Of a stretch of DNA of 64,000 bases, positions 1 through 64,000 are shown piece by piece; the first letter of the stretch is position 1, and every line of letters starts with the position of its first letter. This stretch comes from a bacterium (lineage in GTDB: Bacteria > 4484-113 > JAFGCY01). Both the position numbers and the translations under genes were made by a program. Where the stretch lies: assembly GCA_020440645.1 (NCBI GenBank), contig JAGRNR010000007.1:7366-71365 (forward strand), in the 5' to 3' direction. The notes under the pieces were generated by a model. The model saw only the letters and a list, made by a program, of their open reading frames with translations, was not told the DNA's origin and made no database searches.

Positions 1-2650
1 CCGCGTCCGCCTTGAGGCGATTGAGAAGATTCGCCGCAATGACCTGTTTTTCCACGACCTGTTTGAGGATTCCCCACTTGGAATCACAATCCGAGACCAG
101 GATGACAGGCTTCTGGTGTTCAACCATGCCTGGCGCCAGATTTGGAAACTTGATGACGACTACATTGCCCAGCTTATGGGCCGTGGTGCAGGACAGGTGG
201 AGAGCAAGTGGCCCAGTTTTGCGGATTACAGGCAGGAAGACGTTGCTCGGATCCGCGAGATCCAGAGAAACGGTGGTTCATACGTAATTCCCGAGCTGCG
301 TACCCTGAACAGGCCGGAGGGGGCTGCGAAGTGGGTCTCCCAGCAGGTCTACATTTCAAAGGACGGGGATGGCGGGACCTGGCGCCAGATTGGCATCACA
401 GAGGACATCACCGATCGCAAGCAAGCGCAGCAGATGCTTGAGCAATTGGCCAGCAGTCTGAATGCCGCCACCGGACGGGAATTCTTCCGCATCCTGACGC
501 AGCGCCTGTGCCAGTCCCTCGGGGTCAGCCATTCCCTGATCTGCCAGATCAGCAAGGATGACAGGGGGATGGTTGAAACGATTTCCGTCTGCCAGGACGG
601 GACACAGCTTGAGAACATTTCCTATGCACTGGAAGGTACGCCCTGTGCGAGCGTGATCGGCGGCAGACCCTGCCATATCGAGAACGGCGTCCAGCGGCAG
701 TTCCCGCATGATGAACTGCTGCGCCAGATGGGTGTCGATTCCTACATGGGAATACCGCTGAATTCCTCCCAGGGCCAGCCACTCGGCCTGATGGCAATCC
801 TCGGACGTGAGGCGATTGCCAGTCCCGATGTTGCCCGCAACTTCCTCGAGGTGTTCTCGAACCGCGCCGCTGCCGAGCTGGAAAGGCTGCAGGCCGAGCA
901 GGAGCTCAGTGCAAGCGAGGAAAGGTTCCGCATTGCCATGACAATCATGAATGAGGGCATGGTGATGCTGGATGCGGAAGGTCGGATCAGCTATGTGAAC
1001 CAGGTGCTGGCCAGCCTGATCGGCCTTCCGCGCAACCGGCTGGAAGGCCGGCCGGCGGAGGACATCGTCGCGCATGAGAGCCAGGATATATATGCGGAGC
1101 AGAGGGAACGCCGGAGAAGTGGTGGTGCAGGCAACTATGAGGGAATGCTGCTCTGCGCAAATGGTGATTCGATACCCGTCCGTGTCAATGCGACACCACT
1201 CTTTTCCGGCGATGGCGATTTCCTGGGCAGCATTGCGATCGTGACGGACCTCCGCTCGAAGCGCAGGGAGGAGCAGGCTGTCCGTGAGCATCGTGAGGAG
1301 ATGCGGCGCATCACGGCGGAACTTGCACTGTCAGAGGAACGAGAGCGCCGCAGGCTCGCCAGCAGCCTGCATGACGGCATAGGGCACTCGCTGTCCAGTC
1401 TAGCCATGCTGCTGCAGGAACTCAGCAGCAGCTTGCCGGACGGAGGAGGGGCGAAGCTGGAACAGGGCTTGCGTATCACCCGGGAGGCGATCGACTCCTC
1501 ACGGGGGATCGTGTTTGAACTCAGCCCGCCGATGCTGCATGAGATGGGCCTGCTGCCCACGCTGCGCTGGCTTGCGGAACATACTCACAAGACCTACGGC
1601 ATACCTGTCAGTGTGATTGACAACGAAGTCGCCGCTCCGCTGCAGGAGGAGATCAGGATCCTGCTGTTCCAGGCAGTGCGGGAACTGCTGTTCAATGCAG
1701 TGAAGCACTCGAAGGCCTCACACGTCGTCATCACCGTTGACGGGCATGAAAACGGTGTCAGGCTCGGTGTCTCGGACGACGGCGTCGGTTTCGACTTCAA
1801 CGAACTGCTGACAATGCGCAGCCAGACAGGCAGCTACGGCCTGTACAGCATCAATGAGAGGATGAACCATGTGGGAGGCCAGCTAGAGATCAACGCCCGT
1901 CCGGGCCAGGGTGCTTCCTTCTTCCTCAATGCCCCGCTCAGTGCCGCCAACCGGCAGCAGGTGGAGGTTGCCAAGCCGGCCCCGCAGGGTCAGACTGCCG
2001 TAACAGGCACGACCCGTGTGCTGCTTGTCGATGACCAACAGCTGATCCGCCAGGGGGTACGAAGCATCCTGTCACGGGATACGGGAATAGAGGTGGTAGG
2101 AGAAGCCGAAAATGGACGCCATGCGCTGGAGCAGGCACGCCGGCTGCGGCCCGACATAGTGCTGATGGACATCGACATGCCTGAGATGGATGGCATTGCG
2201 GCAACAGCGGAGATCCGCCGGACGATGCCGGAAACCAGGGTGGTTGCCCTGTCAATGCATGAGGACATCCAGGTTGTCGGTGAAATGCTGCAGGCCGGGG
2301 CGCGGGGTTACCTGCTGAAGAACCATGTTGAACATGACCTGGTGAATGCGATCCACTCGGTCAGTGACAACATTTCATTTCTGAGTGCCCAGGTTGCTGA
2401 GCGGGTCGTGAATGACTACATCGCGGAGGCCGCCGGACGCCAGCGGCTGTCCCTCAGTGTTCTCACTGATCGCGAACTGGAGATCCTGCGGATGGTGATG
2501 CGCGGGGAGGCATCCAAGAGCATTGCCATCCAGCTTGACATCAGCATCCGCACGGTGGAGACCCACCGGCGCAACATCATGAAGAAACTCGGTGTGAACA
2601 GCCTGCCTGAATTGATACGGCTGGCGATCCAGGAAGGCATCGAGATTTAG
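1..2650 (+). CDS. Cytoplasmic sensor: PAS-GAF-PAS-HisKA_3/HATPase histidine kinase fused to a complete NarL/LuxR-type response regulator (REC + HTH); 5' end probably outside window
   Basis: The frame is open from nt 2 (RVRLEAIEKIRRNDLFFHDLFEDSPLGITIRDQDDRLLVFNHAW), so PAS-like sequence precedes the GTG at 116. PAC-like GITEDITDRK. H-box ERERRRLASSLHDGIGHSL (HisKA_3 type). ATPase boxes LLFNAVKHS and DDGVGF. REC RVLLVDDQQLIRQG...DIVLMDIDMPEMDG. LuxR HTH LTDRELEILRMVMRGEASKSIAIQLDISIRTVETHRRNIMKKLG. No TM segment seen. Confidence 0.85.
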   Translation, partial: RVRLEAIEKIRRNDLFFHDLFEDSPLGITIRDQDDRLLVFNHAWRQIWKLDDDYIAQLMGRGAGQVESKWPSFADYRQEDVARIREIQRNGGSYVIPELRTLNRPEGAAKWVSQQVYISKDGDGGTWRQIGITEDITDRKQAQQMLEQLASSLNAATGREFFRILTQRLCQSLGVSHSLICQISKDDRGMVETISVCQDGTQLENISYALEGTPCASVIGGRPCHIENGVQRQFPHDELLRQMGVDSYMGIPLNSSQGQPLGLMAILGREAIASPDVARNFLEVFSNRAAAELERLQAEQELSASEERFRIAMTIMNEGMVMLDAEGRISYVNQVLASLIGLPRNRLEGRPAEDIVAHESQDIYAEQRERRRSGGAGNYEGMLLCANGDSIPVRVNATPLFSGDGDFLGSIAIVTDLRSKRREEQAVREHREEMRRITAELALSEERERRRLASSLHDGIGHSLSSLAMLLQELSSSLPDGGGAKLEQGLRITREAIDSSRGIVFELSPPMLHEMGLLPTLRWLAEHTHKTYGIPVSVIDNEVAAPLQEEIRILLFQAVRELLFNAVKHSKASHVVITVDGHENGVRLGVSDDGVGFDFNELLTMRSQTGSYGLYSINERMNHVGGQLEINARPGQGASFFLNAPLSAANRQQVEVAKPAPQGQTAVTGTTRVLLVDDQQLIRQGVRSILSRDTGIEVVGEAENGRHALEQARRLRPDIVLMDIDMPEMDGIAATAEIRRTMPETRVVALSMHEDIQVVGEMLQAGARGYLLKNHVEHDLVNAIHSVSDNISFLSAQVAERVVNDYIAEAAGRQRLSLSVLTDRELEILRMVMRGEASKSIAIQLDISIRTVETHRRNIMKKLGVNSLPELIRLAIQEGIEI

Positions 2651-2965
2651 CAAGGCCATCCTGCAAAGAACCAATCAGCCTTTCTCCGCTTGCCTGAAAC
2701 TACGTACGTAGTTTTGTGAAGGTGCAACCGGGTCAGTTTGACATGCTCGCCGGTCCAGTCTGGCACAGGGCTGGACAGTTCAGTAGTCACATATCGCTCC
2801 AGCTACCGCAACACTTCTTCGTCGGTCTCCCAGTACGGGTAATTCCTGATAACAAACTTTCTGCGCTTGCAGTTCAATAATGCTGCCATGTTCATGGTGG
2901 CGGCGGAACGGAGACCGCCGTCATCAAGCTTTTTGATATTTGAAGTTCGGAAAGGAAACTGCGAC

Positions 2966-5281
2966 ATGCAAGCTGACGACAACAACCAGCAGCTGAGCCC
3001 TCACCATTACCAGCAGATTGCTGAAATGTGCACGGATGTGATCTGGCGTGCAGACCTGCAGGGCAGGCTGCTATACGTCAGCCCTTCAGTGGAACAGGTT
3101 ACGGGCCATAGTGTCGCAGACTGCCTGCAGAAGGGCATATTCGGGCACCTGACTCCGGACTCGCAGGAAAAGGCCCGGCGCGTGCTGGAAGCCGAGATCG
3201 AGCGCGAACTGAGTGGTGCCCCTGACCCGATGCGCCACCGCACGATGGAATTGCAGGAATACCACAATACGGGCAGGCTGCTCAATGTTGAGATCTGCGC
3301 GACATTCGAGCGCGATGAGAACCAGAAACCAATCGGGCTGCTGGGAGTTACCCGGGACATCTCACAGCGCAAGCTGATAGAAAACCTGCTGTTCCAGAGT
3401 GAGCAGCGCTACCGTGAGCAGTTCGAGAAGGTTTACGATGCCTACATGCTGCTTGAGGATGAGATGTTTGTGGACTGCAACGTGGCCTGCCTGAAGATGT
3501 TCGGCATGGCGGAGAAGCAGCAGTTCCTCAACCAGCATCCATCTGACCTTTCGCCTGAGTTCCAGCCCGATGGCCAACGCTCACGCGAAAAGGCCACCCA
3601 GCTGATCCAGGTGGCCCTCGAAACCGGCAATGCGCGATTTGAATGGGTGCACCGTGACCTGCTCGGCCATACCTTTCATTCCGAGGTCCAGCTGACAACA
3701 CTGCGCCAGAGCGGGCGGGTGCGCGTCTTCGCGGTGGTCCGCAATGTCAGTGAGCACAAGGCCGCCCGCGATGGCTACCTGAGGCTGTCGACGGCTATTG
3801 AGCAGACAGCTGAAGCGGTGGTCGTACTCTCGCGCAGCGGGGAAATCGAATACGTCAACCCGGCCTTCACGGAGGTGACGGGAATGGGGCAGGAGGATGC
3901 GCTCGGCAGGCCGCTGAACATGTTCGACGGCGGCCTGCAGGAGCGCAGCGTGATCCAGGAATGCCGTCAGGTTGTCAGGGCCGGCCGGACCTGGCGGGGC
4001 ACCTTCGCCACGCATGACTGCAATGGCAAGCTGCTGGTACTGGACAGCACAGTCAGTCCAGTGCGGGACGCAGAGGGGCGCACAATTAACTTCGTGGCGG
4101 TGATGCGCAACATCACCAGCGAAATGACGCTGCAGAAGCAGCTCAGGCAGGTCCAGCGCCTGGAGGCGATCGGCTCACTGGCCGGCGCGATCTCGCATGA
4201 CTTCAACAACCTGCTGTTCGTGATCACGGGTTCCGTTGCACAACTGATGGAGTGTGAACTGACGCAGGAGCAGCGAGGCAACTGCGAGGACATCAACAGT
4301 GCAGCCCAGCGCTCGAGTGAACTCGTGCGCCAGATCCTGACATTTGCCAGCCGCAGCGAACTGCAGGCGGTTCCGGTGCAGGTCGGTTCGATCGTCAAGG
4401 AGGCCGGCCGCCTGATCCGCAACACCCTGCCGGCTGGTGTGGAAATGCGGATGCACCTGAATGACAACGATGCCTATGTCAAGGCTGATCCGACGAACCT
4501 GCACCAGATCATCATGAACCTGTTCACCAATGCGAGGCACGCCATGCTGGACGGCGGCGGCCTGCTGGAGATCATCCACCGTTCAATCCAGCTGGCCGCA
4601 AGTGAGCGGACGAGCCTGTCGCTGAAGCATCCGGGCAGCTATGTCGAGCTGCTTGTACGGGATGAGGGCTGTGGCATTCCTCCTGAGCTGCACGAACGGA
4701 TCTTCGAGCCGTTCTTCACAACGAAGGACCCCGACAAGGGAACCGGTCTCGGCCTGAGCGTGATCAAGGACATCATTGCAGGCCTCGGCGGATCGATCAC
4801 TGTGCAGTCCCAACCCGGCAGTGGCAGCACATTCAGGGTGCTGATCCCGCAGTGCAACAGTGTTGGCAAGTCCGGCAGCATCCAGAATGGTGAGTTACCC
4901 CGTGGCGATGAAGCCATTTTGCTGGTTGACGACGACAGTGCGATCTGCCGCCTGATGTCACGCATGCTTGATGGGCTCGGTTACACGGTGCATGCCTGCA
5001 GTTCCGCAATTGATGCGCTGGACCGCTTCACGGTCAATCCATTTGCCTATGACCTGCTGATCACTGACATGCACATGCCCCAGCTCAGCGGGGAGCAGCT
5101 GGTGGAGCGCTTCCAGGCAATCCGGCCTGAGCTGCCAGTGATTACGTGCAGCGGATTCAGCAGTGCGCGCTGTGTTGATGGTGAATGTCTGGAGTCCGGA
5201 TTCCTCTGCAAGCCGATTTCAAGACGCGACCTGGCACTGGCCGTGCGGCGGGTGCTTGACGCGACTATGGTGCTGCAATGA
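2966..5281 (+). CDS. Hybrid sensor histidine kinase (3 PAS, HisKA, HATPase, C-terminal REC)
   Basis: ORF 2867..5281. ATG 2966 is preferred because AAGGAA lies 8 nt upstream. PAS/PAC repeats (GVTRDISQRK, VVRNVSEHK, AVMRNITSE). H-box AGAISHDFNNLL. G-boxes DEGCGIP and GTGLGLSV. REC ILLVDDDSAI...DLLITDMHMPQLSG. Confidence 0.85.
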   Translation: MQADDNNQQLSPHHYQQIAEMCTDVIWRADLQGRLLYVSPSVEQVTGHSVADCLQKGIFGHLTPDSQEKARRVLEAEIERELSGAPDPMRHRTMELQEYHNTGRLLNVEICATFERDENQKPIGLLGVTRDISQRKLIENLLFQSEQRYREQFEKVYDAYMLLEDEMFVDCNVACLKMFGMAEKQQFLNQHPSDLSPEFQPDGQRSREKATQLIQVALETGNARFEWVHRDLLGHTFHSEVQLTTLRQSGRVRVFAVVRNVSEHKAARDGYLRLSTAIEQTAEAVVVLSRSGEIEYVNPAFTEVTGMGQEDALGRPLNMFDGGLQERSVIQECRQVVRAGRTWRGTFATHDCNGKLLVLDSTVSPVRDAEGRTINFVAVMRNITSEMTLQKQLRQVQRLEAIGSLAGAISHDFNNLLFVITGSVAQLMECELTQEQRGNCEDINSAAQRSSELVRQILTFASRSELQAVPVQVGSIVKEAGRLIRNTLPAGVEMRMHLNDNDAYVKADPTNLHQIIMNLFTNARHAMLDGGGLLEIIHRSIQLAASERTSLSLKHPGSYVELLVRDEGCGIPPELHERIFEPFFTTKDPDKGTGLGLSVIKDIIAGLGGSITVQSQPGSGSTFRVLIPQCNSVGKSGSIQNGELPRGDEAILLVDDDSAICRLMSRMLDGLGYTVHACSSAIDALDRFTVNPFAYDLLITDMHMPQLSGEQLVERFQAIRPELPVITCSGFSSARCVDGECLESGFLCKPISRRDLALAVRRVLDATMVLQ

Positions 5282-5300
5282 TGAAGGCTCAGTTTGCGGA

Positions 5301-7706
5301 TCAGTCGCCAGTGCTGAACACAAGCACCTCAAAGGGTTCCAATGACAGGGATAGCGTGCCGTTCTCACCGAAGACAAGCTGCCGTATGCGCTGCTCGGCA
5401 AACGGGCAGGTCATCGTCATTATCTGTGCGTCCAGTCCGTTCAGTTCAAACAGCTCAGCCATGTCAAGGTTCACCACGCGCGATTCCGTCGAAGGATTGC
5501 GCAGCGTCAGCACAGCCCCGTCCGGCGACCAGCCGGCCCAGCCGTAGACATTGCCATCCAGCGGATCACCACCGTACCAGTGCACATCGCACATCTCGCG
5601 TGCGTGACGGCGTGACCAGATTGCCGCCTCAGCCAGGTCATCCCAGTTCCGCTCCGTCATCAGCTCGTGAGAGATGTACATCTCCTGCAGGCATGTGCCC
5701 GTTCCGAAGTATGAGCGGATTTCATCCCGCAGGTCGTCCTGCGGGTCCGTGTCGAGGTCACGTGCCACCTTGGCATAGATGATGCCGTGCAGCATCAGTG
5801 AGCTGATCGGGTAAAGCGGGTTACCCTTGGCGATGTTCTGGTAGGTATGGCTGTCGCGGAATGTGATCCATTGCTGGCGCGGGCTGCCTTCACCGGCAAA
5901 CTCGTGGTCCCAGCCGCCGCGGTAGATCGAGTCCGCAATCGGCAGCCAGAAGGGACTCGGCCAGGTGCCGGTTGTCAAATTGACGAACACATCACTGTGG
6001 GCCTGGCGCATCTCACCGACCAAGCTGATCGCCGCGTCGAAGTCACTGTTGAACTGGCTGCCGGCAGGCGCGGAGGTATTGCGCCCGAGCCCGTCCAGCT
6101 TGAACTGGTTGGCATTATAGTCATTGATCATCTGCAGGCAGATGTCGCGGAAGCGCTGGTAGTAGTTGGGGCCGGACAGGGCGAAACCGCCTTCATTGAT
6201 CTCATAGCCCATCCCCTCGCTGGCCGAGATGCGCTGCTGGCGCGGGTCGCCATAGCCACCCCAGGGGCTGAGCCAGACCCCGGTGCCTGCGCCGAAAGCC
6301 TCCGTGGCAGCACCGACATTGCTGAAGCCTTCGGGGAATCCTTCGTGGAAGTCCCACAGGCTGTCGTAGTCATCCCAGCCGTCGTCAAACAGGAAGCTGT
6401 CCAGCTGCACGCCGCGCTTGTCATGCAATTCAGTGGCAAAGACGTTGACAACACCGAGGCAGTCCGCCTCGTCATACTTGTTGAAAAAGCCGATGTCGTA
6501 CCAGGAGTTGTAATGCAGGAAGGGACGGTACGGATGCGCCCGTTCCAGCTCAAGGTAGCGGTTGAAGGCGCGCCGCATCTGGCCCGGTGTTGCCACCCCA
6601 CATACGGCTGACAGCCTGTAGGGCCGGCCCTGTTCAAGCGTCACACCGACCGGCTGGCTGCAGCGCAGCAGCGGGTCCGCAGTGAGGTCGGCCAGCAGGA
6701 TGATGCCGTTGCTGTCGGTGCCGAGGTCGCTGCGCACATTTGCGGCAAGCAACACGGGACCGCCGGAAGGGTCATAACCGCTGACGTCGAAGTTGTATTC
6801 GTTGTCGACGTGAGCTATGCCACTGGCGCCGAAATGCTCATCAGTCGCCAGCACGCGTCCATCCTGTACAAGGCTTGCCGTAGTAATCTCGATGCGATGC
6901 GCGCCTTCTGTGTACTGGAAGCGCAGCATCCAGGGCCCGTCATGGTTGACGGAGTCTCCGAGCTTCCATTCCCGGTCAACGTATTCCGGCCAGCTCATCT
7001 GTTCTGGAGACCACTGTGAGACCTGCACCGGGCTGGCCCCCGCCTGGTTAAGCGCCATCGGATGCTCGATCCCGAGGAAGATGTCGCCGCACAGGGCCGG
7101 GGAGCCGTCCACCATCCCGCCGGCACGCAGTGCCGGGTCAGCGCCGCTGAACCAGACCAGTTCCTCCACTTCCCATGCTGATCCGGGCAGGATCTCCAGC
7201 TGCTGGCGGATGTAATGGGAGTCTGCCAACAGGATTGCAGTGTACTTTGCCTGCAGGTTGAAGTCCGGTGCAGTCATGCTGGCAACGACCTTCATGCCCG
7301 ATAGCCGGGCGGCAAGCCTTGGGGCGACCTTTGAAGGTTGAATGGCCTCAAACTGTGGCGGGCCATCCAGGATGAACTCGGAGCTGGGGATCTCACTGCC
7401 CTCCGGCATGTGTAGGATGAACAGTTCGTGGCCCAGCTCCAGGCTGCTGCCATCGAGCTTGTTCGTGAACACCGGGCTCAACATCTTGTCATTGGACAGG
7501 CGCCACTGCATCTCGAGGCAGGCGTTGCTGATCCGCACGGACTGCTGGTCTGCGCTGATGCTGATGTCGCCGGTGGGGATTACCACATGGGGCAGTGCCG
7601 CCAGTGCTTCCGCCGTGTCATAGGCTGCCTGTGCCGGTCCCTGCATGCCCAGCAGTATTGCACAGGCCAGCAGGCTGGCAAAGAAGTGTCTGTTATCAGT
7701 TGCCAT
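5301..7706 (-). CDS. Secreted glycoside hydrolase, clan GH-D-like (alpha-galactosidase/alpha-N-acetylgalactosaminidase-like) TIM barrel
   Basis: ORF 5301..7742. ATG 7706 is preferred (AGGAGGAAA SD; signal peptide MATDNRHFFASLLACAILLGMQGPAQA). Motifs LHYNSWYD, FLFDDGWDDYDSLWDF, GVWLSPWGGYG and NQFKLDGLG resemble melibiase-type DDGW / K-x-D boxes. The family call is tentative. Confidence 0.6.
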   Translation of the reverse strand: MATDNRHFFASLLACAILLGMQGPAQAAYDTAEALAALPHVVIPTGDISISADQQSVRISNACLEMQWRLSNDKMLSPVFTNKLDGSSLELGHELFILHMPEGSEIPSSEFILDGPPQFEAIQPSKVAPRLAARLSGMKVVASMTAPDFNLQAKYTAILLADSHYIRQQLEILPGSAWEVEELVWFSGADPALRAGGMVDGSPALCGDIFLGIEHPMALNQAGASPVQVSQWSPEQMSWPEYVDREWKLGDSVNHDGPWMLRFQYTEGAHRIEITTASLVQDGRVLATDEHFGASGIAHVDNEYNFDVSGYDPSGGPVLLAANVRSDLGTDSNGIILLADLTADPLLRCSQPVGVTLEQGRPYRLSAVCGVATPGQMRRAFNRYLELERAHPYRPFLHYNSWYDIGFFNKYDEADCLGVVNVFATELHDKRGVQLDSFLFDDGWDDYDSLWDFHEGFPEGFSNVGAATEAFGAGTGVWLSPWGGYGDPRQQRISASEGMGYEINEGGFALSGPNYYQRFRDICLQMINDYNANQFKLDGLGRNTSAPAGSQFNSDFDAAISLVGEMRQAHSDVFVNLTTGTWPSPFWLPIADSIYRGGWDHEFAGEGSPRQQWITFRDSHTYQNIAKGNPLYPISSLMLHGIIYAKVARDLDTDPQDDLRDEIRSYFGTGTCLQEMYISHELMTERNWDDLAEAAIWSRRHAREMCDVHWYGGDPLDGNVYGWAGWSPDGAVLTLRNPSTESRVVNLDMAELFELNGLDAQIMTMTCPFAEQRIRQLVFGENGTLSLSLEPFEVLVFSTGD

Positions 7707-10700
7707 CGGGTGTTTCCTCCTGCACCACCTTGAGCTTGTCAATCACGAGGTCGCTGTCATCATCCGCCGGTTTACGCACTCCTATCCAGGAGCTGCCGTC
7801 ATCCGCCGCGCGGAAGCGGAACAGGATCGGTTGCGGGTCGAGCGCTTGCTTGAGTGGGATCACCACTTCCTTACCGCTGCTGTCGCTGATCACGATCTCA
7901 TGGGTTTCATCCCCGGAAGAGGCGTAATCCAAAGTGACGATGTAACGGTGACCCGGATCAAAGCGCAGGTTCTGCGGAATAGTGCGGTACAGCATGCCGG
8001 GACGGTCGGCATGGCTCTTCAGCGACCAGTTGCCCTCAATCACGTCGTCAATCATGTTGTCGCGCCAGCCACGCTGGGTGAACGGGTCGTGGCGCTCAGA
8101 GAGATGTGTGCGCATATCACTGGCCCCGCCGCAGTCACCACGAACGAAGGGATACCAGCCGCGAACGGTATGCTCAAAGTCCTCGAAGAAGTAAGCACCA
8201 TCGGGCAGGGGAGGGCGCACGGCGGGTACGCACTGCAGGTCGTCGATGAACACCTCGGCATTACCAGCTGCGATATCCAGTACCAGCTGGGGACTTCTAT
8301 GCCGACTGTCGATATCCACAATCAGCTGCATTCGCTGCATCGAGCGGTCATGCTTCGAATCTGCGGCCACATAGTTGATCGCATCGGAATGGTCCAGCCA
8401 GACATGATCAGGGTAGCCGTCTGGCACGGTGCCGCCATCCACTGATATTTCGACAAGGCGGGGTTTCGCTCCCCGTATTTCAATAGCCAGGCTGATCGCA
8501 TAGCTGCCGCTGGACAGCACTGACAATGGTGTCTTTAGAATGTGCTGCTGGCCGGGTGGTAGATGCAGCTCAAAGTCGCCATATTCATTGCGAATCACTT
8601 CCACATTCGGATCATCACTGGCGATCTCCAGGCTTGCAGTCGTGCCCTGGTTGAATCCTGGGTCGTCAAACGCGGACCTTGTGCCGAATTTCTGCACAGT
8701 AAAGAACGGATTGTTGCCAGGCGCGAGGATCGCCAGTTTCCCCGAGTGATGTGGAAACATGGTTCCATCGGCCGGGGCTGCGAGGTTTTCCCTCTTGAAC
8801 ACTTTGTCCGCATCCATTATCTGCGCGGTGAAGCTGCCATCGATTACAAGCGCGGGGTGCGATTGCCAGTCATGCTCAGCTTTACTGCCAGACCAGAGAT
8901 AGTACTTTTCAGGGTTTTCGGGTGGCCAGGGCAGCAGGTAGCTGTCACCATCCAGCACCACGCGGCCATCCTGCGTGATCACGCGCCTGCCATCCACCAG
9001 CTTCGCAACTACATTGCCGCTGAAGAGGATCTCATCCTCGCTCCAGTTCGTTATCTCGAAGTGCTGCAGCCACTTGGTCGGCAGGTTGGCGCGGAAGGTC
9101 GTCTCCAGCATCGCATTGAAGTCACGGCGTCCCTGCCAGCCCTCGTAGCCCATCAGTTCAGTGCCACCCAGCAGCGAGTGGTTGGCCACCCAGTTGTCAC
9201 GCAGGTGGTTGTGGATGAAACGTGCGATATCGCTGTGCAGGCCCTTTAGGTCGGTGCCGCCATAGTTCAGGTCCACTGCCCAGTGGCACCAGGTGCTGTC
9301 CCACTCCAGCGCATTGGGGAACTCCGTTGTCAGTGCCCAGCCCTGGCTGTTTATCTCGCGCGCCACCCGGCGGCTCTCCCAGCCATCCTGGTACCAGACG
9401 TCGAGGTAAATGAACTGCAGGCCCGGCAGTTCGTCGGCAAGATGTTCCAGCCGCCTGAGCCGGTTGCCACTGAGGGCATCGTGCCGCTTGTCAATCACCC
9501 AGGCCTGGTCCAGCCAGCTCCAGCCCTTCTGCTCCAGTGTCAGGTCCTCCGTGAAGGACTTCGCCTCCGGGTAAGCCTCCTGCGCATTGATGTGCACGCC
9601 GAAGTTGGCATTGTAGAGTTGCCCCTGCTCCACGAGGAACTTCAGGTCCTTCAGCCCGCCGGCGCGTTCGTTGTAGTTGCCACCGTAGTCCGGATGGGCA
9701 CTGTCATGCCCTTCGTTCTGGTAGCCCTTCAAGAGCACATGCTGGCCGAGTCCGCCGGTGGCGTTGTAGATCCGCTTCGTTTCATCGAGGGTCTTCAGGA
9801 AGGGGTTCGTGGCCTGGCTGCCGAAGTTGTGCACGATGCGCTGCACCACCTGGTCCTTCACCTGCTCAGCACCGAGCGGGATGTCCATTACACTGCGGTA
9901 GGCGATCGCGCCATCCTGCCAGTCCACCACGTTGTCATCATTCAGGTCAGGCGCAATAACGATCCTGGCCTCAGCCATTGGCTCCAGCTCATCGGAGCCT
10001 TCAGCCCTGAGCAGCCAGTCGCCACTCCAGATGCTGGTGCGCTTGCCTTCGGGATCGGCAACAGTCTGTTTCCAGATCCTTCCGTTCTCACGCTTGGTCG
10101 GTCCATCGGGGAAGTCGTAGACGGAGTTGGTCCAGATACTGCCGCAGAGCTCCCCGTTGCTGAGCATGGCGTACATGTAGCCGTCACGCTCCGCATCGAC
10201 AGGCTCATTGCCATCGAGTGCTAGGTAGGTATCGCCAGTGCCTTCCACCTTCGTGTACATGCTCGCCCCGGCGAACTGCGCATCAGCAGCGCTTTTGCAG
10301 GAGAGCAGGGGAGCATCTCGGAAGGCCAGGCTGTGCACACGGAATTCCCCACGTTCCTGCAATTGGCCGATCTTCAGGTGCAGGGTGCCTCCCCTGAGCT
10401 TGAAACCGACCTGCAGGCTGACCTGCTGCTCAGGCAGGTCGATGGTGTAACTTGCCGTGCCCTCGTGGTGCACGATGCTGACAACCGGTTCAACCGGTTC
10501 GCCGTTGATGAGGAGCGTACCGGGACCATTGATTGCCGCATCAAAGCTGAGGCCGCTGCCCGGGATGTGGTAACTCCGGATTGAAGGGAAGTCCCGGTAC
10601 ATCTCGACTTCCATGACCTGGTCATCAATGATGAAGGTATCCGGATTGGCCTGTGCTGCATTCGGATGGATGATTGCCAGCATGCTGCTGCCGGCAAACA

Positions 10701-10740
10701 GCAACAAAGCGGCAGCCGGGGAATTGTTGAATAGCGGCAT
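7696..10740 (-). CDS. Secreted large glycoside hydrolase, GH101-like (endo-alpha-N-acetylgalactosaminidase-like)
   Basis: 1014-aa ORF with signal peptide MPLFNNSPAAALLLFAGSSMLAIIHPNAAQA. The catalytic-core-like block FIYLDVWYQDGWESRRVAREINSQGWALTTEFPNALEWDSTWCHWAVD resembles the GH101 (F/I)Y(V/L)DVW region. Leaderless-type promoter: TATAAT, 6 nt, ATG. Overlaps the downstream GH gene start by 11 nt. Confidence 0.6.
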   Translation of the reverse strand: MPLFNNSPAAALLLFAGSSMLAIIHPNAAQANPDTFIIDDQVMEVEMYRDFPSIRSYHIPGSGLSFDAAINGPGTLLINGEPVEPVVSIVHHEGTASYTIDLPEQQVSLQVGFKLRGGTLHLKIGQLQERGEFRVHSLAFRDAPLLSCKSAADAQFAGASMYTKVEGTGDTYLALDGNEPVDAERDGYMYAMLSNGELCGSIWTNSVYDFPDGPTKRENGRIWKQTVADPEGKRTSIWSGDWLLRAEGSDELEPMAEARIVIAPDLNDDNVVDWQDGAIAYRSVMDIPLGAEQVKDQVVQRIVHNFGSQATNPFLKTLDETKRIYNATGGLGQHVLLKGYQNEGHDSAHPDYGGNYNERAGGLKDLKFLVEQGQLYNANFGVHINAQEAYPEAKSFTEDLTLEQKGWSWLDQAWVIDKRHDALSGNRLRRLEHLADELPGLQFIYLDVWYQDGWESRRVAREINSQGWALTTEFPNALEWDSTWCHWAVDLNYGGTDLKGLHSDIARFIHNHLRDNWVANHSLLGGTELMGYEGWQGRRDFNAMLETTFRANLPTKWLQHFEITNWSEDEILFSGNVVAKLVDGRRVITQDGRVVLDGDSYLLPWPPENPEKYYLWSGSKAEHDWQSHPALVIDGSFTAQIMDADKVFKRENLAAPADGTMFPHHSGKLAILAPGNNPFFTVQKFGTRSAFDDPGFNQGTTASLEIASDDPNVEVIRNEYGDFELHLPPGQQHILKTPLSVLSSGSYAISLAIEIRGAKPRLVEISVDGGTVPDGYPDHVWLDHSDAINYVAADSKHDRSMQRMQLIVDIDSRHRSPQLVLDIAAGNAEVFIDDLQCVPAVRPPLPDGAYFFEDFEHTVRGWYPFVRGDCGGASDMRTHLSERHDPFTQRGWRDNMIDDVIEGNWSLKSHADRPGMLYRTIPQNLRFDPGHRYIVTLDYASSGDETHEIVISDSSGKEVVIPLKQALDPQPILFRFRAADDGSSWIGVRKPADDDSDLVIDKLKVVQEETPDGN

Positions 10741-10768
10741 GCGCCGATTATAGAATGGGCAGTCAGGG

Positions 10769-11374
10769 TCAGCGGATCACTTCCGGTCCGTCCGGGCCGA
10801 AGCGCACCACGTCACTGACATTGCCCGGCAGCTCCTCGGCGATCAGCACGCACAGCATGGGCTGAGGATCCATCGTGTCCAGTGCGGCCTGCATTTCCCC
10901 TGCAGTGGTCTGCGGGTCGCTGCCGCTGATGTTGGCGCTCGTACCCCACAGTAGGCCACCGCAGCGCTCGATCAGCTCACACAGCGGTTCCCAGGCCGGG
11001 ATGCGGATCCCGACACTACCCTGTTGCAGTGCCAGTGTGGCCTGCGGCACCTTCTTGAGCCTGCCGCGCGGGAACACCGCCGTCAGCTCACCGCTGAGGA
11101 AGGCATCCTGCTCATCCTCGAGGTCTTCCAGCAGCTTCATCACCTCACCAACAACCTGATGCGACGGTGCGGCCAGCAGTGCGAGTGGCTGCTCGGGATT
11201 ACGGTGCTTGACGGAATAGATCTCCCGGTAGGCATCCGCGCTGCCTGCTCCAGCCAGCAGGGCGTAGACCGTGTCGGAAGGGAAGATGATCGCCCGGCCG
11301 TTGTCCAGCATGGCAACGGCCTGCTCCAGTACGCCCTCACGTTCACCATGCGAGTACTGCAGCACGCTTGTCAT
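10769..11374 (-). CDS. tsaC: L-threonylcarbamoyladenylate synthase (YrdC/TsaC family)
   Basis: 201 aa with YrdC-fold motifs IIFPSDTVYALLAGA and WGTSANISGS. Lies directly downstream of prmC (2-nt gap). Confidence 0.85.
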   Translation of the reverse strand: MTSVLQYSHGEREGVLEQAVAMLDNGRAIIFPSDTVYALLAGAGSADAYREIYSVKHRNPEQPLALLAAPSHQVVGEVMKLLEDLEDEQDAFLSGELTAVFPRGRLKKVPQATLALQQGSVGIRIPAWEPLCELIERCGGLLWGTSANISGSDPQTTAGEMQAALDTMDPQPMLCVLIAEELPGNVSDVVRFGPDGPEVIR

Positions 11375-11375
11375 C

Positions 11376-12215
11376 TCAGCGCCTCAGCCCCCAGATCACG
11401 CGTTCCGTGCCGTTGAAGTCGTGCACGCCCTGCACGCGCTCCAGGCTCTTGAGCTTGTCCAGCGCTTCACGCGCCGGCCAGCCAGTGTCATAGCCTACTT
11501 CCACCGCGAACAGCCCGCCGGTGCGCAGGTGGCTGACAGCGCTGCGGCCGAGGCGGAAGAAGAACTCGCGCGGGTCCTCATTGAGGAACAGCGCCAGGCG
11601 TGGCTCATGGTCACGTACGCTCTTCTCCAGCAGGGGGTCATTGCGGCGCGTGATGTAGGGCGGGTTGCAGAGGATCAGGTCAAAGCGGTCGCGCCGGTCA
11701 AGCGGCTCGAACCAGTCCCCCTCCAGGAACTGGCAACGCTGCTCCACCCCGTGCAGGCGGGCATTCTTCCTTGCCACCTCAAGCGCTGCCGGGCTGATGT
11801 CAATGAACACCACCTCAAGGCGCGGGTGCCTGAGCGCCATGCTGATGCCGACGCAGCCGCTGCCGCTGCCGAGGTCGAGCATCGACATCGAGCGGCGTGG
11901 CTTGATCTGGTCGCGGATGAACCAGTCACCGCGGCGCAGCAGGAACTCGGTGTCCTGGCGCGGGATCAGCACATCGCGGGTGACGAAGAAGCTGTTGCCA
12001 TCGAAGTCGGCGCGTCCCAGCAGGTAGGCCAGCGGCACACCTGCCACACGCTCATTGACGATGTGGCGCACTGATTCAAGCGCCGGTGTATGCACATGCC
12101 CGCGGGCGTGGATGATGCGGTCCGTCGGGTCCAGCCCGAGCTTGACGCGGAAGATGTTGTCAGTCTCCTGGCGGCTGTCAACGACGTCATTGCAGCCGTC
12201 CAACCGGCCGCGCAC
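11376..12215 (-). CDS. prmC: Release factor glutamine N5-methyltransferase
   Basis: SAM-binding motif MLDLGSGSGC and NPPY motif LILCNPPYI. Sits between prfA and tsaC. Confidence 0.9.
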   Translation of the reverse strand: MRGRLDGCNDVVDSRQETDNIFRVKLGLDPTDRIIHARGHVHTPALESVRHIVNERVAGVPLAYLLGRADFDGNSFFVTRDVLIPRQDTEFLLRRGDWFIRDQIKPRRSMSMLDLGSGSGCVGISMALRHPRLEVVFIDISPAALEVARKNARLHGVEQRCQFLEGDWFEPLDRRDRFDLILCNPPYITRRNDPLLEKSVRDHEPRLALFLNEDPREFFFRLGRSAVSHLRTGGLFAVEVGYDTGWPAREALDKLKSLERVQGVHDFNGTERVIWGLRR

Positions 12216-12229
12216 CTCGTCGTACAGCT

Positions 12230-13294
<1,065 letters not shown>

Positions 13295-13372
13295 GATGGA
13301 TTGATCCCGTTAATTATAGATGAGCAGAAACAAGCCGCACAAAGCGGCAGTGGCACGTCGGGTCAGGCGCAG

Positions 13373-14515
13373 CTAGGAGCTGGCGCTGGAGGCGGGCTGG
13401 CGGATCTCGGGCTCCGGGATGTCCTCAGTCAGGTAACGGACCCGGTTGAAGCTGGCCAGGCTGACTTCCACCTGCTCGTCGCTCGGACGGCGGGTGGTCA
13501 GGGCCTGGAACAGCATGCCGAAGCGCAGCAGCGGACGCAGGAAGGGATTTCCGTAATAGCGGAAGGCAGCCCGGATGAATTCGTAGCTGATGCCGGCGAG
13601 GATAGGGATTGCCAGGATGCGCAGTGGCCAGCGGATCCACCAGCCGGGGATGTTGTCATGCACCGCCGGGCCGAGGATGCTGTTCATCCACCATTCAGGC
13701 AGCGAGGCGTTGATGGCAGCCGCATTGCTGACGAACAGGTAGTCGAGGAAGGTATAGAGCACCACACCAACCAGGATCAGGATCACGATGAAGCTCGTGC
13801 CGCAGCGTGGATGGGCCACGCTGTGGGACTGGATGAACTCCATCTTCTGGTTCTCCATGTCGTCCTCGTAGGCATTGATAACGATGTGCTCTGCGCCGTG
13901 GTATTCGAACACCCGGCGGATCTCCTTCAGCCTGCCCACGAGCGAGATGTAGCCAACGAAGATCCCCAGCTTGACGAGCCCCTCCACGAGGTTGGCAACT
14001 AGCTGGTGGGTCAGGGTCGGATTCTCGATCGTCTTCAGGTTGCCCCAGCCGAACCATTCGAAGGTGTAGCTGGCGGCAATCGCTGGCAATACCTTGAAGA
14101 TCATGATGGCAATCGCGAAGCCCACGACCATCATGATTGCCTCGAGCATCACTGAACCCTTCGATGGTGCTGCAGCTTCCTTGTGCTCGACTTTCTCGCC
14201 CTTGGCTTCGGCATCCGCCGCGAGCATGTCTATCTCGAAGCGGCGGTTGCTCTCCTTGAGTGCCCATGTACCCAGCGTCATCATGTCCCAGAGGATGAAG
14301 AAGCCGCGGATGAAGGGCATACGGGTCAGCGCCGGGAAGCGGGAAACGACCTCACGGTCGATCACCTCGATCTTGCCACTGGCGCGACGTACGGCGAGGG
14401 CTGCGTGCTTCAGTCCCTTCATCATGACGCCCTCAATGCAGGCCTGGCCTCCATAGGGGATCGCCGGGGCAAGGAAAGCTGGCAGCAGGTGCCTAAGCAG
14501 TCGGTTGGGTTTCAC
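13373..14515 (-). CDS. DUF1385-family membrane protein (conserved prfA/prmC neighbour)
   Basis: N-terminal YGGQACIEGVMMKG signature and several hydrophobic helices. GTG start preceded by TAGAAT plus 6 nt (leaderless type). Confidence 0.8.
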   Translation of the reverse strand: MKPNRLLRHLLPAFLAPAIPYGGQACIEGVMMKGLKHAALAVRRASGKIEVIDREVVSRFPALTRMPFIRGFFILWDMMTLGTWALKESNRRFEIDMLAADAEAKGEKVEHKEAAAPSKGSVMLEAIMMVVGFAIAIMIFKVLPAIAASYTFEWFGWGNLKTIENPTLTHQLVANLVEGLVKLGIFVGYISLVGRLKEIRRVFEYHGAEHIVINAYEDDMENQKMEFIQSHSVAHPRCGTSFIVILILVGVVLYTFLDYLFVSNAAAINASLPEWWMNSILGPAVHDNIPGWWIRWPLRILAIPILAGISYEFIRAAFRYYGNPFLRPLLRFGMLFQALTTRRPSDEQVEVSLASFNRVRYLTEDIPEPEIRQPASSASS

Positions 14516-14550
14516 AGGCTGATTCTACCCCGCGCAGCGGGTGGGGAAAG

Positions 14551-14775
14551 CTATTTGATCTTCTTGCCGCGTCCGCCGGCAGCGTCGGAACGCTGCTTGA
14601 ACTTCTCCACGCGGCCCGCGGTGTCCACGACACGCTTCTTGCCGGTGTAGAAAGGATGGCAGTTAGAGCAGATTTCCACGCTGATCTTGTCGCGGATGCC
14701 CAGGGCGGTGAACTGTTCACCGCAGACGCAGACGTATTCTGTGAGCTTGAGCTCGGGATGCAGGTCTTTCTTCAT
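14551..14775 (-). CDS. rpmE: 50S ribosomal protein L31 (Zn-ribbon type A)
   Basis: [22 protein letters not shown]...[20 protein letters not shown] lies upstream. Confidence 0.95.
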
Positions 14776-14868
14776 ATCGTTGCTCCTCCACGCTGTTTAC
14801 GTGGGTCAGGGGAGGAATAATACCACAATTGCAGGTTTTTATCCTTGCACCGGTGATACATATATTTC

Positions 14869-15576
14869 TTGACCCAATCGCTGATCAGCCTGTTCACCGG
14901 ATGGTCGCGCAGCGCCCGATACCCCGCCTTTGCCTGGCTTTGCATCCTCGTGCTCCCCATCAGCCTGAACATTGTGGCTGGCCTGCTTGAGGAATTCCGC
15001 GACAGCCTCGGTGAATATTACGGCCTGTTCAGCCTGTACATGATGTTCCAGTTCTCATTGGGACTGGCCACCCTGTTCCTCGGAACCATGCTTGTGACCA
15101 GTATCAGCCGCAGCGAGCTGGTGGAGCAGTTGCGCTTGACCCTCGTTACGCCTTTTCAGCTGCTGCTGGCCACCATGCGCCACCTGTTCTCCCTGCTCTG
15201 GCCACCGAGCCTGGCCTTCTTCATCGGTGTCACGATCTGGATGCTTGCAACGTCCCAGCAGGGCATGCTGCTGCGAGTGGTTGGCATTGGCCAGCTGCTG
15301 GTGTTCGTCCTGTTGCTGGCCTGCACCCAGCTCATCACCTTGCTTGTCATCACACTTGGAATTGAGCGCAACATTTTCGGTTATGTGCTCGCCGCCATCC
15401 CGGTCCAGTTCGCGCTGACCCTTGGCGTCGTCTTCCTGCTTGTGGCGCATATCCTCGCGCCGTGGCAGCTGATCCTGTTAAGTCTGGGTTTGGTCGTGGC
15501 AATGGGAGCCGCGTCCACGTATAACTTGAACAGGCTCTGGCCCCCACAACAAGCAGGGAGACGGATTTTCCGATGA
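14869..15576 (+). CDS. Polytopic membrane protein, unknown function
   Basis: 235-aa ORF with a TTG start and about 6 hydrophobic helices. Its stop overlaps the next start (ATGA at 15573-15576). Start position is uncertain. Confidence 0.6.
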   Translation: MTQSLISLFTGWSRSARYPAFAWLCILVLPISLNIVAGLLEEFRDSLGEYYGLFSLYMMFQFSLGLATLFLGTMLVTSISRSELVEQLRLTLVTPFQLLLATMRHLFSLLWPPSLAFFIGVTIWMLATSQQGMLLRVVGIGQLLVFVLLLACTQLITLLVITLGIERNIFGYVLAAIPVQFALTLGVVFLLVAHILAPWQLILLSLGLVVAMGAASTYNLNRLWPPQQAGRRIFR

Positions 15577-16856
15577 TTTACCAGTTCAAATATGGCAGGG
15601 AAGCCATGGAATTCAAGCTTCCACCGGGCATCAAGACGGTGGATGTGACCCCACGCACAATGCTGCCCCTCATCAACCTGCGTGCGGCCCTGCATGCGAC
15701 CCTGATGGACCCGATGGGCCGGCCGCCGCTCGATGTGCTGGCACGCAAGGCCTCCAGTGCGATGATTGTGGTGGAGGACAGTGGCTACTACACAGCGTAT
15801 CCGCAGTGGCTGCCCGAGCTGCTGAACTACCTCAACCAGGCCGGCATTGGCGACGAGCAGATCTCGATTTATGTTGCCAGCGGGCTGAAGAACCCCCCGG
15901 ACAAGTACCTGCGAGCTGAATATTATTCGCCGGAAGTCTGCGACAGGGTCAAGTTCATTGAGCATGAGTCTGGCACCGAAGGCTCGTTCAGCAAGAACGG
16001 CCGGACCGATTACGGCACCATCCTGCGGCTGGATGACCGCGTACGGGATGCGGAACTGGTGATCCTGACCGGCGGCATCAAGCTCCACCCCTACTGCGGC
16101 TTCACCGGCAGCCATGCCAGGCTGATCCCGGGCTGCTGCAGTGCGGACACGACTTTTTCCAACCAGAGCCACCTCTGGGATGCCAGCTCACATAAGCGCC
16201 ACCCCCGTGCCTGCAGCGGTTCGCTGGTGATGAATCCGGTCAGCGAGGACATGCTTGAGGCCCACAGCCTGTTCAGCCCGGATTTCAGCATCAACGTGGT
16301 TGTCAATGATGACGGCGAGATCGTCTGGATGCAGGGTGGTGACGCCGGCTATGCGCTGCGCTATGGTGCCAAGTTCATCGAGGACCACAACCGGGTTGAG
16401 ATGCGGCCCGTGGACATTGCTATCATTAACGCGGGTGGCTATCCCAACGACAGCAGCCTGTACCGTGCCTTCGCTTCCCTGGACCACGCAGTGGAAGTGC
16501 TCAAGCCCGGTGCCAGCGTGTTCTGGATAGCCCGTTGCCAGGGAGGCGAGGGGCACCGCGAATTCTGTGACATGGCGGACCTCTCGGCCAGTTCGATCAG
16601 TGATGTGGTTGAGCGCAGGCCGACATTTGCCGGTGCAACCGCACTGCTACTGAAGCAGTATGCTGAGCGATACAGGATCCACCTGGTGAGCGAGCTCGAT
16701 CCGGAGCGGGTCAGTAACTGGGGCATCACTCCCCACGAAAGCCTGGGACGGGCGCTTTCCCACGGACTGCCACCCCATGCCGAGCAGCTCGACTGGCTTG
16801 TTGCTAGCAATTCCAGCAACATGCTCTTACGGGCGCCGGTCGGGGTTGGTGCATGA
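15573..16856 (+). CDS. LarA-like (lactate racemase N-terminal domain / DUF2088) protein
   Basis: N-terminus MIYQFKYGREAMEFKLPPGIKTVDV and block GGIKLHPYCGFTGSHARLIPG resemble the LarA family. Translationally coupled on both sides (ATGA overlaps). Confidence 0.7.
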   Translation: MIYQFKYGREAMEFKLPPGIKTVDVTPRTMLPLINLRAALHATLMDPMGRPPLDVLARKASSAMIVVEDSGYYTAYPQWLPELLNYLNQAGIGDEQISIYVASGLKNPPDKYLRAEYYSPEVCDRVKFIEHESGTEGSFSKNGRTDYGTILRLDDRVRDAELVILTGGIKLHPYCGFTGSHARLIPGCCSADTTFSNQSHLWDASSHKRHPRACSGSLVMNPVSEDMLEAHSLFSPDFSINVVVNDDGEIVWMQGGDAGYALRYGAKFIEDHNRVEMRPVDIAIINAGGYPNDSSLYRAFASLDHAVEVLKPGASVFWIARCQGGEGHREFCDMADLSASSISDVVERRPTFAGATALLLKQYAERYRIHLVSELDPERVSNWGITPHESLGRALSHGLPPHAEQLDWLVASNSSNMLLRAPVGVGA

Positions 16857-17308
16857 TCCAAGGTGTAGCTGTAAAGGACCTGAAACTCATTCCGGACGAG
16901 CGGGGCTTCCTGATGGAGATCCTGCGCGCGGATGATGCCATCTACGACAGGTTTGGCCAGGCTTATGTGACCGCGGCCTACCCGGGTGTCGTCAAGGCCT
17001 GGCATTACCACCGCCTGCAGACAGACCACTTCTGCGTGCTCAGCGGCATGGCAAAGGTCGTGCTGTACGACTCGCGTGATGACTCCCCTACAAAAGGCGA
17101 GATCAACGAGTTCTACATCGGTGAGCAGCGCCGCCAGGTGATCAAGATCCCCAACTTCGTCTACCACGGCTACAAGAACATCGGTACCAATGTCTGCCTG
17201 CTGCTCAACATCCCGACGGAGACGTACAATTACTCCGAGCCGGACGAATACCGCATCGACCCGCACAGCGGGGAGATTCCATACGACTGGAACAGGCGTG
17301 ACGGCTGA
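16853..17308 (+). CDS. RmlC-like cupin (dTDP-4-dehydrorhamnose 3,5-epimerase-related)
   Basis: LIPDERGFLMEILR...VKAWHYHRLQTDHFCVLSGMAKVVLYDSR matches the RmlC-type cupin pattern. 151 aa. Confidence 0.75.
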   Translation: MIQGVAVKDLKLIPDERGFLMEILRADDAIYDRFGQAYVTAAYPGVVKAWHYHRLQTDHFCVLSGMAKVVLYDSRDDSPTKGEINEFYIGEQRRQVIKIPNFVYHGYKNIGTNVCLLLNIPTETYNYSEPDEYRIDPHSGEIPYDWNRRDG

Positions 17309-17346
17309 TTGACCTGCCTGCCTTGTGGCAGGACAGGGGAGAGCAG

Positions 17347-18555
17347 ATGGATAAAGCGCCACAGGCAACCGGGGATGCACGCAAGCTGCAGCTGCTGCTG
17401 CGCTTCAACCAGCTGATCAGCCGCCGCATCGAACTGAAGCCGATGATCGCCGAGGCGATGACCCAGGCCCGGGAGCTTGTCAGTGCCGACCGCATCACCC
17501 TGTGGCTGGCTGACGAGGAGAGCGGCCAGCTCTACACCTTCGTGGGAGAGGGACTCGAGAACGAGATCCGGATCCGCATCGGCGAGGGTGTAGCCGGCAT
17601 TGCCGCCCGTGAGCGACGCGTGGTGGTTGTCAACGATGCCTATTCGAGCCCGCTGTTCAACCCTGAAGTTGACAAGCGCAGCGGCTACCACACGAAGTCA
17701 CTGCTGGCCGTGCCGATGCAGAGCATGGACGGCAAGCTGATCGGCGTGTTCCAGGCCATCAACCGCCTGGATGAAGCCGGCAGCAGTGAGCATGGGGAAT
17801 TCACGGAAGAGGATTCCGAACTGTTTGCCAGCATGGCCGCCATCGCCGCCGTGTTCCTGGAGAACGCCGTGCTCTATGACGAGCAGCAGCGCCAGTTCCG
17901 CAGTTTCATCGTGACCCTCGCGCAGAGTGTTGACTCCCGCGACCAGACCACCAGCAACCATACGAAGCTCGTGACCGGACTGTCTGTTGCCATTGCGCAG
18001 GAGATGGGCCTGAGCCGCCGCACGGTGGAGCGCATCCGCATTGCGGCAGTGCTGCATGACTACGGCAAGATCGGCATCCCTGACAATGTACTGCAGAAGC
18101 CCGGCAGCCTGGATGAGGAGGAGCGGGCGATGATGCGCAGCCATGTGCTGAAGACGATCCTCCTGCTGCGCCGGATCAACTTCAGCCGCGAGCTGCGGGA
18201 CATCCCGCGCATCGCTGGCATGCACCATGAGAAGCTGGATGGCAGCGGCTATCCCTTCGGCCTGCGAGGTGACGAGATCCCGCTGGAGGGCCGGATCCTC
18301 GCGGTGGCAGATATCTTCCAGGCCCTGACGCAGACACGGCCCTACAAGCAGGGGATGGCTGTTCCGGAAGCGCTGTCGGAACTACGGGTGATGACCAGGG
18401 CTCATCGTGACCGCTATGACAACGAGAGCGGCATGCATGTCGACCCGCTCGTGGTTGAAGCGCTGGCGCGGATCCTGGCGCGCGAGAATGACGACCTGGG
18501 CATCTTTGATGAGGCCAGCAAGTGGGAGCGCATGCTCCAGGGCCAGATCATCTAG
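17347..18555 (+). CDS. GAF domain + HD-GYP domain protein (putative c-di-GMP phosphodiesterase)
   Basis: ORF from 17323. ATG 17347 is preferred (GGGGAGAG SD). GAF region, then HD motif LHDYGKIGIP and HHEKLDGSGYP. Confidence 0.85.
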   Translation: MDKAPQATGDARKLQLLLRFNQLISRRIELKPMIAEAMTQARELVSADRITLWLADEESGQLYTFVGEGLENEIRIRIGEGVAGIAARERRVVVVNDAYSSPLFNPEVDKRSGYHTKSLLAVPMQSMDGKLIGVFQAINRLDEAGSSEHGEFTEEDSELFASMAAIAAVFLENAVLYDEQQRQFRSFIVTLAQSVDSRDQTTSNHTKLVTGLSVAIAQEMGLSRRTVERIRIAAVLHDYGKIGIPDNVLQKPGSLDEEERAMMRSHVLKTILLLRRINFSRELRDIPRIAGMHHEKLDGSGYPFGLRGDEIPLEGRILAVADIFQALTQTRPYKQGMAVPEALSELRVMTRAHRDRYDNESGMHVDPLVVEALARILARENDDLGIFDEASKWERMLQGQII

Positions 18556-18652
18556 CCAGGTTGTATTACGCTCAGCCAGACAGTTTCCTTACTTCCTTAT
18601 TCCAGACCCTGGAATTCCATGTGATTTAAACGATAATTGTTTATCAATAGGT

Positions 18653-18658
18653 TATAAT
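18653..18658 (+). promoter_or_regulatory. Candidate -10 box (TATAAT) in AT-rich region upstream of pilin-like gene 1
   Basis: TATAAT lies 32 nt before ATG 18691. AAGGAG SD at about 18678-18684. No good -35 element found. Confidence 0.35.
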
Positions 18659-18690
18659 GATAATCTTCTATCATTAAGAAGGAGATTGTC

Positions 18691-19752
18691 ATGGAAACCG
18701 TAAACAAAGCTTTCACCCTGATTGAACTGCTGGTGGTGGTGGTGATCATAGGCATCCTCGTTGCAATCGCGCTGCCAAACTTCATCAAGATCAAGGACAA
18801 GGCGCGGGAAGCTGAAGTCAAGCAGAACCTGGATGCAATCCAGCTCTCACTGGAACGCTACAGTACAGATGAGGATGGTATCTACCCTTTTTGCCTGTAC
18901 GGTGGGGAGTCGCTTTTCAACATGGGCTCGGTGAACGGCATAAACCCCCAGTATCAATGGCGCGTCTATCCATCTGGGAAGATCGTCCAGCCGTTTGACC
19001 TGTTCTGGGAAAACACCGAGACATGGGACTACAACGACACGTCCTGGCAGAACCTGCTGGACCGGGACATTGATGCCGGTTTCGGTGACAGCCTCCAGTT
19101 TGAGGGTTACATGCCAAAGTACCCACGCAATCCCTTCCAGGTCGGCTCAGCCGGCAAGGTGTTCGGCCTCGGCGCATTGGCAACAAATTACGCAGATCAT
19201 GCATGCTTCGGGGGACTTGACGGGCAGTGCATGTGGAACCTGTCCTGGTTTGGGGAATCACCGCAGATGATGTTCTTCAGTGCTCCTGATTACGAGCCGG
19301 TCCGCACGGAATACCAGGGGAACTTCACGTACCATCCGCGTTGGAGTGACACCGTCTGCAACCACGGACACTTCGTTCACCAGATAGAGTTCAATGGCTA
19401 TGCCACTGAAATCCTGGAAGAGATGGAAGCGCCGCTGGGAGACCAGGACGCTGAAAACGTCTCCAGCATTGATGTGGCAGGTTATGACCTGACCGCCCTC
19501 GGCAGTGAGCGAACCAAGGGACAGGACCTGGATGACTCCGTGCAGAACGAAACCGGCAATCACTACTGGAGAACGGGATACCTTACTCTCGGGCAGGAAC
19601 GCAATCCATGGATCGTTGAGGGTTTGTTCGAAGAGCAGACCCCCGTGCATGACTTTGATGAGCGTCCATTCTCTGATGGCGTACAGGACTTCATCATCAT
19701 CCATCTGGGATCTGGCATGGATCGCAAACCTGGATCTGGTCTGGAACAATAG
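18691..19752 (+). CDS. Large type IV pilin-like protein, paralogue 1 (prepilin N-terminal methylation motif)
   Basis: METVNKA/FTLIELLVVVVIIGILVAIALPNF is a class III signal with Glu+5 (Ala rather than Gly at -1). 353 aa. About 70% identical by eye to paralogue 3. Confidence 0.85.
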   Translation: METVNKAFTLIELLVVVVIIGILVAIALPNFIKIKDKAREAEVKQNLDAIQLSLERYSTDEDGIYPFCLYGGESLFNMGSVNGINPQYQWRVYPSGKIVQPFDLFWENTETWDYNDTSWQNLLDRDIDAGFGDSLQFEGYMPKYPRNPFQVGSAGKVFGLGALATNYADHACFGGLDGQCMWNLSWFGESPQMMFFSAPDYEPVRTEYQGNFTYHPRWSDTVCNHGHFVHQIEFNGYATEILEEMEAPLGDQDAENVSSIDVAGYDLTALGSERTKGQDLDDSVQNETGNHYWRTGYLTLGQERNPWIVEGLFEEQTPVHDFDERPFSDGVQDFIIIHLGSGMDRKPGSGLEQ

Positions 19753-19890
19753 GACAGTCTTATTGGCAATCTCAAGATTCAAGATAATTGCTTCAAGTGA
19801 CAACCTGGCAAGTTGCTGCCTCAGCGGACAGCAGGAAGCACAGCGTTACCATGGCATCTCCGGGGTGTCAGCCTGTTCGTGAGAGGAAAA

Positions 19891-21018
19891 ATGCGTACTG
19901 CCTCAACGAAGGCTGCACTGACAGCAGCTGGCAACGCTGTATTGGCACTGATGATCGCCCTGATGTTGTTCGCGGTTGTCACGAAGGGCATGGTGCCATC
20001 CATCTCCGCGCGCCAGACTTACCGCCAGCAGAATGTAAAGGACAACATCAACCAGATCCAGCTGGCGATCGAGCGCTATGCAACAGATCAGGATGGAGTG
20101 TATCCATACTTCCTGTACGGCGGGGAGCTCAACTGCAACCTGGGTACGGTGAATGGTGTCAACACCGCGTACCAGCATTCCGGCTACCCGGGAGGCAGGA
20201 TCATCCAGCCCTTCGATCCGGCAAATCTGGCACCGGGCAGGGCCGGGTATGGGGGAGCGAGCTGGTCCGACCTGGCAGCTGGCAGGGGAGATCATGCGTA
20301 TGGCGATGCCCTGCAGGCCGGTGGTTACCTGCCGCAGTATCCACGCAACCCCTTCCAGGCGACAGGTGGTAATCGCTTCGGGCTATCAGCCCTCAAGACC
20401 ACGGCATACGACCAGGCCTGCTTCGGTGGCCGTTCAGGGGTACTGAGCTGGAACCTGGCCTGGTTTGGTGAAGCTCCGCAGTTGATGGACATGCAGAGCA
20501 ACGACCCCCGGACGGTGCGCATTGATTTTCCCGTCAGCTTTGCTTACATTCCAGTCTGGTCAGACGAGGCTACCAATAATGGTCACATTGGTTATCAGAT
20601 CAGTGAGACTGGCGTCGCAACCACGTTTCCACCTGAGATCGTCCCTCCACTTGGACAACAGGATGCGGCAAATGTAGCAAGCCTGGATGTTGCAGGATAT
20701 GACCTGCTTGGATTCGGGTCGGACAGGGACAAGGGGGACTGCATGGATGACTCCATTCTCGATAGGCAGGGCAGGCATATCTGGCGCAGTGGATATCTCG
20801 GAGACAGGGCCGGCCGCAATCCCTGGGTCACATCCGGTTTGTGGAATGGAACGGCAGTGGCCGACTTCGATCCCAGGCCATTCAGCGACGGAGTGGATGA
20901 CTTCGTGGTCATCCATGTGGGTACCGGGATGGACAAGCGCGTTGCCAATCCCGCAACTGCCACGCCGCAGGATCGAGATGCCGGCACCCAAGCGGACAAG
21001 ACCGCCAGCGGCGGTTAA
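19891..21018 (+). CDS. Pilin-like paralogue 2 with degenerate N-terminus (no F-T-L-I-E motif)
   Basis: ORF from 19813. ATG 19891 is preferred (GAGAGGA SD). N-terminus MRTASTKAALTAAGNAVLALMIALMLFAVV. The rest aligns with paralogues 1 and 3 (QLAIERYATD, YPRNPFQ, ACFGG, WNLAWFGEAPQ, LDVAGYDL, RPFSDGVDDFVVIHVGTGMDK). Confidence 0.8.
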   Translation: MRTASTKAALTAAGNAVLALMIALMLFAVVTKGMVPSISARQTYRQQNVKDNINQIQLAIERYATDQDGVYPYFLYGGELNCNLGTVNGVNTAYQHSGYPGGRIIQPFDPANLAPGRAGYGGASWSDLAAGRGDHAYGDALQAGGYLPQYPRNPFQATGGNRFGLSALKTTAYDQACFGGRSGVLSWNLAWFGEAPQLMDMQSNDPRTVRIDFPVSFAYIPVWSDEATNNGHIGYQISETGVATTFPPEIVPPLGQQDAANVASLDVAGYDLLGFGSDRDKGDCMDDSILDRQGRHIWRSGYLGDRAGRNPWVTSGLWNGTAVADFDPRPFSDGVDDFVVIHVGTGMDKRVANPATATPQDRDAGTQADKTASGG

Positions 21019-21238
21019 GAATCGGTTAACTTTAGTTTGCCCGGAGTTGCCAAGATGAAGCAGTTGATCGTCGGAGCCCTTTATGGATCAGTCCTGAGGA
21101 TGTTTAGGGCAGATGGACAAAAACGGAAAAATGATGGGGAAATATTGGAAATTTCTATAGGCACCTGTAACGTTTGCCCCTCTGTGGCGTCTAGTTATCG
21201 GTGGTGTAAATCCGCTCAAAGCCTTGTTAAATCCTAGT

Positions 21239-21267
21239 TTGACAAAGCATAGGCGGATAGTTATACT
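21239..21267 (+). promoter_or_regulatory. Near-consensus sigma70 promoter for pilin-like gene 3
   Basis: TTGACA (21239-21244), 17-nt spacer, TATACT (21262-21267). This gives a roughly 60-nt leader ending in AGGAGG (21321-21326), 8 nt before TTG 21335. Confidence 0.65.
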
Positions 21268-21334
21268 CCTTTGGCTTACAAGTGTTAATTGCTGTGGCTT
21301 CCCGTAATCCATACCAGAATAGGAGGTTAGCGTC

Positions 21335-22399
21335 TTGAAGACTAAAGGCTTCACGCTGATCGAACTTCTAGTCGTAGTCGTGATTATCGGCATCCTGGTC
21401 GCTATCGCGCTCCCGAACTTTATCAAGATCAAGGATAAGGCTCGTGAGGCGGAGGTTAAGCAGAACCTTCATGCGATCCAGCTGGCGATTGAGCGCTACG
21501 CTACCGATTATGACGGTATTTACCCCTACTACCTGTACGGCGGTGAGTCCCTGTTCAACATCGGTACCATCAACGGCGTGAATGGCTCGCACCAGTGGCG
21601 TGCCTACACGACCGGCCAGATTGTGCAGCCGTTCGACATGTTCTGGCTGAACACTGACACCTGGGATTACAATGACACTGCGTGGGGCAACCTGACCCAG
21701 CAGACTGACATTGAGTCCGGCTTCGGCGACACCATCGAGTACGAAGGTTACATGCCGAAGTTCCCCCGTAACCCCTTCCAGGTCGGCAGCTCCAGCAAGG
21801 TGTTTGGTATCGACGCTCTGTCCACCAACTACCAGGACCATGCCTGCTTCGGCGGTTACGATGGAGACCTGATGTGGAACATCGCGTGGTTCTCTGAGGG
21901 CCCGCAGTACATGTTCTTCAGCGCCCCGGACTACGAGCCGGTCCGCACTGAGTATCAGGGTAACTTCGCCTATCACGCTCGTTGGAGCGATGAGACCACC
22001 AACCACGGTCACTTCCTGTATCAGGTGCCTTATCACAGCGACGCCACCACCATGCCGCCGGAGATGACTCCGCCGCTTGGCAACGCTGACGTCCAGAACG
22101 TGGCAAGCCTTGATGTCGCCGGTTACGACCTGACTGCCCTCGGTTCCGAGCGCACGAAGGGCCAGGACCTTGACGACAGCATGGAAGACTCGGTTGGTGC
22201 CCAGTACTGGCGTACCGGTTACCTCACCCTTGGCCAGGAGCGCAACCCCTGGACCACTTCGGGTATGTGGGGTAACACCACCCAGGTCGATGACTATGAT
22301 GAGCGTCCCTTCTCGGATGGTATCCCTGACTTCCTCATCATCCATCTCGGATCTGGCATGGACAAGAAGGTCGGCAGCGACAACAGTCTTGCCGGCTGA
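21335..22399 (+). CDS. Large type IV pilin-like protein, paralogue 3 (likely the major expressed copy)
   Basis: TTG start. MKTKG/FTLIELLVVVVIIGILVAIALPNF. 354 aa. Has its own strong promoter and SD. Confidence 0.85.
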   Translation: MKTKGFTLIELLVVVVIIGILVAIALPNFIKIKDKAREAEVKQNLHAIQLAIERYATDYDGIYPYYLYGGESLFNIGTINGVNGSHQWRAYTTGQIVQPFDMFWLNTDTWDYNDTAWGNLTQQTDIESGFGDTIEYEGYMPKFPRNPFQVGSSSKVFGIDALSTNYQDHACFGGYDGDLMWNIAWFSEGPQYMFFSAPDYEPVRTEYQGNFAYHARWSDETTNHGHFLYQVPYHSDATTMPPEMTPPLGNADVQNVASLDVAGYDLTALGSERTKGQDLDDSMEDSVGAQYWRTGYLTLGQERNPWTTSGMWGNTTQVDDYDERPFSDGIPDFLIIHLGSGMDKKVGSDNSLAG

Positions 22400-22461
22400 C
22401 CTGCCTTGATTTCGGGTTAGATGTCAAGTCAATTGGTTTCGGATCATCTATGGAGGATGCT

Positions 22462-23484
22462 ATGACAAAGAGAGGATTCACTCTGATCGAGCTGCTGGTG
22501 GTCATCGTGATCATCGGTATCCTCGTGGCGATTGCCCTTCCGAACTTCATCCGCATCAAGGATAAGGCGAAGGAAGCAGAGGTTAAGCAGAACCTGCACG
22601 CTATTCAGCTTGCACTCGAGCGTTATTCCGTTGACTCAGCCGGTAACATCTACCCGCTGATCATCAACGGTGGTGACTGGACTGACCAGGATGTCGTCTG
22701 GCAGAGCTGGGTCGACGATCAGGACAACCTGAGCGTCGATGATATCTCCAACCCGACCCGCCGCAACGAGTGGCGTGCCGCGGAAGAGGATGTCGGTGAC
22801 CCGCTGGTGATGGAGGCCTACATGCCTTCCTACCCCGGCAACCCGTTCGTCAAGAACAAAACCGACACCATCCTGCCCTTCATCCATCACTTCCCGTGGT
22901 CTGCTGGTGGTAACTATCCCGACCAGCGCTACGTCGGTGGTCGCCAGAGCGACAAGATGTGGGAGTGCTTCGGCCCCGCCGGACTGATCACTGTTCAGTC
23001 CTTCATGGGTGACGCATTCGTCCACCACATCTACAACAACCCGCCGTACGACTACGCCGGTGACATGTTCAAGGAGCCCAGCAACGTCGGTGGCGACTGG
23101 ACCGACCCGAGTGGTAACAAGTTCCTGACCGGTAACTTCAGCTACTACCCGCGCGCCGGCACCAACATCGCCTTCCCGATCACCGGTTCCGGTGACCCGG
23201 TCGGCTACAGCCTCTCCGGCTATGGTTCCGTCCGCACCAAGGGTCAGGACGTGTACAACCGTAACGGTGACTTCAAGGGTCGTTTCCGTACGAACTCCTG
23301 CGTCATTGACTGCGCCACGCCGATCTTCGGCTGGGACGTCGAGTGCCTGTGCAACACCGGCAACCCCGTCTCCCTGGACTTCAATGATGGTGGTTCTGAC
23401 ACCCTGAAGGATGGCGTCGTGATCGTTCTCGACTCCGGTATCGACAAGAAGTCAATGTCTGACGACATTAACGAGTCGGTATAG
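22462..23484 (+). CDS. Type IV pilin-like protein, paralogue 4 (divergent globular part)
   Basis: ORF from 22450. ATG 22462 is preferred (GGAGGA SD), giving MTKRG/FTLIELLVVIVIIGILVAIALPNF. Shares KAKEAEVKQNLHAIQLALERY, YPGNPF and a C-terminal DGVVIVLDSGIDKK block. Confidence 0.8.
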   Translation: MTKRGFTLIELLVVIVIIGILVAIALPNFIRIKDKAKEAEVKQNLHAIQLALERYSVDSAGNIYPLIINGGDWTDQDVVWQSWVDDQDNLSVDDISNPTRRNEWRAAEEDVGDPLVMEAYMPSYPGNPFVKNKTDTILPFIHHFPWSAGGNYPDQRYVGGRQSDKMWECFGPAGLITVQSFMGDAFVHHIYNNPPYDYAGDMFKEPSNVGGDWTDPSGNKFLTGNFSYYPRAGTNIAFPITGSGDPVGYSLSGYGSVRTKGQDVYNRNGDFKGRFRTNSCVIDCATPIFGWDVECLCNTGNPVSLDFNDGGSDTLKDGVVIVLDSGIDKKSMSDDINESV

Positions 23485-23531
23485 TCCTTGCTGAGTGCTG
23501 CAGGGAAACCTGCGGAACAACGCCTGAAACT

Positions 23532-23561
23532 CCCCCGGCCCATGGGCCGGGGGTTTTTTTT
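23532..23561 (+). terminator. Rho-independent terminator after the pilin-like array
   Basis: CCCCCGGCC-CATG-GGCCGGGGG hairpin followed by T8. Confidence 0.85.
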
Positions 23562-23582
23562 GCCTGGACGTCGCCACAAATG

Positions 23583-23605
23583 AAAAAGGCTCCCCGCAGG
23601 GAGCC
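23583..23605 (-). terminator. Rho-independent terminator after the aldolase gene
   Basis: GGCTCCC-CGCA-GGGAGCC hairpin. On the minus strand it is followed by TTTTT. Confidence 0.7.
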
Positions 23606-23648
23606 TCTTCATTTCGTGAACTGTCCGGGATCTGTTCTCCCGGCCTGC

Positions 23649-24557
23649 TCAGCTGTCGCCAAACTCGCGCATGATCTCCTTCACCTTCTCGGTGATCTCC
23701 AGCGCCTGTTCCATCGGGCGCTGCCACATGTTGCGGCCGAAGATCAGGCCGGTAGCGCCTCCCTCGAAGCTCATGCGGACCTTTGCCAGCATGTCGTCAT
23801 CACCGAGCTTGCTGCCGCCACTGACAAGCACGAAGGCCCGGCCGGCGCTCTGCACGATCTGGCGGAAGGCCCCAAGCTGGTCAATCTGCATGCTGTTATA
23901 GGGTGCAGGGGAGTTAACATCCGTCGCCGGATTGATCTTCGGGATGTGCAGCTTGACGATGTCTGCCCCGAATTCCTCCGCGAGGCGGGCCCCGTAGTCA
24001 ACGGCGTAGAAGCTGTCGCGTCCACCTTTCTGCTCAATCGCCTCACCGCGCGGGTAGGCCCAGATGATCAGCGGCATGCCGAAGCGGTCGCAGTCCTGGC
24101 GCACTTCCATCAGCTGGCGGATCTCCTCCTCCTGCATCCCGCTGCCGACATACAGCGTGTAGCCGATGCCGTCAGCACCGAGATGGACGGCGTCTTCCAC
24201 CGTGGCTGTCAGCGGTGAGAAGGGCTCGTTGTCAGGGATGTTCGACTTGCCGTTGATCTTCAGCACCAGCGGCACGTCGCCCGCCACCTCGCGCAGGTAG
24301 TTGCGGGCCAGACCGATGTGCACGGCGATCGCGCTGAAGCCGCCGCGGCGGGCCAGCTCGAACTGGTAGGCCGGGAACTTGCAGTCCTCGTGGCTGAAGA
24401 AATCCATCGGGCCATGCTCGATGCCCTGGTCCAGCGGCAGGATCAGAAGCGTGCCGTTGCCGGGGCCGTGTTCGTACAGCATGCGGTGCAACCGTACGCG
24501 CTTGCCGAGCGGCTTGTCTAGTTCAGAGAGTTTCGGCCGTTTGTAGAAGCCTGACAT
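23649..24557 (-). CDS. Class I fructose-bisphosphate aldolase family protein (DhnA/FbaB, archaeal type)
   Basis: ORF to 24614. ATG 24557 is preferred (GGAGGAGA SD). Motifs LILPLDQGIEHGP, VLKINGKSN and ADIVKLHIP (Schiff-base Lys context). Confidence 0.8.
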   Translation of the reverse strand: MSGFYKRPKLSELDKPLGKRVRLHRMLYEHGPGNGTLLILPLDQGIEHGPMDFFSHEDCKFPAYQFELARRGGFSAIAVHIGLARNYLREVAGDVPLVLKINGKSNIPDNEPFSPLTATVEDAVHLGADGIGYTLYVGSGMQEEEIRQLMEVRQDCDRFGMPLIIWAYPRGEAIEQKGGRDSFYAVDYGARLAEEFGADIVKLHIPKINPATDVNSPAPYNSMQIDQLGAFRQIVQSAGRAFVLVSGGSKLGDDDMLAKVRMSFEGGATGLIFGRNMWQRPMEQALEITEKVKEIMREFGDS

Positions 24558-24645
24558 TGTCTCCTCCATGGAGAAAAGTAGCGCAATGATACTTCCAGAT
24601 GGTGCACAGGGCAAGCGCCGGTCTGGGACACGCTATACTGGTGCG

Positions 24646-24897
24646 ATGCAGGATCAGGAAGGCACGCAGGCTGATGTTCTGAGGCGCCTGCGCCGGATCG
24701 AGGGCCAGGTCCGGGGCTTGCAGAGGATGGTGGAGGAGGGTGAACCCTGCAGGGATGTACTGTCCCAGTTCAAGGCCACCCGCACTGCACTTGACTCAGC
24801 CGGCAGGCTGCTGCTGACCGAATTCCTTGCGCAATCGATCATCAGAGGCAATGGGAAGATTGACAGCGAAACGCTTGAAACATTCCTGCGCTTCTGA
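24646..24897 (+). CDS. CsoR/RcnR/FrmR-family (DUF156) transcriptional repressor
   Basis: VLRRLRRIEGQVRGLQRMVEEGEPCRDVLSQFKATRTAL. ATG 24646 is preferred because TATACT (24634-24639) lies exactly 6 nt upstream. Confidence 0.75.
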   Translation: MQDQEGTQADVLRRLRRIEGQVRGLQRMVEEGEPCRDVLSQFKATRTALDSAGRLLLTEFLAQSIIRGNGKIDSETLETFLRF

Positions 24898-24951
24898 AGC
24901 GTAACAAAATCGCGCAGCATTGCGTCAGAAAACAGCAGGGAATCGGGAGAA

Positions 24952-25028
24952 TGGTGGGTCGCGCTGGAATCGAACCAGCGACCTCATCCTTATCAGGGAT
25001 GCGCTCTAACCAACTGAGCTAGCGACCC
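24952..25028 (-). tRNA. tRNA-Ile(GAU): tRNA-Ile, anticodon GAU, CCA encoded
   Basis: The reverse complement GGGTCGCTAGCTCAGTTGGTTAGAGCGCATCCCTGATAAGGATGAGGTCGCTGGTTCGATTCCAGCGCGACCCACCA folds as a full cloverleaf: 7-bp acceptor stem, GCTC/GAGC D stem, CATCC/GGATG anticodon stem, loop CTGATAA and a TTCGATT T loop. Confidence 0.97.
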
Positions 25029-25142
25029 AATGAGGAAGAGAAGTATAGCCCCGGGATCAGCCGATGTCAATGGCGGCATCGGCTGAGTGGCATCTGGCCT
25101 CCACTCTCGTGACCGCTGACAGGTAACAGAGACTAAACAGAC

Positions 25143-26591
25143 ATGAAAACCTTCATCCGAATTGCTATCAACCTCGTCGTGATCGGCGGCCTTGGCTTCC
25201 TGGCATGGAAGTTCATCTCGCCGCTGTTCGCCCCCGAGGAGGTCGAAACCGACATCCAGACCACGGCTGTGTCCCGCGGGGACCTGCGCAAGATCGTGCC
25301 GGCGGACGGTGTCGTCGAACCTTCCGTACTGGTCGAGGTGAAGAGCAAGGCCAGCGGCCTTGTTGAGGCGATCTTTGTCGAGCCGGGTGATGAGGTGACC
25401 CTTGGCACCCCGATTGCCGAGCTGGACAAGGAGCAGATCGTCCAGAGCATCAAGGAGAGCGAGGCCCGCCTGCTGCGTTCGCAGGCACAGCTGAAAAAGA
25501 CCAAGCGCAAGTTGACTGTCGAGGCCCGCAGTCGTCTGGAAAATGATGTCGAAAGCGCCCGAATCAGTTTCGAGAATGCCCAGTCTGACTATGACCGCAT
25601 CCTCGGCTTGTATGAGCATGAACCTAAGTATGCGACGGATGCGGAAATGCAGTCCGCGGAACAGAGCCTGGACCAGGCAAAGCTGCGTTACGAAGAGTCA
25701 CAGCGCCAGCTGCAGATGGGTCTGGAAGGTGGTGACGTTGACGACATCGCAATTGCTGAAGCGGATGTGGAAGCCAGCCAGGCCGATACGGACCGCCTCA
25801 AGGAAGAGCTGGGTTACACCACCATCACCAGTCCGCAGAGCGGCACCGTGCTGACAAGGCCGGTTGAGATCGGTTCAGCGGTTGCCAGTGCGACCTCAGG
25901 AAACACATCCGGCACCGTGATTGCCACAGTTGCTGACCTGTCAACGATCTACGTCAAGGCCCGCATTGAGGAGACAGACCTCGGAACCATCAAGGTAGGT
26001 GGTCCCTGCCGGATCACGTTTGACACCTACTCCGGCTGGGTCTGGCAGGGCGAGATCAAGAAGATCTACCCGCAGGGCGAGACCGGCGGAGGAAACACCG
26101 GCACCCGCTTCCCGGTTGACATCGCGATTGACCTCAACAGCGCCACGATGGAAGGCGGTGGCTTCGGCGGCCGCATGGGTGGAGGTGGTGGAGGCAACTG
26201 GGGTGGCCGTCGCGGCGGCGGCGGTGGCGGCGGAGGAGCTGGCCGCAGGCCCGGAGGCGGGCAGGGTGGTGCTCCTGACGGTGGTGCAAGTGGCCAGGAA
26301 AAGCCGGCGGAAGAGGCTAAGCCTGAACCGCAGAAGCCCAAGCTCTACCCGAACATGACCGCCAACGTGGAGATCGTGCTGGAGGACCACCCCAGCGTGC
26401 TGATCCTGCCGGCGCAGTACATACAGTACGAGGAAGGCAAGCCCTACGTCGAAGTGTCCGCTGACGCTGACAGCACCGACGTGCGGGAACGTGTTGACAT
26501 CGAGCTGGGCTTCTTCGATGGCCTGCGCTATGAGGTGACGAGCGGGCTCGAGGAAGGGGACACCGTAGTGCTTGAGAGAACCATTGAATAG
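25143..26591 (+). CDS. Periplasmic adaptor (membrane fusion protein, MacA/HlyD family) with a Gly/Arg-rich insert
   Basis: N-terminal TM segment, a biotinyl-lipoyl-like domain (VLVEVKSKASGLVEAIFVEPGDEV), long coiled coil and a beta-barrel domain. Low-complexity insert at 26151-26343. Confidence 0.85.
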   Translation: MKTFIRIAINLVVIGGLGFLAWKFISPLFAPEEVETDIQTTAVSRGDLRKIVPADGVVEPSVLVEVKSKASGLVEAIFVEPGDEVTLGTPIAELDKEQIVQSIKESEARLLRSQAQLKKTKRKLTVEARSRLENDVESARISFENAQSDYDRILGLYEHEPKYATDAEMQSAEQSLDQAKLRYEESQRQLQMGLEGGDVDDIAIAEADVEASQADTDRLKEELGYTTITSPQSGTVLTRPVEIGSAVASATSGNTSGTVIATVADLSTIYVKARIEETDLGTIKVGGPCRITFDTYSGWVWQGEIKKIYPQGETGGGNTGTRFPVDIAIDLNSATMEGGGFGGRMGGGGGGNWGGRRGGGGGGGGAGRRPGGGQGGAPDGGASGQEKPAEEAKPEPQKPKLYPNMTANVEIVLEDHPSVLILPAQYIQYEEGKPYVEVSADADSTDVRERVDIELGFFDGLRYEVTSGLEEGDTVVLERTIE

Positions 26592-26601
26592 GCGGTAGCA
26601 T

Positions 26602-27840
26602 TTGCTGTTCTGGGAGATCATCGTCGTAGCCATCCGCGGCATTCTCGCCAACAAGCTGCGTACCGGGCTGACGATGCTCGGCATCATAGTCGGGGTTGGC
26701 AGCGTGATCGTGCTGCTGGCCTACAGTGCCGGCACCCGCGAGGATATGCTGAAGGACTTCGAGCGCTGGGGTGCCAACCGGATGGGCTGCTGGATGGACC
26801 GCTGGAGCAGTGGAGTGCCGATCCCGCAGACGGAGAGCTTCACGCTGGATGATACCGCGGCGATCCGGGCCTCCTGTCCGAGCATTGACAAGGTGAGCGC
26901 CATCCAGGAACTCGAAGCCAATGTCTCGCGCAACACGATCGAGCTTGACGCCTACAGCGTGATTGCCATCGAGCCTGACTGGACAGCGATCTCCAACTAC
27001 CAGATAGACCAGGGACGTTTCTTCACCGACGATGAGAACCTGATGCGAGAACGCGTCTGCGTGCTGGCCAGCATGACGAAGGAAGCGCTGTTCTTCAGTG
27101 CACCGGCGGTGGATGAGTTCATCACGATAGATGGCAAGCGCTTCAAGGTGGTTGGCACATACAAGCCCGTGGGCAACAGCCGCTGGGAATCGCATGACGA
27201 GCGGGTGCTGATCCCGATCGGCACGGCGATGGACCGCGTCAGCGGAGTGAACGGCATCGGTTCGCTGAATTTCCGCCTGCATGATCCGTCCATGAGCGAG
27301 CGCGCGGAGGAGGAGGTGCGCCGACTGCTGCATGAACGCCATCCCCGCGTACCGCTGCCGGACGAGGCCAAGGGACAGACGGAACCGTTCCGCTTCTGGA
27401 ACGCTGCCGAGTGGCAGGCCCGTCGGGAGGAATCCGCCCGCACGCTAACGATCTTCCTCGGGGTGGTCGGCTTCACTTCGCTCCTGATCGGCGGTGTCGG
27501 CGTGATGAACATCATGCTCGTGACTGTGCAGGAGCGCACCCGTGAGATCGGCCTGCGCAAGGCACTGGGAGCGACATTCTCCAGCGTGATGAACCAGTTC
27601 CTGCTGGAGTCGATCGTGATCTGCCTGCTGGGAGGCCTGATCGGGACTGGCATCGCCGTGCTGGCCTGCCGGATGATCGCGCGCCTGCCGGAGGAAAGCC
27701 AGATCCCGCCTCCGATCGTCACACCAATGGCAATTTTCGTTGCTGCGAGCGTAACCGTAGCAATCGGCCTGTTCTTCGGCGTCTATCCTGCTATGAGGGC
27801 AGCCGGCCAGGATCCGATCCGGGCGCTGCGCTTCCAGTAA
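26602..27840 (+). CDS. MacB/FtsX-type ABC transporter permease 1 (no ATPase domain)
   Basis: TTG start. N-terminal TM, large periplasmic domain, C-terminal FtsX block (VMNIMLVTVQERTREIGLRKALGA). Confidence 0.85.
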   Translation: MLFWEIIVVAIRGILANKLRTGLTMLGIIVGVGSVIVLLAYSAGTREDMLKDFERWGANRMGCWMDRWSSGVPIPQTESFTLDDTAAIRASCPSIDKVSAIQELEANVSRNTIELDAYSVIAIEPDWTAISNYQIDQGRFFTDDENLMRERVCVLASMTKEALFFSAPAVDEFITIDGKRFKVVGTYKPVGNSRWESHDERVLIPIGTAMDRVSGVNGIGSLNFRLHDPSMSERAEEEVRRLLHERHPRVPLPDEAKGQTEPFRFWNAAEWQARREESARTLTIFLGVVGFTSLLIGGVGVMNIMLVTVQERTREIGLRKALGATFSSVMNQFLLESIVICLLGGLIGTGIAVLACRMIARLPEESQIPPPIVTPMAIFVAASVTVAIGLFFGVYPAMRAAGQDPIRALRFQ

Positions 27841-27870
27841 GGTAGCCGGCGGTCCGGTACAGGTTGGAGA

Positions 27871-29100
27871 ATGCTCATCTGGGAAATCATCACGGTTGCA
27901 TTGCGTGGCATGTGGGCCAACCGCTTCCGCACGTTCCTGACGATGTTCGGCATCATCGTCGGTGTTGCCAGCGTGATCACGCTGGTGGCGGTCACCCAGG
28001 GACTGAACCAGAAGATCATTGACGACTTCGACAAGCTCGGTGCCACGCGCATGGGTGTGTACATCAACCACTGGCGTTCCAAGGTGAAGATCCCCCCGAA
28101 TGAGCAGCTGACCCTGGAGGACCGCGACAGCATTCGCCGTGAATGCGGAGCCGTTAAGCATGTCAGCGCCGTGATCGACTTCCAGGCACCGGTGCGCCAG
28201 GGCAGCAAGGAACTGACTGAAGTCAACTGCATGGGTGTCGACCCGGAGATCTTCGACATCTACAAGATCAACTTCACCGAGGGCGAGCGCTTCCCTGATG
28301 AAAGCAGCCTGCTGCGCGAGCGCGTCTGCGTGCTTGGCGCAACGACGAAGGAGAACCTGTTCTTCCTGGACCAGGCACTCGGCCGCATCATTCGCGTCGG
28401 TGGACGCAACTTCCGCGTGATCGGCGTGCTGGAAAGCACCGGCGAGGAGGACATCGACGGCCTGGTGCTGCTGCCATTCTTTACTGTGCATGAGTGGATC
28501 CCGCGCCAGAACCAGTTCCTCGGCATCCAGATGGCGGCCCAGACCCTGAGGCACGTTCCGCTGGCTGTGACCCAGGTCGAGGAAACGATCTACAAGAACC
28601 ATCCGCGCATCCCAGTGGTGGCTGACGCTGAGGAATTCGAAAAGCCGGTCCGGGTCTGGAACCTTAATGAATGGCGCGAGCGGGCCAAGGCTGAGTCCAA
28701 GCAGATCACCGTACTGCTGCTCGTGATGGGCAGCCTGTCACTGTTCATCGGTGGCATCGGATTGATGAACATCATGCTGTTCAGTGTGAAGGAGCGCACG
28801 CGCGAGATCGGACTGCGCAAGGCGCTCGGTGCCAACAGCCAGTCGATCCTGGCCCAGTTCATTGCTGAATCGATGATGATCTGCATCGGGGGAGGCCTGA
28901 TCGGAACAGGACTGAGCTTCATCCTGTGCCGCGTGATAGCCAGGCTGCCCGAGGAAGCACGATTCCCGCCTCCATTGATCACACAGGATGCGATCATCAT
29001 CGCCGTCGCCGTCACCTTCATGACCGGCGTATTCTTTGGTGTCTGGCCCGCCAGCCAGGCGGCACGCCTCAACCCGATCGAAGCCCTGCGCTACGAATAA
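27871..29100 (+). CDS. MacB/FtsX-type ABC transporter permease 2
   Basis: Same architecture as permease 1; LMNIMLFSVKERTREIGLRKALGA. Confidence 0.85.
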   Translation: MLIWEIITVALRGMWANRFRTFLTMFGIIVGVASVITLVAVTQGLNQKIIDDFDKLGATRMGVYINHWRSKVKIPPNEQLTLEDRDSIRRECGAVKHVSAVIDFQAPVRQGSKELTEVNCMGVDPEIFDIYKINFTEGERFPDESSLLRERVCVLGATTKENLFFLDQALGRIIRVGGRNFRVIGVLESTGEEDIDGLVLLPFFTVHEWIPRQNQFLGIQMAAQTLRHVPLAVTQVEETIYKNHPRIPVVADAEEFEKPVRVWNLNEWRERAKAESKQITVLLLVMGSLSLFIGGIGLMNIMLFSVKERTREIGLRKALGANSQSILAQFIAESMMICIGGGLIGTGLSFILCRVIARLPEEARFPPPLITQDAIIIAVAVTFMTGVFFGVWPASQAARLNPIEALRYE

Positions 29101-29190
29101 TCACCACAAACGAATACTTTTGCCTGCCAGTCTGCGTCCTAAGCCCCAGCCGCCGGGAAGCGGCGGGAAACCAACTCAGGACTTCAGGCC

Positions 29191-30417
29191 TTGCTCTACT
29201 GGCAGACTCTGGTGCTGGCATTCCGTGGATTGTCCAGCAACCGCTTCAGGACATTCCTGACAACGCTTGGGATCATCATCGGCGTGATGAGCGTGATCAC
29301 CATGCTGTCCATCAGCATGGGGGTGCGCGCGGACATCATCAGCCGCTTCAGTGATTTCGGCGTGACGGACATGGGCTTCTACATCAATCATGACAACAGT
29401 GCCACGCGCATTCCGCGCAGTGAGAAGCTGACACTCGCTGATGGCGAAGCGATCAAGGATCAGTGCTCTGCAGTGGACGCAATCAGTCCCTTCATCGATG
29501 GTGAGGTCAGGGTCAAATTCGGCGAGATGGATGCCGGCCAGATGACGATCTACGGAGTCGACGAGGGCTGGTTCAACATCCCGGTGAATGAGATCGAGAC
29601 CGGAGAGCCGATCAGCCGCGAGCACAACCTGCTGCGGGAGCCGGTCTGCGTGCTGGCAGTTGGCATGGTCGAGAAGCTGTTCTACAACGCTCCGCCGCTC
29701 GGGCAGATGATCCGCCTCAATGGCCGGCGCTTCCGGGTCGTCGGCATCCTCGAGCACCGCAATGCCTGGGGCCAGAATGAGTTCATCGTCGTGCCGTACT
29801 TCACCGGTGCGGAGCGGCTGGGCATGGACGGAACGCTGACCTACGATGCCTCGGCCCACAGCATGGACCACGTGAACCTCGCCGTCAGCCAGATCCGTGA
29901 GCTGGTGCACAGCCGCCATCCACGCCTGCCCGTTGACCCCGAGGCTGTGGACCGCGAGCAGCCGATCAGGATCTGGACAAGGCTGGAGTGGAAGAAGGAG
30001 GCCGAGCAGGAGATCAAGGAAATTGGCAACCTGCTGGTAACCATGGGATCGCTCGCCCTGTTCATCGGCGGCATCGGCGTGATGAACATCATGATCTTCA
30101 ATGTGCGTGAACGAACGCCCGAGATCGGCCTGCGCAAGGCGCTTGGCGCCACCAGCCGGCAGATCATGGGGCAGTTTCTCGCAGAGGCAATGGCCATGAC
30201 CATGTTTGGCGGGGCGGTGGGCAGCATGCTGGCCTTCCTGATCTGTACTGCGCTGTCAAAGCTGCCAGGTGACATCAACTTCCCTGAACCACAGGTGACG
30301 CCCCTGATCGTGTTCCTGGCCGTATCCATGAGTGTGGGGACGGGCCTGTTCTTCGGGGTCTGGCCCGCCAGCCAGGCCGCAGCCCTGCAACCGATGGAAG
30401 CATTGCGCCACGAGTGA
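29191..30417 (+). CDS. MacB/FtsX-type ABC transporter permease 3
   Basis: TTG start. Same architecture as permease 1; VMNIMIFNVRERTPEIGLRKALGA. Confidence 0.85.
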   Translation: MLYWQTLVLAFRGLSSNRFRTFLTTLGIIIGVMSVITMLSISMGVRADIISRFSDFGVTDMGFYINHDNSATRIPRSEKLTLADGEAIKDQCSAVDAISPFIDGEVRVKFGEMDAGQMTIYGVDEGWFNIPVNEIETGEPISREHNLLREPVCVLAVGMVEKLFYNAPPLGQMIRLNGRRFRVVGILEHRNAWGQNEFIVVPYFTGAERLGMDGTLTYDASAHSMDHVNLAVSQIRELVHSRHPRLPVDPEAVDREQPIRIWTRLEWKKEAEQEIKEIGNLLVTMGSLALFIGGIGVMNIMIFNVRERTPEIGLRKALGATSRQIMGQFLAEAMAMTMFGGAVGSMLAFLICTALSKLPGDINFPEPQVTPLIVFLAVSMSVGTGLFFGVWPASQAAALQPMEALRHE

Positions 30418-30541
30418 TAACCGCCGGCTGACTGTATCCGTCATGTAGATTGCGGGGGTATTGAGAATACTCCGGCAAAACCAAGCAACTTTTTGTAGAC
30501 TCTAGCAGTCGAATTAGTATCCTTGACTAGGGCGGTTAGGT

Positions 30542-33500
30542 ATGCAGGAACAGATGGCTGAAAGGCAGAATTTCACCGTAGATCGCTTCACGCTCAATAA
30601 CCACAAGGCGCATTCGGTGCTGTGGGACACCTATATCGGCTTCAATAAGGAAAGCCACGAAGCGGTGTTCTGCCTCCTCTTCAACGAGGAGATGCTTGAA
30701 CCGGAGCAGCTTGAGGAGCTCAAGCGCGTCAACATCATCCTCGCCCAGAAGAACCATGAGGATGTGCTTCCGCCCCTGGCCTGGGGCCGCTTCGAGGAAC
30801 GCGCCTACTTGGTGCTGCCGGATTTCGGCAAGCCGCTTTCGAGCTATTCCAACCTGTCAGCGCTCAAGTCCCCAGAACTGCTGAGCATCATGCGCAGCCT
30901 GCTGCGGGCGCTGGTGTTTGCGGACGCAAACGACGTGCATTTCCATGGCATGATGCACCCGGACAATATCCGTATCTCGCTTGAGGAAAGCGATGTCCGG
31001 CTGGGCTTCTTCGGCTATCCGCTGAAGTCCATGGCCGGAGATGTGGCGAAGACCGATGAAGGCAGCCACCTGCTGGCCTACTTCCCGCCATATGAGCTGA
31101 TGGACCGCGGGCTGGAGGACTCCCAGATTGACCTGTATGCACTTGGCCTGATCATCCTTGAGCTGGCTACTGCCCGGCGCAGCTGGGACGTGCTGCCCGC
31201 CGGAGACCGCAATGATCCCGATGAGCTGCGCAAAAGGCTTGGTGAGCAGGAACACCTTCCCCTGCCCATCCAGGAGCTGCTGTACCGCCTGCTCAGCCCG
31301 ACGCTGGAGGATCGCTACGACAGCTTCCAGAAGGCGCTGGATGACGTACTGCAGCTCGGAGGCGAGCAGGACAGCGGCGTGGCCTTCCGCACCTTCGTGC
31401 TGGACACCCTGATCAACGGCCGCTTTAAGCTCAAGGAAGAGATTGCCAAGGGCCGCATTTCCTCGATCTACCGCGCGATCGATACCCGCAAGGACGAAAT
31501 GGGCCTCGAGGAGGAGAAGCGCTCACTGTTGGATGACCGCAAGAGTGCGGTCGACCAGGAGCACTGCGTCGTCAAGCTGATTGACCTGCGCAAGCACAAG
31601 GAATACACCGAGGTGTTCCACACCCGCTTCCGCACCCTGACCAACATCCAGCACGAGAACCTGCTGAATGTGTTCGATGTCGGCGTGCACTTCGAGAATG
31701 GCTACATCGCGATGGAAGCCGGCCTGCTCAGCCTGGAGCAACTGCTGATCAAACGCGGCACGCTGCCGATCAGTGACGCGGGACGCATCGTGTTCCAGCT
31801 ATGCAAGTCGCTGGAAGCGCTGGAGTACAGCAAGATCCACTATCACGGCGGGATCAAGCCGAGCAACGTGTTCCTGACATCGGACCTGCGTACGGTGAAG
31901 CTTGGCGACACCCTCGTCGCCGACTTCCTGATGCGCCATGGCAACCTGAACTTCAACGGTGCCGAGTACCTCACGCCTGAGTTCATCCGTGATGTCGACT
32001 GTGACGTGCGCACTGACATCTACCAGATGGGCGTGCTGTTCTTCGAGATGCTGGTCGGCCACGCGCCCTTCAGCTTCAAGATCGAGGACGAGATCCGCCA
32101 CGACCACCTGAGTGTGCCAGCCGCCACCCGCGTCGAACCTGCCCTGATCAGCAGCGAAGTGAAGGACATCCTGCTCAGGATGCTGGAGAAGCAGCCACTG
32201 GCGCGCTACCAGACCGTCGCCGAGCTGCGTGACGACCTGAGCCGCCTGCTGGGCTATGACAAGAAGGAGCAGGTGGAGATCCCCAACCTGTTCTTTGACT
32301 TCGCCGAACTGTCGATGATCGGCAAGAACGCCCGTGAGAAGAGCGAGGAGACGCTCGCCATCCGCCTGCCGGCTGTCAATAACCGCGCACGTGGTGCGGT
32401 TGCACTGCTGGTGGGCGAAGGACCGGAACTGGGTGATGCCGCCAAGAGCGCGACCAAGGCCCTCGGATACCTGCGCGAGTTGATGTTCCATCCCGGCGGG
32501 GTGAGCCGTGACTTCGCCCTGCTGCAGAAGAACAGCCCCGAGGAATTCATCACTGGCGTGATGGAGAACCTCAACCAGAAGGTCTACCGTGACGCATTTG
32601 GCCAGTCCAAGACCCGCAAGATGGGCATCAGCGCTGCAGTGGCAGTGGTGCAGGAGAACACGCTCTACCTGCAGCATTGCGGCGAAGCGCAGGTGATGAT
32701 CCTAAGCAAGGGTGAGCTGGTTGACATCAACGAGGACAAATGGACGATCCCGGATGAGCAGGTGATCGGCGATGAAAGCAAGGCTCTGTCCGATGAGGTG
32801 TTCGAGCGCATCGGCTTCGGTGAGCGCGCAAGGCTGCAGATGCTCAAGCGGCGCCTGCAGGATGGCGACCAGTTGATCCTGCTCAGCCCGAGCCTGCGCA
32901 AGTCACTGTCCATCAGCGAGATCAAGGAGCTGGCAACCAGTTCCAGCGATCCGGCCCAGACCGTGGACCTGATCCGTGGCGATGCCATCCGGCGCCGCCT
33001 GGAGGGCACGATCAGTGTCGTGCTGCTCAGCATCGGCAATGTCAACGTGTTCGCCGATGAGAGCATCAGCCACTCAAAGAAAGGCCAGCTGGCGCGCAAC
33101 TTCCTCGCGCAGGGTGACACATACCTGAACGACGGTAAGCTGGATGAGGCCATTGAGCAGTTCCAGCAGGCCCTCGAAATCAACCCGAACTTCGCCATCA
33201 TCCACCACCAGCTCGGCGTGGCCTATGTGCGCAAGGGCCTGGCCAGTTACGCCCTGAGTTGCTTCGAGCGCGCCATCGAGCTGAACAGCAAGCTGGCCAG
33301 CAGCTACCTCGAGAAGGCGCGGATCTATGAACAGCAGCGCAAGCACAAGGAGATCCTGCCGCTGCTGCGCCGTGCGGTGGATGCCGGTGCACGCGATGCT
33401 GAGCTGTACGCCCGGCTCGGGCATGAACTGCTGCGGGCCCGCAACTATGAGCAGGCGGCCGCCTATTGCAGCATGGCCCTCGAGCTGGACGCCGGACATT

Positions 33501-33652
33501 CAGGTGCCTATCGCGACCGCGTGATCGCCATCAAGCGCAGCCGCAGCATCGATACCCGCATGCTGAAGATGATCGGCGGCCGTGCCAGGCTGGCTGATGA
33601 CAACAAGACCCGCATCGAGCAGGCAGCCCCCGAATGGCCCGATAAGGACTGA
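30542..33652 (+). CDS. Multidomain signalling-like protein: two degenerate Ser/Thr-kinase-like domains, a degenerate PP2C-like domain and C-terminal TPR repeats
   Basis: Kinase-like 1 has HGMMHPDN (30944-30967). Kinase-like 2 has VVKLI, HGGIKPSN (31844-31867), KLGDTL and YLTPEF. PP2C-like block ISAAVAVVQENTLYLQHCGEAQVMIL...DGDQLILLS...TISVVLLSI. TPRs from about aa 860 (LDEAIEQFQQALEINPNFAIIHHQLGVAYVRKG...). Confidence 0.8.
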   Translation: MQEQMAERQNFTVDRFTLNNHKAHSVLWDTYIGFNKESHEAVFCLLFNEEMLEPEQLEELKRVNIILAQKNHEDVLPPLAWGRFEERAYLVLPDFGKPLSSYSNLSALKSPELLSIMRSLLRALVFADANDVHFHGMMHPDNIRISLEESDVRLGFFGYPLKSMAGDVAKTDEGSHLLAYFPPYELMDRGLEDSQIDLYALGLIILELATARRSWDVLPAGDRNDPDELRKRLGEQEHLPLPIQELLYRLLSPTLEDRYDSFQKALDDVLQLGGEQDSGVAFRTFVLDTLINGRFKLKEEIAKGRISSIYRAIDTRKDEMGLEEEKRSLLDDRKSAVDQEHCVVKLIDLRKHKEYTEVFHTRFRTLTNIQHENLLNVFDVGVHFENGYIAMEAGLLSLEQLLIKRGTLPISDAGRIVFQLCKSLEALEYSKIHYHGGIKPSNVFLTSDLRTVKLGDTLVADFLMRHGNLNFNGAEYLTPEFIRDVDCDVRTDIYQMGVLFFEMLVGHAPFSFKIEDEIRHDHLSVPAATRVEPALISSEVKDILLRMLEKQPLARYQTVAELRDDLSRLLGYDKKEQVEIPNLFFDFAELSMIGKNAREKSEETLAIRLPAVNNRARGAVALLVGEGPELGDAAKSATKALGYLRELMFHPGGVSRDFALLQKNSPEEFITGVMENLNQKVYRDAFGQSKTRKMGISAAVAVVQENTLYLQHCGEAQVMILSKGELVDINEDKWTIPDEQVIGDESKALSDEVFERIGFGERARLQMLKRRLQDGDQLILLSPSLRKSLSISEIKELATSSSDPAQTVDLIRGDAIRRRLEGTISVVLLSIGNVNVFADESISHSKKGQLARNFLAQGDTYLNDGKLDEAIEQFQQALEINPNFAIIHHQLGVAYVRKGLASYALSCFERAIELNSKLASSYLEKARIYEQQRKHKEILPLLRRAVDAGARDAELYARLGHELLRARNYEQAAAYCSMALELDAGHSGAYRDRVIAIKRSRSIDTRMLKMIGGRARLADDNKTRIEQAAPEWPDKD

Positions 33653-33673
33653 TCAGCGCTCTATAATTGACGG

Positions 33674-34513
33674 ATGAGCGAGAAAGGGAGCCAGGCCGGG
33701 AAGGGCAGCGGACTGCTGCTGCAACTGCTTGTCACTGCAGTTGGTGCCTGGGCTGCCTACAGCTACCTCGGCCAGGACCGCTCGCCGGCGCCCTGTGGCA
33801 CGCCCCTGCCGGACATTCCGCAGGTCGTGACGGACATCGGTGATGACACGGAAGGGATGTCCATCCGTCAGGGCCTGATCCCGACGAACTACCTTGACTT
33901 CATGGCCCCCCAGCCGGACGGCACGATGCCACTGCGCTATCCGCTGGATGTATACCGCTGCGACTTTGACCTGAAGTTGCCGATGGGTACCACCAGCCTG
34001 CCGATGGGGGACAGCTTCTATGAGGATGCCGTCGACTCCCAGGTGGTATTCCAGTACGAGCAGCAGCTGGATTACATGAAGATCAGCCTGCCGATGCGGC
34101 AGGAAGGTGAGAGTGTCACGGAATTCGTGGCCAGAGCCCGAAGCGATTATGAAGGGATCGGCGCGACCTTCAAGGGAGGGACCGATCCGCTTAAATTCGA
34201 CGGGATGATCTTCCAGCACTTCGAGTTTGAGCGTGAAACCCAGTATGAGAAGGATGGTCCGTCGCGCAACATTTCGCACTATGTCTACTTCGGGCCGGCT
34301 GGCAACCGTGTGCTGGTGATCGACTTCCTCACCACGCCGGACCGGCATGCTGAAGCAAAGCCGCTGGTTGAGAAGATCATGCGCTCGATCAGTCCCGGCA
34401 ACCGCTTCCTTGAGCAAATGGCAATTGAGTATCCCGAGCTGGCTGAAGGCGGTTCAGCAGAGGATGAAACTGGCTCAGTTGACTCTCAAGCTCTGGCTTC
34501 TGATCATCAATAG
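33674..34513 (+). CDS. Membrane-anchored hypothetical protein
   Basis: 279 aa with N-terminal helix GLLLQLLVTAVGAWAAYSYL. TATAAT (33662-33667) lies 6 nt before the ATG. The antisense ORF 33653..34417 has a typical shadow-ORF composition. Confidence 0.7.
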   Translation: MSEKGSQAGKGSGLLLQLLVTAVGAWAAYSYLGQDRSPAPCGTPLPDIPQVVTDIGDDTEGMSIRQGLIPTNYLDFMAPQPDGTMPLRYPLDVYRCDFDLKLPMGTTSLPMGDSFYEDAVDSQVVFQYEQQLDYMKISLPMRQEGESVTEFVARARSDYEGIGATFKGGTDPLKFDGMIFQHFEFERETQYEKDGPSRNISHYVYFGPAGNRVLVIDFLTTPDRHAEAKPLVEKIMRSISPGNRFLEQMAIEYPELAEGGSAEDETGSVDSQALASDHQ

Positions 34514-34567
34514 TCAACTTCAATATACTCAGATAAATCCATTATTTTATTTTTTAACTTCGAGTGC

Positions 34568-34573
34568 TAGAAT
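34568..34573 (+). promoter_or_regulatory. Candidate extended -10 promoter (TGcTAGAAT) for SLH porin 1, preceded by an A/T-rich tract
   Basis: gagTGcTAGAAT, with aaatccattattttattttttaac upstream. Implies a roughly 115-nt GC-rich leader before ATG 34698. Confidence 0.4.
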
Positions 34574-34697
34574 TCCTGCCGTGGGTTACCGGGCCTGGGA
34601 GCCGGGTTTCGGGAATGGCTGGGAGTGGATGAGATGCAGGGATGCTGCTGCATCGCCGGCCCTTCCGATCCGCAAATCCGTATTACGGGAAAGAGGA

Positions 34698-36323
34698 ATG
34701 AGGGTATTTCTGGCAACGCTGCTGGCAGCAGCGGTTCTTTGTGCAGGCAGCGCCTGGGCGGGCGATGCCTACGATGATGTCTCCACGGAGCACTGGGCAT
34801 ACAACGCGCTCGACTACCTGACCAGCCGCGGCGTGATTGAGGGTTATCCCGATGGCTTCTTCAAGGGAGACCGCACGCTGACCCGTTACGAGTTCGCGCA
34901 GGCCATCGCCCGCCTGCTGGATACGGTCGGGGAGGGCAGCCCGGAGAACATCCAGGTGATGGCTGAGTCCCTGCGCACCGAGTTCAGCGACCAGTTGGCA
35001 TTGATCAATGCGCGTACCGATGAACTTGGCAACAGCATCAATACGATGCAGGCCCAGGTCTCGGACCTCGAGGGTGCCGTTGCTGACAACACCAACCGCA
35101 TCGGCTCGCTGGAGGACAAGATCGCCGGACTGAAGCCCGGCCCCGCCTGGCGCGGTGAGTTCCGCTACCGCTGGCAGGCAGACGACCGTGCAGACAGCCA
35201 GCGCTTCCGCCAGCGCATCATGTTCAAGCTGGGCTACAACCAGAAGATCAATGAATGCGTCGAAGTCGGCTTCCGCCTGTCAACCAACAACGGCACGAAC
35301 ATCTTCACGCTGCCCTATGACCTCGGCAGCAAGGATGGCAAGTCCCCGGACATCTACCTTGACCGTGCCTACGTGAAGTACAGCCCCGGCTGGTTCGGCT
35401 ACTACAACGAGCAGACCACAACCTGCAAGGACAAGTGCGGCTGCTGCGAGGAGTGCACCACGACCAACGCCTGCAAGGCCAAGCTGGACATCTACGCCGG
35501 TATCTTCCCGCACCTGTCATACATCCCGACCGAGGGTTACATGACTGACAACTTCTACCTCGAGGGACTCGGACTGGCATACCACTTCAACGACGATTTC
35601 CAGATCACAAGCGTAGCCAGCGTGCTGGTTGAGCAGAATGGCGAGCAGTTCTTCGGGGATGACACCTACTACTTTGCCACGGAGCTGAAGCACGACGACT
35701 TCCTCGTCGAGGGCCTGAATGCCTGGGTCGGCATGTACTCCTATGACAACGTCGGCCAGCTGCCGGAGTACTGGTTCTGGGGCAATGGCCTGCTGGAGAA
35801 CGGCGGCCTATGGGACTTCAACGGCGATGGCGTGCGCACCAGCGATGACCGATTCTCCAGCAAGTACTGCATGGGCAAGGTCGGCCTGGAATACACATGG
35901 GAGTGTGTCTGGGACCGTCCGCTGAACATCTTTGGTGAATACCTGTGGGCGATTGACAGCGACGCCGCTGACAACATCGCACTTGTCAACCAGCAACTGG
36001 CCAGCCCGATCATCACTGAGCCGAGCGACGACTACGGCCTGCTGATCGGCGCGATGTGGGGCACCTGGCGCAAGGAGTGCGGCGACTGGAGCCTGTACGG
36101 CCACTACCGCCAGATGGGTGCCAACCTGATGCGCGAAGGTGCACAGTTCCCGCTGCTCAACCGCAACACGCTCAACGTGCGCTGGGACTACATGTGGGCC
36201 CCGAACTGCCTCGTCGGCGTGAACTACATCATGGACAAGATGCACAATGCCTTCGGATACGGTGTGCCGGACTTCAAGGCCGACCATGACTACTACGTTG
36301 TGGAGTGGAGCTTCCTGTTCTGA
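34698..36323 (+). CDS. OmpM-like outer-membrane porin (SLH domain, coiled coil, beta-barrel), paralogue 1
   Basis: ORF from 34347. ATG 34698 is preferred (AAGAGGA SD; signal peptide MRVFLATLLAAAVLCAGSAWA). SLH motif DHWAYNALDYLTSRGVIEGYPDGFFKGDRTLTRYEFAQAIARLL. Heptad region ...QVSDLEGAVADNTNRIGSLEDKIAGL. Barrel part ends ...YYVVEWSFLF (terminal Phe). Confidence 0.8.
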   Translation: MRVFLATLLAAAVLCAGSAWAGDAYDDVSTEHWAYNALDYLTSRGVIEGYPDGFFKGDRTLTRYEFAQAIARLLDTVGEGSPENIQVMAESLRTEFSDQLALINARTDELGNSINTMQAQVSDLEGAVADNTNRIGSLEDKIAGLKPGPAWRGEFRYRWQADDRADSQRFRQRIMFKLGYNQKINECVEVGFRLSTNNGTNIFTLPYDLGSKDGKSPDIYLDRAYVKYSPGWFGYYNEQTTTCKDKCGCCEECTTTNACKAKLDIYAGIFPHLSYIPTEGYMTDNFYLEGLGLAYHFNDDFQITSVASVLVEQNGEQFFGDDTYYFATELKHDDFLVEGLNAWVGMYSYDNVGQLPEYWFWGNGLLENGGLWDFNGDGVRTSDDRFSSKYCMGKVGLEYTWECVWDRPLNIFGEYLWAIDSDAADNIALVNQQLASPIITEPSDDYGLLIGAMWGTWRKECGDWSLYGHYRQMGANLMREGAQFPLLNRNTLNVRWDYMWAPNCLVGVNYIMDKMHNAFGYGVPDFKADHDYYVVEWSFLF

Positions 36324-36353
36324 TCAGGCAGCACAACTTGTTTGAACGAAATG

Positions 36354-36384
36354 AGCCCGGTCACAATGGCCGGGCTTTTTCTTT
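36354..36384 (+). terminator. Rho-independent terminator after SLH porin 1
   Basis: AGCCCGG-loop-CCGGGCT hairpin followed by TTTTTCTTT. Confidence 0.75.
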
Positions 36385-36487
36385 CCATTGTCATTTCATT
36401 CCGAACTATCCACCACCATATGCGTCCGGAATGCTGATACAGGGTTTCGGTCGCAATTGCTGCTGCGCCCCGGAAGGAGAATGGATT

Positions 36488-37273
36488 ATGAAGACCTCGA
36501 TTCAACTCAGCGGTGTGGCAATTGCCGCAGCCATGCTGATTGCCAGTGCAGGCAATGCAGTGTCAGCTGAGACAACGTATGCAAGTGATTATCCCGGCCT
36601 GAAGACTCGTGGTGGGGCGATAGACATTGCTGAATCCCAGGTTCGGGCCGCGCTCGAGGGTTTCCAGCTGGCATTCGGCCGCAATCCTGCATCCTGGTCA
36701 GAGGTGACGAAGAAGGGCATTTTTGACAATGTACTGCTGGGTTACGGAATGGAGAGAATCAATCCGGATGATGCCAGCATAGACTTCACAGGTGACATCT
36801 ACATAGAAAGCACCGCGGCGGAAGGAGATATCACTGACCTGCGCCTGTACAACTCCTGGAACGGATCAACCGAAGACGTTGACGGTCCGCTTGTCACGAA
36901 CAAGGGCAGCTATGCTGACCGGTTCGCGGAAATGATGAAGGAGCAGGACCTGAATGCTGGCCAGCAGGAGATAATCCGTGAATGGCTGGGAAACGAAGCT
37001 CAACTGGTCCAGTTCGCACAGATCCGCCAGCTTGGCTATGCAGCGATTGCATTCCAGGATGTCAATGGACACTATCCGGATAGCATCCAGCAACTCGTGG
37101 AATCGGGTTTCGGACCCCTGTCCAGTACGACCATCAATCCCATGACCGGCAAGGCATACTCATTTGATGGCAGCAGGGGTGAAATCAAATACAGCCTGAT
37201 GGATGGCGGCAAGGGATTCAGGATCACCCATGTGGACCTGACCCATGATGTGGACTTCGAGTTCAGCTACTGA
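36488..37273 (+). CDS. Secreted hypothetical protein
   Basis: ORF from 36305. ATG 36488 is preferred (GGAAGGAGA SD; signal peptide MKTSIQLSGVAIAAAMLIASAGNAVSA). No recognisable motif. Confidence 0.6.
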   Translation: MKTSIQLSGVAIAAAMLIASAGNAVSAETTYASDYPGLKTRGGAIDIAESQVRAALEGFQLAFGRNPASWSEVTKKGIFDNVLLGYGMERINPDDASIDFTGDIYIESTAAEGDITDLRLYNSWNGSTEDVDGPLVTNKGSYADRFAEMMKEQDLNAGQQEIIREWLGNEAQLVQFAQIRQLGYAAIAFQDVNGHYPDSIQQLVESGFGPLSSTTINPMTGKAYSFDGSRGEIKYSLMDGGKGFRITHVDLTHDVDFEFSY

Positions 37274-37357
37274 TCGAGGGCGGTTGAGGCCAGCAGGGAA
37301 GCGAAGAATCCCGATTGGACTGTTTATGGAAATGCCGCATGATTCGATGGTATATAT

Positions 37358-37783
37358 ATGGACATGAAGGCATTATCCACCGCACTGCTCTGTTGCTCCC
37401 TGGCGCTTGCGCCGGTCTTCGCTTCCGCCAATGATGACAGCTGCGAATGCATCGCTGACCAGGTCAAGGCGACTACCAGGATGTGTGACCAGCTTGAAGC
37501 AATCCTTGCGGATTACTGCCCCGAGCCGCGCACTGCGGTTTATGGTGCGATCGGTTATGAGATGCGCTATACCGACAACGGTGTTGAGGGTGATTTCGAC
37601 CAGCGCCTGCGCTTCGCGATCAACTACTTCAACCAGCTGAGCGACAACCTGTCCCTGCATGTCGGAATCTCAGACCGCTTCAATGGCCTGCCGAATGGTG
37701 ATCCCTTCGGCTTCGAGCAGAACATCAGTGACATCAAGCGCGACATGCAACTTGATACGGCATACGCCCGTTACAGCCGCTGA
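37358..37783 (+). CDS. Small secreted protein resembling only the first strands of the porin barrel (possible gene remnant)
   Basis: Signal peptide MKALSTALLCCSLALAPVFASA (start 37358 or 37364). DQRLRFAINYFNQLSDNLSLHVGIS...DMQLDTAYARYS parallels FRQRIMFKLGYNQKINECVEVGFRLS...DIYLDRAYVKYS of the SLH porins. Confidence 0.5.
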   Translation: MDMKALSTALLCCSLALAPVFASANDDSCECIADQVKATTRMCDQLEAILADYCPEPRTAVYGAIGYEMRYTDNGVEGDFDQRLRFAINYFNQLSDNLSLHVGISDRFNGLPNGDPFGFEQNISDIKRDMQLDTAYARYSR

Positions 37784-37812
37784 GGCTGAATCTAAACAAC
37801 CAAGGAAATCCA

Positions 37813-37832
37813 ATGCCCGCGCAAGCGGGCAT
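37813..37832. terminator. Hairpin between convergent genes (possible bidirectional terminator)
   Basis: ATGCCCGC-GCAA-GCGGGCAT with a GNRA-type loop. Weak T tract (TTCGCTATTT) on the plus strand. Confidence 0.45.
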
Positions 37833-37836
37833 TTCG

Positions 37837-38925
37837 CTATTTGAGGCGGCCGCCCTTGTGTACGGTGAAGGTCTCACCGGCCTTGATTGACTTAACGAAC
37901 TCCGTCATCAGGGTAGGGATCGCATCCAGGTCGTTTAAGTCAATCGTCTCACTCGGGCTGTGCATGTAGCGGTTAGGTGTGCTCAGGATGCCACAGGGGA
38001 TGCCCTTGCGGCTGATGTAGATAGAGCCAGCGTTGGTACCACTGCGCACCGGGATCGGGATCCGCTGCAGCTTGATCTTCTTCTGCGCCGCCACCTCATC
38101 CAGCCTGTCCACCACCGCCGGGTGCGCGGCGGAACCTATGCGCTGGCAGGGACCGCCACCGAGGCGGATGTCGTTGCGCATGTGCTTGGATGTATCCGGG
38201 AAGTCCGTGCTGTTGCCGACGTCCACTACGAGGCATACATCCGGGTCCCAGCGGTAGGCCGCCATCGCGGCACCATGCAGGCCGATCTCCTCCTGCACGT
38301 TTGAGCAGGCGATCACCTTGTGCTTCACCCCGGCGGCCTTGCAGCGGCGCAGGGCCTCCGCGCTGCTCCAGATGCCGATACGGTTGTCACAGGCCCGGGC
38401 GCATAGCGTGTCCCCCAGCAGTCGCACGGGGCCATGGTCAATCGTGACGGTCACTCCGGGCCTTACCCAGCGGCCGGCATCGGCCTTGTCCTTCGCACCG
38501 ATGTCGACGTAAATCTCATTCATCTGGATGGTGCGTGCAGCAAGATCACCGGTCTGCATGTGCGGGGCGATCGTGCCGACCACACCCTTGATGTCTCCGT
38601 CCGGGGCATGCACCAGCACCCGCATGCCGGGCAGCACCTTGGCGTCGATGCCGCCAATGGCACTGACCCAGAGGTAGCCCTCCTCGTCGATATAGGTGAC
38701 CATCATGCCGACTTCGTCGCTGTGGCCATCGAACATCACGCTCTGCTTCGCCTTGGGGTTGAGCACGGCAAAGGCATTGCCGTAGGCATCGGTCATCACT
38801 TCATCCGCGAAGGGCGTGACGTAGTCCAGCCAGACCCGGGTGGCGGCTGCCTCATGCCCCGAGGGACTGTGGCATTCAAGCAGTGACAACAGGAAATCGT
38901 AGGGCTTCTTCTGCACGCCCATCAT
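37837..38925 (-). CDS. M42-family metallo-aminopeptidase (FrvX/CelM-like)
   Basis: LLECHSPSGHEAAATRVW..., 362 aa. An alternative leaderless GTG start at 38916 is possible (TATAAT plus 7 nt). Confidence 0.85.
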   Translation of the reverse strand: MMGVQKKPYDFLLSLLECHSPSGHEAAATRVWLDYVTPFADEVMTDAYGNAFAVLNPKAKQSVMFDGHSDEVGMMVTYIDEEGYLWVSAIGGIDAKVLPGMRVLVHAPDGDIKGVVGTIAPHMQTGDLAARTIQMNEIYVDIGAKDKADAGRWVRPGVTVTIDHGPVRLLGDTLCARACDNRIGIWSSAEALRRCKAAGVKHKVIACSNVQEEIGLHGAAMAAYRWDPDVCLVVDVGNSTDFPDTSKHMRNDIRLGGGPCQRIGSAAHPAVVDRLDEVAAQKKIKLQRIPIPVRSGTNAGSIYISRKGIPCGILSTPNRYMHSPSETIDLNDLDAIPTLMTEFVKSIKAGETFTVHKGGRLK

Positions 38926-39101
38926 TATACAGCGGCAGTGGATTCAGGATAGGCCAGCATGGGGACATCGTGTGGATACGTGGATGGAGCACCCCGCTGT
39001 GTTAGAATCTGACAGGGTAATCCGTGGACAAATTGTTGATCATCTCCACGGGTGCGGAAGAACTGTGGATAGCAATCAAAGATGATCAACAGAGGGTTAG
39101 G

Positions 39102-41060
39102 ATGAAGTGCCTGATTCAGCGGCTTTCCCTGCTGATGCTGCTCTGCGCAGCTGCAAGCCTGCTCAGCTCCGCCACACGCAGCCTCAACCAGGGCTACCTC
39201 GTGCCGAGCGGCAATACCCGGATCGACCAGCAGGTGCTGAAGGGCGAGCACAAGTTCTGTGCCCTGACCTTCGATGACGGCCCCGATGTCCGCTACACGA
39301 TGAAGGTGCATGACATCCTGCGGGAGGAGGGCATCCGCGCGACCTTCTTCGTCGTTGGCAGGAATGTCGACCGCTATCCGGAGCAGGTGGTGGCACTGGC
39401 GGAGTACGGGCATGAAATTGGCAACCACAGCTACACGCACCGCGACCTGCTGACGCTGAGCAAGGCGCAGATCAAGAAGGAAATTGACGACACCAGCAGC
39501 ATCCTCGAGAAGCTCGGCATTACGCCGCACTGGTTCCGGCCGCCCTATGGCAGCTTCAACCGCACGGTGGTGGACCAGATTGCCGATGCCGGGCTGGACA
39601 CCATGCTGTGGAGCGTGGACCCCAATGACTGGCAGCGTCCGGGCTCTGACGTGATCCGCAAGCGGGTTGTCGGCAACGCCGGACCGGGGGCGGTGATCCT
39701 GATGCACAGCACAGTCAGCCAGACCGTCGAGGCCCTGCCGGGCATCATCAAGGACCTGCGGGCCGAGGGATACACCTTCGTTACGGCCAGTGAATGGCAG
39801 CAGCTGGTCAGTGGCGGGGCCACGCTGGAGACGCTCAACCCTGTGAATGACTACAGCATGCCACTCAACCTGATGGATGCACCCGTGGCAGGCATGGATA
39901 TGCCGAGCGGAACCATCAGTGGCGGGATCCCGGCTGATGCCGATGTCTGGCAGCGCGTGCCGGCAGGTACACGCGGAAACGCAGCGCGGGTGCTGAAGGT
40001 CTATGCCAACTTTGTCGATGACAACGACCTGCGCCGCGTGCTTTCCGATGGCAAGTCGCGCAACATGATCGCCAGCGAGTCCGTGGTCGGCAACGGCCTG
40101 CTCAGGGTGCTGGACGGCCTGCCGCCGCAGCAGATAGTCGCCGTGGTGGAGGAGCCGGGCGACCGGCGTGATGCCCGCGACAGTGTGGAAGTGCAGATCA
40201 TCGATACGCCGGTGATTGAGAACGGCGAACTGATTGCGGAAGCTGCCCGCCAGGCCAAGGATCTCGAACAGCTGGAAAGTGCAGCCGCTGCAACGGATGA
40301 CGCGATGGCAGCGGACGGACGCAAGCCCGCAATGCAGCTGCCTCAGCAGGCAGCCGCCCCCGATGGGCCAGTCGCCCTGGGCAGCAGCGCGGAACTGAGC
40401 ATCAACCTCGCCAGCCGTGAATATGCAGCCAGCGTGCCTGCTGTTGACGACGGCCGGATCGCCTTCGTCAGCTATGCCGGCTCGCCGGACATCTCGGAGT
40501 GGAACCGGCTGGCAAGCTACATGCAGCTATGTGGCCTGCAAGGCTTTGGCTATGCCAGCGGCTTCAATGTCGGCAAGGCCCCGCTGGACTTCCCCTTCAG
40601 CGCTGCCGCCAGCCGGGACGGCCGGGAGCGGATGGAACTCGGGCTGTTCAACCCGGCGCGCTACCTGGCAGAGCTTGGCAATGGCCAGTCCTACTACATA
40701 CCTGTGCGCAGCTCGGACCTGGCAGCGATGGAGCAGGCCAGCCTGTTCGATGGAAATGCCAACGGCTACCGCGAGTTCATGCTGATCCGCCAGTTCAGCG
40801 CAGGCATGTCCAGCTCAGCGGCCCCAGCCGGATTGCAGCTCGGCGATGACATGCAGGCAGTACTGTTCACGTCAGGCGATCGCAATGTGCTGATGGTGGC
40901 CAGCCAGCGTCCGGGCATCAGCCTCAGCCTGCCTCAGCAGTTCCAGGGCTGGCAGCAGGTGCTGGTGGATCCCCAGGGCCGCCTGACCTCCAAGCAGGCC
41001 GGCGGCAGCGTGCAGGAGGACGGCAGGCTGCTGGTCCTCGTGCTTGACGGCGGTGAGTAG
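39102..41060 (+). CDS. Secreted polysaccharide deacetylase (CE4/NodB domain) with a roughly 400-aa C-terminal extension of unknown function
   Basis: NodB motifs LTFDDGPD, GHEIGNHSYTHRDL, WFRPPYGS and LWSVDPNDW. ORF from GTG 39024; ATG 39102 gives a signal-like MKCLIQRLSLLMLLCAAASLLSSA. TAGAAT at 39003-39008. Confidence 0.85.
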   Translation: MKCLIQRLSLLMLLCAAASLLSSATRSLNQGYLVPSGNTRIDQQVLKGEHKFCALTFDDGPDVRYTMKVHDILREEGIRATFFVVGRNVDRYPEQVVALAEYGHEIGNHSYTHRDLLTLSKAQIKKEIDDTSSILEKLGITPHWFRPPYGSFNRTVVDQIADAGLDTMLWSVDPNDWQRPGSDVIRKRVVGNAGPGAVILMHSTVSQTVEALPGIIKDLRAEGYTFVTASEWQQLVSGGATLETLNPVNDYSMPLNLMDAPVAGMDMPSGTISGGIPADADVWQRVPAGTRGNAARVLKVYANFVDDNDLRRVLSDGKSRNMIASESVVGNGLLRVLDGLPPQQIVAVVEEPGDRRDARDSVEVQIIDTPVIENGELIAEAARQAKDLEQLESAAAATDDAMAADGRKPAMQLPQQAAAPDGPVALGSSAELSINLASREYAASVPAVDDGRIAFVSYAGSPDISEWNRLASYMQLCGLQGFGYASGFNVGKAPLDFPFSAAASRDGRERMELGLFNPARYLAELGNGQSYYIPVRSSDLAAMEQASLFDGNANGYREFMLIRQFSAGMSSSAAPAGLQLGDDMQAVLFTSGDRNVLMVASQRPGISLSLPQQFQGWQQVLVDPQGRLTSKQAGGSVQEDGRLLVLVLDGGE

Positions 41061-41739
41061 GGAACTGCCCGCGCTGCATGTCCTGCCCGAGCGGGAGATC
41101 AGTGCCAACCTCGCGGCCGAAGCAGCCCTGCTGGAGCAGTGCGCGTATGAGCAACGGGCAGCTTGCCTGTTCTATGTCAATGACCCCTGCATCGTGCTTG
41201 GCCGCAGCAACCAGCCATCCGAGTGGGTGGACATTGCGCAGGCCGAGGCGGACGGGATACCGGTAGTGCGCCGCATCAGCGGCGGTGGCACGGTCTACCA
41301 CGACAATGACAACCTGAACTTCTCCTTCATCGTGCCTCGCGCACAGCTCAATGAGCTTTGCGGACTGGTGGGGGAGGGGGCGCTCAGCACTTCAGCCTAC
41401 ATCGACTTCTTCCGCAGCCTGGTGATCGGGGCATTGTCAGTACACGGAGGCGAGTGGACTGCCACCGGCACTTCTGACATCAGCCTCAACGGCCGCAAGG
41501 TGAGCGGCAATGCCCAGCGCATCGCCCACCGCGCGGTGCTGCACCACGGCACCCTGATGCTGCACTGCCCGCTCACGGCAATCGAGCGCTACCTGCCGAT
41601 CCCGCCGGACCGTCCCGGAGTCAGCCATGCCGACTTCATCACCGGACTGGCCGAGGAAGGCTATCCTGCGGATATGGAACAGCTCAGGGAATGGCTGTAT
41701 GCAGCTTTTGTGGCACGCCTCAGCGCCGGCAGGGATTAA
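41044..41739 (+). CDS. Lipoate-protein ligase/octanoyltransferase-family protein (BPL/LPL catalytic domain only)
   Basis: VRRISGGGTVYHDNDNLNFSFIV and RKVSGNAQRIAHRAVLHHGTLML. TTG start is uncertain. Overlaps the upstream gene by 17 nt. Confidence 0.75.
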   Translation: MTAVSRELPALHVLPEREISANLAAEAALLEQCAYEQRAACLFYVNDPCIVLGRSNQPSEWVDIAQAEADGIPVVRRISGGGTVYHDNDNLNFSFIVPRAQLNELCGLVGEGALSTSAYIDFFRSLVIGALSVHGGEWTATGTSDISLNGRKVSGNAQRIAHRAVLHHGTLMLHCPLTAIERYLPIPPDRPGVSHADFITGLAEEGYPADMEQLREWLYAAFVARLSAGRD

Positions 41740-42040
41740 ACCGGCAGCCGCTCCCTGCCGATATAGCGGATACGCATGGACTTCAAGCGCATAGACGGAG
41801 TGGCGCCGGCGGGCCGGGTGAAGGGCATCGGCAGTGAGCAGAGCAGGCGCAACCGGGACCAGCACCACCAGGATGAGGAGCAGCCGGAGGAGCAGGCCGA
41901 GCACCAGGAGCTGCATGACCTCGTGTCCCTGGCCTCACTGAATGCAGTTGAGGAACTGGTACAGACCAGGATCGTGCGCGTTGAGCAGAAGTCCGAAGAG
42001 GAAGCCGAGAAGCATCCGCACTTCGACCGGATGGTCTGAG

Positions 42041-43147
42041 CTAGAGCTCCACGTACTCCCCGGTGATCGCATTCACCGCAAAGGGCATCGGCACATTCAC
42101 ATACTCATACTGCTGGAACGTTGTCGTGCCGCGCGTGTTGAGCTGGTCGCGCTTCTGGCTGTACCAGGCATCAAACAGCCAGCCCGGCTCGAGCTTGCCT
42201 GAATTGGTACGGCTCTGGTAGTAGCCAAGCTTGATGTTCGTGATCGTCAGCAGCGGCGGGTGCTTGTCGTAGCTCTTGTAGATCGCCTCGCGGGCCAGCA
42301 CCAGTGCCTGGTTGGCACTGTAGCAATCCTTGACGCCGCCGGAAGCCTTGATGCCGTTGTCCCAGAAGTACTCCATCCCGACCAGGTTGCGGTCGCCGTC
42401 CATCAGCACCTTGCAGTACACGTCCAGCACCGGCACGCCTGATTCGACGATGGTGTTGCCACCTTTCACGTCAGGCACCTCGACGGGAGCGATGAACTCG
42501 GGATAGGCGTAGTAGGAGAACAGGCGCTCTCCCTTGTCCTGGATGCCGGCCAGCACGATGGACTGGAAACCGGAGGGCACCTGCAGGTCGCCGAACATCT
42601 GTGAGATCAGGCGCTCGACAGCCGTGCGGCCTTCCTTCTCATTGAAGGAGTTGTAGGTGTCAATGTCCGCGCTGTAGGTGCCCGTGATTTCCACGTCGGT
42701 CTTCACCACCGGCTGGTGCGGCACGTTGTTCTGGTAGACGAAGCCGCGGCTGTAGACATCGAGGAAGGCCGGCACGATTTCCATGTCCTCGTAGTTGTTG
42801 ATCGTCTGGCTGCCGCTTTCCACAAGTCGCAGCACCATGCCGGACTTGTAGCGCGTGCCATTGCCCCAGACCGGGTGCACGATCTGCTCCTTGTCCGTCA
42901 CGTTGCCCTGGCCGCCGAAGAAGCGGTTGATCAGGTCCGTGGCGCCGTAGGTCTGGTTGCGGCTGATGTCTGCCAGTTTGGGCTTGATGTAGGGCACCGG
43001 CACATCGACCGTGAGGAAGCTGCTCTTGAAGAGCTCCTCCTGGGTACGGTCCAGGCTCGGCTTGGACTGGTCGAAGATCTCGGCGCTGGCGGGAACGCAG
43101 AGCAACACTGCGGCGATAAGGCCACTGATAGGTATAAGGTACTTCAT
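42041..43147 (-). CDS. Secreted hypothetical protein
   Basis: ORF to 43159. ATG 43147 is preferred (GAGGGA SD; signal MKYLIPISGLIAAVLLCVPASA). TATAAT at 43165-43170 on the minus strand. Confidence 0.65.
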   Translation of the reverse strand: MKYLIPISGLIAAVLLCVPASAEIFDQSKPSLDRTQEELFKSSFLTVDVPVPYIKPKLADISRNQTYGATDLINRFFGGQGNVTDKEQIVHPVWGNGTRYKSGMVLRLVESGSQTINNYEDMEIVPAFLDVYSRGFVYQNNVPHQPVVKTDVEITGTYSADIDTYNSFNEKEGRTAVERLISQMFGDLQVPSGFQSIVLAGIQDKGERLFSYYAYPEFIAPVEVPDVKGGNTIVESGVPVLDVYCKVLMDGDRNLVGMEYFWDNGIKASGGVKDCYSANQALVLAREAIYKSYDKHPPLLTITNIKLGYYQSRTNSGKLEPGWLFDAWYSQKRDQLNTRGTTTFQQYEYVNVPMPFAVNAITGEYVEL

Positions 43148-43263
43148 ATCATCCCTCACTGTGAATTATACAGGACTGTGAAACGCCTGTTTTGTTCGGG
43201 GCAGGGCGGGGGGATTTGCATCTGCTGAAGCCTGGGCCGAGGATTGAGGTATAAACTTGAAGT

Positions 43264-43491
43264 ATGTCCATCCCCATCAAACTGACCGCAGTGATAAGCC
43301 GAGAGGAAGACATGTACGTGGCCCTGTGTCCGGAGCTGGATGTAGTCAGCCAGGGCAATACAGTTGCTGTGGCCAAGGCCAACCTGCAAGAAGCGGTTGA
43401 ACTGTACCTTGAATGCGCCAGCGAAGAAGAGCTGAAGCAGCGTATTCCGTTTGACACAGAGATCAGTACCTTTGAAGTAAGCCCGCACTGA
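43264..43491 (+). CDS. hicB: HicB-family antitoxin (short, UPF0150-like fold)
   Basis: LTAVISREEDMYVALCPELDVVSQGNTVAVAKANLQEAVELYLE. Its stop overlaps the hicA start (TGATG). Confidence 0.8.
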   Translation: MSIPIKLTAVISREEDMYVALCPELDVVSQGNTVAVAKANLQEAVELYLECASEEELKQRIPFDTEISTFEVSPH

Positions 43492-43712
43492 TGGGCCGTC
43501 TGGGCAGGTTCAGTGGAGCTGAAGTCTGCCGCATACTTGCTGATCATGGATTCCGGGAAGTCCGCCGGAAAGGCAGCCATATTGTCATGCAACTGCAACA
43601 AGAGCATTCAAGCAGGACTGTTCCAGTACCAGACCACAAGGAGCTCAAGACGGGAACTCTTTCAGGAATCATCCGTCTTAGTGGATTGCCAAGGCAGCTG
43701 TTTGAGGTCTGA
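43491..43712 (+). CDS. hicA: HicA-family mRNA interferase toxin
   Basis: FSGAEVCRILADHGFREVRRKGSHIVMQ...VPVPDHKELKTGTLSGIIRLSGL. Confidence 0.9.
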   Translation: MGRLGRFSGAEVCRILADHGFREVRRKGSHIVMQLQQEHSSRTVPVPDHKELKTGTLSGIIRLSGLPRQLFEV

Positions 43713-43811
43713 TCAGGCAGAGGGGAGTACAGGCTAGTTGCAGACTGTACCTGCAAGGTCATCAGCTCTGGCTTTCGCGTCAGAAGAGTAATTCCGTAAA
43801 GCACAATCCAA

Positions 43812-45242
43812 CTAGCTGCTGATTGAATCCAGCTGGTCACTGAATTCGACTCGCAGGCACTCGGCAATCTGTACTTCATATGGATATGGATTTTCCTGAT
43901 CACTCAAAATGTCCAACAGTCGAGCGATTGCCTGGGCGAATTCATAGGGGGACAGGATCCTGCTGCGGTCGTAGAAGCCAGCCGGGTACCCTTCCAGGGT
44001 TCCACTGTCAATGAAGAACTCTACCGCGTCGTAGGCCCAGTGCTCGGGGGGGACATCGGCGGATGCGCCGGTACGCATTGATCCCTGGATCTCGTTGTTC
44101 ATGCCCAGGTTGGATATCTCCAGGCTGACGAAATGGTCTGTGTGCCCCATACTGACAATTTGGTCTTTGAATTCATTCATGCAGATGTGCAGAAGCATCT
44201 TTTGTGAGTCAGAGCCATTTTCAAAAATAGAATATCCAAAGACTAGAGCTGCAGAAGCAAATTCATACCTTGTCAGCAATCGGTCTTCCCTGCTGAAGAA
44301 ATCACCTGGTTGGACAACTTTCCATTCGACGTTCGGGTCGTTGACCAAGTAGTCGAATAGGGCGTAAGCCCAATGATCCCGTGGAACTTCGTCATAGGCA
44401 GAGTGCCGTTGCTGGACTTCAGGTGCTGTTGCTAATTCAAACTGCTCAGGGTCTGGAAAAAATTCGAAGGAGATCGAAGTGTTCCTGTGATGGTTAATGC
44501 TGTTGTAAGCAAATCTCCATTGTCGTAAGTTATCCAGATTGACGGTTCTTGGAATCCATTCCTGGATCACGGGATTGCTTTGCGCTGGCACTACACCGTT
44601 GAAAACTTCCAGCTGGTCTTCAATCTCAGTATGAACGATGTCCAGCAGTAATCTGTCAACCACTGGCTGGCCCTCAATGTCTGATTCAGTAATCATCTTT
44701 GAAATGTCCTGAGCTGTCATCGGCAGGAAGCTGTCTCTGAACTGGTTCGGAATATCAAGTCTGCCGACAAAGTTCAAGTAGTCAATGATCATGGCAACAA
44801 TCTGAGTATTGGCCGAATCGCAATCTATCTTGACACTTGGTTTCAATCTCAAATCAGAAACAACCAGTTCCTGAGGGTAACTCAGGTCATTGCCATCTGC
44901 ATCCTGCCTGATTCCTCCCATCCCACAACCCCATTGGTCTGAGTACTCCAAACGCATGACCTCCATGAGCACAAAGTCACCGAGGGGATAGTTGCGATCA
45001 AGCCCGTCTATTGCAATAGCGGTGGGCAAGACAAATTCATACCGGGTCTGGGGCTGGCCTGCCTCACTGAAGCGGATTGCCTCAGCCTGTTCCGGGTGCA
45101 CTAGCAGTCTGTCCTGCCAGTATTCCAGAACCTTGTAGCTCCAATGATCCAGCGGAACCTCGTCATAGGCGCTGCCAGCGATGGCAGGCTTGCAGCACAT
45201 AAGCAAGAAGAGCAGTGTCGCGATTGGATTTGCGAAATTCAT
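43812..45242 (-). CDS. Secreted protein made of three SLH-like modules, no barrel
   Basis: Signal peptide MNFANPIATLLFLLMCCKPAIAGSAY. SLH-like cores DHWSYKVLEYW, DHWAYALFDYLV...LLTRYEFASAAL and EHWAYDAVEFFIDSGTLEGYPAGFYDRSRILSPYEFAQAIARLLD. ATGA overlap with the upstream gene. Confidence 0.75.
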   Translation of the reverse strand: MNFANPIATLLFLLMCCKPAIAGSAYDEVPLDHWSYKVLEYWQDRLLVHPEQAEAIRFSEAGQPQTRYEFVLPTAIAIDGLDRNYPLGDFVLMEVMRLEYSDQWGCGMGGIRQDADGNDLSYPQELVVSDLRLKPSVKIDCDSANTQIVAMIIDYLNFVGRLDIPNQFRDSFLPMTAQDISKMITESDIEGQPVVDRLLLDIVHTEIEDQLEVFNGVVPAQSNPVIQEWIPRTVNLDNLRQWRFAYNSINHHRNTSISFEFFPDPEQFELATAPEVQQRHSAYDEVPRDHWAYALFDYLVNDPNVEWKVVQPGDFFSREDRLLTRYEFASAALVFGYSIFENGSDSQKMLLHICMNEFKDQIVSMGHTDHFVSLEISNLGMNNEIQGSMRTGASADVPPEHWAYDAVEFFIDSGTLEGYPAGFYDRSRILSPYEFAQAIARLLDILSDQENPYPYEVQIAECLRVEFSDQLDSISS

Positions 45243-46543
45243 TGCTGTCCCTCGCTGTCAGACATCAACTCACTGAGTCGTTGGATTCCGTATCCACTGC
45301 CTGGAAAGTTCACATCAGGCAGCAGGTCTTCGAATTCATGCCGCAGTGCCTCAGCCATGATCAGAATATCCGTCGGGGAGTTGTCATCCAGGCTGCCGCA
45401 TAGACATCTGACGGCTACCGCGAGATCGTGTCTGTTGATTTCGCCTGCTATTCGGAAGATGCCTCGTGGGTACTCTGCCAGGTAGCCTCGCATCTGTAGG
45501 TACTCAAGACTGTTGAAGGCCCAGTGGTCAGGTACCACTGCCGAACTGGGGTCAGCCTTGCGACTTGCGGCCCAGCCCTCAAGCTCTGAGAAATCCAGTC
45601 TGACCTGGTGAGGCATGCCATTCTGCGCGTTTATCTCTTTATTGAACTCTTGATGGAGCAGCAGCATGCCAAGTGAATAGGGCTCATCAATCTGGAGGAC
45701 ATTGTCACTAATAATCCTCATTACGGCTTGAGCAAGTTCGTATCTGGTGAGTGAACCACTGGCAAAGAATTTGTGCGGATATCCTTCCAGCAAGCCGCGT
45801 TCGGCATAAGAGTTCAGCATGCTGTATGCCCAGTGATCCTGCGGAACATCGTCATATGCTGAAGTTGGCACTTCGGTCGCTTCCGTCACTTCGACCATAT
45901 CCGGCTGCATACATTCAACGATCTCGAATGGGCAATCAGCAATCCAGTCTACATCTGCCAACTCGTGATGCAGGGTAGTTGCCATGATTACCTCATCCAC
46001 TGCAGGTTGCTCTGGTAAATCGAGGAATAACTGGTTGACCACTACGGCTGCATTCCGTCTGCTCAATGACTTCCAATTAGTGAAGTAGTTGGCAGGGAAG
46101 TTCTGCAGGTAGCCTTCAGTCTGCAGGTAATCGAATGCATTCAATACCCAGTGATCCGAGCTGAGCCAACCCGTCTCCGGTGCAGACTCTGCTGGGACTG
46201 GATCTCCTGAGGGATCCTCAGAAAGGTTTACTATTCCACTAAAGCAAATCAGGTCACTGAATTCTGCCCTCAGGGTTTCAACCATGATTGGCACATTCTC
46301 TTCCTCTGTGTCTGCAGTTGCCATCTGAAGTTGCAGGATGGCGAACTGGAATTCGTCACGCTTCAGGACCTGTGATCCATCAAACACCTTGGCAGGATAG
46401 TTCTGCAGGTATCCGTGGTGTTGCAGGTAGTCCAGGGCATTATAGGCCCAGTGCTCTGTGGAAACTTCGTTATAGGCACTGCCCGCCAATGCAGGGGTGC
46501 AAAGCAGCAGGATCGCAGCAAGCGTTGTCAGCCTAAGCCGCAT
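45239..46543 (-). CDS. Secreted protein made of four SLH-like modules, no barrel
   Basis: ORF to 46606. ATG 46543 is preferred (GGAGAAAG SD; signal MRLRLTTLAAILLLCTPALAGSAY). Four copies of (D/E)HW(A/V)(Y/F/L)N...Y(L)Q...GY(L)...(Y/F)P, each followed by an L(R/H)xEFxD segment. Confidence 0.75.
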   Translation of the reverse strand: MRLRLTTLAAILLLCTPALAGSAYNEVSTEHWAYNALDYLQHHGYLQNYPAKVFDGSQVLKRDEFQFAILQLQMATADTEEENVPIMVETLRAEFSDLICFSGIVNLSEDPSGDPVPAESAPETGWLSSDHWVLNAFDYLQTEGYLQNFPANYFTNWKSLSRRNAAVVVNQLFLDLPEQPAVDEVIMATTLHHELADVDWIADCPFEIVECMQPDMVEVTEATEVPTSAYDDVPQDHWAYSMLNSYAERGLLEGYPHKFFASGSLTRYELAQAVMRIISDNVLQIDEPYSLGMLLLHQEFNKEINAQNGMPHQVRLDFSELEGWAASRKADPSSAVVPDHWAFNSLEYLQMRGYLAEYPRGIFRIAGEINRHDLAVAVRCLCGSLDDNSPTDILIMAEALRHEFEDLLPDVNFPGSGYGIQRLSELMSDSEGQQ

Positions 46544-46662
46544 GTCTTTCTCCAGTTTCCCTCGCACGGGGGTTCCGGGCACCCATGCGGGATTGCTCTT
46601 CCTCAATCAGCTAATCGCTGAGTGGGAAGGGGGAGTTAAACGCATGCTGCTGTCTGCGACTG

Positions 46663-47811
46663 CTAGCCCTGGGTGCCGATGTTGTGCGGGTTCTCCGGCA
46701 CTTCGTCACCCTGGTGGTGCGGGTTGGGCATGCCGTGCGGGGTGTTGAATCCGCCACCGCTCATGTCCATCCCGCTGTGCGGGTCCGTCGGGTCGAAGTC
46801 ACCCGGGTCCGGCTCGCGGTTCTCCAGCATGGCGAGCTGCTGCTCACTCTCCCAGGCCTCACGCGGGCTGCCGTGCTGCTTGGCAGCGGCCAGTGCCGTG
46901 ATCGCTTCATCGTTCCTGCCGGCGGCCTTGAGGGCCATGCCGTAACTGTGCCAGCCCAGCCAGTAGTCCGGGTTCTCCGTCGTCGCGCGCTCGAGCTTGG
47001 CCAGCACCTGGCTGAAGTCAGCACCCTCGGCCGGCATCTGAGCCATCATTGCGCTGGCCTGGTTGACAAGTACATCCCAGTACAGCTCAGGGTGGCTCTC
47101 CGGCGTGGCGTTGTCAAGGAAGCGCTGGTACCAGGTCTCGGCCTTCTTCGCCTCACGGCCGGCAATCTCGCTGCCCGGTGCTTCCACGCGGCTGAGCTGC
47201 AGGTGCAGGTCGCCGACGGTTGCCATCACGGAGAAGTTCTCCGGCTCGGCCTGGCTGAATGCCTCAAACGAGGCCGCCGCTCCCAGCAGGTCGCCGTTCT
47301 GCATTGACAGCGCCGCCACGTCGGCGATCAGCTTGGCTTCGCGGCTGTCCGCGGGCTGCTTCATCCAGGCTGTGACGGCCGCCTGCGTATAGGGCGTGAC
47401 CTTGTCAGCTTCACTGATGCTGCTGTAGATCGTGTACAGCTCGTTCAGTGCCGCAGTGTCCAGTGGATCCTTGTCCAGCCGCGCCTTGTACTGCTCAACC
47501 ATCGAATTTACATCACCGCCCGCATTGCCATCCGCGCCGGGCAGGCTGTGCGGGTTGCCGCCGAGTGCCTGGTTCATGGCATCAGCACCCTGCTGGGGCT
47601 GGCGCTGCAGCATCACCATGCCACCGACAAGCGCCAGCACGATCACGATCGGCATCACGATGCGCAGCGGGTTGGCAGCCGGGGCGGACTGGCCACCCGG
47701 GCCGGCATTCATCACGGCACCGCACTGCTCGCAGAAGCGCGCAGCGGGCTGGTTGGCGGCCCGGCACACCGGGCAGCGGGACTGCTTTTCAGTTGAACTC
47801 TGCTTGGACAT
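46663..47811 (-). CDS. Zinc-ribbon / single TM / periplasmic TPR protein with His/Met-rich tail
   Basis: CPVCRAANQPAARFCEQCG zinc ribbon. TM IVMPIVIVLALVGGMVML. TPR-like helices. C-terminal DPHSGMDMSGGGFNTPHGMPNPHHQGDEVPENPHN. Confidence 0.75.
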   Translation of the reverse strand: MSKQSSTEKQSRCPVCRAANQPAARFCEQCGAVMNAGPGGQSAPAANPLRIVMPIVIVLALVGGMVMLQRQPQQGADAMNQALGGNPHSLPGADGNAGGDVNSMVEQYKARLDKDPLDTAALNELYTIYSSISEADKVTPYTQAAVTAWMKQPADSREAKLIADVAALSMQNGDLLGAAASFEAFSQAEPENFSVMATVGDLHLQLSRVEAPGSEIAGREAKKAETWYQRFLDNATPESHPELYWDVLVNQASAMMAQMPAEGADFSQVLAKLERATTENPDYWLGWHSYGMALKAAGRNDEAITALAAAKQHGSPREAWESEQQLAMLENREPDPGDFDPTDPHSGMDMSGGGFNTPHGMPNPHHQGDEVPENPHNIGTQG

Positions 47812-47842
47812 GGTTACTCTTGCCTCAGCTGAGGCAGATTAC

Positions 47843-47876
47843 AAATGAAACGGGCGCCCCATGGAGGGACGCCCGT
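47843..47876 (-). terminator. Terminator-like hairpin after the tetraheme cytochrome gene
   Basis: On the minus strand, a 7-bp GC stem (ACGGGCG...CGCCCGT) is followed by TTCATTT. Confidence 0.55.
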
Positions 47877-47911
47877 AGGATGGTCTGTCTGTATGCCCTG
47901 CGGGCATGCCC

Positions 47912-48421
47912 TTACTTCTTCGGCTTGGGCTTGTGGTCCGCCAGTGCCTTGACGGCATCGGCGTACTTGAACTCCTTGTAGTGCGGGGAGTCCTTGTTGT
48001 GGCAGGTCTTGCAGTTCGCCTCCGTGGGCTTGGTCATCGTGTTGCGCTTCTTCTCAACATCGTTGAGCGGGGCGGCAAGGTGGTCCTTGGCGGGGCCATG
48101 GCAGGCCTCGCACTGCACGTTGACGAGCTTGGGGGTCTTCTCGATGCTGACGAAGCCGCCGGGCTTGCCAAAGCCGGTCACATGGCAGGGGATGCAGCTG
48201 TCCTTCTTGTCCTTGCTGGCCTGCAGTGTGTCCCAGGTCTTGGCCATCGGCCACTTCTTCCATGCTGCGACCTGGTCCTTGTGGCACATGCCGCACTTCT
48301 TCTCGTTGTCACCGACATACTCGTTGGCATCGGCACCGCTTGCCTGCTCTGCGCTGAAGGCGCCCCAGGCGAACATCGCCACGATGAACACAGCGATTAC
48401 CCAGCCATACTTCCTGAACAT
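47912..48421 (-). CDS. Tetraheme c-type cytochrome with N-terminal hydrophobic segment (signal peptide or anchor)
   Basis: ORF to 48445. ATG 48421 is preferred (AAGGAGG SD 6 nt upstream). Four CxxCH: CGMCH, CIPCH, CEACH, CKTCH. Lys-rich tail HKPKPKK. Confidence 0.9.
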   Translation of the reverse strand: MFRKYGWVIAVFIVAMFAWGAFSAEQASGADANEYVGDNEKKCGMCHKDQVAAWKKWPMAKTWDTLQASKDKKDSCIPCHVTGFGKPGGFVSIEKTPKLVNVQCEACHGPAKDHLAAPLNDVEKKRNTMTKPTEANCKTCHNKDSPHYKEFKYADAVKALADHKPKPKK

Positions 48422-48526
48422 GCTACACCTCCTTGGTGCTTGCAACTCTCCTGGAATCCTTGGATTCCAGCCTCTTAGGCTCCATGAGATATTCGATATG
48501 TCTGCCTTACTTGATAATACCCCAGA

Positions 48527-50233
48527 TCAGAAGCTAATCCTGTAATTTACCGCAACTGAGACTGCATCTGATTCAAGGCCCGGGTAGTTGTCATACAGCC
48601 TGCGGTACCAGTCCAGGCGCAGGCCAAGCGGCCCAAGGCGCTTGAAGCGGACCTCAGCCCCGGCACTGGTCTGGGTATAGTTCTCTGCCCCGCTGCCGTC
48701 GCTCATGGCGAAGTTCAGCGAGTAGTCATGGTCCTCAAGCTGCTGCCCGTAGGTGGCGGCGTAGGTCTTGTCGTCGGTGCTGTACTCGTCGTCAACGCCC
48801 GGCATGTCGAGCTCGGAGCGGCTGTCACGCAGGGACAGGGCGAACTGGCTGCAGCTGTCGATGCGGTGCATCCAGACTCCCTCGGCATAGGTCAGGTTGG
48901 TCTGGCTGTCACGGCCACCATTGCGGGATTCCTGGCCGTACATGTTGAAGTCAACGGAGTTGTGATTGTCCACCGTCCAGGACAGGCCGTGGGTGCGGGA
49001 CAGCTGCTTGTCGAAGAACAGGCTGGTGCTGCCGACACTGACGAGCTCAGTGCCCGGGGTACTGCCCGACTCGTAGTCGATGTGCGTACGGAACTTCAGG
49101 CGGTCAGAGAGGTTCTGCTTCATGTCGAACCAGACCGTGTCGTACTCCGGTGCGAGGATCGTCACCGCGGGAGCGACCTGGGCCGGTGTCACCACGGAGG
49201 AGCCACGCAGCAGGTTGAACACCGAGCTGTCCTGCATGTCCAGCTTGGCGTAGTCAACCTGGCGCAGCTTGTAGCCGGCCTCGTAGCTGTTGCCACAGCC
49301 GGGGTACCATGCCGCCGAGAAGCCATACTCGCTGGAGCTCTGCACGTGGCTGCTGACGATGTTGTCATCGGCGGCCTCGCTGCTGCTGTACTCCGCATTG
49401 AAGGACCAGTCGCAGCTCGGGTCGTAGCGCATGCCCAGTGTCAGGTCCGCGCTGGAGAACTCCGGGTCGGGCTGGTCATCGTACTGGTACTGCTTGTAGT
49501 TGATCCGGCCGTAGGCCTTCAGCTCATCGCTCAGCCTGGCGTCCAGCTTGACGCGGGTATGGTCAATGCTGCCGGAGGCGCCGGGCAGGGTGGTGTCGAT
49601 CGTGGTGGCACGCTGGGTGACCTGGGCCATCGTGTCGATGCCGATGATGTCCAGGTTCCAGCGGTAGCCGAGGCGCTCCACCTTGAGGTCATGCAGCGGG
49701 CTGGCCGTGTCATGGTTGAGCTCGATGCGCTCGTAGTTGAGCGCCATGTTGTCAAGCTCACGGTGGTGGATCCGCAAGCCGTACTGGTCATGTGACCAGT
49801 CGTAGGGCACCAGTGCCGGCTCCGCACCGAATGCGTTCCAGGCGCGGCCGCTGATCAGGGTGCTGTCACCCTGCAGCACGAGCGGCCAGCTCGTCAGGCG
49901 GCCCCAGCCGCGTCCGCTGTCGCTGCTGACATCCTGCCAGCGGGCCTCGAAGCGGTTGAGCACGCAGCCCATGTCGACGCTGTTGTAGCGGCCGTTGGTG
50001 TACCAGTCCTCCGGGTAGAGCCCGTACTGGTTGAAGGAGTCCTCGTTGTCATTCACTTCCGTGCTGGTGCCGCCGATCTCGACGAAGTTGCCAAGACCGT
50101 CCTCGGCCCAGAACTCACAGCAGTCAGCGCAGCCGGCGTTGCAGCCGGTGCAGGCATCGCCCGCAAGGGCCACGCCGCTGAGCATGACAAGCATGGAGAA
50201 GACGAGGAGGGCAGTTAACATTCCGTTGCGCAT
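48527..50233 (-). CDS. Outer-membrane beta-barrel protein with N-terminal Cys cluster (candidate MtrB/PioB-like sheath)
   Basis: AGGAGG SD. Signal peptide MRNGMLTALLVFSMLVMLSGVALA, then GDACTGCNAGCADCCEFW. Alternating-residue strand patterns run throughout. C-terminus SVAVNYRISF. Starts 13 nt after the 12-heme gene. Confidence 0.7.
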   Translation of the reverse strand: MRNGMLTALLVFSMLVMLSGVALAGDACTGCNAGCADCCEFWAEDGLGNFVEIGGTSTEVNDNEDSFNQYGLYPEDWYTNGRYNSVDMGCVLNRFEARWQDVSSDSGRGWGRLTSWPLVLQGDSTLISGRAWNAFGAEPALVPYDWSHDQYGLRIHHRELDNMALNYERIELNHDTASPLHDLKVERLGYRWNLDIIGIDTMAQVTQRATTIDTTLPGASGSIDHTRVKLDARLSDELKAYGRINYKQYQYDDQPDPEFSSADLTLGMRYDPSCDWSFNAEYSSSEAADDNIVSSHVQSSSEYGFSAAWYPGCGNSYEAGYKLRQVDYAKLDMQDSSVFNLLRGSSVVTPAQVAPAVTILAPEYDTVWFDMKQNLSDRLKFRTHIDYESGSTPGTELVSVGSTSLFFDKQLSRTHGLSWTVDNHNSVDFNMYGQESRNGGRDSQTNLTYAEGVWMHRIDSCSQFALSLRDSRSELDMPGVDDEYSTDDKTYAATYGQQLEDHDYSLNFAMSDGSGAENYTQTSAGAEVRFKRLGPLGLRLDWYRRLYDNYPGLESDAVSVAVNYRISF

Positions 50234-50246
50234 CGCTTGCTACCTC

Positions 50247-51455
50247 CTAGTTCCCGAAGAAGAAGAAATCAGTGTTGGAACCGTGGTGGTCGGAATGGCA
50301 TCCCGAGGTCCAGCAGTTCTGTGCGGGGAAGTGGTTGGCACGGTCAGTATGGCATTCCATGCAGGTACCCCGTCCGGAGAAGTTCAGCAGGTCAGGGTTG
50401 CTGCTGCCGTGTGCACTGTGGCAGGTGAAGCAGCCGTTGCCCATTGCCGGATCGTATCCCGCGTGCTCGAAGATGAACGGGCCCTGCTTGTCAGCGTGGC
50501 ATTCGAAGCAGAGGTCGTCCTTCACCTGCTTGAGCATCTCGTGCCCCTCGCCGCCGTGCGGGTTGTGGCAATCAATGCACATCAGGCCCATTCTCGGGTC
50601 CTCGTTGTCAAGCGGATGGTGGCTGAACTTGGCGAAGTCCAGGCGGGTCGACTCGTGGCAGGTCAGGCACATTGAATTGGGGGTCTTGCGCAGGTTGTGC
50701 TTGTTGGTCTGCATGTGCGGGTCATGGCACTCGATGCAGGACATCCCTTCCTTCACATGGCGGGTGCCCTTGTAGTCCGGCACATAGGTGTCGGACTTGT
50801 GGCACTCAAGGCATGTGTCGTCAATTTCCTTGGAGCTGGCCATGCTGAACACACCGATTCCGGCGCGGCGGCCCCAGTGGTTGCTGCCCGGTCCATGGCA
50901 GCTTTCGCAGCCACGCTCGCTGATCGGGCGGGTACCGTGGTCGGTCAGGCTGTGCATGGACTTCTGCCATTCACGGCGATGGCCCTGGTGGCAGCTCAGG
51001 CAGGTCTCAGTACCGACGTACTGCGCGCCTTCCGTGGAGGCGGCAAAGCCGGGGTAGTCCTCCTGGCGGCTGGGGTTGAGGAAGGGATCGAGGTTGCTGC
51101 CGTGCATGTCGCTGTGGCAATTGCTCGTCCAGCAGGTAAGTGCAGGGTAGTGCTCGGACTTGTCCTGGTGGCAATTGAGGCAGAGTGAGCGGGTTTCACT
51201 TACGAGCCCGCCATGGCCCCCGACGCCAGTGGTCTGGTGGCACGTGTCGCACTTGCCCTCGAAGGCCGGCGCATGCGGGAAGCTGACTTCCTGAGCCGCG
51301 CTTCCATGACACATTGCACAGTCAACACTGCTGACATCCTCCGGAGCTTCCATTCCCTCAAGGGAATCAAAGAACTGCGCCTGTCCAACGTAAGTCCAGC
51401 CCAGCACTCCGACAGCTATCAGCACGATGGTCATCAATGACCTTCTCGCAGCCAT
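50247..51455 (-). CDS. Multiheme c-type cytochrome, 12 CxxCH + 2 CxxxxCH
   Basis: GGAGGA SD and an N-terminal hydrophobic segment. CxxCH motifs: CAMCH, CDTCH, CLNCH, CLSCH, CESCH, CLECH, CIECH, CLTCH, CIDCH, CFECH, CFTCH, CMECH. Also CWTSNCH (51114-51134) and CWTSGCH (50295-50315). Confidence 0.92.
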   Translation of the reverse strand: MAARRSLMTIVLIAVGVLGWTYVGQAQFFDSLEGMEAPEDVSSVDCAMCHGSAAQEVSFPHAPAFEGKCDTCHQTTGVGGHGGLVSETRSLCLNCHQDKSEHYPALTCWTSNCHSDMHGSNLDPFLNPSRQEDYPGFAASTEGAQYVGTETCLSCHQGHRREWQKSMHSLTDHGTRPISERGCESCHGPGSNHWGRRAGIGVFSMASSKEIDDTCLECHKSDTYVPDYKGTRHVKEGMSCIECHDPHMQTNKHNLRKTPNSMCLTCHESTRLDFAKFSHHPLDNEDPRMGLMCIDCHNPHGGEGHEMLKQVKDDLCFECHADKQGPFIFEHAGYDPAMGNGCFTCHSAHGSSNPDLLNFSGRGTCMECHTDRANHFPAQNCWTSGCHSDHHGSNTDFFFFGN

Positions 51456-51491
51456 GCTGATCCTCCAATATTCTCTCTTCCTCTACCCTGT

Positions 51492-51508
51492 GGAAAACAC
51501 TGTTTTCC
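51492..51508 (-). promoter_or_regulatory. Perfect 7-3-7 palindrome (candidate operator) upstream of the 12-heme cytochrome gene
   Basis: GGAAAAC-ACT-GTTTTCC lies 37-53 nt upstream of ATG 51455, just downstream of an AT-rich TATA-like stretch (51531-51545). Confidence 0.45.
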
Positions 51509-51611
51509 GGCACCAAGTTTAGCACAATCCTACTATATATCTATGATATCGGGCATCGGAATTGTGTCTTTAGTCAGACTTCATCAAGCCAGTTGGAAAG
51601 GGGATCCAGGC

Positions 51612-51641
51612 AAAAAAAAGGGCGCCCATTGCGGGCGCCCT
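51612..51641 (-). terminator. Strong rho-independent terminator after the 9-heme lipoprotein gene
   Basis: On the minus strand, the AGGGCGCCC-GCAAT-GGGCGCCCT hairpin is followed by T8. Confidence 0.85.
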
Positions 51642-51660
51642 CCTTGTTGGTGTACTGCTG

Positions 51661-53652
51661 TTACGGCAGAGCGTTGAGTTCGTTGACCTTGTTGATGGCG
51701 GACTGCAGCAGGCCGCGGGAGTACGCCGGGTTGTGGACACCCTTACTGTTGTCCTCGCGGACGTACTCATAGTTCCACCAGGCCTGGCGGTACTGGTCGC
51801 CGATCGGGTCATTGAGCGGCGGGCCGTCGGTGCTCGGCGGATCTGAGCTGGAGGGCTTGTTGTTCAGTTCGAACACACCGGCATCCTCAGTCTTCCACTC
51901 GGCGGGCCAGATTGTCTCAAACTCGAGCAGCATGGCCAGCGTACCGTTGATGAACTCCTCCTTGTAGGCTTCCATCTCCTCGCTGGTGGCGAAGGTGTGG
52001 CAGACGTTGCAGGATTCAATCTTCGGGGCGAAGCTGTGGCCGACGATGGCCGGGTTCTCGAAGTCCTCGAACTCCTTGGTGTACATGTGGCAGGTGATGC
52101 ACTTCTCCTCATTCCAGGAGTTGTGCGGGTGGGACTTGTCATACTCGTAGCCATCGAACTCCCAACCGCCGACACCGTAGATCATCGGAGCCTGGCTGTT
52201 GTGGTGGAATCCGCGGCCACCCTTGGCAACGGTGTTCTCCATGTCACCACGGTCACGACGGCCATTGTGGCAGGCAATGCAGGTGTTGGCCTTGCCGGCA
52301 TTCACTTCGGTGTCGTCGAAGGGGATGATCATCGTTGCGGTCGGGTCGACACGCAGCTGGTTCTCGAAACCGTTTCCGTGCGGGTCGTGGCAGGTGGCGC
52401 AGCTGACGTGCGTACCCATTTCAAGGTCCTCAGCCGGCGGGTCCTCGCCGTTGATCTGGATCCGGACGAACCATTCACCGTTGTGGCACTGCACGCAGCT
52501 GCCACCGGTGGCCTGGTGGGAATCCAGGGCAAAGGTGCCGTGGCCGGAGGTCTGCCACTCGTCGAACGTCGGGTGGTGCTCCTCAGTATGGCAACGGCCG
52601 CAGGAGTCGGTCGGGTCGAAGGATGCGGGCAGCGGACCGTTGGCCGGGTGGCCGGTACCGGAGCCGTGGCAGCTTTCGCACTGGACGTTGGCAAACTGCG
52701 GGGTCAGGTCGTAACTGATGTAACCGCCCTCGCCGTAACCGACGGTGTGGCACTCACGGCAGCTCTCGAGCCTGCCGCGGCCGATCTGCTGCATCATTTC
52801 CTCGATGTGGGCGTGACCGGTGGTCTCCCACTGGTCGTACACGTCAGAGTGGCAGTTGGAGCAACGCTCGGCACCACTGAAGTCGAAGGATGTCGGCATC
52901 GCGGCAAGGGTTACCGTGGCGGTCTGGGACGTGACTGCGCTCACCATTGACGTACCGGTCGCCTTGCCATCGTTGGCAATTGCGGTGATCGTATGGCTGC
53001 CGGCCTCGTCATATGACCATGTGGCCTTGGAAGTGCCGTTCTCGACGGTGATGTCGGAGAAGTTGTCCTGGCCGGTGTCATCCTGCCAGACGAAGCTGAG
53101 CGTGTCGCCATCGGAGTCGGATGCGGTCACCGAGAAGATGATCTTCTGTCCGGCGACCGGGGAGCTGACGTCCTTCTGGATGCCATTCTGGTCGAAGGCG
53201 GGGGGATCATTCGGTCCCGGGGGTTCCGGTGCCTGTGCCACCGTGGTGGAAGTGCTGGCAGTAGCTGACAGCAGTTCCGGGTCGTACGCGATCACTGAGA
53301 TCGTGTAGGTTCCGGCTTCCTCAGTGCTCCAGAAGACGGATGAGCCCGTGCCGTCGAAGGTACCGGCGGCGGCATTCCCGTCATCCCAGCTGAAGGTCAG
53401 TGCACTGCCTTCGGGATCACTGGCGGATACGGAGAACTGCACAACCTGCGATGTCTCAGGACTGAGGTTGTTGGCAGCGATCGTATTTCCGATGATCACC
53501 GGAGCCTTGTTCACGCCGCCTCCGTCATCAGGGTTTCCCCCGCCGCCGGAAAGCGAGCTGGCGCAGCTGCCAAGCGCGAGGAGGCTGGCAGCTGTGATTC
53601 CCAATGCCTGATGGAGAATTCCTCTCCCGGTTGAAACATTGCTAGTCATCAT
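51661..53652 (-). CDS. Nonaheme c-type cytochrome lipoprotein with two PKD/Ig-like domains
   Basis: ORF to 53700. ATG 53652 or 53649 is preferred (AAGGAGG SD). Lipobox-like LLALGSC. Repeats FSVSASDPEGSALTFSWDDG and FSVTASDSDGDTLSFVWQDD. Nine CxxCH: CSNCH, CRECH, CESCH, CGRCH, CVQCH, CATCH, CIACH, CITCH, CNVCH. Confidence 0.9.
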   Translation of the reverse strand: MMTSNVSTGRGILHQALGITAASLLALGSCASSLSGGGGNPDDGGGVNKAPVIIGNTIAANNLSPETSQVVQFSVSASDPEGSALTFSWDDGNAAAGTFDGTGSSVFWSTEEAGTYTISVIAYDPELLSATASTSTTVAQAPEPPGPNDPPAFDQNGIQKDVSSPVAGQKIIFSVTASDSDGDTLSFVWQDDTGQDNFSDITVENGTSKATWSYDEAGSHTITAIANDGKATGTSMVSAVTSQTATVTLAAMPTSFDFSGAERCSNCHSDVYDQWETTGHAHIEEMMQQIGRGRLESCRECHTVGYGEGGYISYDLTPQFANVQCESCHGSGTGHPANGPLPASFDPTDSCGRCHTEEHHPTFDEWQTSGHGTFALDSHQATGGSCVQCHNGEWFVRIQINGEDPPAEDLEMGTHVSCATCHDPHGNGFENQLRVDPTATMIIPFDDTEVNAGKANTCIACHNGRRDRGDMENTVAKGGRGFHHNSQAPMIYGVGGWEFDGYEYDKSHPHNSWNEEKCITCHMYTKEFEDFENPAIVGHSFAPKIESCNVCHTFATSEEMEAYKEEFINGTLAMLLEFETIWPAEWKTEDAGVFELNNKPSSSDPPSTDGPPLNDPIGDQYRQAWWNYEYVREDNSKGVHNPAYSRGLLQSAINKVNELNALP

Positions 53653-53704
53653 CGGCCTCCTTAGCCGAAAAGCCACCCAGGTCTCCAATGAGTGGGTCAT
53701 TTAT

Positions 53705-53720
53705 CGTGAACCATTTCACA
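53705..53720 (-). promoter_or_regulatory. CRP/FNR-family-like site upstream of the nonaheme cytochrome gene
   Basis: CGTGA-ACCATT-TCACA (compare TGTGA-N6-TCACA), about 55-70 nt upstream of the start codon. Confidence 0.45.
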
Positions 53721-53897
53721 GGTGACTTGTGCTGCTGGCCTTTCGGTCTGGACGCTGATCCTGATCCTCATCAAATGTTCAGATCCAAATCTTCGGATTA
53801 GTCCGAAGGCCAGTTCTGTATGTATATAGCAGAGAACTGAGGTTTTTTCAATAGGTGATATCTGAGATAGAGCTTGGAATAGATGAAATGTACCGAA

Positions 53898-53919
53898 ATT
53901 CGTGACCATTCTCACGAAT
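53898..53919 (-). promoter_or_regulatory. Perfect 8-6-8 palindrome with the same core (second CRP/FNR-like site)
   Basis: ATTCGTGA-CCATTC-TCACGAAT. An additional TCGTGAAT half-site lies at 53922-53930. Confidence 0.45.
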
Positions 53920-53937
53920 TAATCGTGAATCCAATCG

Positions 53938-53966
53938 AAAAAGGGCGAGTCACTAGGACCCGCCCT
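53938..53966 (-). terminator. Terminator after SLH porin 2
   Basis: On the minus strand, the AGGGCG-12 nt loop-CGCCCT hairpin is followed by TTTTT. Confidence 0.6.
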
Positions 53967-54011
53967 CATCTAATGTCACGTTCTGTTGCGTGAAGGATTT
54001 GCTCCCTATGG

Positions 54012-55667
54012 CTAGAACTTGAACACCCAGTCCACCTGCACGATCTGGCGGTCGTCCAGGCTGCTGGGGATCTGGAATCCATACGCGTTGTGCATCTTCT
54101 GCAGGATGTAGGTGATGCCGAGGGTGCAGTTCGGGGCCCAGATGTATGCCCAGTGCCACTCGAAGCTGTTGCGGTTCGCACCACCGGTGTCTGAGTCGCC
54201 GAGGCCGTGGACGATCGCGTTGCCGCCGATCTCCTTGTAGCGGGCGAAGGTGAACCAGTCACCGCACTCCTTGGGCTTGTCGCCCCACTGCGCACCGGCA
54301 ACCCAGCCGCTGTCGTCGCTGGTCTCGTAGATGATCGGGGAGGCCAGGCCCTGGTTGACGATCGCGATGTTGTCCTCCGCGTCGCTGTCACAGGACATCA
54401 TGTACTCACCGTAGATCTTGAACGGCTTGTCGTCCCAGGCACAGTCCCAGGTGTACTGCAGGCCGGCCTTGTAGACACTGAAGTTGCTGTTGAAGCGGTC
54501 GAGGCCGTTGACGGCCCCGTCGCCATTGAAATCGAACACGCTGCCGTCAGCCAGCACGAGGCCGTTGCCGGTGAAGTACTCATCCAGCAGCTGGTTCTCG
54601 AGTTTCCAGCCGTAGCTGCCGATCCAGGCATCAAGGCCATCGAACAGGAAGTCGTCATGGCGCAGCTCGGTGGCGAAGAAGTAGGTGTCGTCATCGAAGT
54701 AGTCGCTGCCGTTCTTCTCGACGAAAACGCTGGCGACACTGGTCAGCTGGAAGTCCTGGTTGAAGTGGTAAACGAAACCGAGACCCTGCAGGTTCACGTC
54801 GCCATCCAGCACCATCTCATTCGGGTCGGTGAGGATGTTCGGGTAGATACCGGCATAGATGTCGATCTTGCTCTTGCACTCGCACTTCAGGTCCTCGCAC
54901 TTGGCACATTCGTTGCAGCCGCCGCAGCCACCGCAGTTCGGCTTCGGCTTCTCGCAATCCTGGTACCAGCCGAACCAGCCCGGGCTGTACTTGACATAGG
55001 CCTCGTGCAGGAAGATGTCCGCCGTACGGCCCTGGTTGCCAAGCGTGTGGTTGCCGGAGGTGGCATCGTTGCCTGTCTGGGTCTGGAACTGCCAGGCCAG
55101 CATCACGCAGTCGTTGATCTGCTTGCTGTAGCCCAGTTTGAAACGGATGCGCTGGCGGAACCGGTTGCGGTTCGCATAGTCCTGGAACTCCCAGCGGTAA
55201 CGCAGCTCACCCTTCCAGGCCGGGCCGGGCTTGAGGTCCTTGACCTTGCCCTCGAGGTCGCCGATCCGGTTGGTGTTGTCCGCCACACTACCTTCAAGAT
55301 CCGAGATGGTCGAGTTCATGTCGTTGACCTGGTTGCCCAGGGCATCAACCCGCCCGCCGAGGCTGGCAAGCTGGTCAGAGAATTCCGCGCGAAGGGTTTC
55401 GGCCATGATGTTGATGTCTTCGGGCGAACCCTCACCAACAGTGTCGAGCAGACGGGCGATCGCCTGGGCGAACTCGTAACGCGTCAGCGTACGGTCACCC
55501 TTGAAGAACCCGTCCGGATAACCTTCCAGCACACCGCGGTGCGTCAGGTAATCCAGGGCGTTGTAGGCCCAGTGGTCGGTGGACACGTCGTCATAGGCGG
55601 AACCCGCCCAGGCAACGGAGCATCCAAGGACCATGCAGGCCAGCAGGGAGAGTGCAAACCTCTTCAT
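54012..55667 (-). CDS. OmpM-like outer-membrane porin (SLH, coiled coil, beta-barrel), paralogue 2
   Basis: ORF to 55760. ATG 55667 is preferred (signal peptide MKRFALSLLACMVLGCSVAWA). DHWAYNALDYLTHRGVLEGYPDGFFKGDRTLTRYEFAQAIARLL. Ends ...VQVDWVFKF. Colinear with paralogue 1, including a Cys-rich insert. Confidence 0.8.
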   Translation of the reverse strand: MKRFALSLLACMVLGCSVAWAGSAYDDVSTDHWAYNALDYLTHRGVLEGYPDGFFKGDRTLTRYEFAQAIARLLDTVGEGSPEDINIMAETLRAEFSDQLASLGGRVDALGNQVNDMNSTISDLEGSVADNTNRIGDLEGKVKDLKPGPAWKGELRYRWEFQDYANRNRFRQRIRFKLGYSKQINDCVMLAWQFQTQTGNDATSGNHTLGNQGRTADIFLHEAYVKYSPGWFGWYQDCEKPKPNCGGCGGCNECAKCEDLKCECKSKIDIYAGIYPNILTDPNEMVLDGDVNLQGLGFVYHFNQDFQLTSVASVFVEKNGSDYFDDDTYFFATELRHDDFLFDGLDAWIGSYGWKLENQLLDEYFTGNGLVLADGSVFDFNGDGAVNGLDRFNSNFSVYKAGLQYTWDCAWDDKPFKIYGEYMMSCDSDAEDNIAIVNQGLASPIIYETSDDSGWVAGAQWGDKPKECGDWFTFARYKEIGGNAIVHGLGDSDTGGANRNSFEWHWAYIWAPNCTLGITYILQKMHNAYGFQIPSSLDDRQIVQVDWVFKF

Positions 55668-55976
55668 CCTACATACCTCACAGAAAGTATTTCCCATTGC
55701 AGGGATGGCAACACCTCCTGCGCCCGACCAGCTGCTTGAACTACGGACGTGCGCGTCCAAAGGTGCTCAGGAAAGGTTATTAGGCAAGGATGAAGATGGA
55801 GTGAGCATCACCTGTGCTTTGGGAAATTGACCAGGCTTCAATCTGATGCCAGGCTCGGCGTTGCCAGGATGCCTCAGGCCACTACTGGATTGGCAGGACT
55901 GGTTTCCACACCGAATCCTCAATCAGGAATGTATCCGCTTCCTGAAAGCGAGTTGCCCATCGCCGTGAAGGAATCC

Positions 55977-57224
55977 TCACGAATTGCGCTGGATGAAGCC
56001 AACAAGTCGTTTCACGCCTTCTTCCATGTCCGCGCGCGGCGCAGCAAAGCTCACCCTCACACAGCGGGCCGCCAGCGCATTCGGCTCAAATCCCAGGTTC
56101 CCGTCACCATCCCGGCTGCCAACCAGGCCGAATCCGCTGCCAGGCACCACCGCCACATGTTCCTCAGCCAGCAACCTGTCGGCGAAGGTGTCGCCATCCA
56201 TCCCGGTCGGGGAAATGTCAATGAAGTAGAACAGCCCGCCATCCGGCTGGGCGAACTTCAGTCCGCACCCTGCCAGCAGTTCGCCGGCCAGTTTCCATCG
56301 TTCCAGCAATGCGTCACGTCGCTCAGCAGTGTCGTCAACTTCCAGTGCACGCACCATTGCAAGCTGGATGGGTGTTGTCAGCGAACCGGTCAGCGGCTCG
56401 TTCATCAGCTCCAGCCGGAACGCCGCCTCATCATTCGGGGCCACCATGTATCCCATGCGCAGGCCGGTGGCGGCATAACTCTTGGAGAAGCTGTACACCG
56501 CGATCACGCGGCGCTCTTCCTCCGTGTACTCCCAGTCAATGCTCAGCGGTGACAGGTACTCGCCACGATATACGAAGTCACTGTATGCCTCATCGGAAAT
56601 GATCCAGAGATTGTGGCGACGGGCGAGTTCGTACAGTGCCCTTACAGTCTCCGGGGGGAACAGCACACCCGTCGGGTTACTCGGGGTGTTGATCAGCATC
56701 GCCCGGGTATCAGGCGTAACCTGCTGCTCCAGCTTCTCCAGCACGGGCTGGAAGCTCTCATCAAGTTCGTAGGGATCGACCTCAACCCCCGCCAGCGTGC
56801 TCTGCTGGATGTAGTTCGGGAAGTAGATCATCGGGAACAGCACGCGCCTGCCGCTGTCAACGCAAAGCTGCAGGCTGCTGTTCAGCGCCTGGGTGGCACC
56901 CTGGCTGACGATCACGCGATTGCGCGGGATTTCAATTCCCATTCGTCTCTGACGGTGACTAACAATCGCATCGCGCAGGGCGGGGATGCCAGCCATCGGT
57001 GAATAATGGGTATGGCCTGCGGCAATTGCGTCACTGACTCCGTCGGCAATGCGCTGCGGCATGTCGAAGTCAGGGTCCCCGATGTGCAGGCCGTATACCT
57101 TCACCCCTTCGCTGCTCAGCGCAAAGGCGGAGGTGAACAGGCGGCGGATGCTGCTGCGAGGCATCACGCTTGCGCGTGTGCTTAGCTCAGGGCCGGTGCC
57201 GGATTGCTGCGGGGCTGGGGACAT
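55977..57224 (-). CDS. Class I/II PLP-dependent aminotransferase (aspartate aminotransferase-like)
   Basis: PLP-Lys motif YSFSKSYAATGLRMGY, plus INTPSNPTG. TAGAAT lies 6 nt before ATG 57224. Confidence 0.9.
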   Translation of the reverse strand: MSPAPQQSGTGPELSTRASVMPRSSIRRLFTSAFALSSEGVKVYGLHIGDPDFDMPQRIADGVSDAIAAGHTHYSPMAGIPALRDAIVSHRQRRMGIEIPRNRVIVSQGATQALNSSLQLCVDSGRRVLFPMIYFPNYIQQSTLAGVEVDPYELDESFQPVLEKLEQQVTPDTRAMLINTPSNPTGVLFPPETVRALYELARRHNLWIISDEAYSDFVYRGEYLSPLSIDWEYTEEERRVIAVYSFSKSYAATGLRMGYMVAPNDEAAFRLELMNEPLTGSLTTPIQLAMVRALEVDDTAERRDALLERWKLAGELLAGCGLKFAQPDGGLFYFIDISPTGMDGDTFADRLLAEEHVAVVPGSGFGLVGSRDGDGNLGFEPNALAARCVRVSFAAPRADMEEGVKRLVGFIQRNS

Positions 57225-57266
57225 GCGCTCATTCTAGCCGCTGCCAGCCAGGGGCTGGACTTCCCG

Positions 57267-57635
57267 TCAGTCTGTGCTTACGGTTTCGATCCGCCTGCTG
57301 TGTTCAACACTGCCCAGTCCGACGGACTCGATGCGGGCATCGAAATCGTTGATCATTTCAGGCAGGCTTGTGCTGCCGGCTTCGAAATAGACCTCAAGCT
57401 CGAGGCTGCCCTGGAATGAGCTTGCTGAGTAGCGGCCCGGGCTGCAGGCTTCAATCAGGCAAATGCAGTCCCCCTGGCATTCCTGCATCGGGCTCAGGAC
57501 TGTAACGGCATCGCTGAACAGTCCAGGCAGGAAGGGGTCTATCTCAGCGGGCAGCCTGTAGCGCACATAGCAGGCATCTATCCCGGCCGGGATATGGTTG
57601 GCCCTGACCTGCATGACTTCCCTGATAGCACTCAT
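57267..57635 (-). CDS. Hypothetical small protein
   Basis: 122-aa ORF between two confident genes. Contains a Cys-rich patch (ECQGDCICLIEAC). No family recognised. Confidence 0.45.
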   Translation of the reverse strand: MSAIREVMQVRANHIPAGIDACYVRYRLPAEIDPFLPGLFSDAVTVLSPMQECQGDCICLIEACSPGRYSASSFQGSLELEVYFEAGSTSLPEMINDFDARIESVGLGSVEHSRRIETVSTD

Positions 57636-57814
57636 TCAAATCCCTAGCGGTTCGTTTTGAACCGGTACAAGCTATACGCTAGCACTTACCTTGATTACCG
57701 ATGGAAAATCTAATCGGCAATTAACCATCCTGTTGGCAGTTGAAATACGGTTTCAATATCGACAGCCGCCAGCGGGGATTTAGGGTTCATGCTCCTGCTC
57801 GCTAGAATAGTCAT

Positions 57815-59785
57815 ATGTCCAGCGAAATGTACAGGCCCGATCCGCGGCTGGTGGCTGCCAGCAACATGAATGAATTCATGGAACAGCTGCAACGCAGTGG
57901 GGTGGAGAACATAGTCGACTACAGTCACCTGTACGACTGGTCCATCCAGCATCCAGGAGTGTTCTGGAAGGAGTTCTGGGACTTCAGCGGAATAGTTGCC
58001 AGTGCGGCTCCCAGGGCGATCCTGCAGGGAGGCGAGCTGGTCCGTCCGCCGCATGAAGGGCTGCCCCAATGGTTCGAGGGGGCACGCCTCAACTTTGCAG
58101 AGAACCTGCTCCGGCATCGCGGCGATGGCGAGGCAATTGTCTTCTGGAATGAGGAGGGTCGCTGCCAGTCGCTGACATTCGACCAGCTTTACCAGGAGGT
58201 TGCCATCCTGCAGATGGCACTCATCGGCCAGGGCGTCAAGGCCGGGGACCGTGTGGCCGGCTTCATGCCCAACATGCCGCAGACCATCATCTGCATGCTG
58301 GCAACGGCTTCGCTGGGTGCGATCTGGAGTTCCTGTTCGCCGGACTTCGGCGAGAAAGGAGTGATCGACCGCTTCGGCCAGATCGAGCCGCGCGTGCTGT
58401 TCACGGCGGATGCCTACCTGTTCAAGGGCAGGCGGCATGACTGCCTCGGGCGTGTGAGGAACTTCGCCAGCGAACTGAACCTTGAGCGCATCGTGGTCGT
58501 GCCCTACATGGAGGAGCAGCCGGACATCAGCGGCATGCCCGGCACACTGCTCTACGCCGACTTCGTTGCAGAGGCCGGCGGGGGAGGGGAGATGAGCTTC
58601 GCCCAGCTGCCCTTCGACCACCCGCTCTACATCATGTACAGCAGCGGCACCACCGGCCTGCCGAAGTGCATGGTGCACGGCGCCGGCGGCACCCTGATCC
58701 AGCACCTGAAGGAACACATGCTGCACACGGACGTGAAGCCCGGCGACCGCGTGTTCTACTTCACGACCTGCGGCTGGATGATGTGGAACTGGCTCGTTTC
58801 GGCGCTGGCTGTCGGTGCGACCGTCGTGCTGTTCGATGGCAACCCGTTTGCGCCGGATGCCGCCCACCTGTGGCGGATGGCGGAACAGGAGAGGCTGAAC
58901 GTGTTCGGCACCAGTGCCAAGTACATCGCCCTGCTGGAGAAGGAAGGCTACAAGCCCCGTGAACAGCATGACCTGTCCTCACTCAGGGCCATCCTGTCAA
59001 CCGGCTCGCCGCTGGCTCCGGAAAGCTTCGACTACGTCTACCGTGACATCAAGCAGGATCTTTGCCTGGCGAGCATCTCAGGTGGGACGGACATCATCTC
59101 CTGCTTCGCGCTTGGCAATCCGATTGCTCCCGTCTACCGCGGTGAGCTGCAGACACGCGGGCTTGGGATGCGGGTCGAGGTGTTCGACTCCGATGGCAAC
59201 AGCCTGCCGGTTGGTGAGCAGGGCGAGCTGGTCTGCACCGCGCCCTTCCCGAGCATGCCGGTCAGTTTCTGGAATGACCCGGACCGCAGCAAGTACCATG
59301 CGGCATACTTCGCTGAATATGACAATGTCTGGCGGCATGGTGACTGGGTGGAACTGACGGAGACTGGCGGGATGGTGATCTACGGCCGCAGCGACGCCAC
59401 GCTCAACCCGGGCGGGGTGCGCATCGGCACAGCCGAGATCTACCGGCAGGTGGAGGGCTTCCCGGAGATCATGGAAGCGCTTGTCATCGGACAGGACTGG
59501 GACAATGATGTGCGCATCGTGCTGTTCGTGCGCATGCAGCCGGGGCAGCAGCTCACAGAGGAGCTGATGGACCGTATCAGGAAGACGATCCGTGCCAACG
59601 CCAGTCCGTACCATGTCCCGAAGAAGATCATTGAGGTGGCGGACATCCCGCGTACCATCTCCGGCAAGATCACCGAGCTCGCCGTGCGCAACATCGTGCA
59701 TGGCCGCCCGGTGAAGAATGCTGACGCACTTGCCAACCCGGAAGCGCTTGAGCTGTACAGGGACCTGGCGGAGTTGCAGAGTTGA
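57815..59785 (+). CDS. Acetoacetate-CoA ligase (acetoacetyl-CoA synthetase)
   Basis: N-terminus ...YDWSIQHPGVFWKEFWDF and AMP-binding motif YIMYSSGTTGLPKCMVHG. 656 aa. TAGAAT lies 6 nt before the ATG. Confidence 0.9.
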   Translation: MSSEMYRPDPRLVAASNMNEFMEQLQRSGVENIVDYSHLYDWSIQHPGVFWKEFWDFSGIVASAAPRAILQGGELVRPPHEGLPQWFEGARLNFAENLLRHRGDGEAIVFWNEEGRCQSLTFDQLYQEVAILQMALIGQGVKAGDRVAGFMPNMPQTIICMLATASLGAIWSSCSPDFGEKGVIDRFGQIEPRVLFTADAYLFKGRRHDCLGRVRNFASELNLERIVVVPYMEEQPDISGMPGTLLYADFVAEAGGGGEMSFAQLPFDHPLYIMYSSGTTGLPKCMVHGAGGTLIQHLKEHMLHTDVKPGDRVFYFTTCGWMMWNWLVSALAVGATVVLFDGNPFAPDAAHLWRMAEQERLNVFGTSAKYIALLEKEGYKPREQHDLSSLRAILSTGSPLAPESFDYVYRDIKQDLCLASISGGTDIISCFALGNPIAPVYRGELQTRGLGMRVEVFDSDGNSLPVGEQGELVCTAPFPSMPVSFWNDPDRSKYHAAYFAEYDNVWRHGDWVELTETGGMVIYGRSDATLNPGGVRIGTAEIYRQVEGFPEIMEALVIGQDWDNDVRIVLFVRMQPGQQLTEELMDRIRKTIRANASPYHVPKKIIEVADIPRTISGKITELAVRNIVHGRPVKNADALANPEALELYRDLAELQS

Positions 59786-59859
59786 GAACCAGCCTTTGAA
59801 ATTGTGACGGACTATGGACATTGAACGGGCCGGAATAAAATCAGGAATGGGAGTTGACA

Positions 59860-60651
59860 ATGGGAATTGAGCTGAAACCTCTTGGCTGGCTGCATTACTG
59901 CCTCAACGTTGTTGATATTGAGAAGTCCTGCGACTTCTACGAGAAGATCGGATTCGTGCAGGTCGATGGCGAGCGCTCACAGGGTTGGGCTGTCATGCAT
60001 AATGCGACCACTGAACTTGCTTTGTACAGCGGCCATGGAGAAGAAGGGGCGACCACGCTCAACTTTCGTGGTGCCAACATCGATGAGCTGGCCGAACGGG
60101 TGCGCAGCGCAGGCATCGCATTCCTTACTGAACCGAAGACCAACGGACAGGGCAGTGGCAGCTTCATGCTGGACGACCCGGCAGGCAACCGGCTGTTCAT
60201 GGACACGGCGCCGGATGAGCTGGAACGCTTCCTGGCTGGCAACCGGCTGGGTGTCGGCGACTCCGACGGCAGCCTGGCGGAGGGCCAGCCCCTGATTGGC
60301 GTGATGTCGGTCTGCTGCTTCGTTGACAACCTGCAGGACTGCATAGACTGGTGGGTAGGGCTCGGGATGCCCCTCAGCCTGGACATGCGCCAGTACGGAT
60401 TCGTCGTGCTCTCCGACGGCTGGTGCAAGATCGCTCTGATGTCCACGGACCACCAGGGCAGCTGGCCGAAGCAGATCATTAATTTCAGGGGTGGCGATGT
60501 ACAGGCGATTGCGGATCGCCTGAAGGCAGCCGGGCTGGAGCTGAGCTATGATGCCAGGCATGAAAGTGACGACAGCTGGGGTACTGAACTCAAGGACCCC
60601 GATGGCTACGTGAGCTACTTCAACACCGGCGCCGATGAAAGGTTGTACTGA
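59860..60651 (+). CDS. Two-domain VOC (glyoxalase/bleomycin-resistance fold) protein
   Basis: LHYCLNVVDIEKSCDFYEKIGF...FMLDDPAGNRLFMD, with a second similar half. ATG 59860 is preferred over TTG 59854. Confidence 0.75.
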   Translation: MGIELKPLGWLHYCLNVVDIEKSCDFYEKIGFVQVDGERSQGWAVMHNATTELALYSGHGEEGATTLNFRGANIDELAERVRSAGIAFLTEPKTNGQGSGSFMLDDPAGNRLFMDTAPDELERFLAGNRLGVGDSDGSLAEGQPLIGVMSVCCFVDNLQDCIDWWVGLGMPLSLDMRQYGFVVLSDGWCKIALMSTDHQGSWPKQIINFRGGDVQAIADRLKAAGLELSYDARHESDDSWGTELKDPDGYVSYFNTGADERLY

Positions 60652-60672
60652 GCGGCGTGATATATAGGCAGC

Positions 60673-61743
60673 ATGTCCGCACTGTTTGAACCCCTCGAGC
60701 TACGCTCGGTCACCCTGCGAAACCGCATCGGCATGAGTCCGATGTGCATGTATTCCTGTGAAGGGATGGACGGCATGCCCAACGCATGGCATATGTCGCA
60801 CCTCGGCTCGCGGGCAGCAGGCGGTTGCTCGCTGGTCATCGCTGAGGCTTCCGCGGTCGAACCTGAAGGAAGGATCAGCCCGCAGGATGCCGGCATCTGG
60901 AATGACGGGCAGGCCGCGGCCTGGGCTCCGGTAGCAGCATTCATTGAGTCCCAGGGGGCCGTGCCCTCCATCCAGATCGCGCATGCCGGACGCAAGGCCG
61001 GGACGAAGCGCCCGTCGGATGGCCGCGGCATAGTTGACGAGGCGAATGCCTGGCAGGCCGTCGCTCCCAGCGCAGTACCGTTTGATGCAGGCTGGCGCAT
61101 CCCGCATGAACTGACGGTCAGCGAACTGGCAACACTGAAACAGAAATGGGTCGATGCCGCAGTGCGCTCACAGCAGGCTGGATTCAGGCTGCTGGAAGTG
61201 CATAATGCCCATGGTTACCTGCTGCACAGCTTCCTTTCCCCGTTGTCAAATCTCCGCTCTGATGAGTATGGCGGCAGTCGCGAAAACCGCATGCGCTTTC
61301 CGCTGGAAGTGGTGGAGGCGGTGCGTGCAGTATGGCCGGATGAGCTGCCGCTGGCGGTGCGGATCAGCGGCACGGACTGGCATCCTGATGGCTGGAGTGT
61401 TGATGACAGCGTGGCCTACGCCCGTGAGCTGAAGCAGCTCGGCGTTGACATCATTGACTGCAGCAGCGGTGGCAACATCCCGAAGGCGGACATCCCGGTC
61501 GGCCCCGGCTACCAGGTGCACATTGCAGAGCGCGTGCGCAGTGAGGCGGGGATCCCAACGATGGCGGTCGGCATGATCACCGAGGCGCAGCAGGCCGAGG
61601 ACATCATTGCCAACGGCAGGGCGGACATGGTGCTGCTGGCCCGTGAGCTGCTGCGCGAACCCTACTGGGCGATCAAGGCCGCGCGTGAACTGCAGTCACA
61701 GCCGGCCTGGCCCTACCAGTATGGCTGGGCCGTCGGCGGCTGA
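60673..61743 (+). CDS. NADPH dehydrogenase / Old Yellow Enzyme family (YqjM-type)
   Basis: LFEPLELRSVTLRNRIGMSPMCMYSC, HAGRKA and EVHNAHGYLLHSFLSPLSN. TATATA lies 6 nt before the ATG. Confidence 0.9.
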   Translation: MSALFEPLELRSVTLRNRIGMSPMCMYSCEGMDGMPNAWHMSHLGSRAAGGCSLVIAEASAVEPEGRISPQDAGIWNDGQAAAWAPVAAFIESQGAVPSIQIAHAGRKAGTKRPSDGRGIVDEANAWQAVAPSAVPFDAGWRIPHELTVSELATLKQKWVDAAVRSQQAGFRLLEVHNAHGYLLHSFLSPLSNLRSDEYGGSRENRMRFPLEVVEAVRAVWPDELPLAVRISGTDWHPDGWSVDDSVAYARELKQLGVDIIDCSSGGNIPKADIPVGPGYQVHIAERVRSEAGIPTMAVGMITEAQQAEDIIANGRADMVLLARELLREPYWAIKAARELQSQPAWPYQYGWAVGG

Positions 61744-61759
61744 TTGCTAGAATAGCCAG

Positions 61760-62368
61760 ATGAACCATCCACCACGTCCGGATCCAGATGATCCGTATGC
61801 AAAGCTGTTGACAAAGTACAGCCGCTTCGCTTCCCCGCAATTCAAAAACTGCCTTGTACTGAGTGCTGAGTGGATTGATGACTTAATCGCTGACTGCCGG
61901 GACATGAGCATTGCCCTGCGAGGACTTTCATACATTGACATCCGCCATACCGAGTACATCAGTGGTAGAGCATTTATTTTCGGCGGTATCAACCGCTTTA
62001 ACTGGGGTGAGTATCGCAATGACTGCCTTGAAGCGGCCCGCGAGAGATTGCTTTTGCTGAAGGACAGCATGCCCGAAGGCGTGGATAGGGTCATTTCTCT
62101 GGAGTACTGCACCGAATCCAACTGGATTGCAGTCCGTGATGATGCGCTGCTTGAAGCAAGCGCGATTGACTGGGATGCGACCGTCACGCATGCGATGGGC
62201 AACCAGATTCTGTTGGAGGCCAGGGTTGCGGATCCAGAAAGCTACCGGAAGATGGTTGGACCATGGAAATCATTCCAGGAATCGCCAGTAGGTCGCTGTA
62301 TCTTCGGTCCCATAGGCTGCCTGCTGCTGATAGCTGTTGTTGTCACCGTCTGGCTGCTGCTTCGCTGA
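61760..62368 (+). CDS. Hypothetical protein with C-terminal TM helix
   Basis: 202 aa with lower GC. TGcTAGAAT lies 6 nt before the ATG and overlaps the upstream stop codon. C-terminal GCLLLIAVVVTVWLLL. Confidence 0.55.
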   Translation: MNHPPRPDPDDPYAKLLTKYSRFASPQFKNCLVLSAEWIDDLIADCRDMSIALRGLSYIDIRHTEYISGRAFIFGGINRFNWGEYRNDCLEAARERLLLLKDSMPEGVDRVISLEYCTESNWIAVRDDALLEASAIDWDATVTHAMGNQILLEARVADPESYRKMVGPWKSFQESPVGRCIFGPIGCLLLIAVVVTVWLLLR

Positions 62369-62392
62369 TCCGTACTCCGCTATAATCGCCGC

Positions 62393-62878
62393 ATGTCAAT
62401 GCTGCCAATGCTCAAGCGACTGCTGCACCACGACATGTGGGCCAACCGCCGCGCGATCGACATGTCCCGCGCGCTGCCGGAGGAGAGCGAGCGCTGCCGC
62501 AAGCTGATGGCACACATCCTCACCTCCAAGAAGATGTGGCTCGGGCGGATCCACGATACGCCGGATGGCAAGCTGGATTCCTGGCCGGACCTCTCCTGGG
62601 ATGAGGTCGAAGCACTATTGGCCGATATGAATGTCGCGGTGCCGGCTTACCTCGACAGCCTCAGCGAGGAGGACATGCCGCGGGTGATCAGCTACATCAA
62701 CCCAAAGGGTATGCACATTTCAGTGCGTCTCGGCGACATCCTGACCCACAGCATGCTGCACGGCCAGTACCACCGTGCGCAGGTCGCAACTTCCGTCCGT
62801 GAGGCCGGCGGTGAGCCGGTGATGACGGACCTGATCGTGATGGCAATCGGGGAACTGAAGGCTGAGCAGGGCGGCTGA
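62393..62878 (+). CDS. DinB-family protein
   Basis: LLHHDMWANRRAI...ILTHSMLHGQYHRAQV. TATAAT lies 6 nt before the ATG. Confidence 0.8.
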   Translation: MSMLPMLKRLLHHDMWANRRAIDMSRALPEESERCRKLMAHILTSKKMWLGRIHDTPDGKLDSWPDLSWDEVEALLADMNVAVPAYLDSLSEEDMPRVISYINPKGMHISVRLGDILTHSMLHGQYHRAQVATSVREAGGEPVMTDLIVMAIGELKAEQGG

Positions 62879-63095
62879 GCCTTAACTGGCAACAGCCCAT
62901 GTTTCACGCATTTGTCTCAGCCCGCATCAGGGCTTGCGCTTAATCTTAATAAGAAAGATTGCTCGTGAAACGGGTCAATTGAGACACTTTCTCGAACATT
63001 TTGCAAAAGCATTTCGTATATACTAGGTAGCATACTATGCAGGGGCTGCCCCCGTGCGCGGCCCGAACACCAATACAAACCAGGGAGAGACCAGA

Positions 63096-63941
63096 ATGGC
63101 CGAGAAACTGACCTTTGACCAGTTCAAGGAGAAGATCGAGAACACCTTTATGCAGCACCCCGTTGTCGTTGACAACAAGTACTGCCAGTGGTTCCGTGAC
63201 GCCGACCTGACCAAGGAGGAAGTGGCGGCATTCGCCGTGCAGTTCAGCGTGTTCAGCAACCTGTTCCTGCTGGCCTGCCTCAACCGCGTGATCAACGCCG
63301 GCAACCTCGAGAGCGCCCGTGAGACCAAGGAAATCCTCATGAACGAGCTGGGCGTGATCTACAACAACAAGAAGGCTGCCGCGCCTGCCGCCGCGATGAG
63401 CGATGCCGACAAGGACCGCGATGGTGACCCGGCCGTGGTTAGCACCGAGGGCTCCGTCCAGGGTGGTACCTTCCGCTTCCAGGCCGCGCACTTTGAGTGG
63501 CTGCTGAAGTTCGGCGCCCCCGTTGGCCTGACCTTCGACGACATGGGCAAGCGCAAGCACGGCACCAAGGAGACCCTGCACTTCTGTGACGAGCTGTTCC
63601 GCCTGTTCGGTGCTGATGACTACAATGCCGCCCAGGGTTCCAGCTTCGCCATCGAGAACTGGGCCGCCGCCGGCTTCTGGAAGGACCTGATCGCCGGCCT
63701 TGAGAACTTCAAGGCCAACAAGTGCCCCGAGATCCCGCTGGCCTTCTTCACCTGGCATGACAAGATCGAGGAGCAGCACAAGGAGCACGTCTGGGACGAG
63801 CTGCAGGAGATGTTCGAGGAGCCTGAGTTCAACCAGGAGGAGTTCATCCGCGCCGGCATGGAGATGCTGGACGGTACCCAGGTCTTCTGGGATGGCCTGA
63901 TGAAGCAGCGCAACGAGATCGCCGCCAAGGCCCAGGCCTGA
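63096..63941 (+). CDS. Heme-oxygenase-like-fold (TenA/PqqC-like iron-containing redox enzyme family) protein
   Basis: ORF from 63054. ATG 63096 is preferred (GGGAGAG SD). Helical pattern FAVQFSVFSNLFLLACLNRVINAG...MNELGV...FAIENWAAAGFW. The family call is tentative. Confidence 0.5.
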   Translation: MAEKLTFDQFKEKIENTFMQHPVVVDNKYCQWFRDADLTKEEVAAFAVQFSVFSNLFLLACLNRVINAGNLESARETKEILMNELGVIYNNKKAAAPAAAMSDADKDRDGDPAVVSTEGSVQGGTFRFQAAHFEWLLKFGAPVGLTFDDMGKRKHGTKETLHFCDELFRLFGADDYNAAQGSSFAIENWAAAGFWKDLIAGLENFKANKCPEIPLAFFTWHDKIEEQHKEHVWDELQEMFEEPEFNQEEFIRAGMEMLDGTQVFWDGLMKQRNEIAAKAQA

Positions 63942-64000
63942 TAATCGCGTACTAGAATTAAGGTCATCCGTTTGGCATTCATGCCGGGCGGGTGACCTTT

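Follow-up and report, generated by a model that had tools for sequence, protein, structure and literature searches.

A cluster of multiheme cytochrome genes from an uncultured UBP7 bacterium probably encodes an Mtr-type outer-membrane porin-cytochrome conduit, through which electrons would most likely leave the cell (probability roughly 0.6). This reading builds on the computed family membership of genes (ii) and (i), the predicted fold of gene (iii) and the conserved adjacency of cytochrome and barrel. The cluster (Table 1) lies in a window of 64,000 nucleotides, the whole stretch of DNA analysed here, which is part of a closed MAG from wastewater that carries OmpM-type porins.

Gene inventory and envelope context

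Table 1. Genes and transcription signals of the module, in window coordinates.
Feature	Position	Strand	Description
Gene (i)	51661..53652	-	Signal peptide, lipobox LGSC, two PKD/Ig-like domains and a cytochrome domain with 9 CxxCH
Gene (ii)	50247..51455	-	402-aa secreted cytochrome, 14 heme sites (12 CxxCH + 2 CxxxxCH)
Gene (iii)	48527..50233	-	568-aa predicted outer-membrane barrel, 0 heme motifs
Gene (iv)	47912..48421	-	169-aa secreted tetraheme cytochrome, c554 type
Gene (v)	46663..47811	-	382 aa, N-terminal zinc ribbon, one hydrophobic helix and TPR domain
Intrinsic terminator 3' of gene (i)	51612..51641	-	GGGCGCCC-GCAAT-GGGCGCCC, then T8
Terminator 3' of gene (iv)	47850..47876	-	Hairpin and T-run; closes the (ii)-(iii)-(iv) unit
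Weak sigma-70-like promoter match ahead of gene (ii)	51543..51570	-	AAGACA-16-TATCAT

The four minus-strand ORFs reported by the first-pass annotation are all present, and its heme-motif counts of 9, 12+2, 0 and 4 for genes (i) to (iv) are exact, giving 25 CxxCH and 2 CxxxxCH overall. Residue shuffles of each protein average 0.02-0.15 motifs and never exceed 3, so the observed counts are far above chance. Within the 64-kb window, one further stop-to-stop segment of at least 100 aa contains CxxCH, as a single motif, and no inner-membrane quinol dehydrogenase was found. Other details were reproduced as well, namely the lipobox of gene (i) (L-G-S-C), the cysteine cluster of gene (iii) behind its signal peptide (residues 28, 31, 35, 38 and 39; nt 50117-50152), the C-terminus NYRISF of the same protein with its terminal Phe, and the 13-nt gap between genes (ii) and (iii). 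This gap reads TAG-GAGG-N8-ATG, the stop codon of gene (ii) overlapping the GGAGG of gene (iii). The ATG of gene (ii) at 51455 is preceded by a GGAGGA ribosome-binding site, and gene (i) starts at an ATG pair (53652/53649) behind AAGGAGG, for which gene callers give 662 aa. The strong terminator described between genes (i) and (ii) is a hairpin followed by T8 when read on the coding, i.e. minus, strand (the palindrome scan had placed the palindrome on the plus strand only), and two transcription units are supported, with gene (i) transcribed separately. A gap of 190-445 nt between genes (i) and (ii) is kept across the orthologous loci. The promoter ahead of gene (ii) is a consensus match alone, and matches of this kind in the region equal the shuffle expectation.

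The envelope type proposed earlier, an outer membrane tethered by OmpM/SLH proteins, agrees with the flanking porin at 54012-55667, which matches Pfam SLH and Porin_5 and has the OmpM-type architecture, with the SLH domain and stalk at the N-terminus and the barrel behind them. Its N-terminus matches 8BYS (E=8e-22) and SlpA 7ZGX (E=1e-14), in both cases over the SLH/stalk part only; the database name of the 8BYS chain is merely 'S-layer homology domain-containing protein', and the chain is presumably Veillonella OmpM. A second SLH-porin copy is located at 34704-36323.

Gene (ii) and its predicted barrel partner

Judged by sequence, gene (ii) is a member of the DmsE/MtrA family with a variant architecture on the family core. 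It reaches 199.5 bits against the NCBIfam DmsE/MtrA model TIGR03508 (cutoff 192.2), with aa 148-395 covering positions 1-256 of the 258 in the profile, with 195.6 bits for the L005 ortholog and 192.2 bits for that of L007. In a phmmer comparison, aa 145-373 align with residues 60-286 of 6R2Q chain A, which we take to be MtrA (E=2.8e-33). The 6R2Q entry is the Mtr complex (PMC7198977). The core at aa 148-395 is decaheme, with nine CxxCH and a terminal CxxxxCH, and an N-terminal unit at aa 33-125 (three CxxCH and one CxxxxCH) is a copy of the last four heme sites (42% identity, E=3e-24). The count of 12+2, in which the CxxxxCH motifs read CWTSNCH and CWTSGCH, thus results from a ten-site MtrA core plus a duplicated four-site unit. 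With 402 aa and 14 sites, the protein departs from the family norm of ten CxxCH in ~300-350 aa. Proteins of this ~402-aa type make up about 32 clusters, for which JGI uses the name 'DmsE family decaheme'.

The barrel encoded by gene (iii) appears to represent a new sequence family. It has no NCBIfam match and only generic sub-threshold matches in Pfam, and PF11854 (MtrB_PioB) gives no match at E<=0.1 for the window barrel, five other members of the family (P0008, P0015, P0016, P0017 and the L017 barrel), the distant relatives P0025 and P0026 or the L018 barrel. A profile search of PDB sequences did not retrieve MtrB, and an exhaustive profile search of 1.84 billion (1.84e9) representatives returned 19 barrel relatives only and no large family. 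The AF2 model obtained from these 19 sequences (mean pLDDT 79.8) comprises 26 strands, of which strands 1-4 are short (5-9 residues) and the other 22 span 10-17 residues; a helix at 64-70 is placed between strands 1 and 2, and residues 16-91, which include strand 1 and the helix, are of low confidence. MtrB likewise has 26 strands, the first four shorter, and a helix in the loop between strands 1 and 2 (PMC7198977). In a Foldseek search of the PDB, the model matches MtrB (6r2q_B) at rank 1 (E=6.5e-9, TMq 0.52, TMt 0.47), followed by LptD (E=1.4e-6, TM 0.32). A tentative profile link may point in the same direction: hhalign aligns the barrel family (A2) end to end with a bridge family from Armatimonadota (A5; probability 89%, E=2.2e-6), and two A5 members, P0150 and P0151, score 23.5 and 24.1 bits against PF11854, barely above the cutoff of 23 and over ~70 residues. 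Altogether, an AF2 model from 19 sequences, TM values of ~0.5 and a two-step profile chain support a large barrel that is MtrB-like in predicted fold. For this gene, the first-pass annotation had proposed an HMM search and a strand count; the former gave no MtrB_PioB match, the latter 26 predicted strands, and the ordinary small porin considered there as a counter-case differs from the large MtrB-like barrel that is predicted.

The suggested parallel with the N-terminal CxxC of MtrB, in which C42 is needed in S. oneidensis (PMC12175506), holds for the close barrel subfamily and fails in the wider family. C28 and C31 are invariant in seven close barrel sequences; beyond them, P0016 has one Cys, P0017 and P0025 have none, and the distant relative P0026 carries a monoheme cytochrome c fused to its barrel instead.

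Upstream sequence is available for 14 distinct loci (the window, L004, L005, L006, L007, L008, L010, L011, L013, L014, L015, L017, L019 and L020), and in each of them an MtrA-type cytochrome ending in CxxxxCH...HGSN lies directly 5' of the barrel. Over these loci, barrel identity falls from 78% to 18-19% and the flanking genes vary. The same arrangement is seen in the remote L018 and the bridge locus L016. In every window-type locus with complete genes, the heme-site counts of 9, 12+2, 0 and 4 are identical; L008, L011 and L019 are window-type loci that end at a contig edge. Catalase-peroxidase and Fur genes are located near L005 and L007. The survey of relatives suggested by the first-pass annotation thus finds adjacency in every relative examined, and the porin-cytochrome conduit proposed there is very likely, given the MtrA-family cytochrome, the MtrB-like predicted fold and the 14/14 adjacency.

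Putative outer cytochrome and proposed electron flow

By its sequence relationships, the nonaheme cytochrome of gene (i) is of the OcwA/OmhA type, which is known from Gram-positive bacteria. PKD/Ig-like domains occupy ~aa 60-250 and the nonaheme domain aa ~250-663, and Pfam reports PKD, Cytochrome_C554 and Cytochrom_C552. Against the PDB, the heme-domain profile A4 matches OcwA 6I5B with E=2.9e-24 in four stretches (profile 6-410, chain residues 12-497) and 6QVM ('Multiheme cytochrome cf'), presumably OmhA of Carboxydothermus ferrireducens, with E=8.6e-19. 6I5B is OcwA of Thermincola potens, a characterised cell-surface terminal reductase of 'catalytic versatility' in which hemes 2 and 5 have open coordination and a His-His motif above each of them (PMC6703420). 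All nine CxxCH sites are invariant in A4 and kept by the orthologs, including a 420-aa lipoprotein without PKD in L015. The second HH of gene (i) (FHHNSQ) is HH in the window protein only and HA or HP in orthologs. An MtrC/OmcA-type assignment was rejected: the protein has nine sites rather than ten hemes, does not match the NCBIfam MtrC/OmcA model TIGR03507, gives local motif-level matches only to Pfam Mtrc-MtrF_II-IV, and has OcwA and 6QVM as its best solved relatives. The earlier description of the module as built from non-Mtr-looking parts therefore applies to gene (i), one part in three; it is not supported for the other two, because gene (ii) passes the DmsE/MtrA cutoff and gene (iii) resembles MtrB, its best PDB match, in predicted fold and through the tentative profile link. 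With its lipobox and two PKD spacer domains, gene (i) could be displayed at the surface, and it is proposed as a candidate cell-surface terminal cytochrome, although it could face the periplasm instead.

A lipobox multiheme cytochrome stands beside the (ii)-(iii) pair in most loci with flanking sequence, and its type varies: the 9-site OcwA type is found in window-type loci and L015, a protein with 17 sites in L013, and proteins with 24 and 30 sites in L017. The outer cytochromes of Shewanella are likewise interchangeable (PMC12175506). Gene (iv) has four CxxCH and only seven His, matches Pfam Cytochrome_C554 (E=5e-19) and PDB 1BVB (E=1.3e-10), and shows an AxA-type cleavage site before xNEYVGDN that is conserved in orthologs. 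It lies 3' of the barrel in 9/9 window-type loci and is proposed as a soluble periplasmic carrier that would feed gene (ii). Gene (v), with Pfam matches to Zn_Ribbon_1, DZR and TPR families, is syntenic with every 14-site locus, located 3' in L001, L004, L005, L006, L007 and L008 and directly 5' of the 14-site cytochrome in L017; no counterpart was seen at the 10-site locus L015. It is proposed as a candidate inner-membrane docking or assembly factor.

In the proposed pathway, an inner-membrane quinol oxidase would supply electrons to the c554-type tetraheme cytochrome (iv), which would take them across the periplasm to the 14-site cytochrome (ii), threaded as a wire through the predicted 26-strand barrel (iii). 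If gene (ii) is arranged like MtrA, its duplicated tetraheme unit would sit at the periplasmic end and extend the wire inward, and the last site, a CxxxxCH, would correspond to heme A10, the outward-presented heme of MtrA. The OcwA-type cytochrome (i), spaced from the cell surface by its two PKD domains, could then hand electrons to an extracellular acceptor, candidates being Fe(III)/Mn(IV) minerals, humic substances or an electrode.

The same conduit might instead work inward or in both directions, taking up electrons from a partner cell or from Fe(II), minerals or reduced humics outside the cell, as in MtoAB/PioAB; this is plausible but unlikely. Against it, the module has a putative outer lipoprotein multiheme cytochrome, a component typical of reducers (Mtr and Pcc systems), and no HiPIP, cupredoxin or Cyc2-type partner was seen there with Pfam and NCBIfam. 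The closest characterised relative of gene (i) is a terminal reductase (PMC6703420). However, the MtrA/MtrB-type core serves reducers and oxidisers alike, according to two reports (PMC6831781; 10.1101/2024.09.20.614158), the sequence itself sets no direction, and the catalase-peroxidase and Fur genes near L005 and L007 suggest oxygen exposure.

It is very unlikely that the cytochromes act as a reductase chain within the periplasm, with a soluble N- or S-oxyanion as substrate, gene (i) as the NrfA/MccA-like catalyst and the barrel as an ordinary porin through which the substrate diffuses or is taken up. Gene (i) is indeed akin to NrfA in its heme domain (E~1e-6), and more remotely to MccA, its first HH (H110-H111 of A4) shows no variation and lines up with the OcwA 'SHH' over an open-coordination heme, OcwA reportedly reduces nitrite and hydroxylamine in vitro, and gene (iv) resembles c554, whose family comes from nitrogen metabolism. 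Yet a motif scan of gene (i) found neither CxxCK nor CX15CH, the predicted barrel has 26 MtrB-like strands rather than the 16-18 of a porin, one relative has cytochrome c fused to its barrel, and the pairing of cytochrome and barrel is retained where unrelated lipoproteins with 17 to 30 sites take the place of the outer cytochrome. In addition, gene (ii) falls in the MtrA family, whose characterised members sit inside barrels (PMC7198977). The first-pass annotation had raised soluble oxyanion reductase components as a counter-case, a role that no result demonstrates, though OcwA-type proteins can reduce nitrite in vitro. Also very unlikely is a minimal MtrAB-type conduit of (ii) and (iii) only, with (i), (iv) and the TPR protein as neighbours in separate roles. 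In its favour, gene (i) is set apart by a terminator and a promoter region of its own, and L017 has other cytochromes in place of (i) and (iv). Heme A10 also has an exposed edge, an indication that extracellular substrates could be reduced by MtrAB on its own, and soluble Fe(III) chelates are still reduced in mtrC knockouts (PMC7198977). Against it, the five-gene order is kept in the window-type loci whose flanks reach far enough, namely the window, L004, L005, L006, L007 and L010 (barrel identity 50-78%), despite different flanks, and the order of nonaheme lipoprotein, MtrA-type cytochrome and barrel recurs in the very distant L015.

It is tempting, if rather doubtful, to regard the four-site duplication of gene (ii) and the syntenic, putatively inner-membrane Zn-ribbon/TPR protein as an adaptation to the OmpM-tethered envelope, in which the 14-heme chain would span the peptidoglycan-stalk zone and dock at the inner membrane, the module being an MtrAB/OcwA splice. 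If so, the inner membrane and an OcwA-type surface reductase would be joined by a near-continuous protein wire, its 14-heme chain measuring ~110 Å by extrapolation from 80 Å for 10 hemes. An evolutionary splice of a 'Gram-negative' MtrAB core and a 'Gram-positive' OcwA terminal reductase would then have occurred in a lineage with a Terrabacteria-like envelope.

Comparison with known systems

With MtrCAB of Shewanella (6R2Q; PMC7198977), the module shares the order of outer lipoprotein cytochrome, periplasmic multiheme cytochrome and barrel, the DmsE/MtrA-family wire, a predicted 26-strand barrel with the same short-strand and helix start, and, in the close barrel subfamily, the N-terminal CxxC. 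It differs in its wire, which carries four more sites (14 against 10), the last four-site unit being duplicated onto the periplasmic end, and in the CxxxxCH at the counterpart of heme A10. Its barrel falls short of MtrB by ~100 aa, shares 9% identity with it and is missed by the Pfam and NCBIfam MtrB models, and the separately transcribed outer cytochrome is not a staggered-cross decaheme of the MtrC/OmcA type. To OcwA (6I5B; PMC6703420) and 6QVM, gene (i) is linked by its nine CxxCH, a near-whole alignment with OcwA, the first HH motif and the C-terminal NrfA-like helical region. In contrast, OcwA belongs to a monoderm cell, without outer membrane or barrel partner, whereas gene (i), from a diderm cell, has a lipobox and two PKD domains and is partnered by an MtrA/MtrB-type core.

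MtoAB and PioAB also combine an MtrA-family decaheme with an adjoining large barrel as a minimal two-component core, but their barrels match Pfam MtrB_PioB and an outer lipoprotein cytochrome is normally absent. The long N-terminal extension of PioA is heme-free, unlike that of gene (ii), which is a four-site heme unit. The Geobacter Pcc (OmaB-OmbB-OmcB) and Ext systems (PMC6148476) resemble the module in combining a barrel with a multiheme cytochrome in the periplasm (8-12 hemes) and with outer lipoprotein cytochromes that vary by cluster. However, the periplasmic component of the module falls in the MtrA family rather than the OmaB or ExtA families, and none of its proteins reaches the cutoff of an NCBIfam Ext/Pcc model (ExtKL, 22.8 against 250 bits; GSU2203 family, 187 against 325 bits). 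Additionally, the accessible part of a preprint on peat Acidobacteriota and Verrucomicrobiota (bioRxiv 10.64898/2026.05.27.727921) describes the sequence-divergent porin-cytochrome clusters EET1-4, predicted from MAGs, in which porins are accompanied by cytochromes called 'MtrA-like' or 'OwcA-like' and identity to Mtr/Omc proteins is low. By that description, EET1-4 differ in phylum and have cytochromes with 8-13 heme groups, and the same part of the text describes no 14-site MtrA, UBP7 or 4484-113 lineage, or OmpM-type envelope. The core of the module thus resembles the known Mtr system of Shewanella, from which the module departs by a longer wire, a barrel of an apparently new sequence family and a putative outer cytochrome of the OcwA type.

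Heme motifs, gene order and transcription signals

Family membership, predicted fold and a strictly kept cytochrome-barrel adjacency give good support to the proposal of the first-pass annotation that the module would encode an outer-membrane electron conduit. Reading of the open frames and counting of the motifs returned the four minus-strand genes (i) to (iv) and their heme counts exactly as claimed, with 12 heme motifs observed against a maximum of 3 in residue shuffles; elsewhere in the window, CxxCH occurs as a single motif in only one other long open segment. The terminator described 3' of gene (i) is likewise present, reading GGGCGCCC-GCAAT-GGGCGCCC followed by T8 on the coding strand, and a second hairpin with a T-run lies directly 3' of gene (iv). 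The junction of genes (ii) and (iii) reads TAG-GAGG-N8-ATG, so that the stop codon of gene (ii) shares bases with the ribosome-binding site of gene (iii). The two hairpins and this junction therefore delimit gene (i) alone, genes (ii)-(iii)-(iv) together and the next gene as units, which agrees with the earlier claim of at least two transcription units.

Coordinates and properties of features in the window and in related loci
Locus	Feature	Position	Strand	Properties
Window	Gene (i)	51661-53652	-	9 CxxCH (exact motif count)
Window	Gene (ii)	50247-51455	-	402 aa; 12 CxxCH and two CxxxxCH (CWTSNCH, CWTSGCH)
Window	Gene (iii)	48527-50233	-	568 aa; zero heme motifs; five Cys in residues 28-39; C-terminus NYRISF
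Window	Gene (iv)	47912-48421	-	4 CxxCH
Window	Gene (v)	46663-47811		Zinc ribbon, one hydrophobic helix, TPR repeats (domains from Pfam)
Window	SLH-porin, OmpM-type	54012-55667	-
Window	SLH-porin, OmpM-type	34704-36323	+
Window	SLH-like pair	45239-46606; 43812-45242	-	Repeated SLH-like segments, without barrel
Window	Four paralogs	18691-19752; 19813-21018; 21335-22399; 22450-23484	+	~345-400 aa
Window	GH101 enzyme	7696-10740	-	1014 aa
Window	HlyD-type gene and permease-like genes	25143-30417	+	Membrane-fusion protein, then three paralogs of ~410 aa
L006	14-site cytochrome	3609-4844
L013	CcsA/ResC-type gene	794-1834	-	Cytochrome c assembly
L015	Barrel relative P0026	8001-10028
L017	Two very large lipoprotein cytochromes	12760-17757		978 aa, 24 CxxCH; 648 aa, 29 CxxCH and 1 CxxxxCH

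Cytochromes and barrel of the module

Residues 148-395 of gene (ii) cover the full DmsE-family decaheme profile of NCBIfam (199.5 bits, cutoff 192.2), and the protein matches chain A of 6R2Q (phmmer, E=2.8e-33), a 333-aa chain with an uninformative depositor label that we take to be MtrA. Judged by its sequence, gene (ii) is an MtrA-family member with an added unit: the MtrA-type core comprises nine CxxCH followed by a terminal CxxxxCH, and residues 33-125 duplicate the C-terminal four-site unit (303-398; 42% identity, E=3e-24), both copies terminating in CWTSxCH...HGSN. In 6R2Q, the Mtr complex of S. baltica, MtrA extends its N-terminus into the periplasm, and of its hemes only A10 faces MtrC (PMC7198977). 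By analogy, the extra N-terminal unit of gene (ii) would lengthen the wire at its periplasmic side, and the unusual CxxxxCH would be placed at the extracellular mouth. Proteins of this ~402-aa type form about 32 clusters, several of which already carry the JGI name 'DmsE family decaheme'. Gene (i) combines a lipobox (LGSC) with two PKD domains, and its heme domain, searched as a profile, aligns along nearly its whole length with OcwA (6I5B; E=2.9e-24), with 6QVM at 8.6e-19 and NrfA at ~1e-6. The first His-His motif of OcwA is aligned and invariant in gene (i), and the second varies among orthologs; its sequence marks gene (i) as OcwA-type rather than MtrC-type. To our knowledge, OcwA-type surface cytochromes have to date been known from monoderm Firmicutes. 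OcwA is described as a nonaheme terminal reductase of the Thermincola cell surface that contains c554-like and NrfA-like parts (PMC6703420). Gene (iv) encodes a secreted tetraheme cytochrome of c554 type with a conserved cleavage motif; as only seven His are available for its four hemes, no more than three of these can have bis-His ligation. Gene (v) accompanies every locus with a 14-site cytochrome and is positioned upstream of that cytochrome in L017.

The barrel gene (iii) has zero matches in NCBIfam and only generic barrel matches below threshold in Pfam, and its profile returned only spurious SUMO matches among PDB sequences. A word-indexed search found relatives in 7 clusters, and HMMER, run exhaustively with the barrel profile over 1.84 billion representatives, yielded 19 proteins, none of them MtrB/PioB; a metagenome scan with the narrow barrel alignment A1 added just two further loci. 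An AF2 model built on 7 barrel sequences was discarded (mean pLDDT 26.9) and replaced by one from 19 sequences including distant members (mean pLDDT 79.8, pTM 0.65), which predicts 26 strands, four short and 22 longer, with a helix in the loop that joins the first two strands and low confidence in the first ~90 residues. Foldseek ranks MtrB (6r2q_B) first for this model (E=6.5e-9, TM 0.52/0.47). LptD has 26 strands, and OprC and BtuB have 22. Identification as an LptD or a TonB-dependent receptor was rejected on the lower TM values (~0.3 for LptD barrels, ~0.35-0.38 for the TonB-dependent-type OprC and BtuB), the lack of a Plug or LptD family match and the unfitting neighbours. The same layout of short strands, helix and long strands is described for MtrB (PMC7198977); by sequence gene (iii) represents a new family, whose predicted fold resembles that of MtrB. 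Its Cys cluster behind the signal peptide was dismissed as a heme site, as no His follows. A bridge to MtrB is provided by an Armatimonadota barrel (L016) that adjoins a related MtrA-type gene: its family aligns end to end with that of gene (iii) (hhalign probability 89%, E=2.2e-6), and two of its members exceed the Pfam MtrB_PioB cutoff, marginally only. A homology search with the bridge barrel as query returned only five proteins, which allowed a profile but not a robust link to MtrB. Based on the model and this chain of profiles, gene (iii) is therefore read as an MtrB/PioB branch, although its status as a very remote member of that superfamily, overlooked by current models, is not proven.

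Related loci and the envelope

The adjacency of cytochrome and barrel is conserved in relatives: an MtrA-type partner lies upstream of the barrel in 14/14 distinct loci with upstream sequence. The window and L004, L005, L006, L007 and L010 share an identical five-gene order and counts of 9 / 12+2 / 0 / 4 with differing flanks, and all genes retained in L008, L011 and L019, which are cut by a contig end, match as well. Distant barrels, with identities to that of the window of 30% (L013), 19% (L015), 18% (L014, a fragment), 33% (L017) and 38% (L020), have their MtrA-type partner 6-53 nt upstream, as does the barrel of the remote L018. Each distant partner shows the CxxxxCH...HGSN terminus, and their heme sites number 10 in L013, L015 and L018 and 14 in L017, the partners in L014 and L020 being cut at the contig end. 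The window-type loci and L015 have an outer lipoprotein cytochrome of OcwA type, L013 has one with 17 sites, and L017 has two with 24 and 30 sites, which lie downstream of the 14-site cytochrome/barrel pair and occupy the place of the OcwA-type protein in the window. Since the pair is constant and the outer cytochromes vary, the MtrA-type wire and the barrel form the conserved core, with exchangeable outer cytochromes. In P0026, an N-terminal monoheme cytochrome c (CGVCH) is joined to the barrel by an acidic linker, an arrangement similar to the Cyc2 fusion but with a much larger barrel. A Cyc2-type cytochrome-porin fusion was rejected for the window, where the barrel lacks a heme domain; the fused domain is found only in this distant protein. 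The CcsA/ResC-type gene of L013 is divergent from and adjoins the MtrA-type gene, and may encode a heme lyase dedicated to the CxxxxCH site. The 14-site cytochrome of L006 is intact in the DNA, but the public gene call places two short reverse-strand ORFs there instead.

The genes of the window by themselves support an OmpM-type tether in the host. The N-terminus of one SLH-porin matches 8BYS (E=8e-22), named 'S-layer homology domain-containing protein' in the database and presumably Veillonella OmpM, and SlpA (7ZGX; 1e-14). Each porin has a Cys-rich insert in its barrel part (CGGCGGCNECAKCEDLKCEC in the porin at 54012-55667 and CKDKCGCCEECTTTNAC in that at 34704-36323), unusual among porins. 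The porin at 54012-55667 is immediately upstream of the module, an arrangement retained only in the closest relatives L004 and L010. The SLH-like pair immediately follows gene (v), and the equivalent position in L005 and L007 holds an unannotated protein of 554-588 aa. Three of the four paralogs begin with a prepilin-type N-methylation motif (FTLIELLVVVVIIGILVAIALPNF), which the ORF at 19813 lacks as called; Pfam N_methyl is present in both paralogs scanned, and these proteins are unusually large compared with pilins or pseudopilins. They are possibly relevant because Shewanella MtrC depends on type II secretion for its surface localisation (PMC12175506). Further genes of the window include a GH101 endo-alpha-N-acetylgalactosaminidase, of a family hydrolysing mucin-type O-glycans and uncommon for an activated-sludge MAG, and the permease-like genes behind the HlyD-type gene, which by eye resemble MacB-type ABC permeases.

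Comparison with known conduits

Trans-outer-membrane electron conduits characterised by experiment come from a few Proteobacteria and Geobacter. In the searchable literature, OmpM, extracellular electron transfer and multiheme are combined nowhere, a conduit in an OmpM-porin envelope was not found described, and, apart from reviews and a perspective, OcwA and MtrB are co-mentioned in a cytochrome survey, where OcwA appears in the reference list only. Porin-cytochrome clusters of divergent sequence, with 'MtrA-like' and 'OwcA-like' cytochromes of 8-13 hemes, are reported from peat Acidobacteriota and Verrucomicrobiota in a 2026 preprint (bioRxiv 10.64898/2026.05.27.727921). The general pattern has therefore been recognised before, and no concept is overturned because similar divergent clusters are emerging from other phyla. 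The description of the module as built from non-Mtr parts holds for the OcwA-type gene (i), fails for gene (ii) as an MtrA family member and, where the fold is concerned, largely fails for gene (iii). That the wire threads the barrel, that gene (i) is exposed on the surface, what genes (iv) and (v) do and which way the electrons run are what we infer for this conduit. If confirmed, it would offer a concrete system for how electrons traverse an SLH-tethered envelope, and the barrel profile and the CWTSGCH...HGSN terminal site would serve as markers for conduits hidden in metagenomes. As a proposed conduit, the module extends the Mtr design by a family of barrels missed in present-day annotation, so that pipelines show only an orphan "DmsE-family cytochrome", by a 14-site wire lengthened via internal duplication, by an OcwA-type candidate surface cytochrome and by an uncultured host lineage (UBP7 and relatives) with OmpM-type porins.

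What the first reader, a model, noticed from the sequence alone, without database searches (positions are those of the whole stretch)
54876..54956. Hyper-cysteine insert (8 Cys in 27 aa) in the SLH porin adjacent to the cytochrome cluster
SLH porin 2 carries DCEKPKPNCGGCGGCNECAKCEDLKCEC between the conserved blocks AYVKYSPGWFGWY and KSKIDIYAGIYP. Repeated CxxC / CGGC spacing of this kind is typical of metal or Fe-S binding, or of disulfide-knot peptides, and is not expected in a barrel loop or turn of an OmpM-type porin. The barrel protein of the cytochrome module has a similar cluster at its N-terminus (5 Cys in 14 aa, 50117-50152). So three outer-membrane barrels in this window share the feature. 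This may point to redox-active or metal-binding elements in the outer membrane, or to a lineage-specific disulfide plug.
Basis: seen in the sequence. Interest (0 to 1): 0.7.

Follow-up and report, generated by a model that had tools for sequence, protein, structure and literature searches.

The report
Cysteine-rich periplasmic finger on tether porin
An outer-membrane porin that also ties the membrane to the cell wall carries a small finger made almost entirely of cysteine repeats on its inner, periplasmic face. It most likely braces the envelope through sulfur bonds and is probably not part of the neighbouring cytochrome electron pathway.

Summary
On the minus strand, 54876-54956 encodes CEKPKPNCGGCGGCNECAKCEDLKCEC, with 8 Cys in 27 aa, inside a 551-aa SLH + coiled-coil + 16-strand barrel protein. 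Its best structural match is Veillonella OmpM1.

The insert sits between barrel strands 4 and 5. Because the N-terminal stalk is periplasmic, strand parity places it on periplasmic turn T2, not on a surface loop.

Among 86 homologues, most have a short CxxC-capped turn at this site. Several sublineages expanded it to 4-15 Cys. All come from uncultured MAGs labelled UBP7_A or 'Planctomycetales'. A near-identical genome carries one extra 'CQS' unit, giving 9 Cys. The cores are 31% Cys with almost no hydrophobic residues, and CxxC spacing dominates.

The family's other periplasmic turns are also Cys-rich: 7% Cys, against 0.1% in extracellular loops. Cys counts are odd as often as even.

My best reading is a sulfur-braced periplasmic finger, held partly by intermolecular disulfides, analogous to the Cys-rich periplasmic region of chlamydial MOMP. 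A metallothionein-like metal-thiolate cluster is the main rival.

An Fe-S site or a functional link to the cytochromes is not supported. The porin has its own terminator-like hairpin, and the most Cys-rich paralogue lies far from any cytochrome gene. I class it as a new variant of a known kind.

The parts
54012..55667 (-). Porin 2: OmpM-type SLH tether-porin, 551 aa from the ATG at 55667. The mechanical ORF extends upstream to a TTG at 55760.
   Evidence: Pfam SLH E=1.9e-8 and Porin_5 E=2.8e-9. The family profile hits V. parvula OmpM1 chains at E=1e-30. AF2 pLDDT is 83 and the best Foldseek match is OmpM1 8bys at E=8e-17, TM 0.73. Homologue P0001 (551 aa, 92% identity) is the same length as the protein read from this ATG.
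55605..55667 (-). Sec-type signal peptide MKRFALSLLACMVLGCSVAWA, with no twin-arginine motif
   Evidence: Read directly from the sequence. The mature N-terminus GSAYDDV is conserved across the family.
55422..55604 (-). SLH domain (residues 22-82); periplasmic cell-wall-binding module
   Evidence: Pfam SLH. Alignment to the OmpM1 SLH region.
55239..55421 (-). Long helix (residues 83-143): coiled-coil stalk
   Evidence: AF2/DSSP helix 83-143. The OmpM1 stalk is a periplasmic triple coiled coil (PMC10628300).
54015..55214 (-). 16-strand beta-barrel (residues 152-551) ending in VFKF
   Evidence: The DSSP strand list of the AF2 model. OmpM1 is the best structural match.
54876..54956 (-). Cys-rich tip of periplasmic turn T2 (C238-C264): CEKPKPNCGGCGGCNECAKCEDLKCEC, 8 Cys. 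The stem strands are 234-238 and 262-266.
   Evidence: pLDDT is below 50 for residues 244-258. The site lies between strands 4 and 5, so by parity from the periplasmic stalk it is a periplasmic turn.
54915..54951 (-). Two in-frame micro-tandem repeats inside the insert: a 9-bp unit x2.4 (CGG CGG C) and a 6-bp unit x2.5 (KPKP)
   Evidence: Tandem Repeats Finder. The L001 orthologue differs by a 3-codon 'CQS' indel.
53941..53967 (-). Terminator-like hairpin (11-bp stem plus T-rich tail), 45 nt after the porin 2 stop
   Evidence: Consensus scan only. It separates porin 2 from the cytochrome genes that start at 53700.
34698..36323 (+). Porin 1: paralogue, 55% identical, same architecture
   Evidence: BLASTP. 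It clusters with P0029 and L009/L011/L015.
35424..35474 (+). Homologous T2 Cys cluster of porin 1: CKDKCGCCEECTTTNAC (6 Cys)
50117..50152 (-). N-terminal Cys cluster (CTGCNAGCADCC) of the 568-aa barrel of the cytochrome module (gene 48527-50233). C28, C31 and C38 are invariant in the 9 homologous sequences aligned (7 database proteins and 2 locus translations).
   Evidence: Alignment A3. This cluster is analogous to the T2 insert, not homologous to it.
47912..53700 (-). Porin-cytochrome-type module. It comprises a 679-aa PKD + 9-CxxCH protein, a 402-aa 12-CxxCH protein, the 568-aa barrel and a 177-aa 4-CxxCH protein. It is a neighbour of the Cys-finger feature, not a demonstrated part of it.
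   Evidence: Pfam, heme-motif counts, synteny in L001-L003, and a terminator-like hairpin at 47850-47876.

Best explanation
The insert is the tip of a beta-hairpin that protrudes into the periplasm from turn T2, between barrel strands 4 and 5, of an OmpM-type porin that also tethers the outer membrane to the cell wall.

The ancestral form of this turn is a short hairpin capped by one CxxC. In this lineage it has grown by adding Cxx or CxxC units in frame. The result is a (CxxC)n array of about 30% Cys with no hydrophobic core, so it can only be held together by sulfur chemistry.

The family's other periplasmic turns (T1, T4-T7) also carry Cys. Together with the T2 finger they form a thiol-studded periplasmic rim next to the stalk base.

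Most likely these thiols form disulfides. Some would be local. Others would be intermolecular, linking protomers, trimers or other Cys-bearing envelope proteins. That would covalently brace the tether lattice and perhaps make it redox-responsive, as proposed for the Cys-rich periplasmic region of chlamydial MOMP.

Shown here: sequence, conservation, expansion pattern, composition, predicted fold and topology.
Inferred: periplasmic orientation (by parity and homology), proximity to the stalk, and the disulfide chemistry itself.
For: Architecture and topology:
- The protein has SLH, a stalk helix and 16 strands. OmpM1 is the best match by both sequence profile and fold.
- OmpM1 has a periplasmic N-terminal stalk and 16 strands (PMC10628300).
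- The connections after even-numbered strands are short (2-9 aa). Those after odd-numbered strands are mostly long: 11-42 aa for L2-L8, though L1 is only 2 aa.
- OmpM1 N155 makes an inter-protomer contact with the stalk base. It aligns to T1, the turn next to T2.

Family pattern:
- 70-76 of 86 homologues keep the CxxC pair at T2. Expansions to 4-15 Cys occur in about five places on an NJ tree.
- A 3-codon CQS indel separates the window from its closest orthologue, and DNA micro-repeats lie inside the insert.
- Cys codons show synonymous changes only among orthologues.

Composition:
- The cores are 31% Cys, 0.4% aromatic and 3% aliphatic. 58% of Cys-Cys gaps are 2 residues.

Periplasmic bias:
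- Cys density is 22.7% in T2, 7.0% in the other periplasmic turns and 0.1% in extracellular loops.
- The T1 Cys occurs only in the clade with the expanded T2.

Parity:
- 45 homologues have an odd and 41 an even mature Cys count, so some thiols must be free or bonded intermolecularly.

Precedent:
- In MOMP, 5 of 8 Cys are periplasmic and are expected to form intermolecular disulfides (PMC13254160).
Against: - No coordinates were available, so Cys-Cys distances and the position relative to the trimer axis could not be measured.
- The insert tip has pLDDT below 50.
- It was not established whether this organism has a periplasmic disulfide-forming system (DsbA/DsbB or VKOR). If its periplasm is reducing, disulfides are unlikely.
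- Odd and variable Cys numbers, CxxC/CxC/CC motifs and a G/S/K/N/D-rich, aromatic-free composition fit a metal-thiolate cluster equally well.
- No partner Cys-rich periplasmic protein was identified near any paralogue.
- The homologues are related, so the Cys-density statistics overstate independence.
Confidence: 0.45

Rival explanations
1. Metallothionein-like metal-thiolate cluster. The (CxxC)n finger wraps soft metal ions (Zn, Cu(I), Cd or Fe(II)) in the periplasm. This would serve either as a structural metal clamp at the stalk base or, given how abundant OmpM-type proteins are, as a periplasmic metal buffer.
For: - Composition is 31% Cys with G/D/E/S/T/K/N linkers, 0.4% aromatic residues, and CxxC, CxC and CC motifs.
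- Cys number is variable and often odd: 13 expanded cores are odd and 10 are even.
- A Cxx unit gain changes 8 Cys to 9 between near-identical orthologues.
- The P0004 insert (about 58 aa, 15 Cys) is the size of a whole metallothionein.
- Low pLDDT is what an apo, metal-dependent fold would give.
- Growth by micro-duplication is typical of low-complexity metal-binding peptides.
Against: - There is no homology to any Pfam family, including the metallothionein families.
- Cys-based metal sites are uncommon in oxidising periplasms, where Met/His sites are usual (general knowledge).
- Many expanded cores are strongly acidic, with net charge -4 to -8, which is unlike classical metallothioneins.
- Most family members have only one CxxC at this site, too few ligands for a cluster.
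Confidence: 0.3
2. Tolerated low-complexity expansion. Replication slippage in a GC-rich TGC/GGC tract inflates a structurally permissive periplasmic turn. Only the ancestral CxxC matters, and the rest is nearly neutral.
For: - Micro-tandem repeats lie within the insert.
- A 3-codon indel separates close orthologues.
- Length and sequence vary greatly between lineages, and some members have lost the Cys altogether (P0063, P0073, P0079).
Against: - All independent expansions are Cys-based with preserved CxxC spacing.
- All 8 Cys are kept at 82% overall identity while the linker residues change. Cys codons show only synonymous differences.
- Unpaired Cys in an exported, abundant protein are normally selected against (general knowledge).
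- The T1 Cys co-occurs with the expanded T2.
Confidence: 0.12
3. Redox-gated periplasmic plug. The finger folds into or across the periplasmic mouth of the pore, and thiol/disulfide exchange opens or closes the channel.
For: The finger is long enough (about 40 aa including its stem) to reach the barrel mouth. Its conformation is not confidently predicted.
Against: - In OmpM1 the constriction is made by extracellular loops 3 and 7 (PMC10628300).
- The basal family form is far too short to plug the pore.
- Nothing in the data positions the finger in the lumen.
Confidence: 0.08
4. Fe-S cluster or thiol relay that feeds or receives electrons from the adjacent porin-cytochrome module.
For: - Adjacency of porin 2 to the multiheme cluster is conserved in three genomes, L001-L003.
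- The CxxCxxCxxC spacing superficially resembles ferredoxin motifs.
- The cytochrome-module barrel also has an N-terminal Cys cluster.
Against: - The protein has a Sec signal peptide and is inserted as a barrel from an unfolded state, which is incompatible with cytoplasmic Fe-S loading (established biogenesis knowledge).
- There is no CxxCxxCxxxCP motif and no Fer4 hit.
- A terminator-like hairpin lies between the porin and the cytochrome genes.
- Paralogues with 6 and 12 Cys are not near cytochromes.
- 2-Cys family members occur in contexts where the motif scan found no cytochrome genes (L008, L010, L012).
Confidence: 0.03

Closest known systems
OmpM1 of Veillonella parvula (PDB 8bys/8bym; PMC10628300) and OmpM/SlpA-type SLH tether-porins
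   Same: Both have a signal peptide, one SLH domain, a coiled-coil stalk and a 16-strand porin barrel. OmpM1 is the best match by both sequence profile and fold. The 'DRAYV' strand-4 motif aligns between them.
   Different: The OmpM1 segment that aligns at the strand-4 end (HK---FGSN) contains no Cys and is shorter than the family's SPxWFGYY. The OmpM1 paper does not mention cysteine or disulfide at all. Here T2 is a protruding hairpin capped by CxxC and expanded to 8 Cys, and other periplasmic turns also carry Cys. Barrel sequence similarity is very low (12-13%).
Chlamydial MOMP and the disulfide-cross-linked outer membrane complex (PMC13254160)
   Same: Both are trimeric OM barrels whose Cys are concentrated on the periplasmic side, including a close-spaced N-terminal cluster (C26-x2-C29-x3-C33). 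Those Cys are proposed to make intermolecular disulfides that stiffen the envelope. That paper notes that most OM barrels lack Cys.
   Different: There is no homology. MOMP is a 10-strand barrel without SLH or a stalk. It has 8 Cys in total, not a (CxxC)n array. Partner proteins OmcA and OmcB are known there, and none has been identified here. Cross-linking is not demonstrated here.
MtrB N-terminal CXXC of Shewanella (Wee et al., as described in PMC12175506)
   Same: This applies to the 568-aa barrel. That barrel belongs to a porin-cytochrome module and has a conserved CxxC just after its signal peptide. In MtrB, C42 is required for Fe(III) reduction and is proposed to form a heterologous disulfide.
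   Different: No sequence homology to MtrB was shown; Pfam gives only sub-threshold generic barrel hits. This barrel has 3 invariant and up to 5-6 Cys, against 2 in MtrB. The comparison is unrelated to the T2 insert of the SLH porins.
Metallothioneins
   Same: Both have about 30% Cys, CxxC/CxC/CC motifs, virtually no aromatic or hydrophobic residues and variable length. Both appear to evolve by internal duplication.
   Different: There is no detectable homology. This element is embedded in an OM barrel turn and exported to the periplasm, and many variants are highly acidic. Metal binding is untested.
Pfam PF16930 Porin_5 ('putative porin')
   Same: The barrel scores above the family's gathering threshold: 36.5 versus 22 bits. 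Precomputed Pfam annotation gives PF16930 for nearly all close homologues.
   Different: Only profile positions 156-219 of 535 match. Distant Porin_5 relatives mostly have 0-2 Cys (the 147 fetched), and the three SLH-bearing relatives whose sequences were read have no Cys at this turn.

Membership tests
OmpM-type SLH tether-porin | N-terminal signal peptide followed by a single SLH domain | tested here: met
   Pfam SLH E=1.9e-8, above the cut-off. The family profile matches OmpM1 residues 4-118 at E=1e-30.
OmpM-type SLH tether-porin | Coiled-coil stalk between the SLH domain and the barrel | tested here: met
   AF2 predicts a continuous helix at 83-143. The profile also gives weak hits to trimeric coiled coils.
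OmpM-type SLH tether-porin | C-terminal 16-strand porin barrel | tested here: met
   DSSP gives 16 strands when 218-227 and 234-238 are counted as one bulged strand. The top Foldseek hits are OmpM1 chains at E about 1e-16, TM 0.73-0.75.
OmpM-type SLH tether-porin | Trimer with a triple coiled coil; binds peptidoglycan or a secondary cell-wall polymer | not testable with these tools
   No multimer prediction or biochemistry was available.
Pfam Porin_5 (PF16930) | Score above the curated gathering threshold | tested here: met
   36.5 bits against a cut-off of 22, but the match is partial.
Metallothionein | Sequence homology to a metallothionein family | tested here: not met
   Six T2 insert sequences (the window's two porins and four homologues) and the cytochrome-module barrel's N-terminal cluster gave no Pfam hit at E<=10, apart from one irrelevant DUF hit at E=4.8.
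Metallothionein | About 30% Cys, CxC/CxxC motifs and lack of aromatic residues | tested here: met
   31% Cys, 0.4% aromatic, and 58% of Cys-Cys gaps are 2 residues.
Metallothionein | Binds metal ions in thiolate clusters | not testable with these tools
   Needs ICP-MS or native MS.
Ferredoxin-type 4Fe-4S site | CxxCxxCxxxCP motif, a Fer4-type domain and cytoplasmic or Tat-dependent cofactor loading | tested here: not met
   The spacing is CxxCxxCxxCxxC with no following CP. There is no Pfam hit. The signal peptide is Sec-type and lacks a twin-arginine motif.
Porin-cytochrome (Mtr/Pcc-type) barrel with N-terminal CXXC (the 568-aa protein) | Barrel gene flanked by periplasmic and extracellular multiheme cytochrome genes | tested here: met
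   12-CxxCH, 9-CxxCH + PKD and 4-CxxCH neighbours. Synteny holds in L001-L003.
Porin-cytochrome (Mtr/Pcc-type) barrel with N-terminal CXXC (the 568-aa protein) | Conserved N-terminal CxxC | tested here: met
   C28, C31 and C38 are invariant in all 9 homologous sequences aligned, down to 49% identity.
Porin-cytochrome (Mtr/Pcc-type) barrel with N-terminal CXXC (the 568-aa protein) | Homology or fold similarity to MtrB or another characterised Pcc barrel | tested here: inconclusive
   Pfam gives only sub-threshold OMP_b-brl and BBP2_2 hits. The AF2 model failed, with pLDDT 27 from a 7-sequence alignment.
Chlamydia-type disulfide-cross-linked OM complex | Cys concentrated on the periplasmic face of the OM barrel | tested here: met
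   By predicted topology, 471 Cys lie in periplasmic turns and 14 in extracellular loops across 86 sequences.
Chlamydia-type disulfide-cross-linked OM complex | Intermolecular disulfides and Cys-rich periplasmic partner proteins | not tested
   No partner was found next to the paralogues. Biochemistry is needed.

The most novel reading that the evidence does not exclude
A free-living, uncultured lineage (UBP7_A, labelled 'Planctomycetales') has turned its OmpM-type tether porins into nodes of a thiol-based envelope network. The Cys-studded periplasmic rim and the tunable (CxxC)n finger at the stalk base would form reversible intermolecular disulfide or metal-thiolate bridges. This would be a non-chlamydial counterpart of the chlamydial cross-linked outer membrane complex, and the Cys count could be adjusted rapidly by 3-codon slippage.
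Probability: 0.25. Interest if true: 0.7.

Novelty: new variant of a known kind. Interest (0 to 1): 0.5.

Why it matters
Outer-membrane beta-barrels are classically almost free of cysteine. The known exception is the chlamydial envelope, where periplasmic Cys build a redox-switchable protein shell.

Here a whole clade of OmpM-type tether porins carries Cys almost exclusively on the predicted periplasmic rim. One turn has repeatedly expanded into a (CxxC)n array.

If these thiols cross-link or bind metal, that would add a covalent or metal-mediated layer to OM-cell wall tethering in a poorly known phylum. It would also give a simple, testable model for how envelope mechanics or periplasmic metal and redox buffering evolve by micro-duplication.

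The finding also warns against reading gene adjacency to an electron-transfer module as functional coupling.

Tried and rejected
- **AF2 on the 568-aa cytochrome-module barrel.** The 7-sequence alignment A4 gave pLDDT 27, which is unusable.
- **Pfam scan of isolated inserts.** There were no hits, so a claim of homology to metallothionein or ferredoxin was rejected.
- **Literature.** A search for 'S-layer homology + porin + cysteine-rich + outer membrane' returned nothing. A bare 'UBP7' search returned only yeast ubiquitin-protease papers. GTDB 'UBP7' (Ca. Bimafiota: 0.8-1.4 Mb genomes, saline and marine waters) does not fit a 4.1-Mb genome. I therefore treat the 'UBP7_A' isolate label only as a label.
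- **Cytochrome coupling.** Rejected on the terminator-like hairpin and on the contexts of the paralogues.
- **Neighbour inspection.** I inspected the ORFs flanking porin 1 in the window and a list of ORFs of at least 180 aa around the 12-Cys paralogue (L006). No Cys-rich partner stood out by Cys count. No domain search that would detect an oxidoreductase was run on them.
- **All-intramolecular disulfide knot.** Rejected as the sole explanation because of Cys parity (45 odd, 41 even; 8 versus 9 Cys in near-identical orthologues).
- **Representatives search with the barrel alone.** At 50% clustering the close family collapses to about 7 clusters. Distant Porin_5 relatives match only strands 1-3 or the C-terminus and are Cys-poor.
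Full report
**1. Observation**

The finding's coordinates are exact, but the gene is on the minus strand. Window 54870-54962(-) translates to QDCEKPKPNCGGCGGCNECAKCEDLKCECKS. The plus-strand frame there is meaningless.

The mechanical ORF is 54012-55760. The likely start is the ATG at 55667, preceded by GAGG, which gives 551 aa. That is the same length as homologue P0001.

Cys frequency in 34 other ORFs of the window is 1.09%. Eight Cys in 27 residues therefore has a per-position probability of about 4e-10.

- Porin 1 (34698-36323, plus strand) is 55% identical. It has CKDKCGCCEECTTTNAC at the homologous site.
- The 568-aa barrel of the cytochrome module starts, after its signal peptide, with GDACTGCNAGCADCC.

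**2. What the protein is**

Pfam finds one SLH domain and a partial Porin_5 match, both above threshold. A profile of 86 family members hits Veillonella parvula OmpM1 chains at E=1e-30 over the SLH/stalk region. It also weakly aligns the barrel, including the 'DRAYV' strand.

The AF2 model has mean pLDDT 83 and pTM 0.70. It shows a signal peptide, the SLH domain, a 60-residue helix (83-143) and 16 strands. Its best PDB matches are the OmpM1 chains, with E about 1e-16 and TM 0.73-0.75.

OmpM1 is a trimeric 16-strand porin. Its N-terminal SLH and triple coiled-coil stalk reach into the periplasm and bind the cell wall (PMC10628300). Porin 2 therefore meets every sequence and fold criterion I could test for an OmpM-type tether porin.

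**3. Where the insert sits**

The insert lies between strand 4 (218-238, bulged at SPGWFG) and strand 5 (262-275). The stalk enters strand 1 from the periplasm, so connections after even-numbered strands are periplasmic turns.

The connection lengths agree with this.
- Even connections are short (T1 4, T3 4, T4 7, T5 8, T6 9, T7 2 residues).
- Odd connections L2-L8 are long (11-42 residues). L1 is only 2 residues.
- C-terminus: the protein ends in ...VFKF.

Residues 234-238 and 262-266 pair as a stem that continues the hairpin beyond the barrel rim. The tip (244-258) has pLDDT below 50.

OmpM1 N155 makes an inter-protomer hydrogen bond with the stalk base. It aligns to T1 of this family. By homology, the neighbouring T2 finger should therefore lie near the stalk-barrel junction. 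This step is inferred. No coordinates or trimer model were available.

**4. Family context**

The homologue search returned about 87 close relatives (E of 1e-100 or better), mostly full-length. They come from metagenomes and MAGs. The genome hits are MAGs named UBP7, UBP7_A, 'Planctomycetales bacterium' or 'bacterium', and include the complete 4.1-Mb genome CP060262.1. Each good genome has three paralogues.

Between the invariant WFGYY and PKLDIYAG blocks, most members have a 22-residue segment such as TDKDCNPCTP with one CxxC. That pair is present in 70-76 of 86 sequences. Sublineages carry 4, 5, 6, 7, 8, 9, 12 or 15 Cys.

I built an NJ tree with the T2 columns removed. The expanded forms fall in about five places on it, and a few lineages have lost the Cys.

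More distant SLH-Porin_5 and Porin_5 relatives are Cys-poor and have no Cys at this turn. Close homologues keep every Cys. The wider family shows that the insert is an elaboration of an older CxxC turn.

**5. How it evolves**

The insert contains two in-frame micro-repeats: a 9-bp unit x2.4 that encodes CGGCGGC, and a 6-bp unit x2.5 that encodes KPKP.

The closest genome (L001) has neighbouring genes 99% identical to the window. Its insert reads ...CNECQSCAKCEELKCEC, with 9 Cys, where the window has ...CNECAKCEDLKCEC, with 8 Cys. That is a one-unit (Cxx) indel.

Among orthologues, Cys codons differ only synonymously, while linker residues change.

In the 23 expanded cores:
- 31% of residues are Cys, 13% are Gly and 18% are Asp or Glu.
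- Aromatic residues make up 0.4% and aliphatic residues 3%.
- 58% of gaps between consecutive Cys are exactly two residues.

Such a peptide has no hydrophobic core. It can only be ordered by disulfides or by metal-thiolate bonds.

**6. A wider pattern**

Using the predicted topology, I mapped every Cys of the 86 homologues.
- 471 lie in periplasmic turns, of which 207 are outside T2.
- 97 lie in strands.
- 14 lie in extracellular loops.
- 21 lie in the SLH domain, stalk or linker.

Per residue, the Cys density is 22.7% in T2 and 7.0% in the other periplasmic turns. It is 0.6% in strands and 0.1% in extracellular loops. The sequences are related, so the formal p-value is inflated, but the effect is very large.

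Conserved positions outside T2 include T5 (73 of 86), strand 9 near T4 (52), T4 (39), T6 (32) and T7 (22). A T1 Cys occurs only in the clade with the expanded T2.

Mature-protein Cys counts are odd in 45 sequences and even in 41. The Cys therefore cannot all be engaged in intramolecular disulfides.

**7. Relation to the cytochromes**

The genes at 47912-53700(-) form a porin-cytochrome-type module.
- A 679-aa PKD protein with 9 CxxCH.
- A 402-aa protein with 12 CxxCH.
- The 568-aa barrel.
- A 177-aa protein with 4 CxxCH.

The porin 2 + module arrangement is conserved in three genomes. However, a terminator-like hairpin (53941-53967, 11-bp stem) follows the porin stop, and another follows the module. 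These are consensus matches only.

Porin 1 and the 12-Cys paralogue have no cytochrome genes within 8 kb. I conclude that the adjacency is not evidence of shared function.

The barrel's own N-terminal cluster (C28, C31 and C38, invariant down to 49% identity) has a separate precedent. In Shewanella MtrB, an N-terminal CxxC includes C42, which is needed for Fe(III) reduction and is proposed to form a heterologous disulfide (PMC12175506). I could not establish homology to MtrB, and the AF2 model failed.

**8. Mechanism**

An Fe-S site is very unlikely for three reasons.
- The signal peptide is Sec-type.
- OM barrels cross the periplasm unfolded.
- There is no ferredoxin motif or domain hit.

Two chemistries remain.

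I favour disulfide bracing, partly intermolecular, with confidence 0.45.
- The Cys line the periplasmic rim of a protein whose job is mechanical tethering.
- Cys parity demands free or intermolecular partners.
- There is a direct precedent in chlamydial MOMP. Five of its eight Cys are periplasmic and are expected to form intermolecular disulfides within the cross-linked outer membrane complex. The authors of that paper note that most barrels lack Cys (PMC13254160).

The main rival, with confidence 0.30, is a metallothionein-like metal-thiolate cluster. It fits the composition, the odd and variable Cys numbers, and the low model confidence. It lacks any homology support.

Neutral slippage (0.12), a redox-gated plug (0.08) and an electron relay (0.03) are less likely.

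**9. Novelty and verdict**

The protein belongs to a known kind, the OmpM-type tether porins. The Cys-studded periplasmic rim and the expandable (CxxC)n T2 finger are not described in the OmpM literature I could search.

I class it as a new variant of a known kind, of moderate interest (0.5). The anatomy is solid and the chemistry is open. The cytochrome and redox-cofactor reading that motivated the original score is not supported.

Noticed in passing
L001:8094-9758 (CP060262.1) versus window 54876-54956: The closest orthologue carries one extra 'CQS' unit in the insert, giving 9 Cys instead of 8. This is a 3-codon Cxx indel between otherwise near-identical genomes, so the Cys count and its parity are evolving now.
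   Followed up: yes
Family alignment A2 (86 sequences); window residues C187, C409, C468, C514 of porin 2: Cys are concentrated in the predicted periplasmic turns T1 and T4-T7 across the whole family: 7.0% per residue, against 0.1% in extracellular loops. The T5 Cys is kept in 73 of 86 sequences with no obvious conserved partner.
   Followed up: partly
window 48527-50233 (-), residues 28-39: The barrel of the porin-cytochrome module has an N-terminal C-x2-C-x6-C that is invariant in all homologues, with up to 5-6 Cys in close ones. It is reminiscent of the functionally required N-terminal CxxC of Shewanella MtrB. Structure prediction failed because the alignment was shallow.
   Followed up: partly
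P0150 (metagenomic protein, 456 aa): This distant Porin_5 relative has no SLH domain but carries an N-terminal GCDCDGKGCYDCD cluster ahead of the barrel. Periplasm-facing Cys clusters on OM barrels may therefore recur outside this clade.
   Followed up: no
window 43812-45242 (-) and 45239-46606 (-): Two tandem, overlapping genes encode proteins with three to four SLH-like repeats (the HWAY motif recurs) and no barrel. They lie just downstream of the cytochrome module and a TPR/zinc-ribbon protein (46663-47811). They may be further cell-wall-anchored envelope components.
   Followed up: no
window 7696-10740 (-): A 1014-aa GH101 endo-alpha-N-acetylgalactosaminidase with its full domain set (Pfam E=4e-118). 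Such enzymes release mucin-type O-glycans.
   Followed up: no
window 25143-30417 (+): An HlyD-type adaptor is followed by three consecutive MacB/FtsX-type permease paralogues.
   Followed up: no
window 18691-23484 (+): Several paralogous proteins of about 350 aa carry N-terminal prepilin-type methylation motifs (N_methyl) and have no other recognisable domain.
   Followed up: no
window 30542-33652 (+): A 1036-aa Ser/Thr protein kinase fused to TPR repeats lies about 1 kb upstream of porin 1. The 322-aa ORF 36305-37273 overlaps the porin 1 stop and has no Pfam match.
   Followed up: no
L001-L016 record titles: Taxonomic labels are inconsistent. The isolates are named UBP7 or UBP7_A, but NCBI calls them 'Planctomycetales bacterium' or 'bacterium'. 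GTDB's UBP7 (Ca. Bimafiota) is described as having 0.8-1.4 Mb genomes from saline and marine waters, which does not fit a 4.1-Mb genome.
   Followed up: partly
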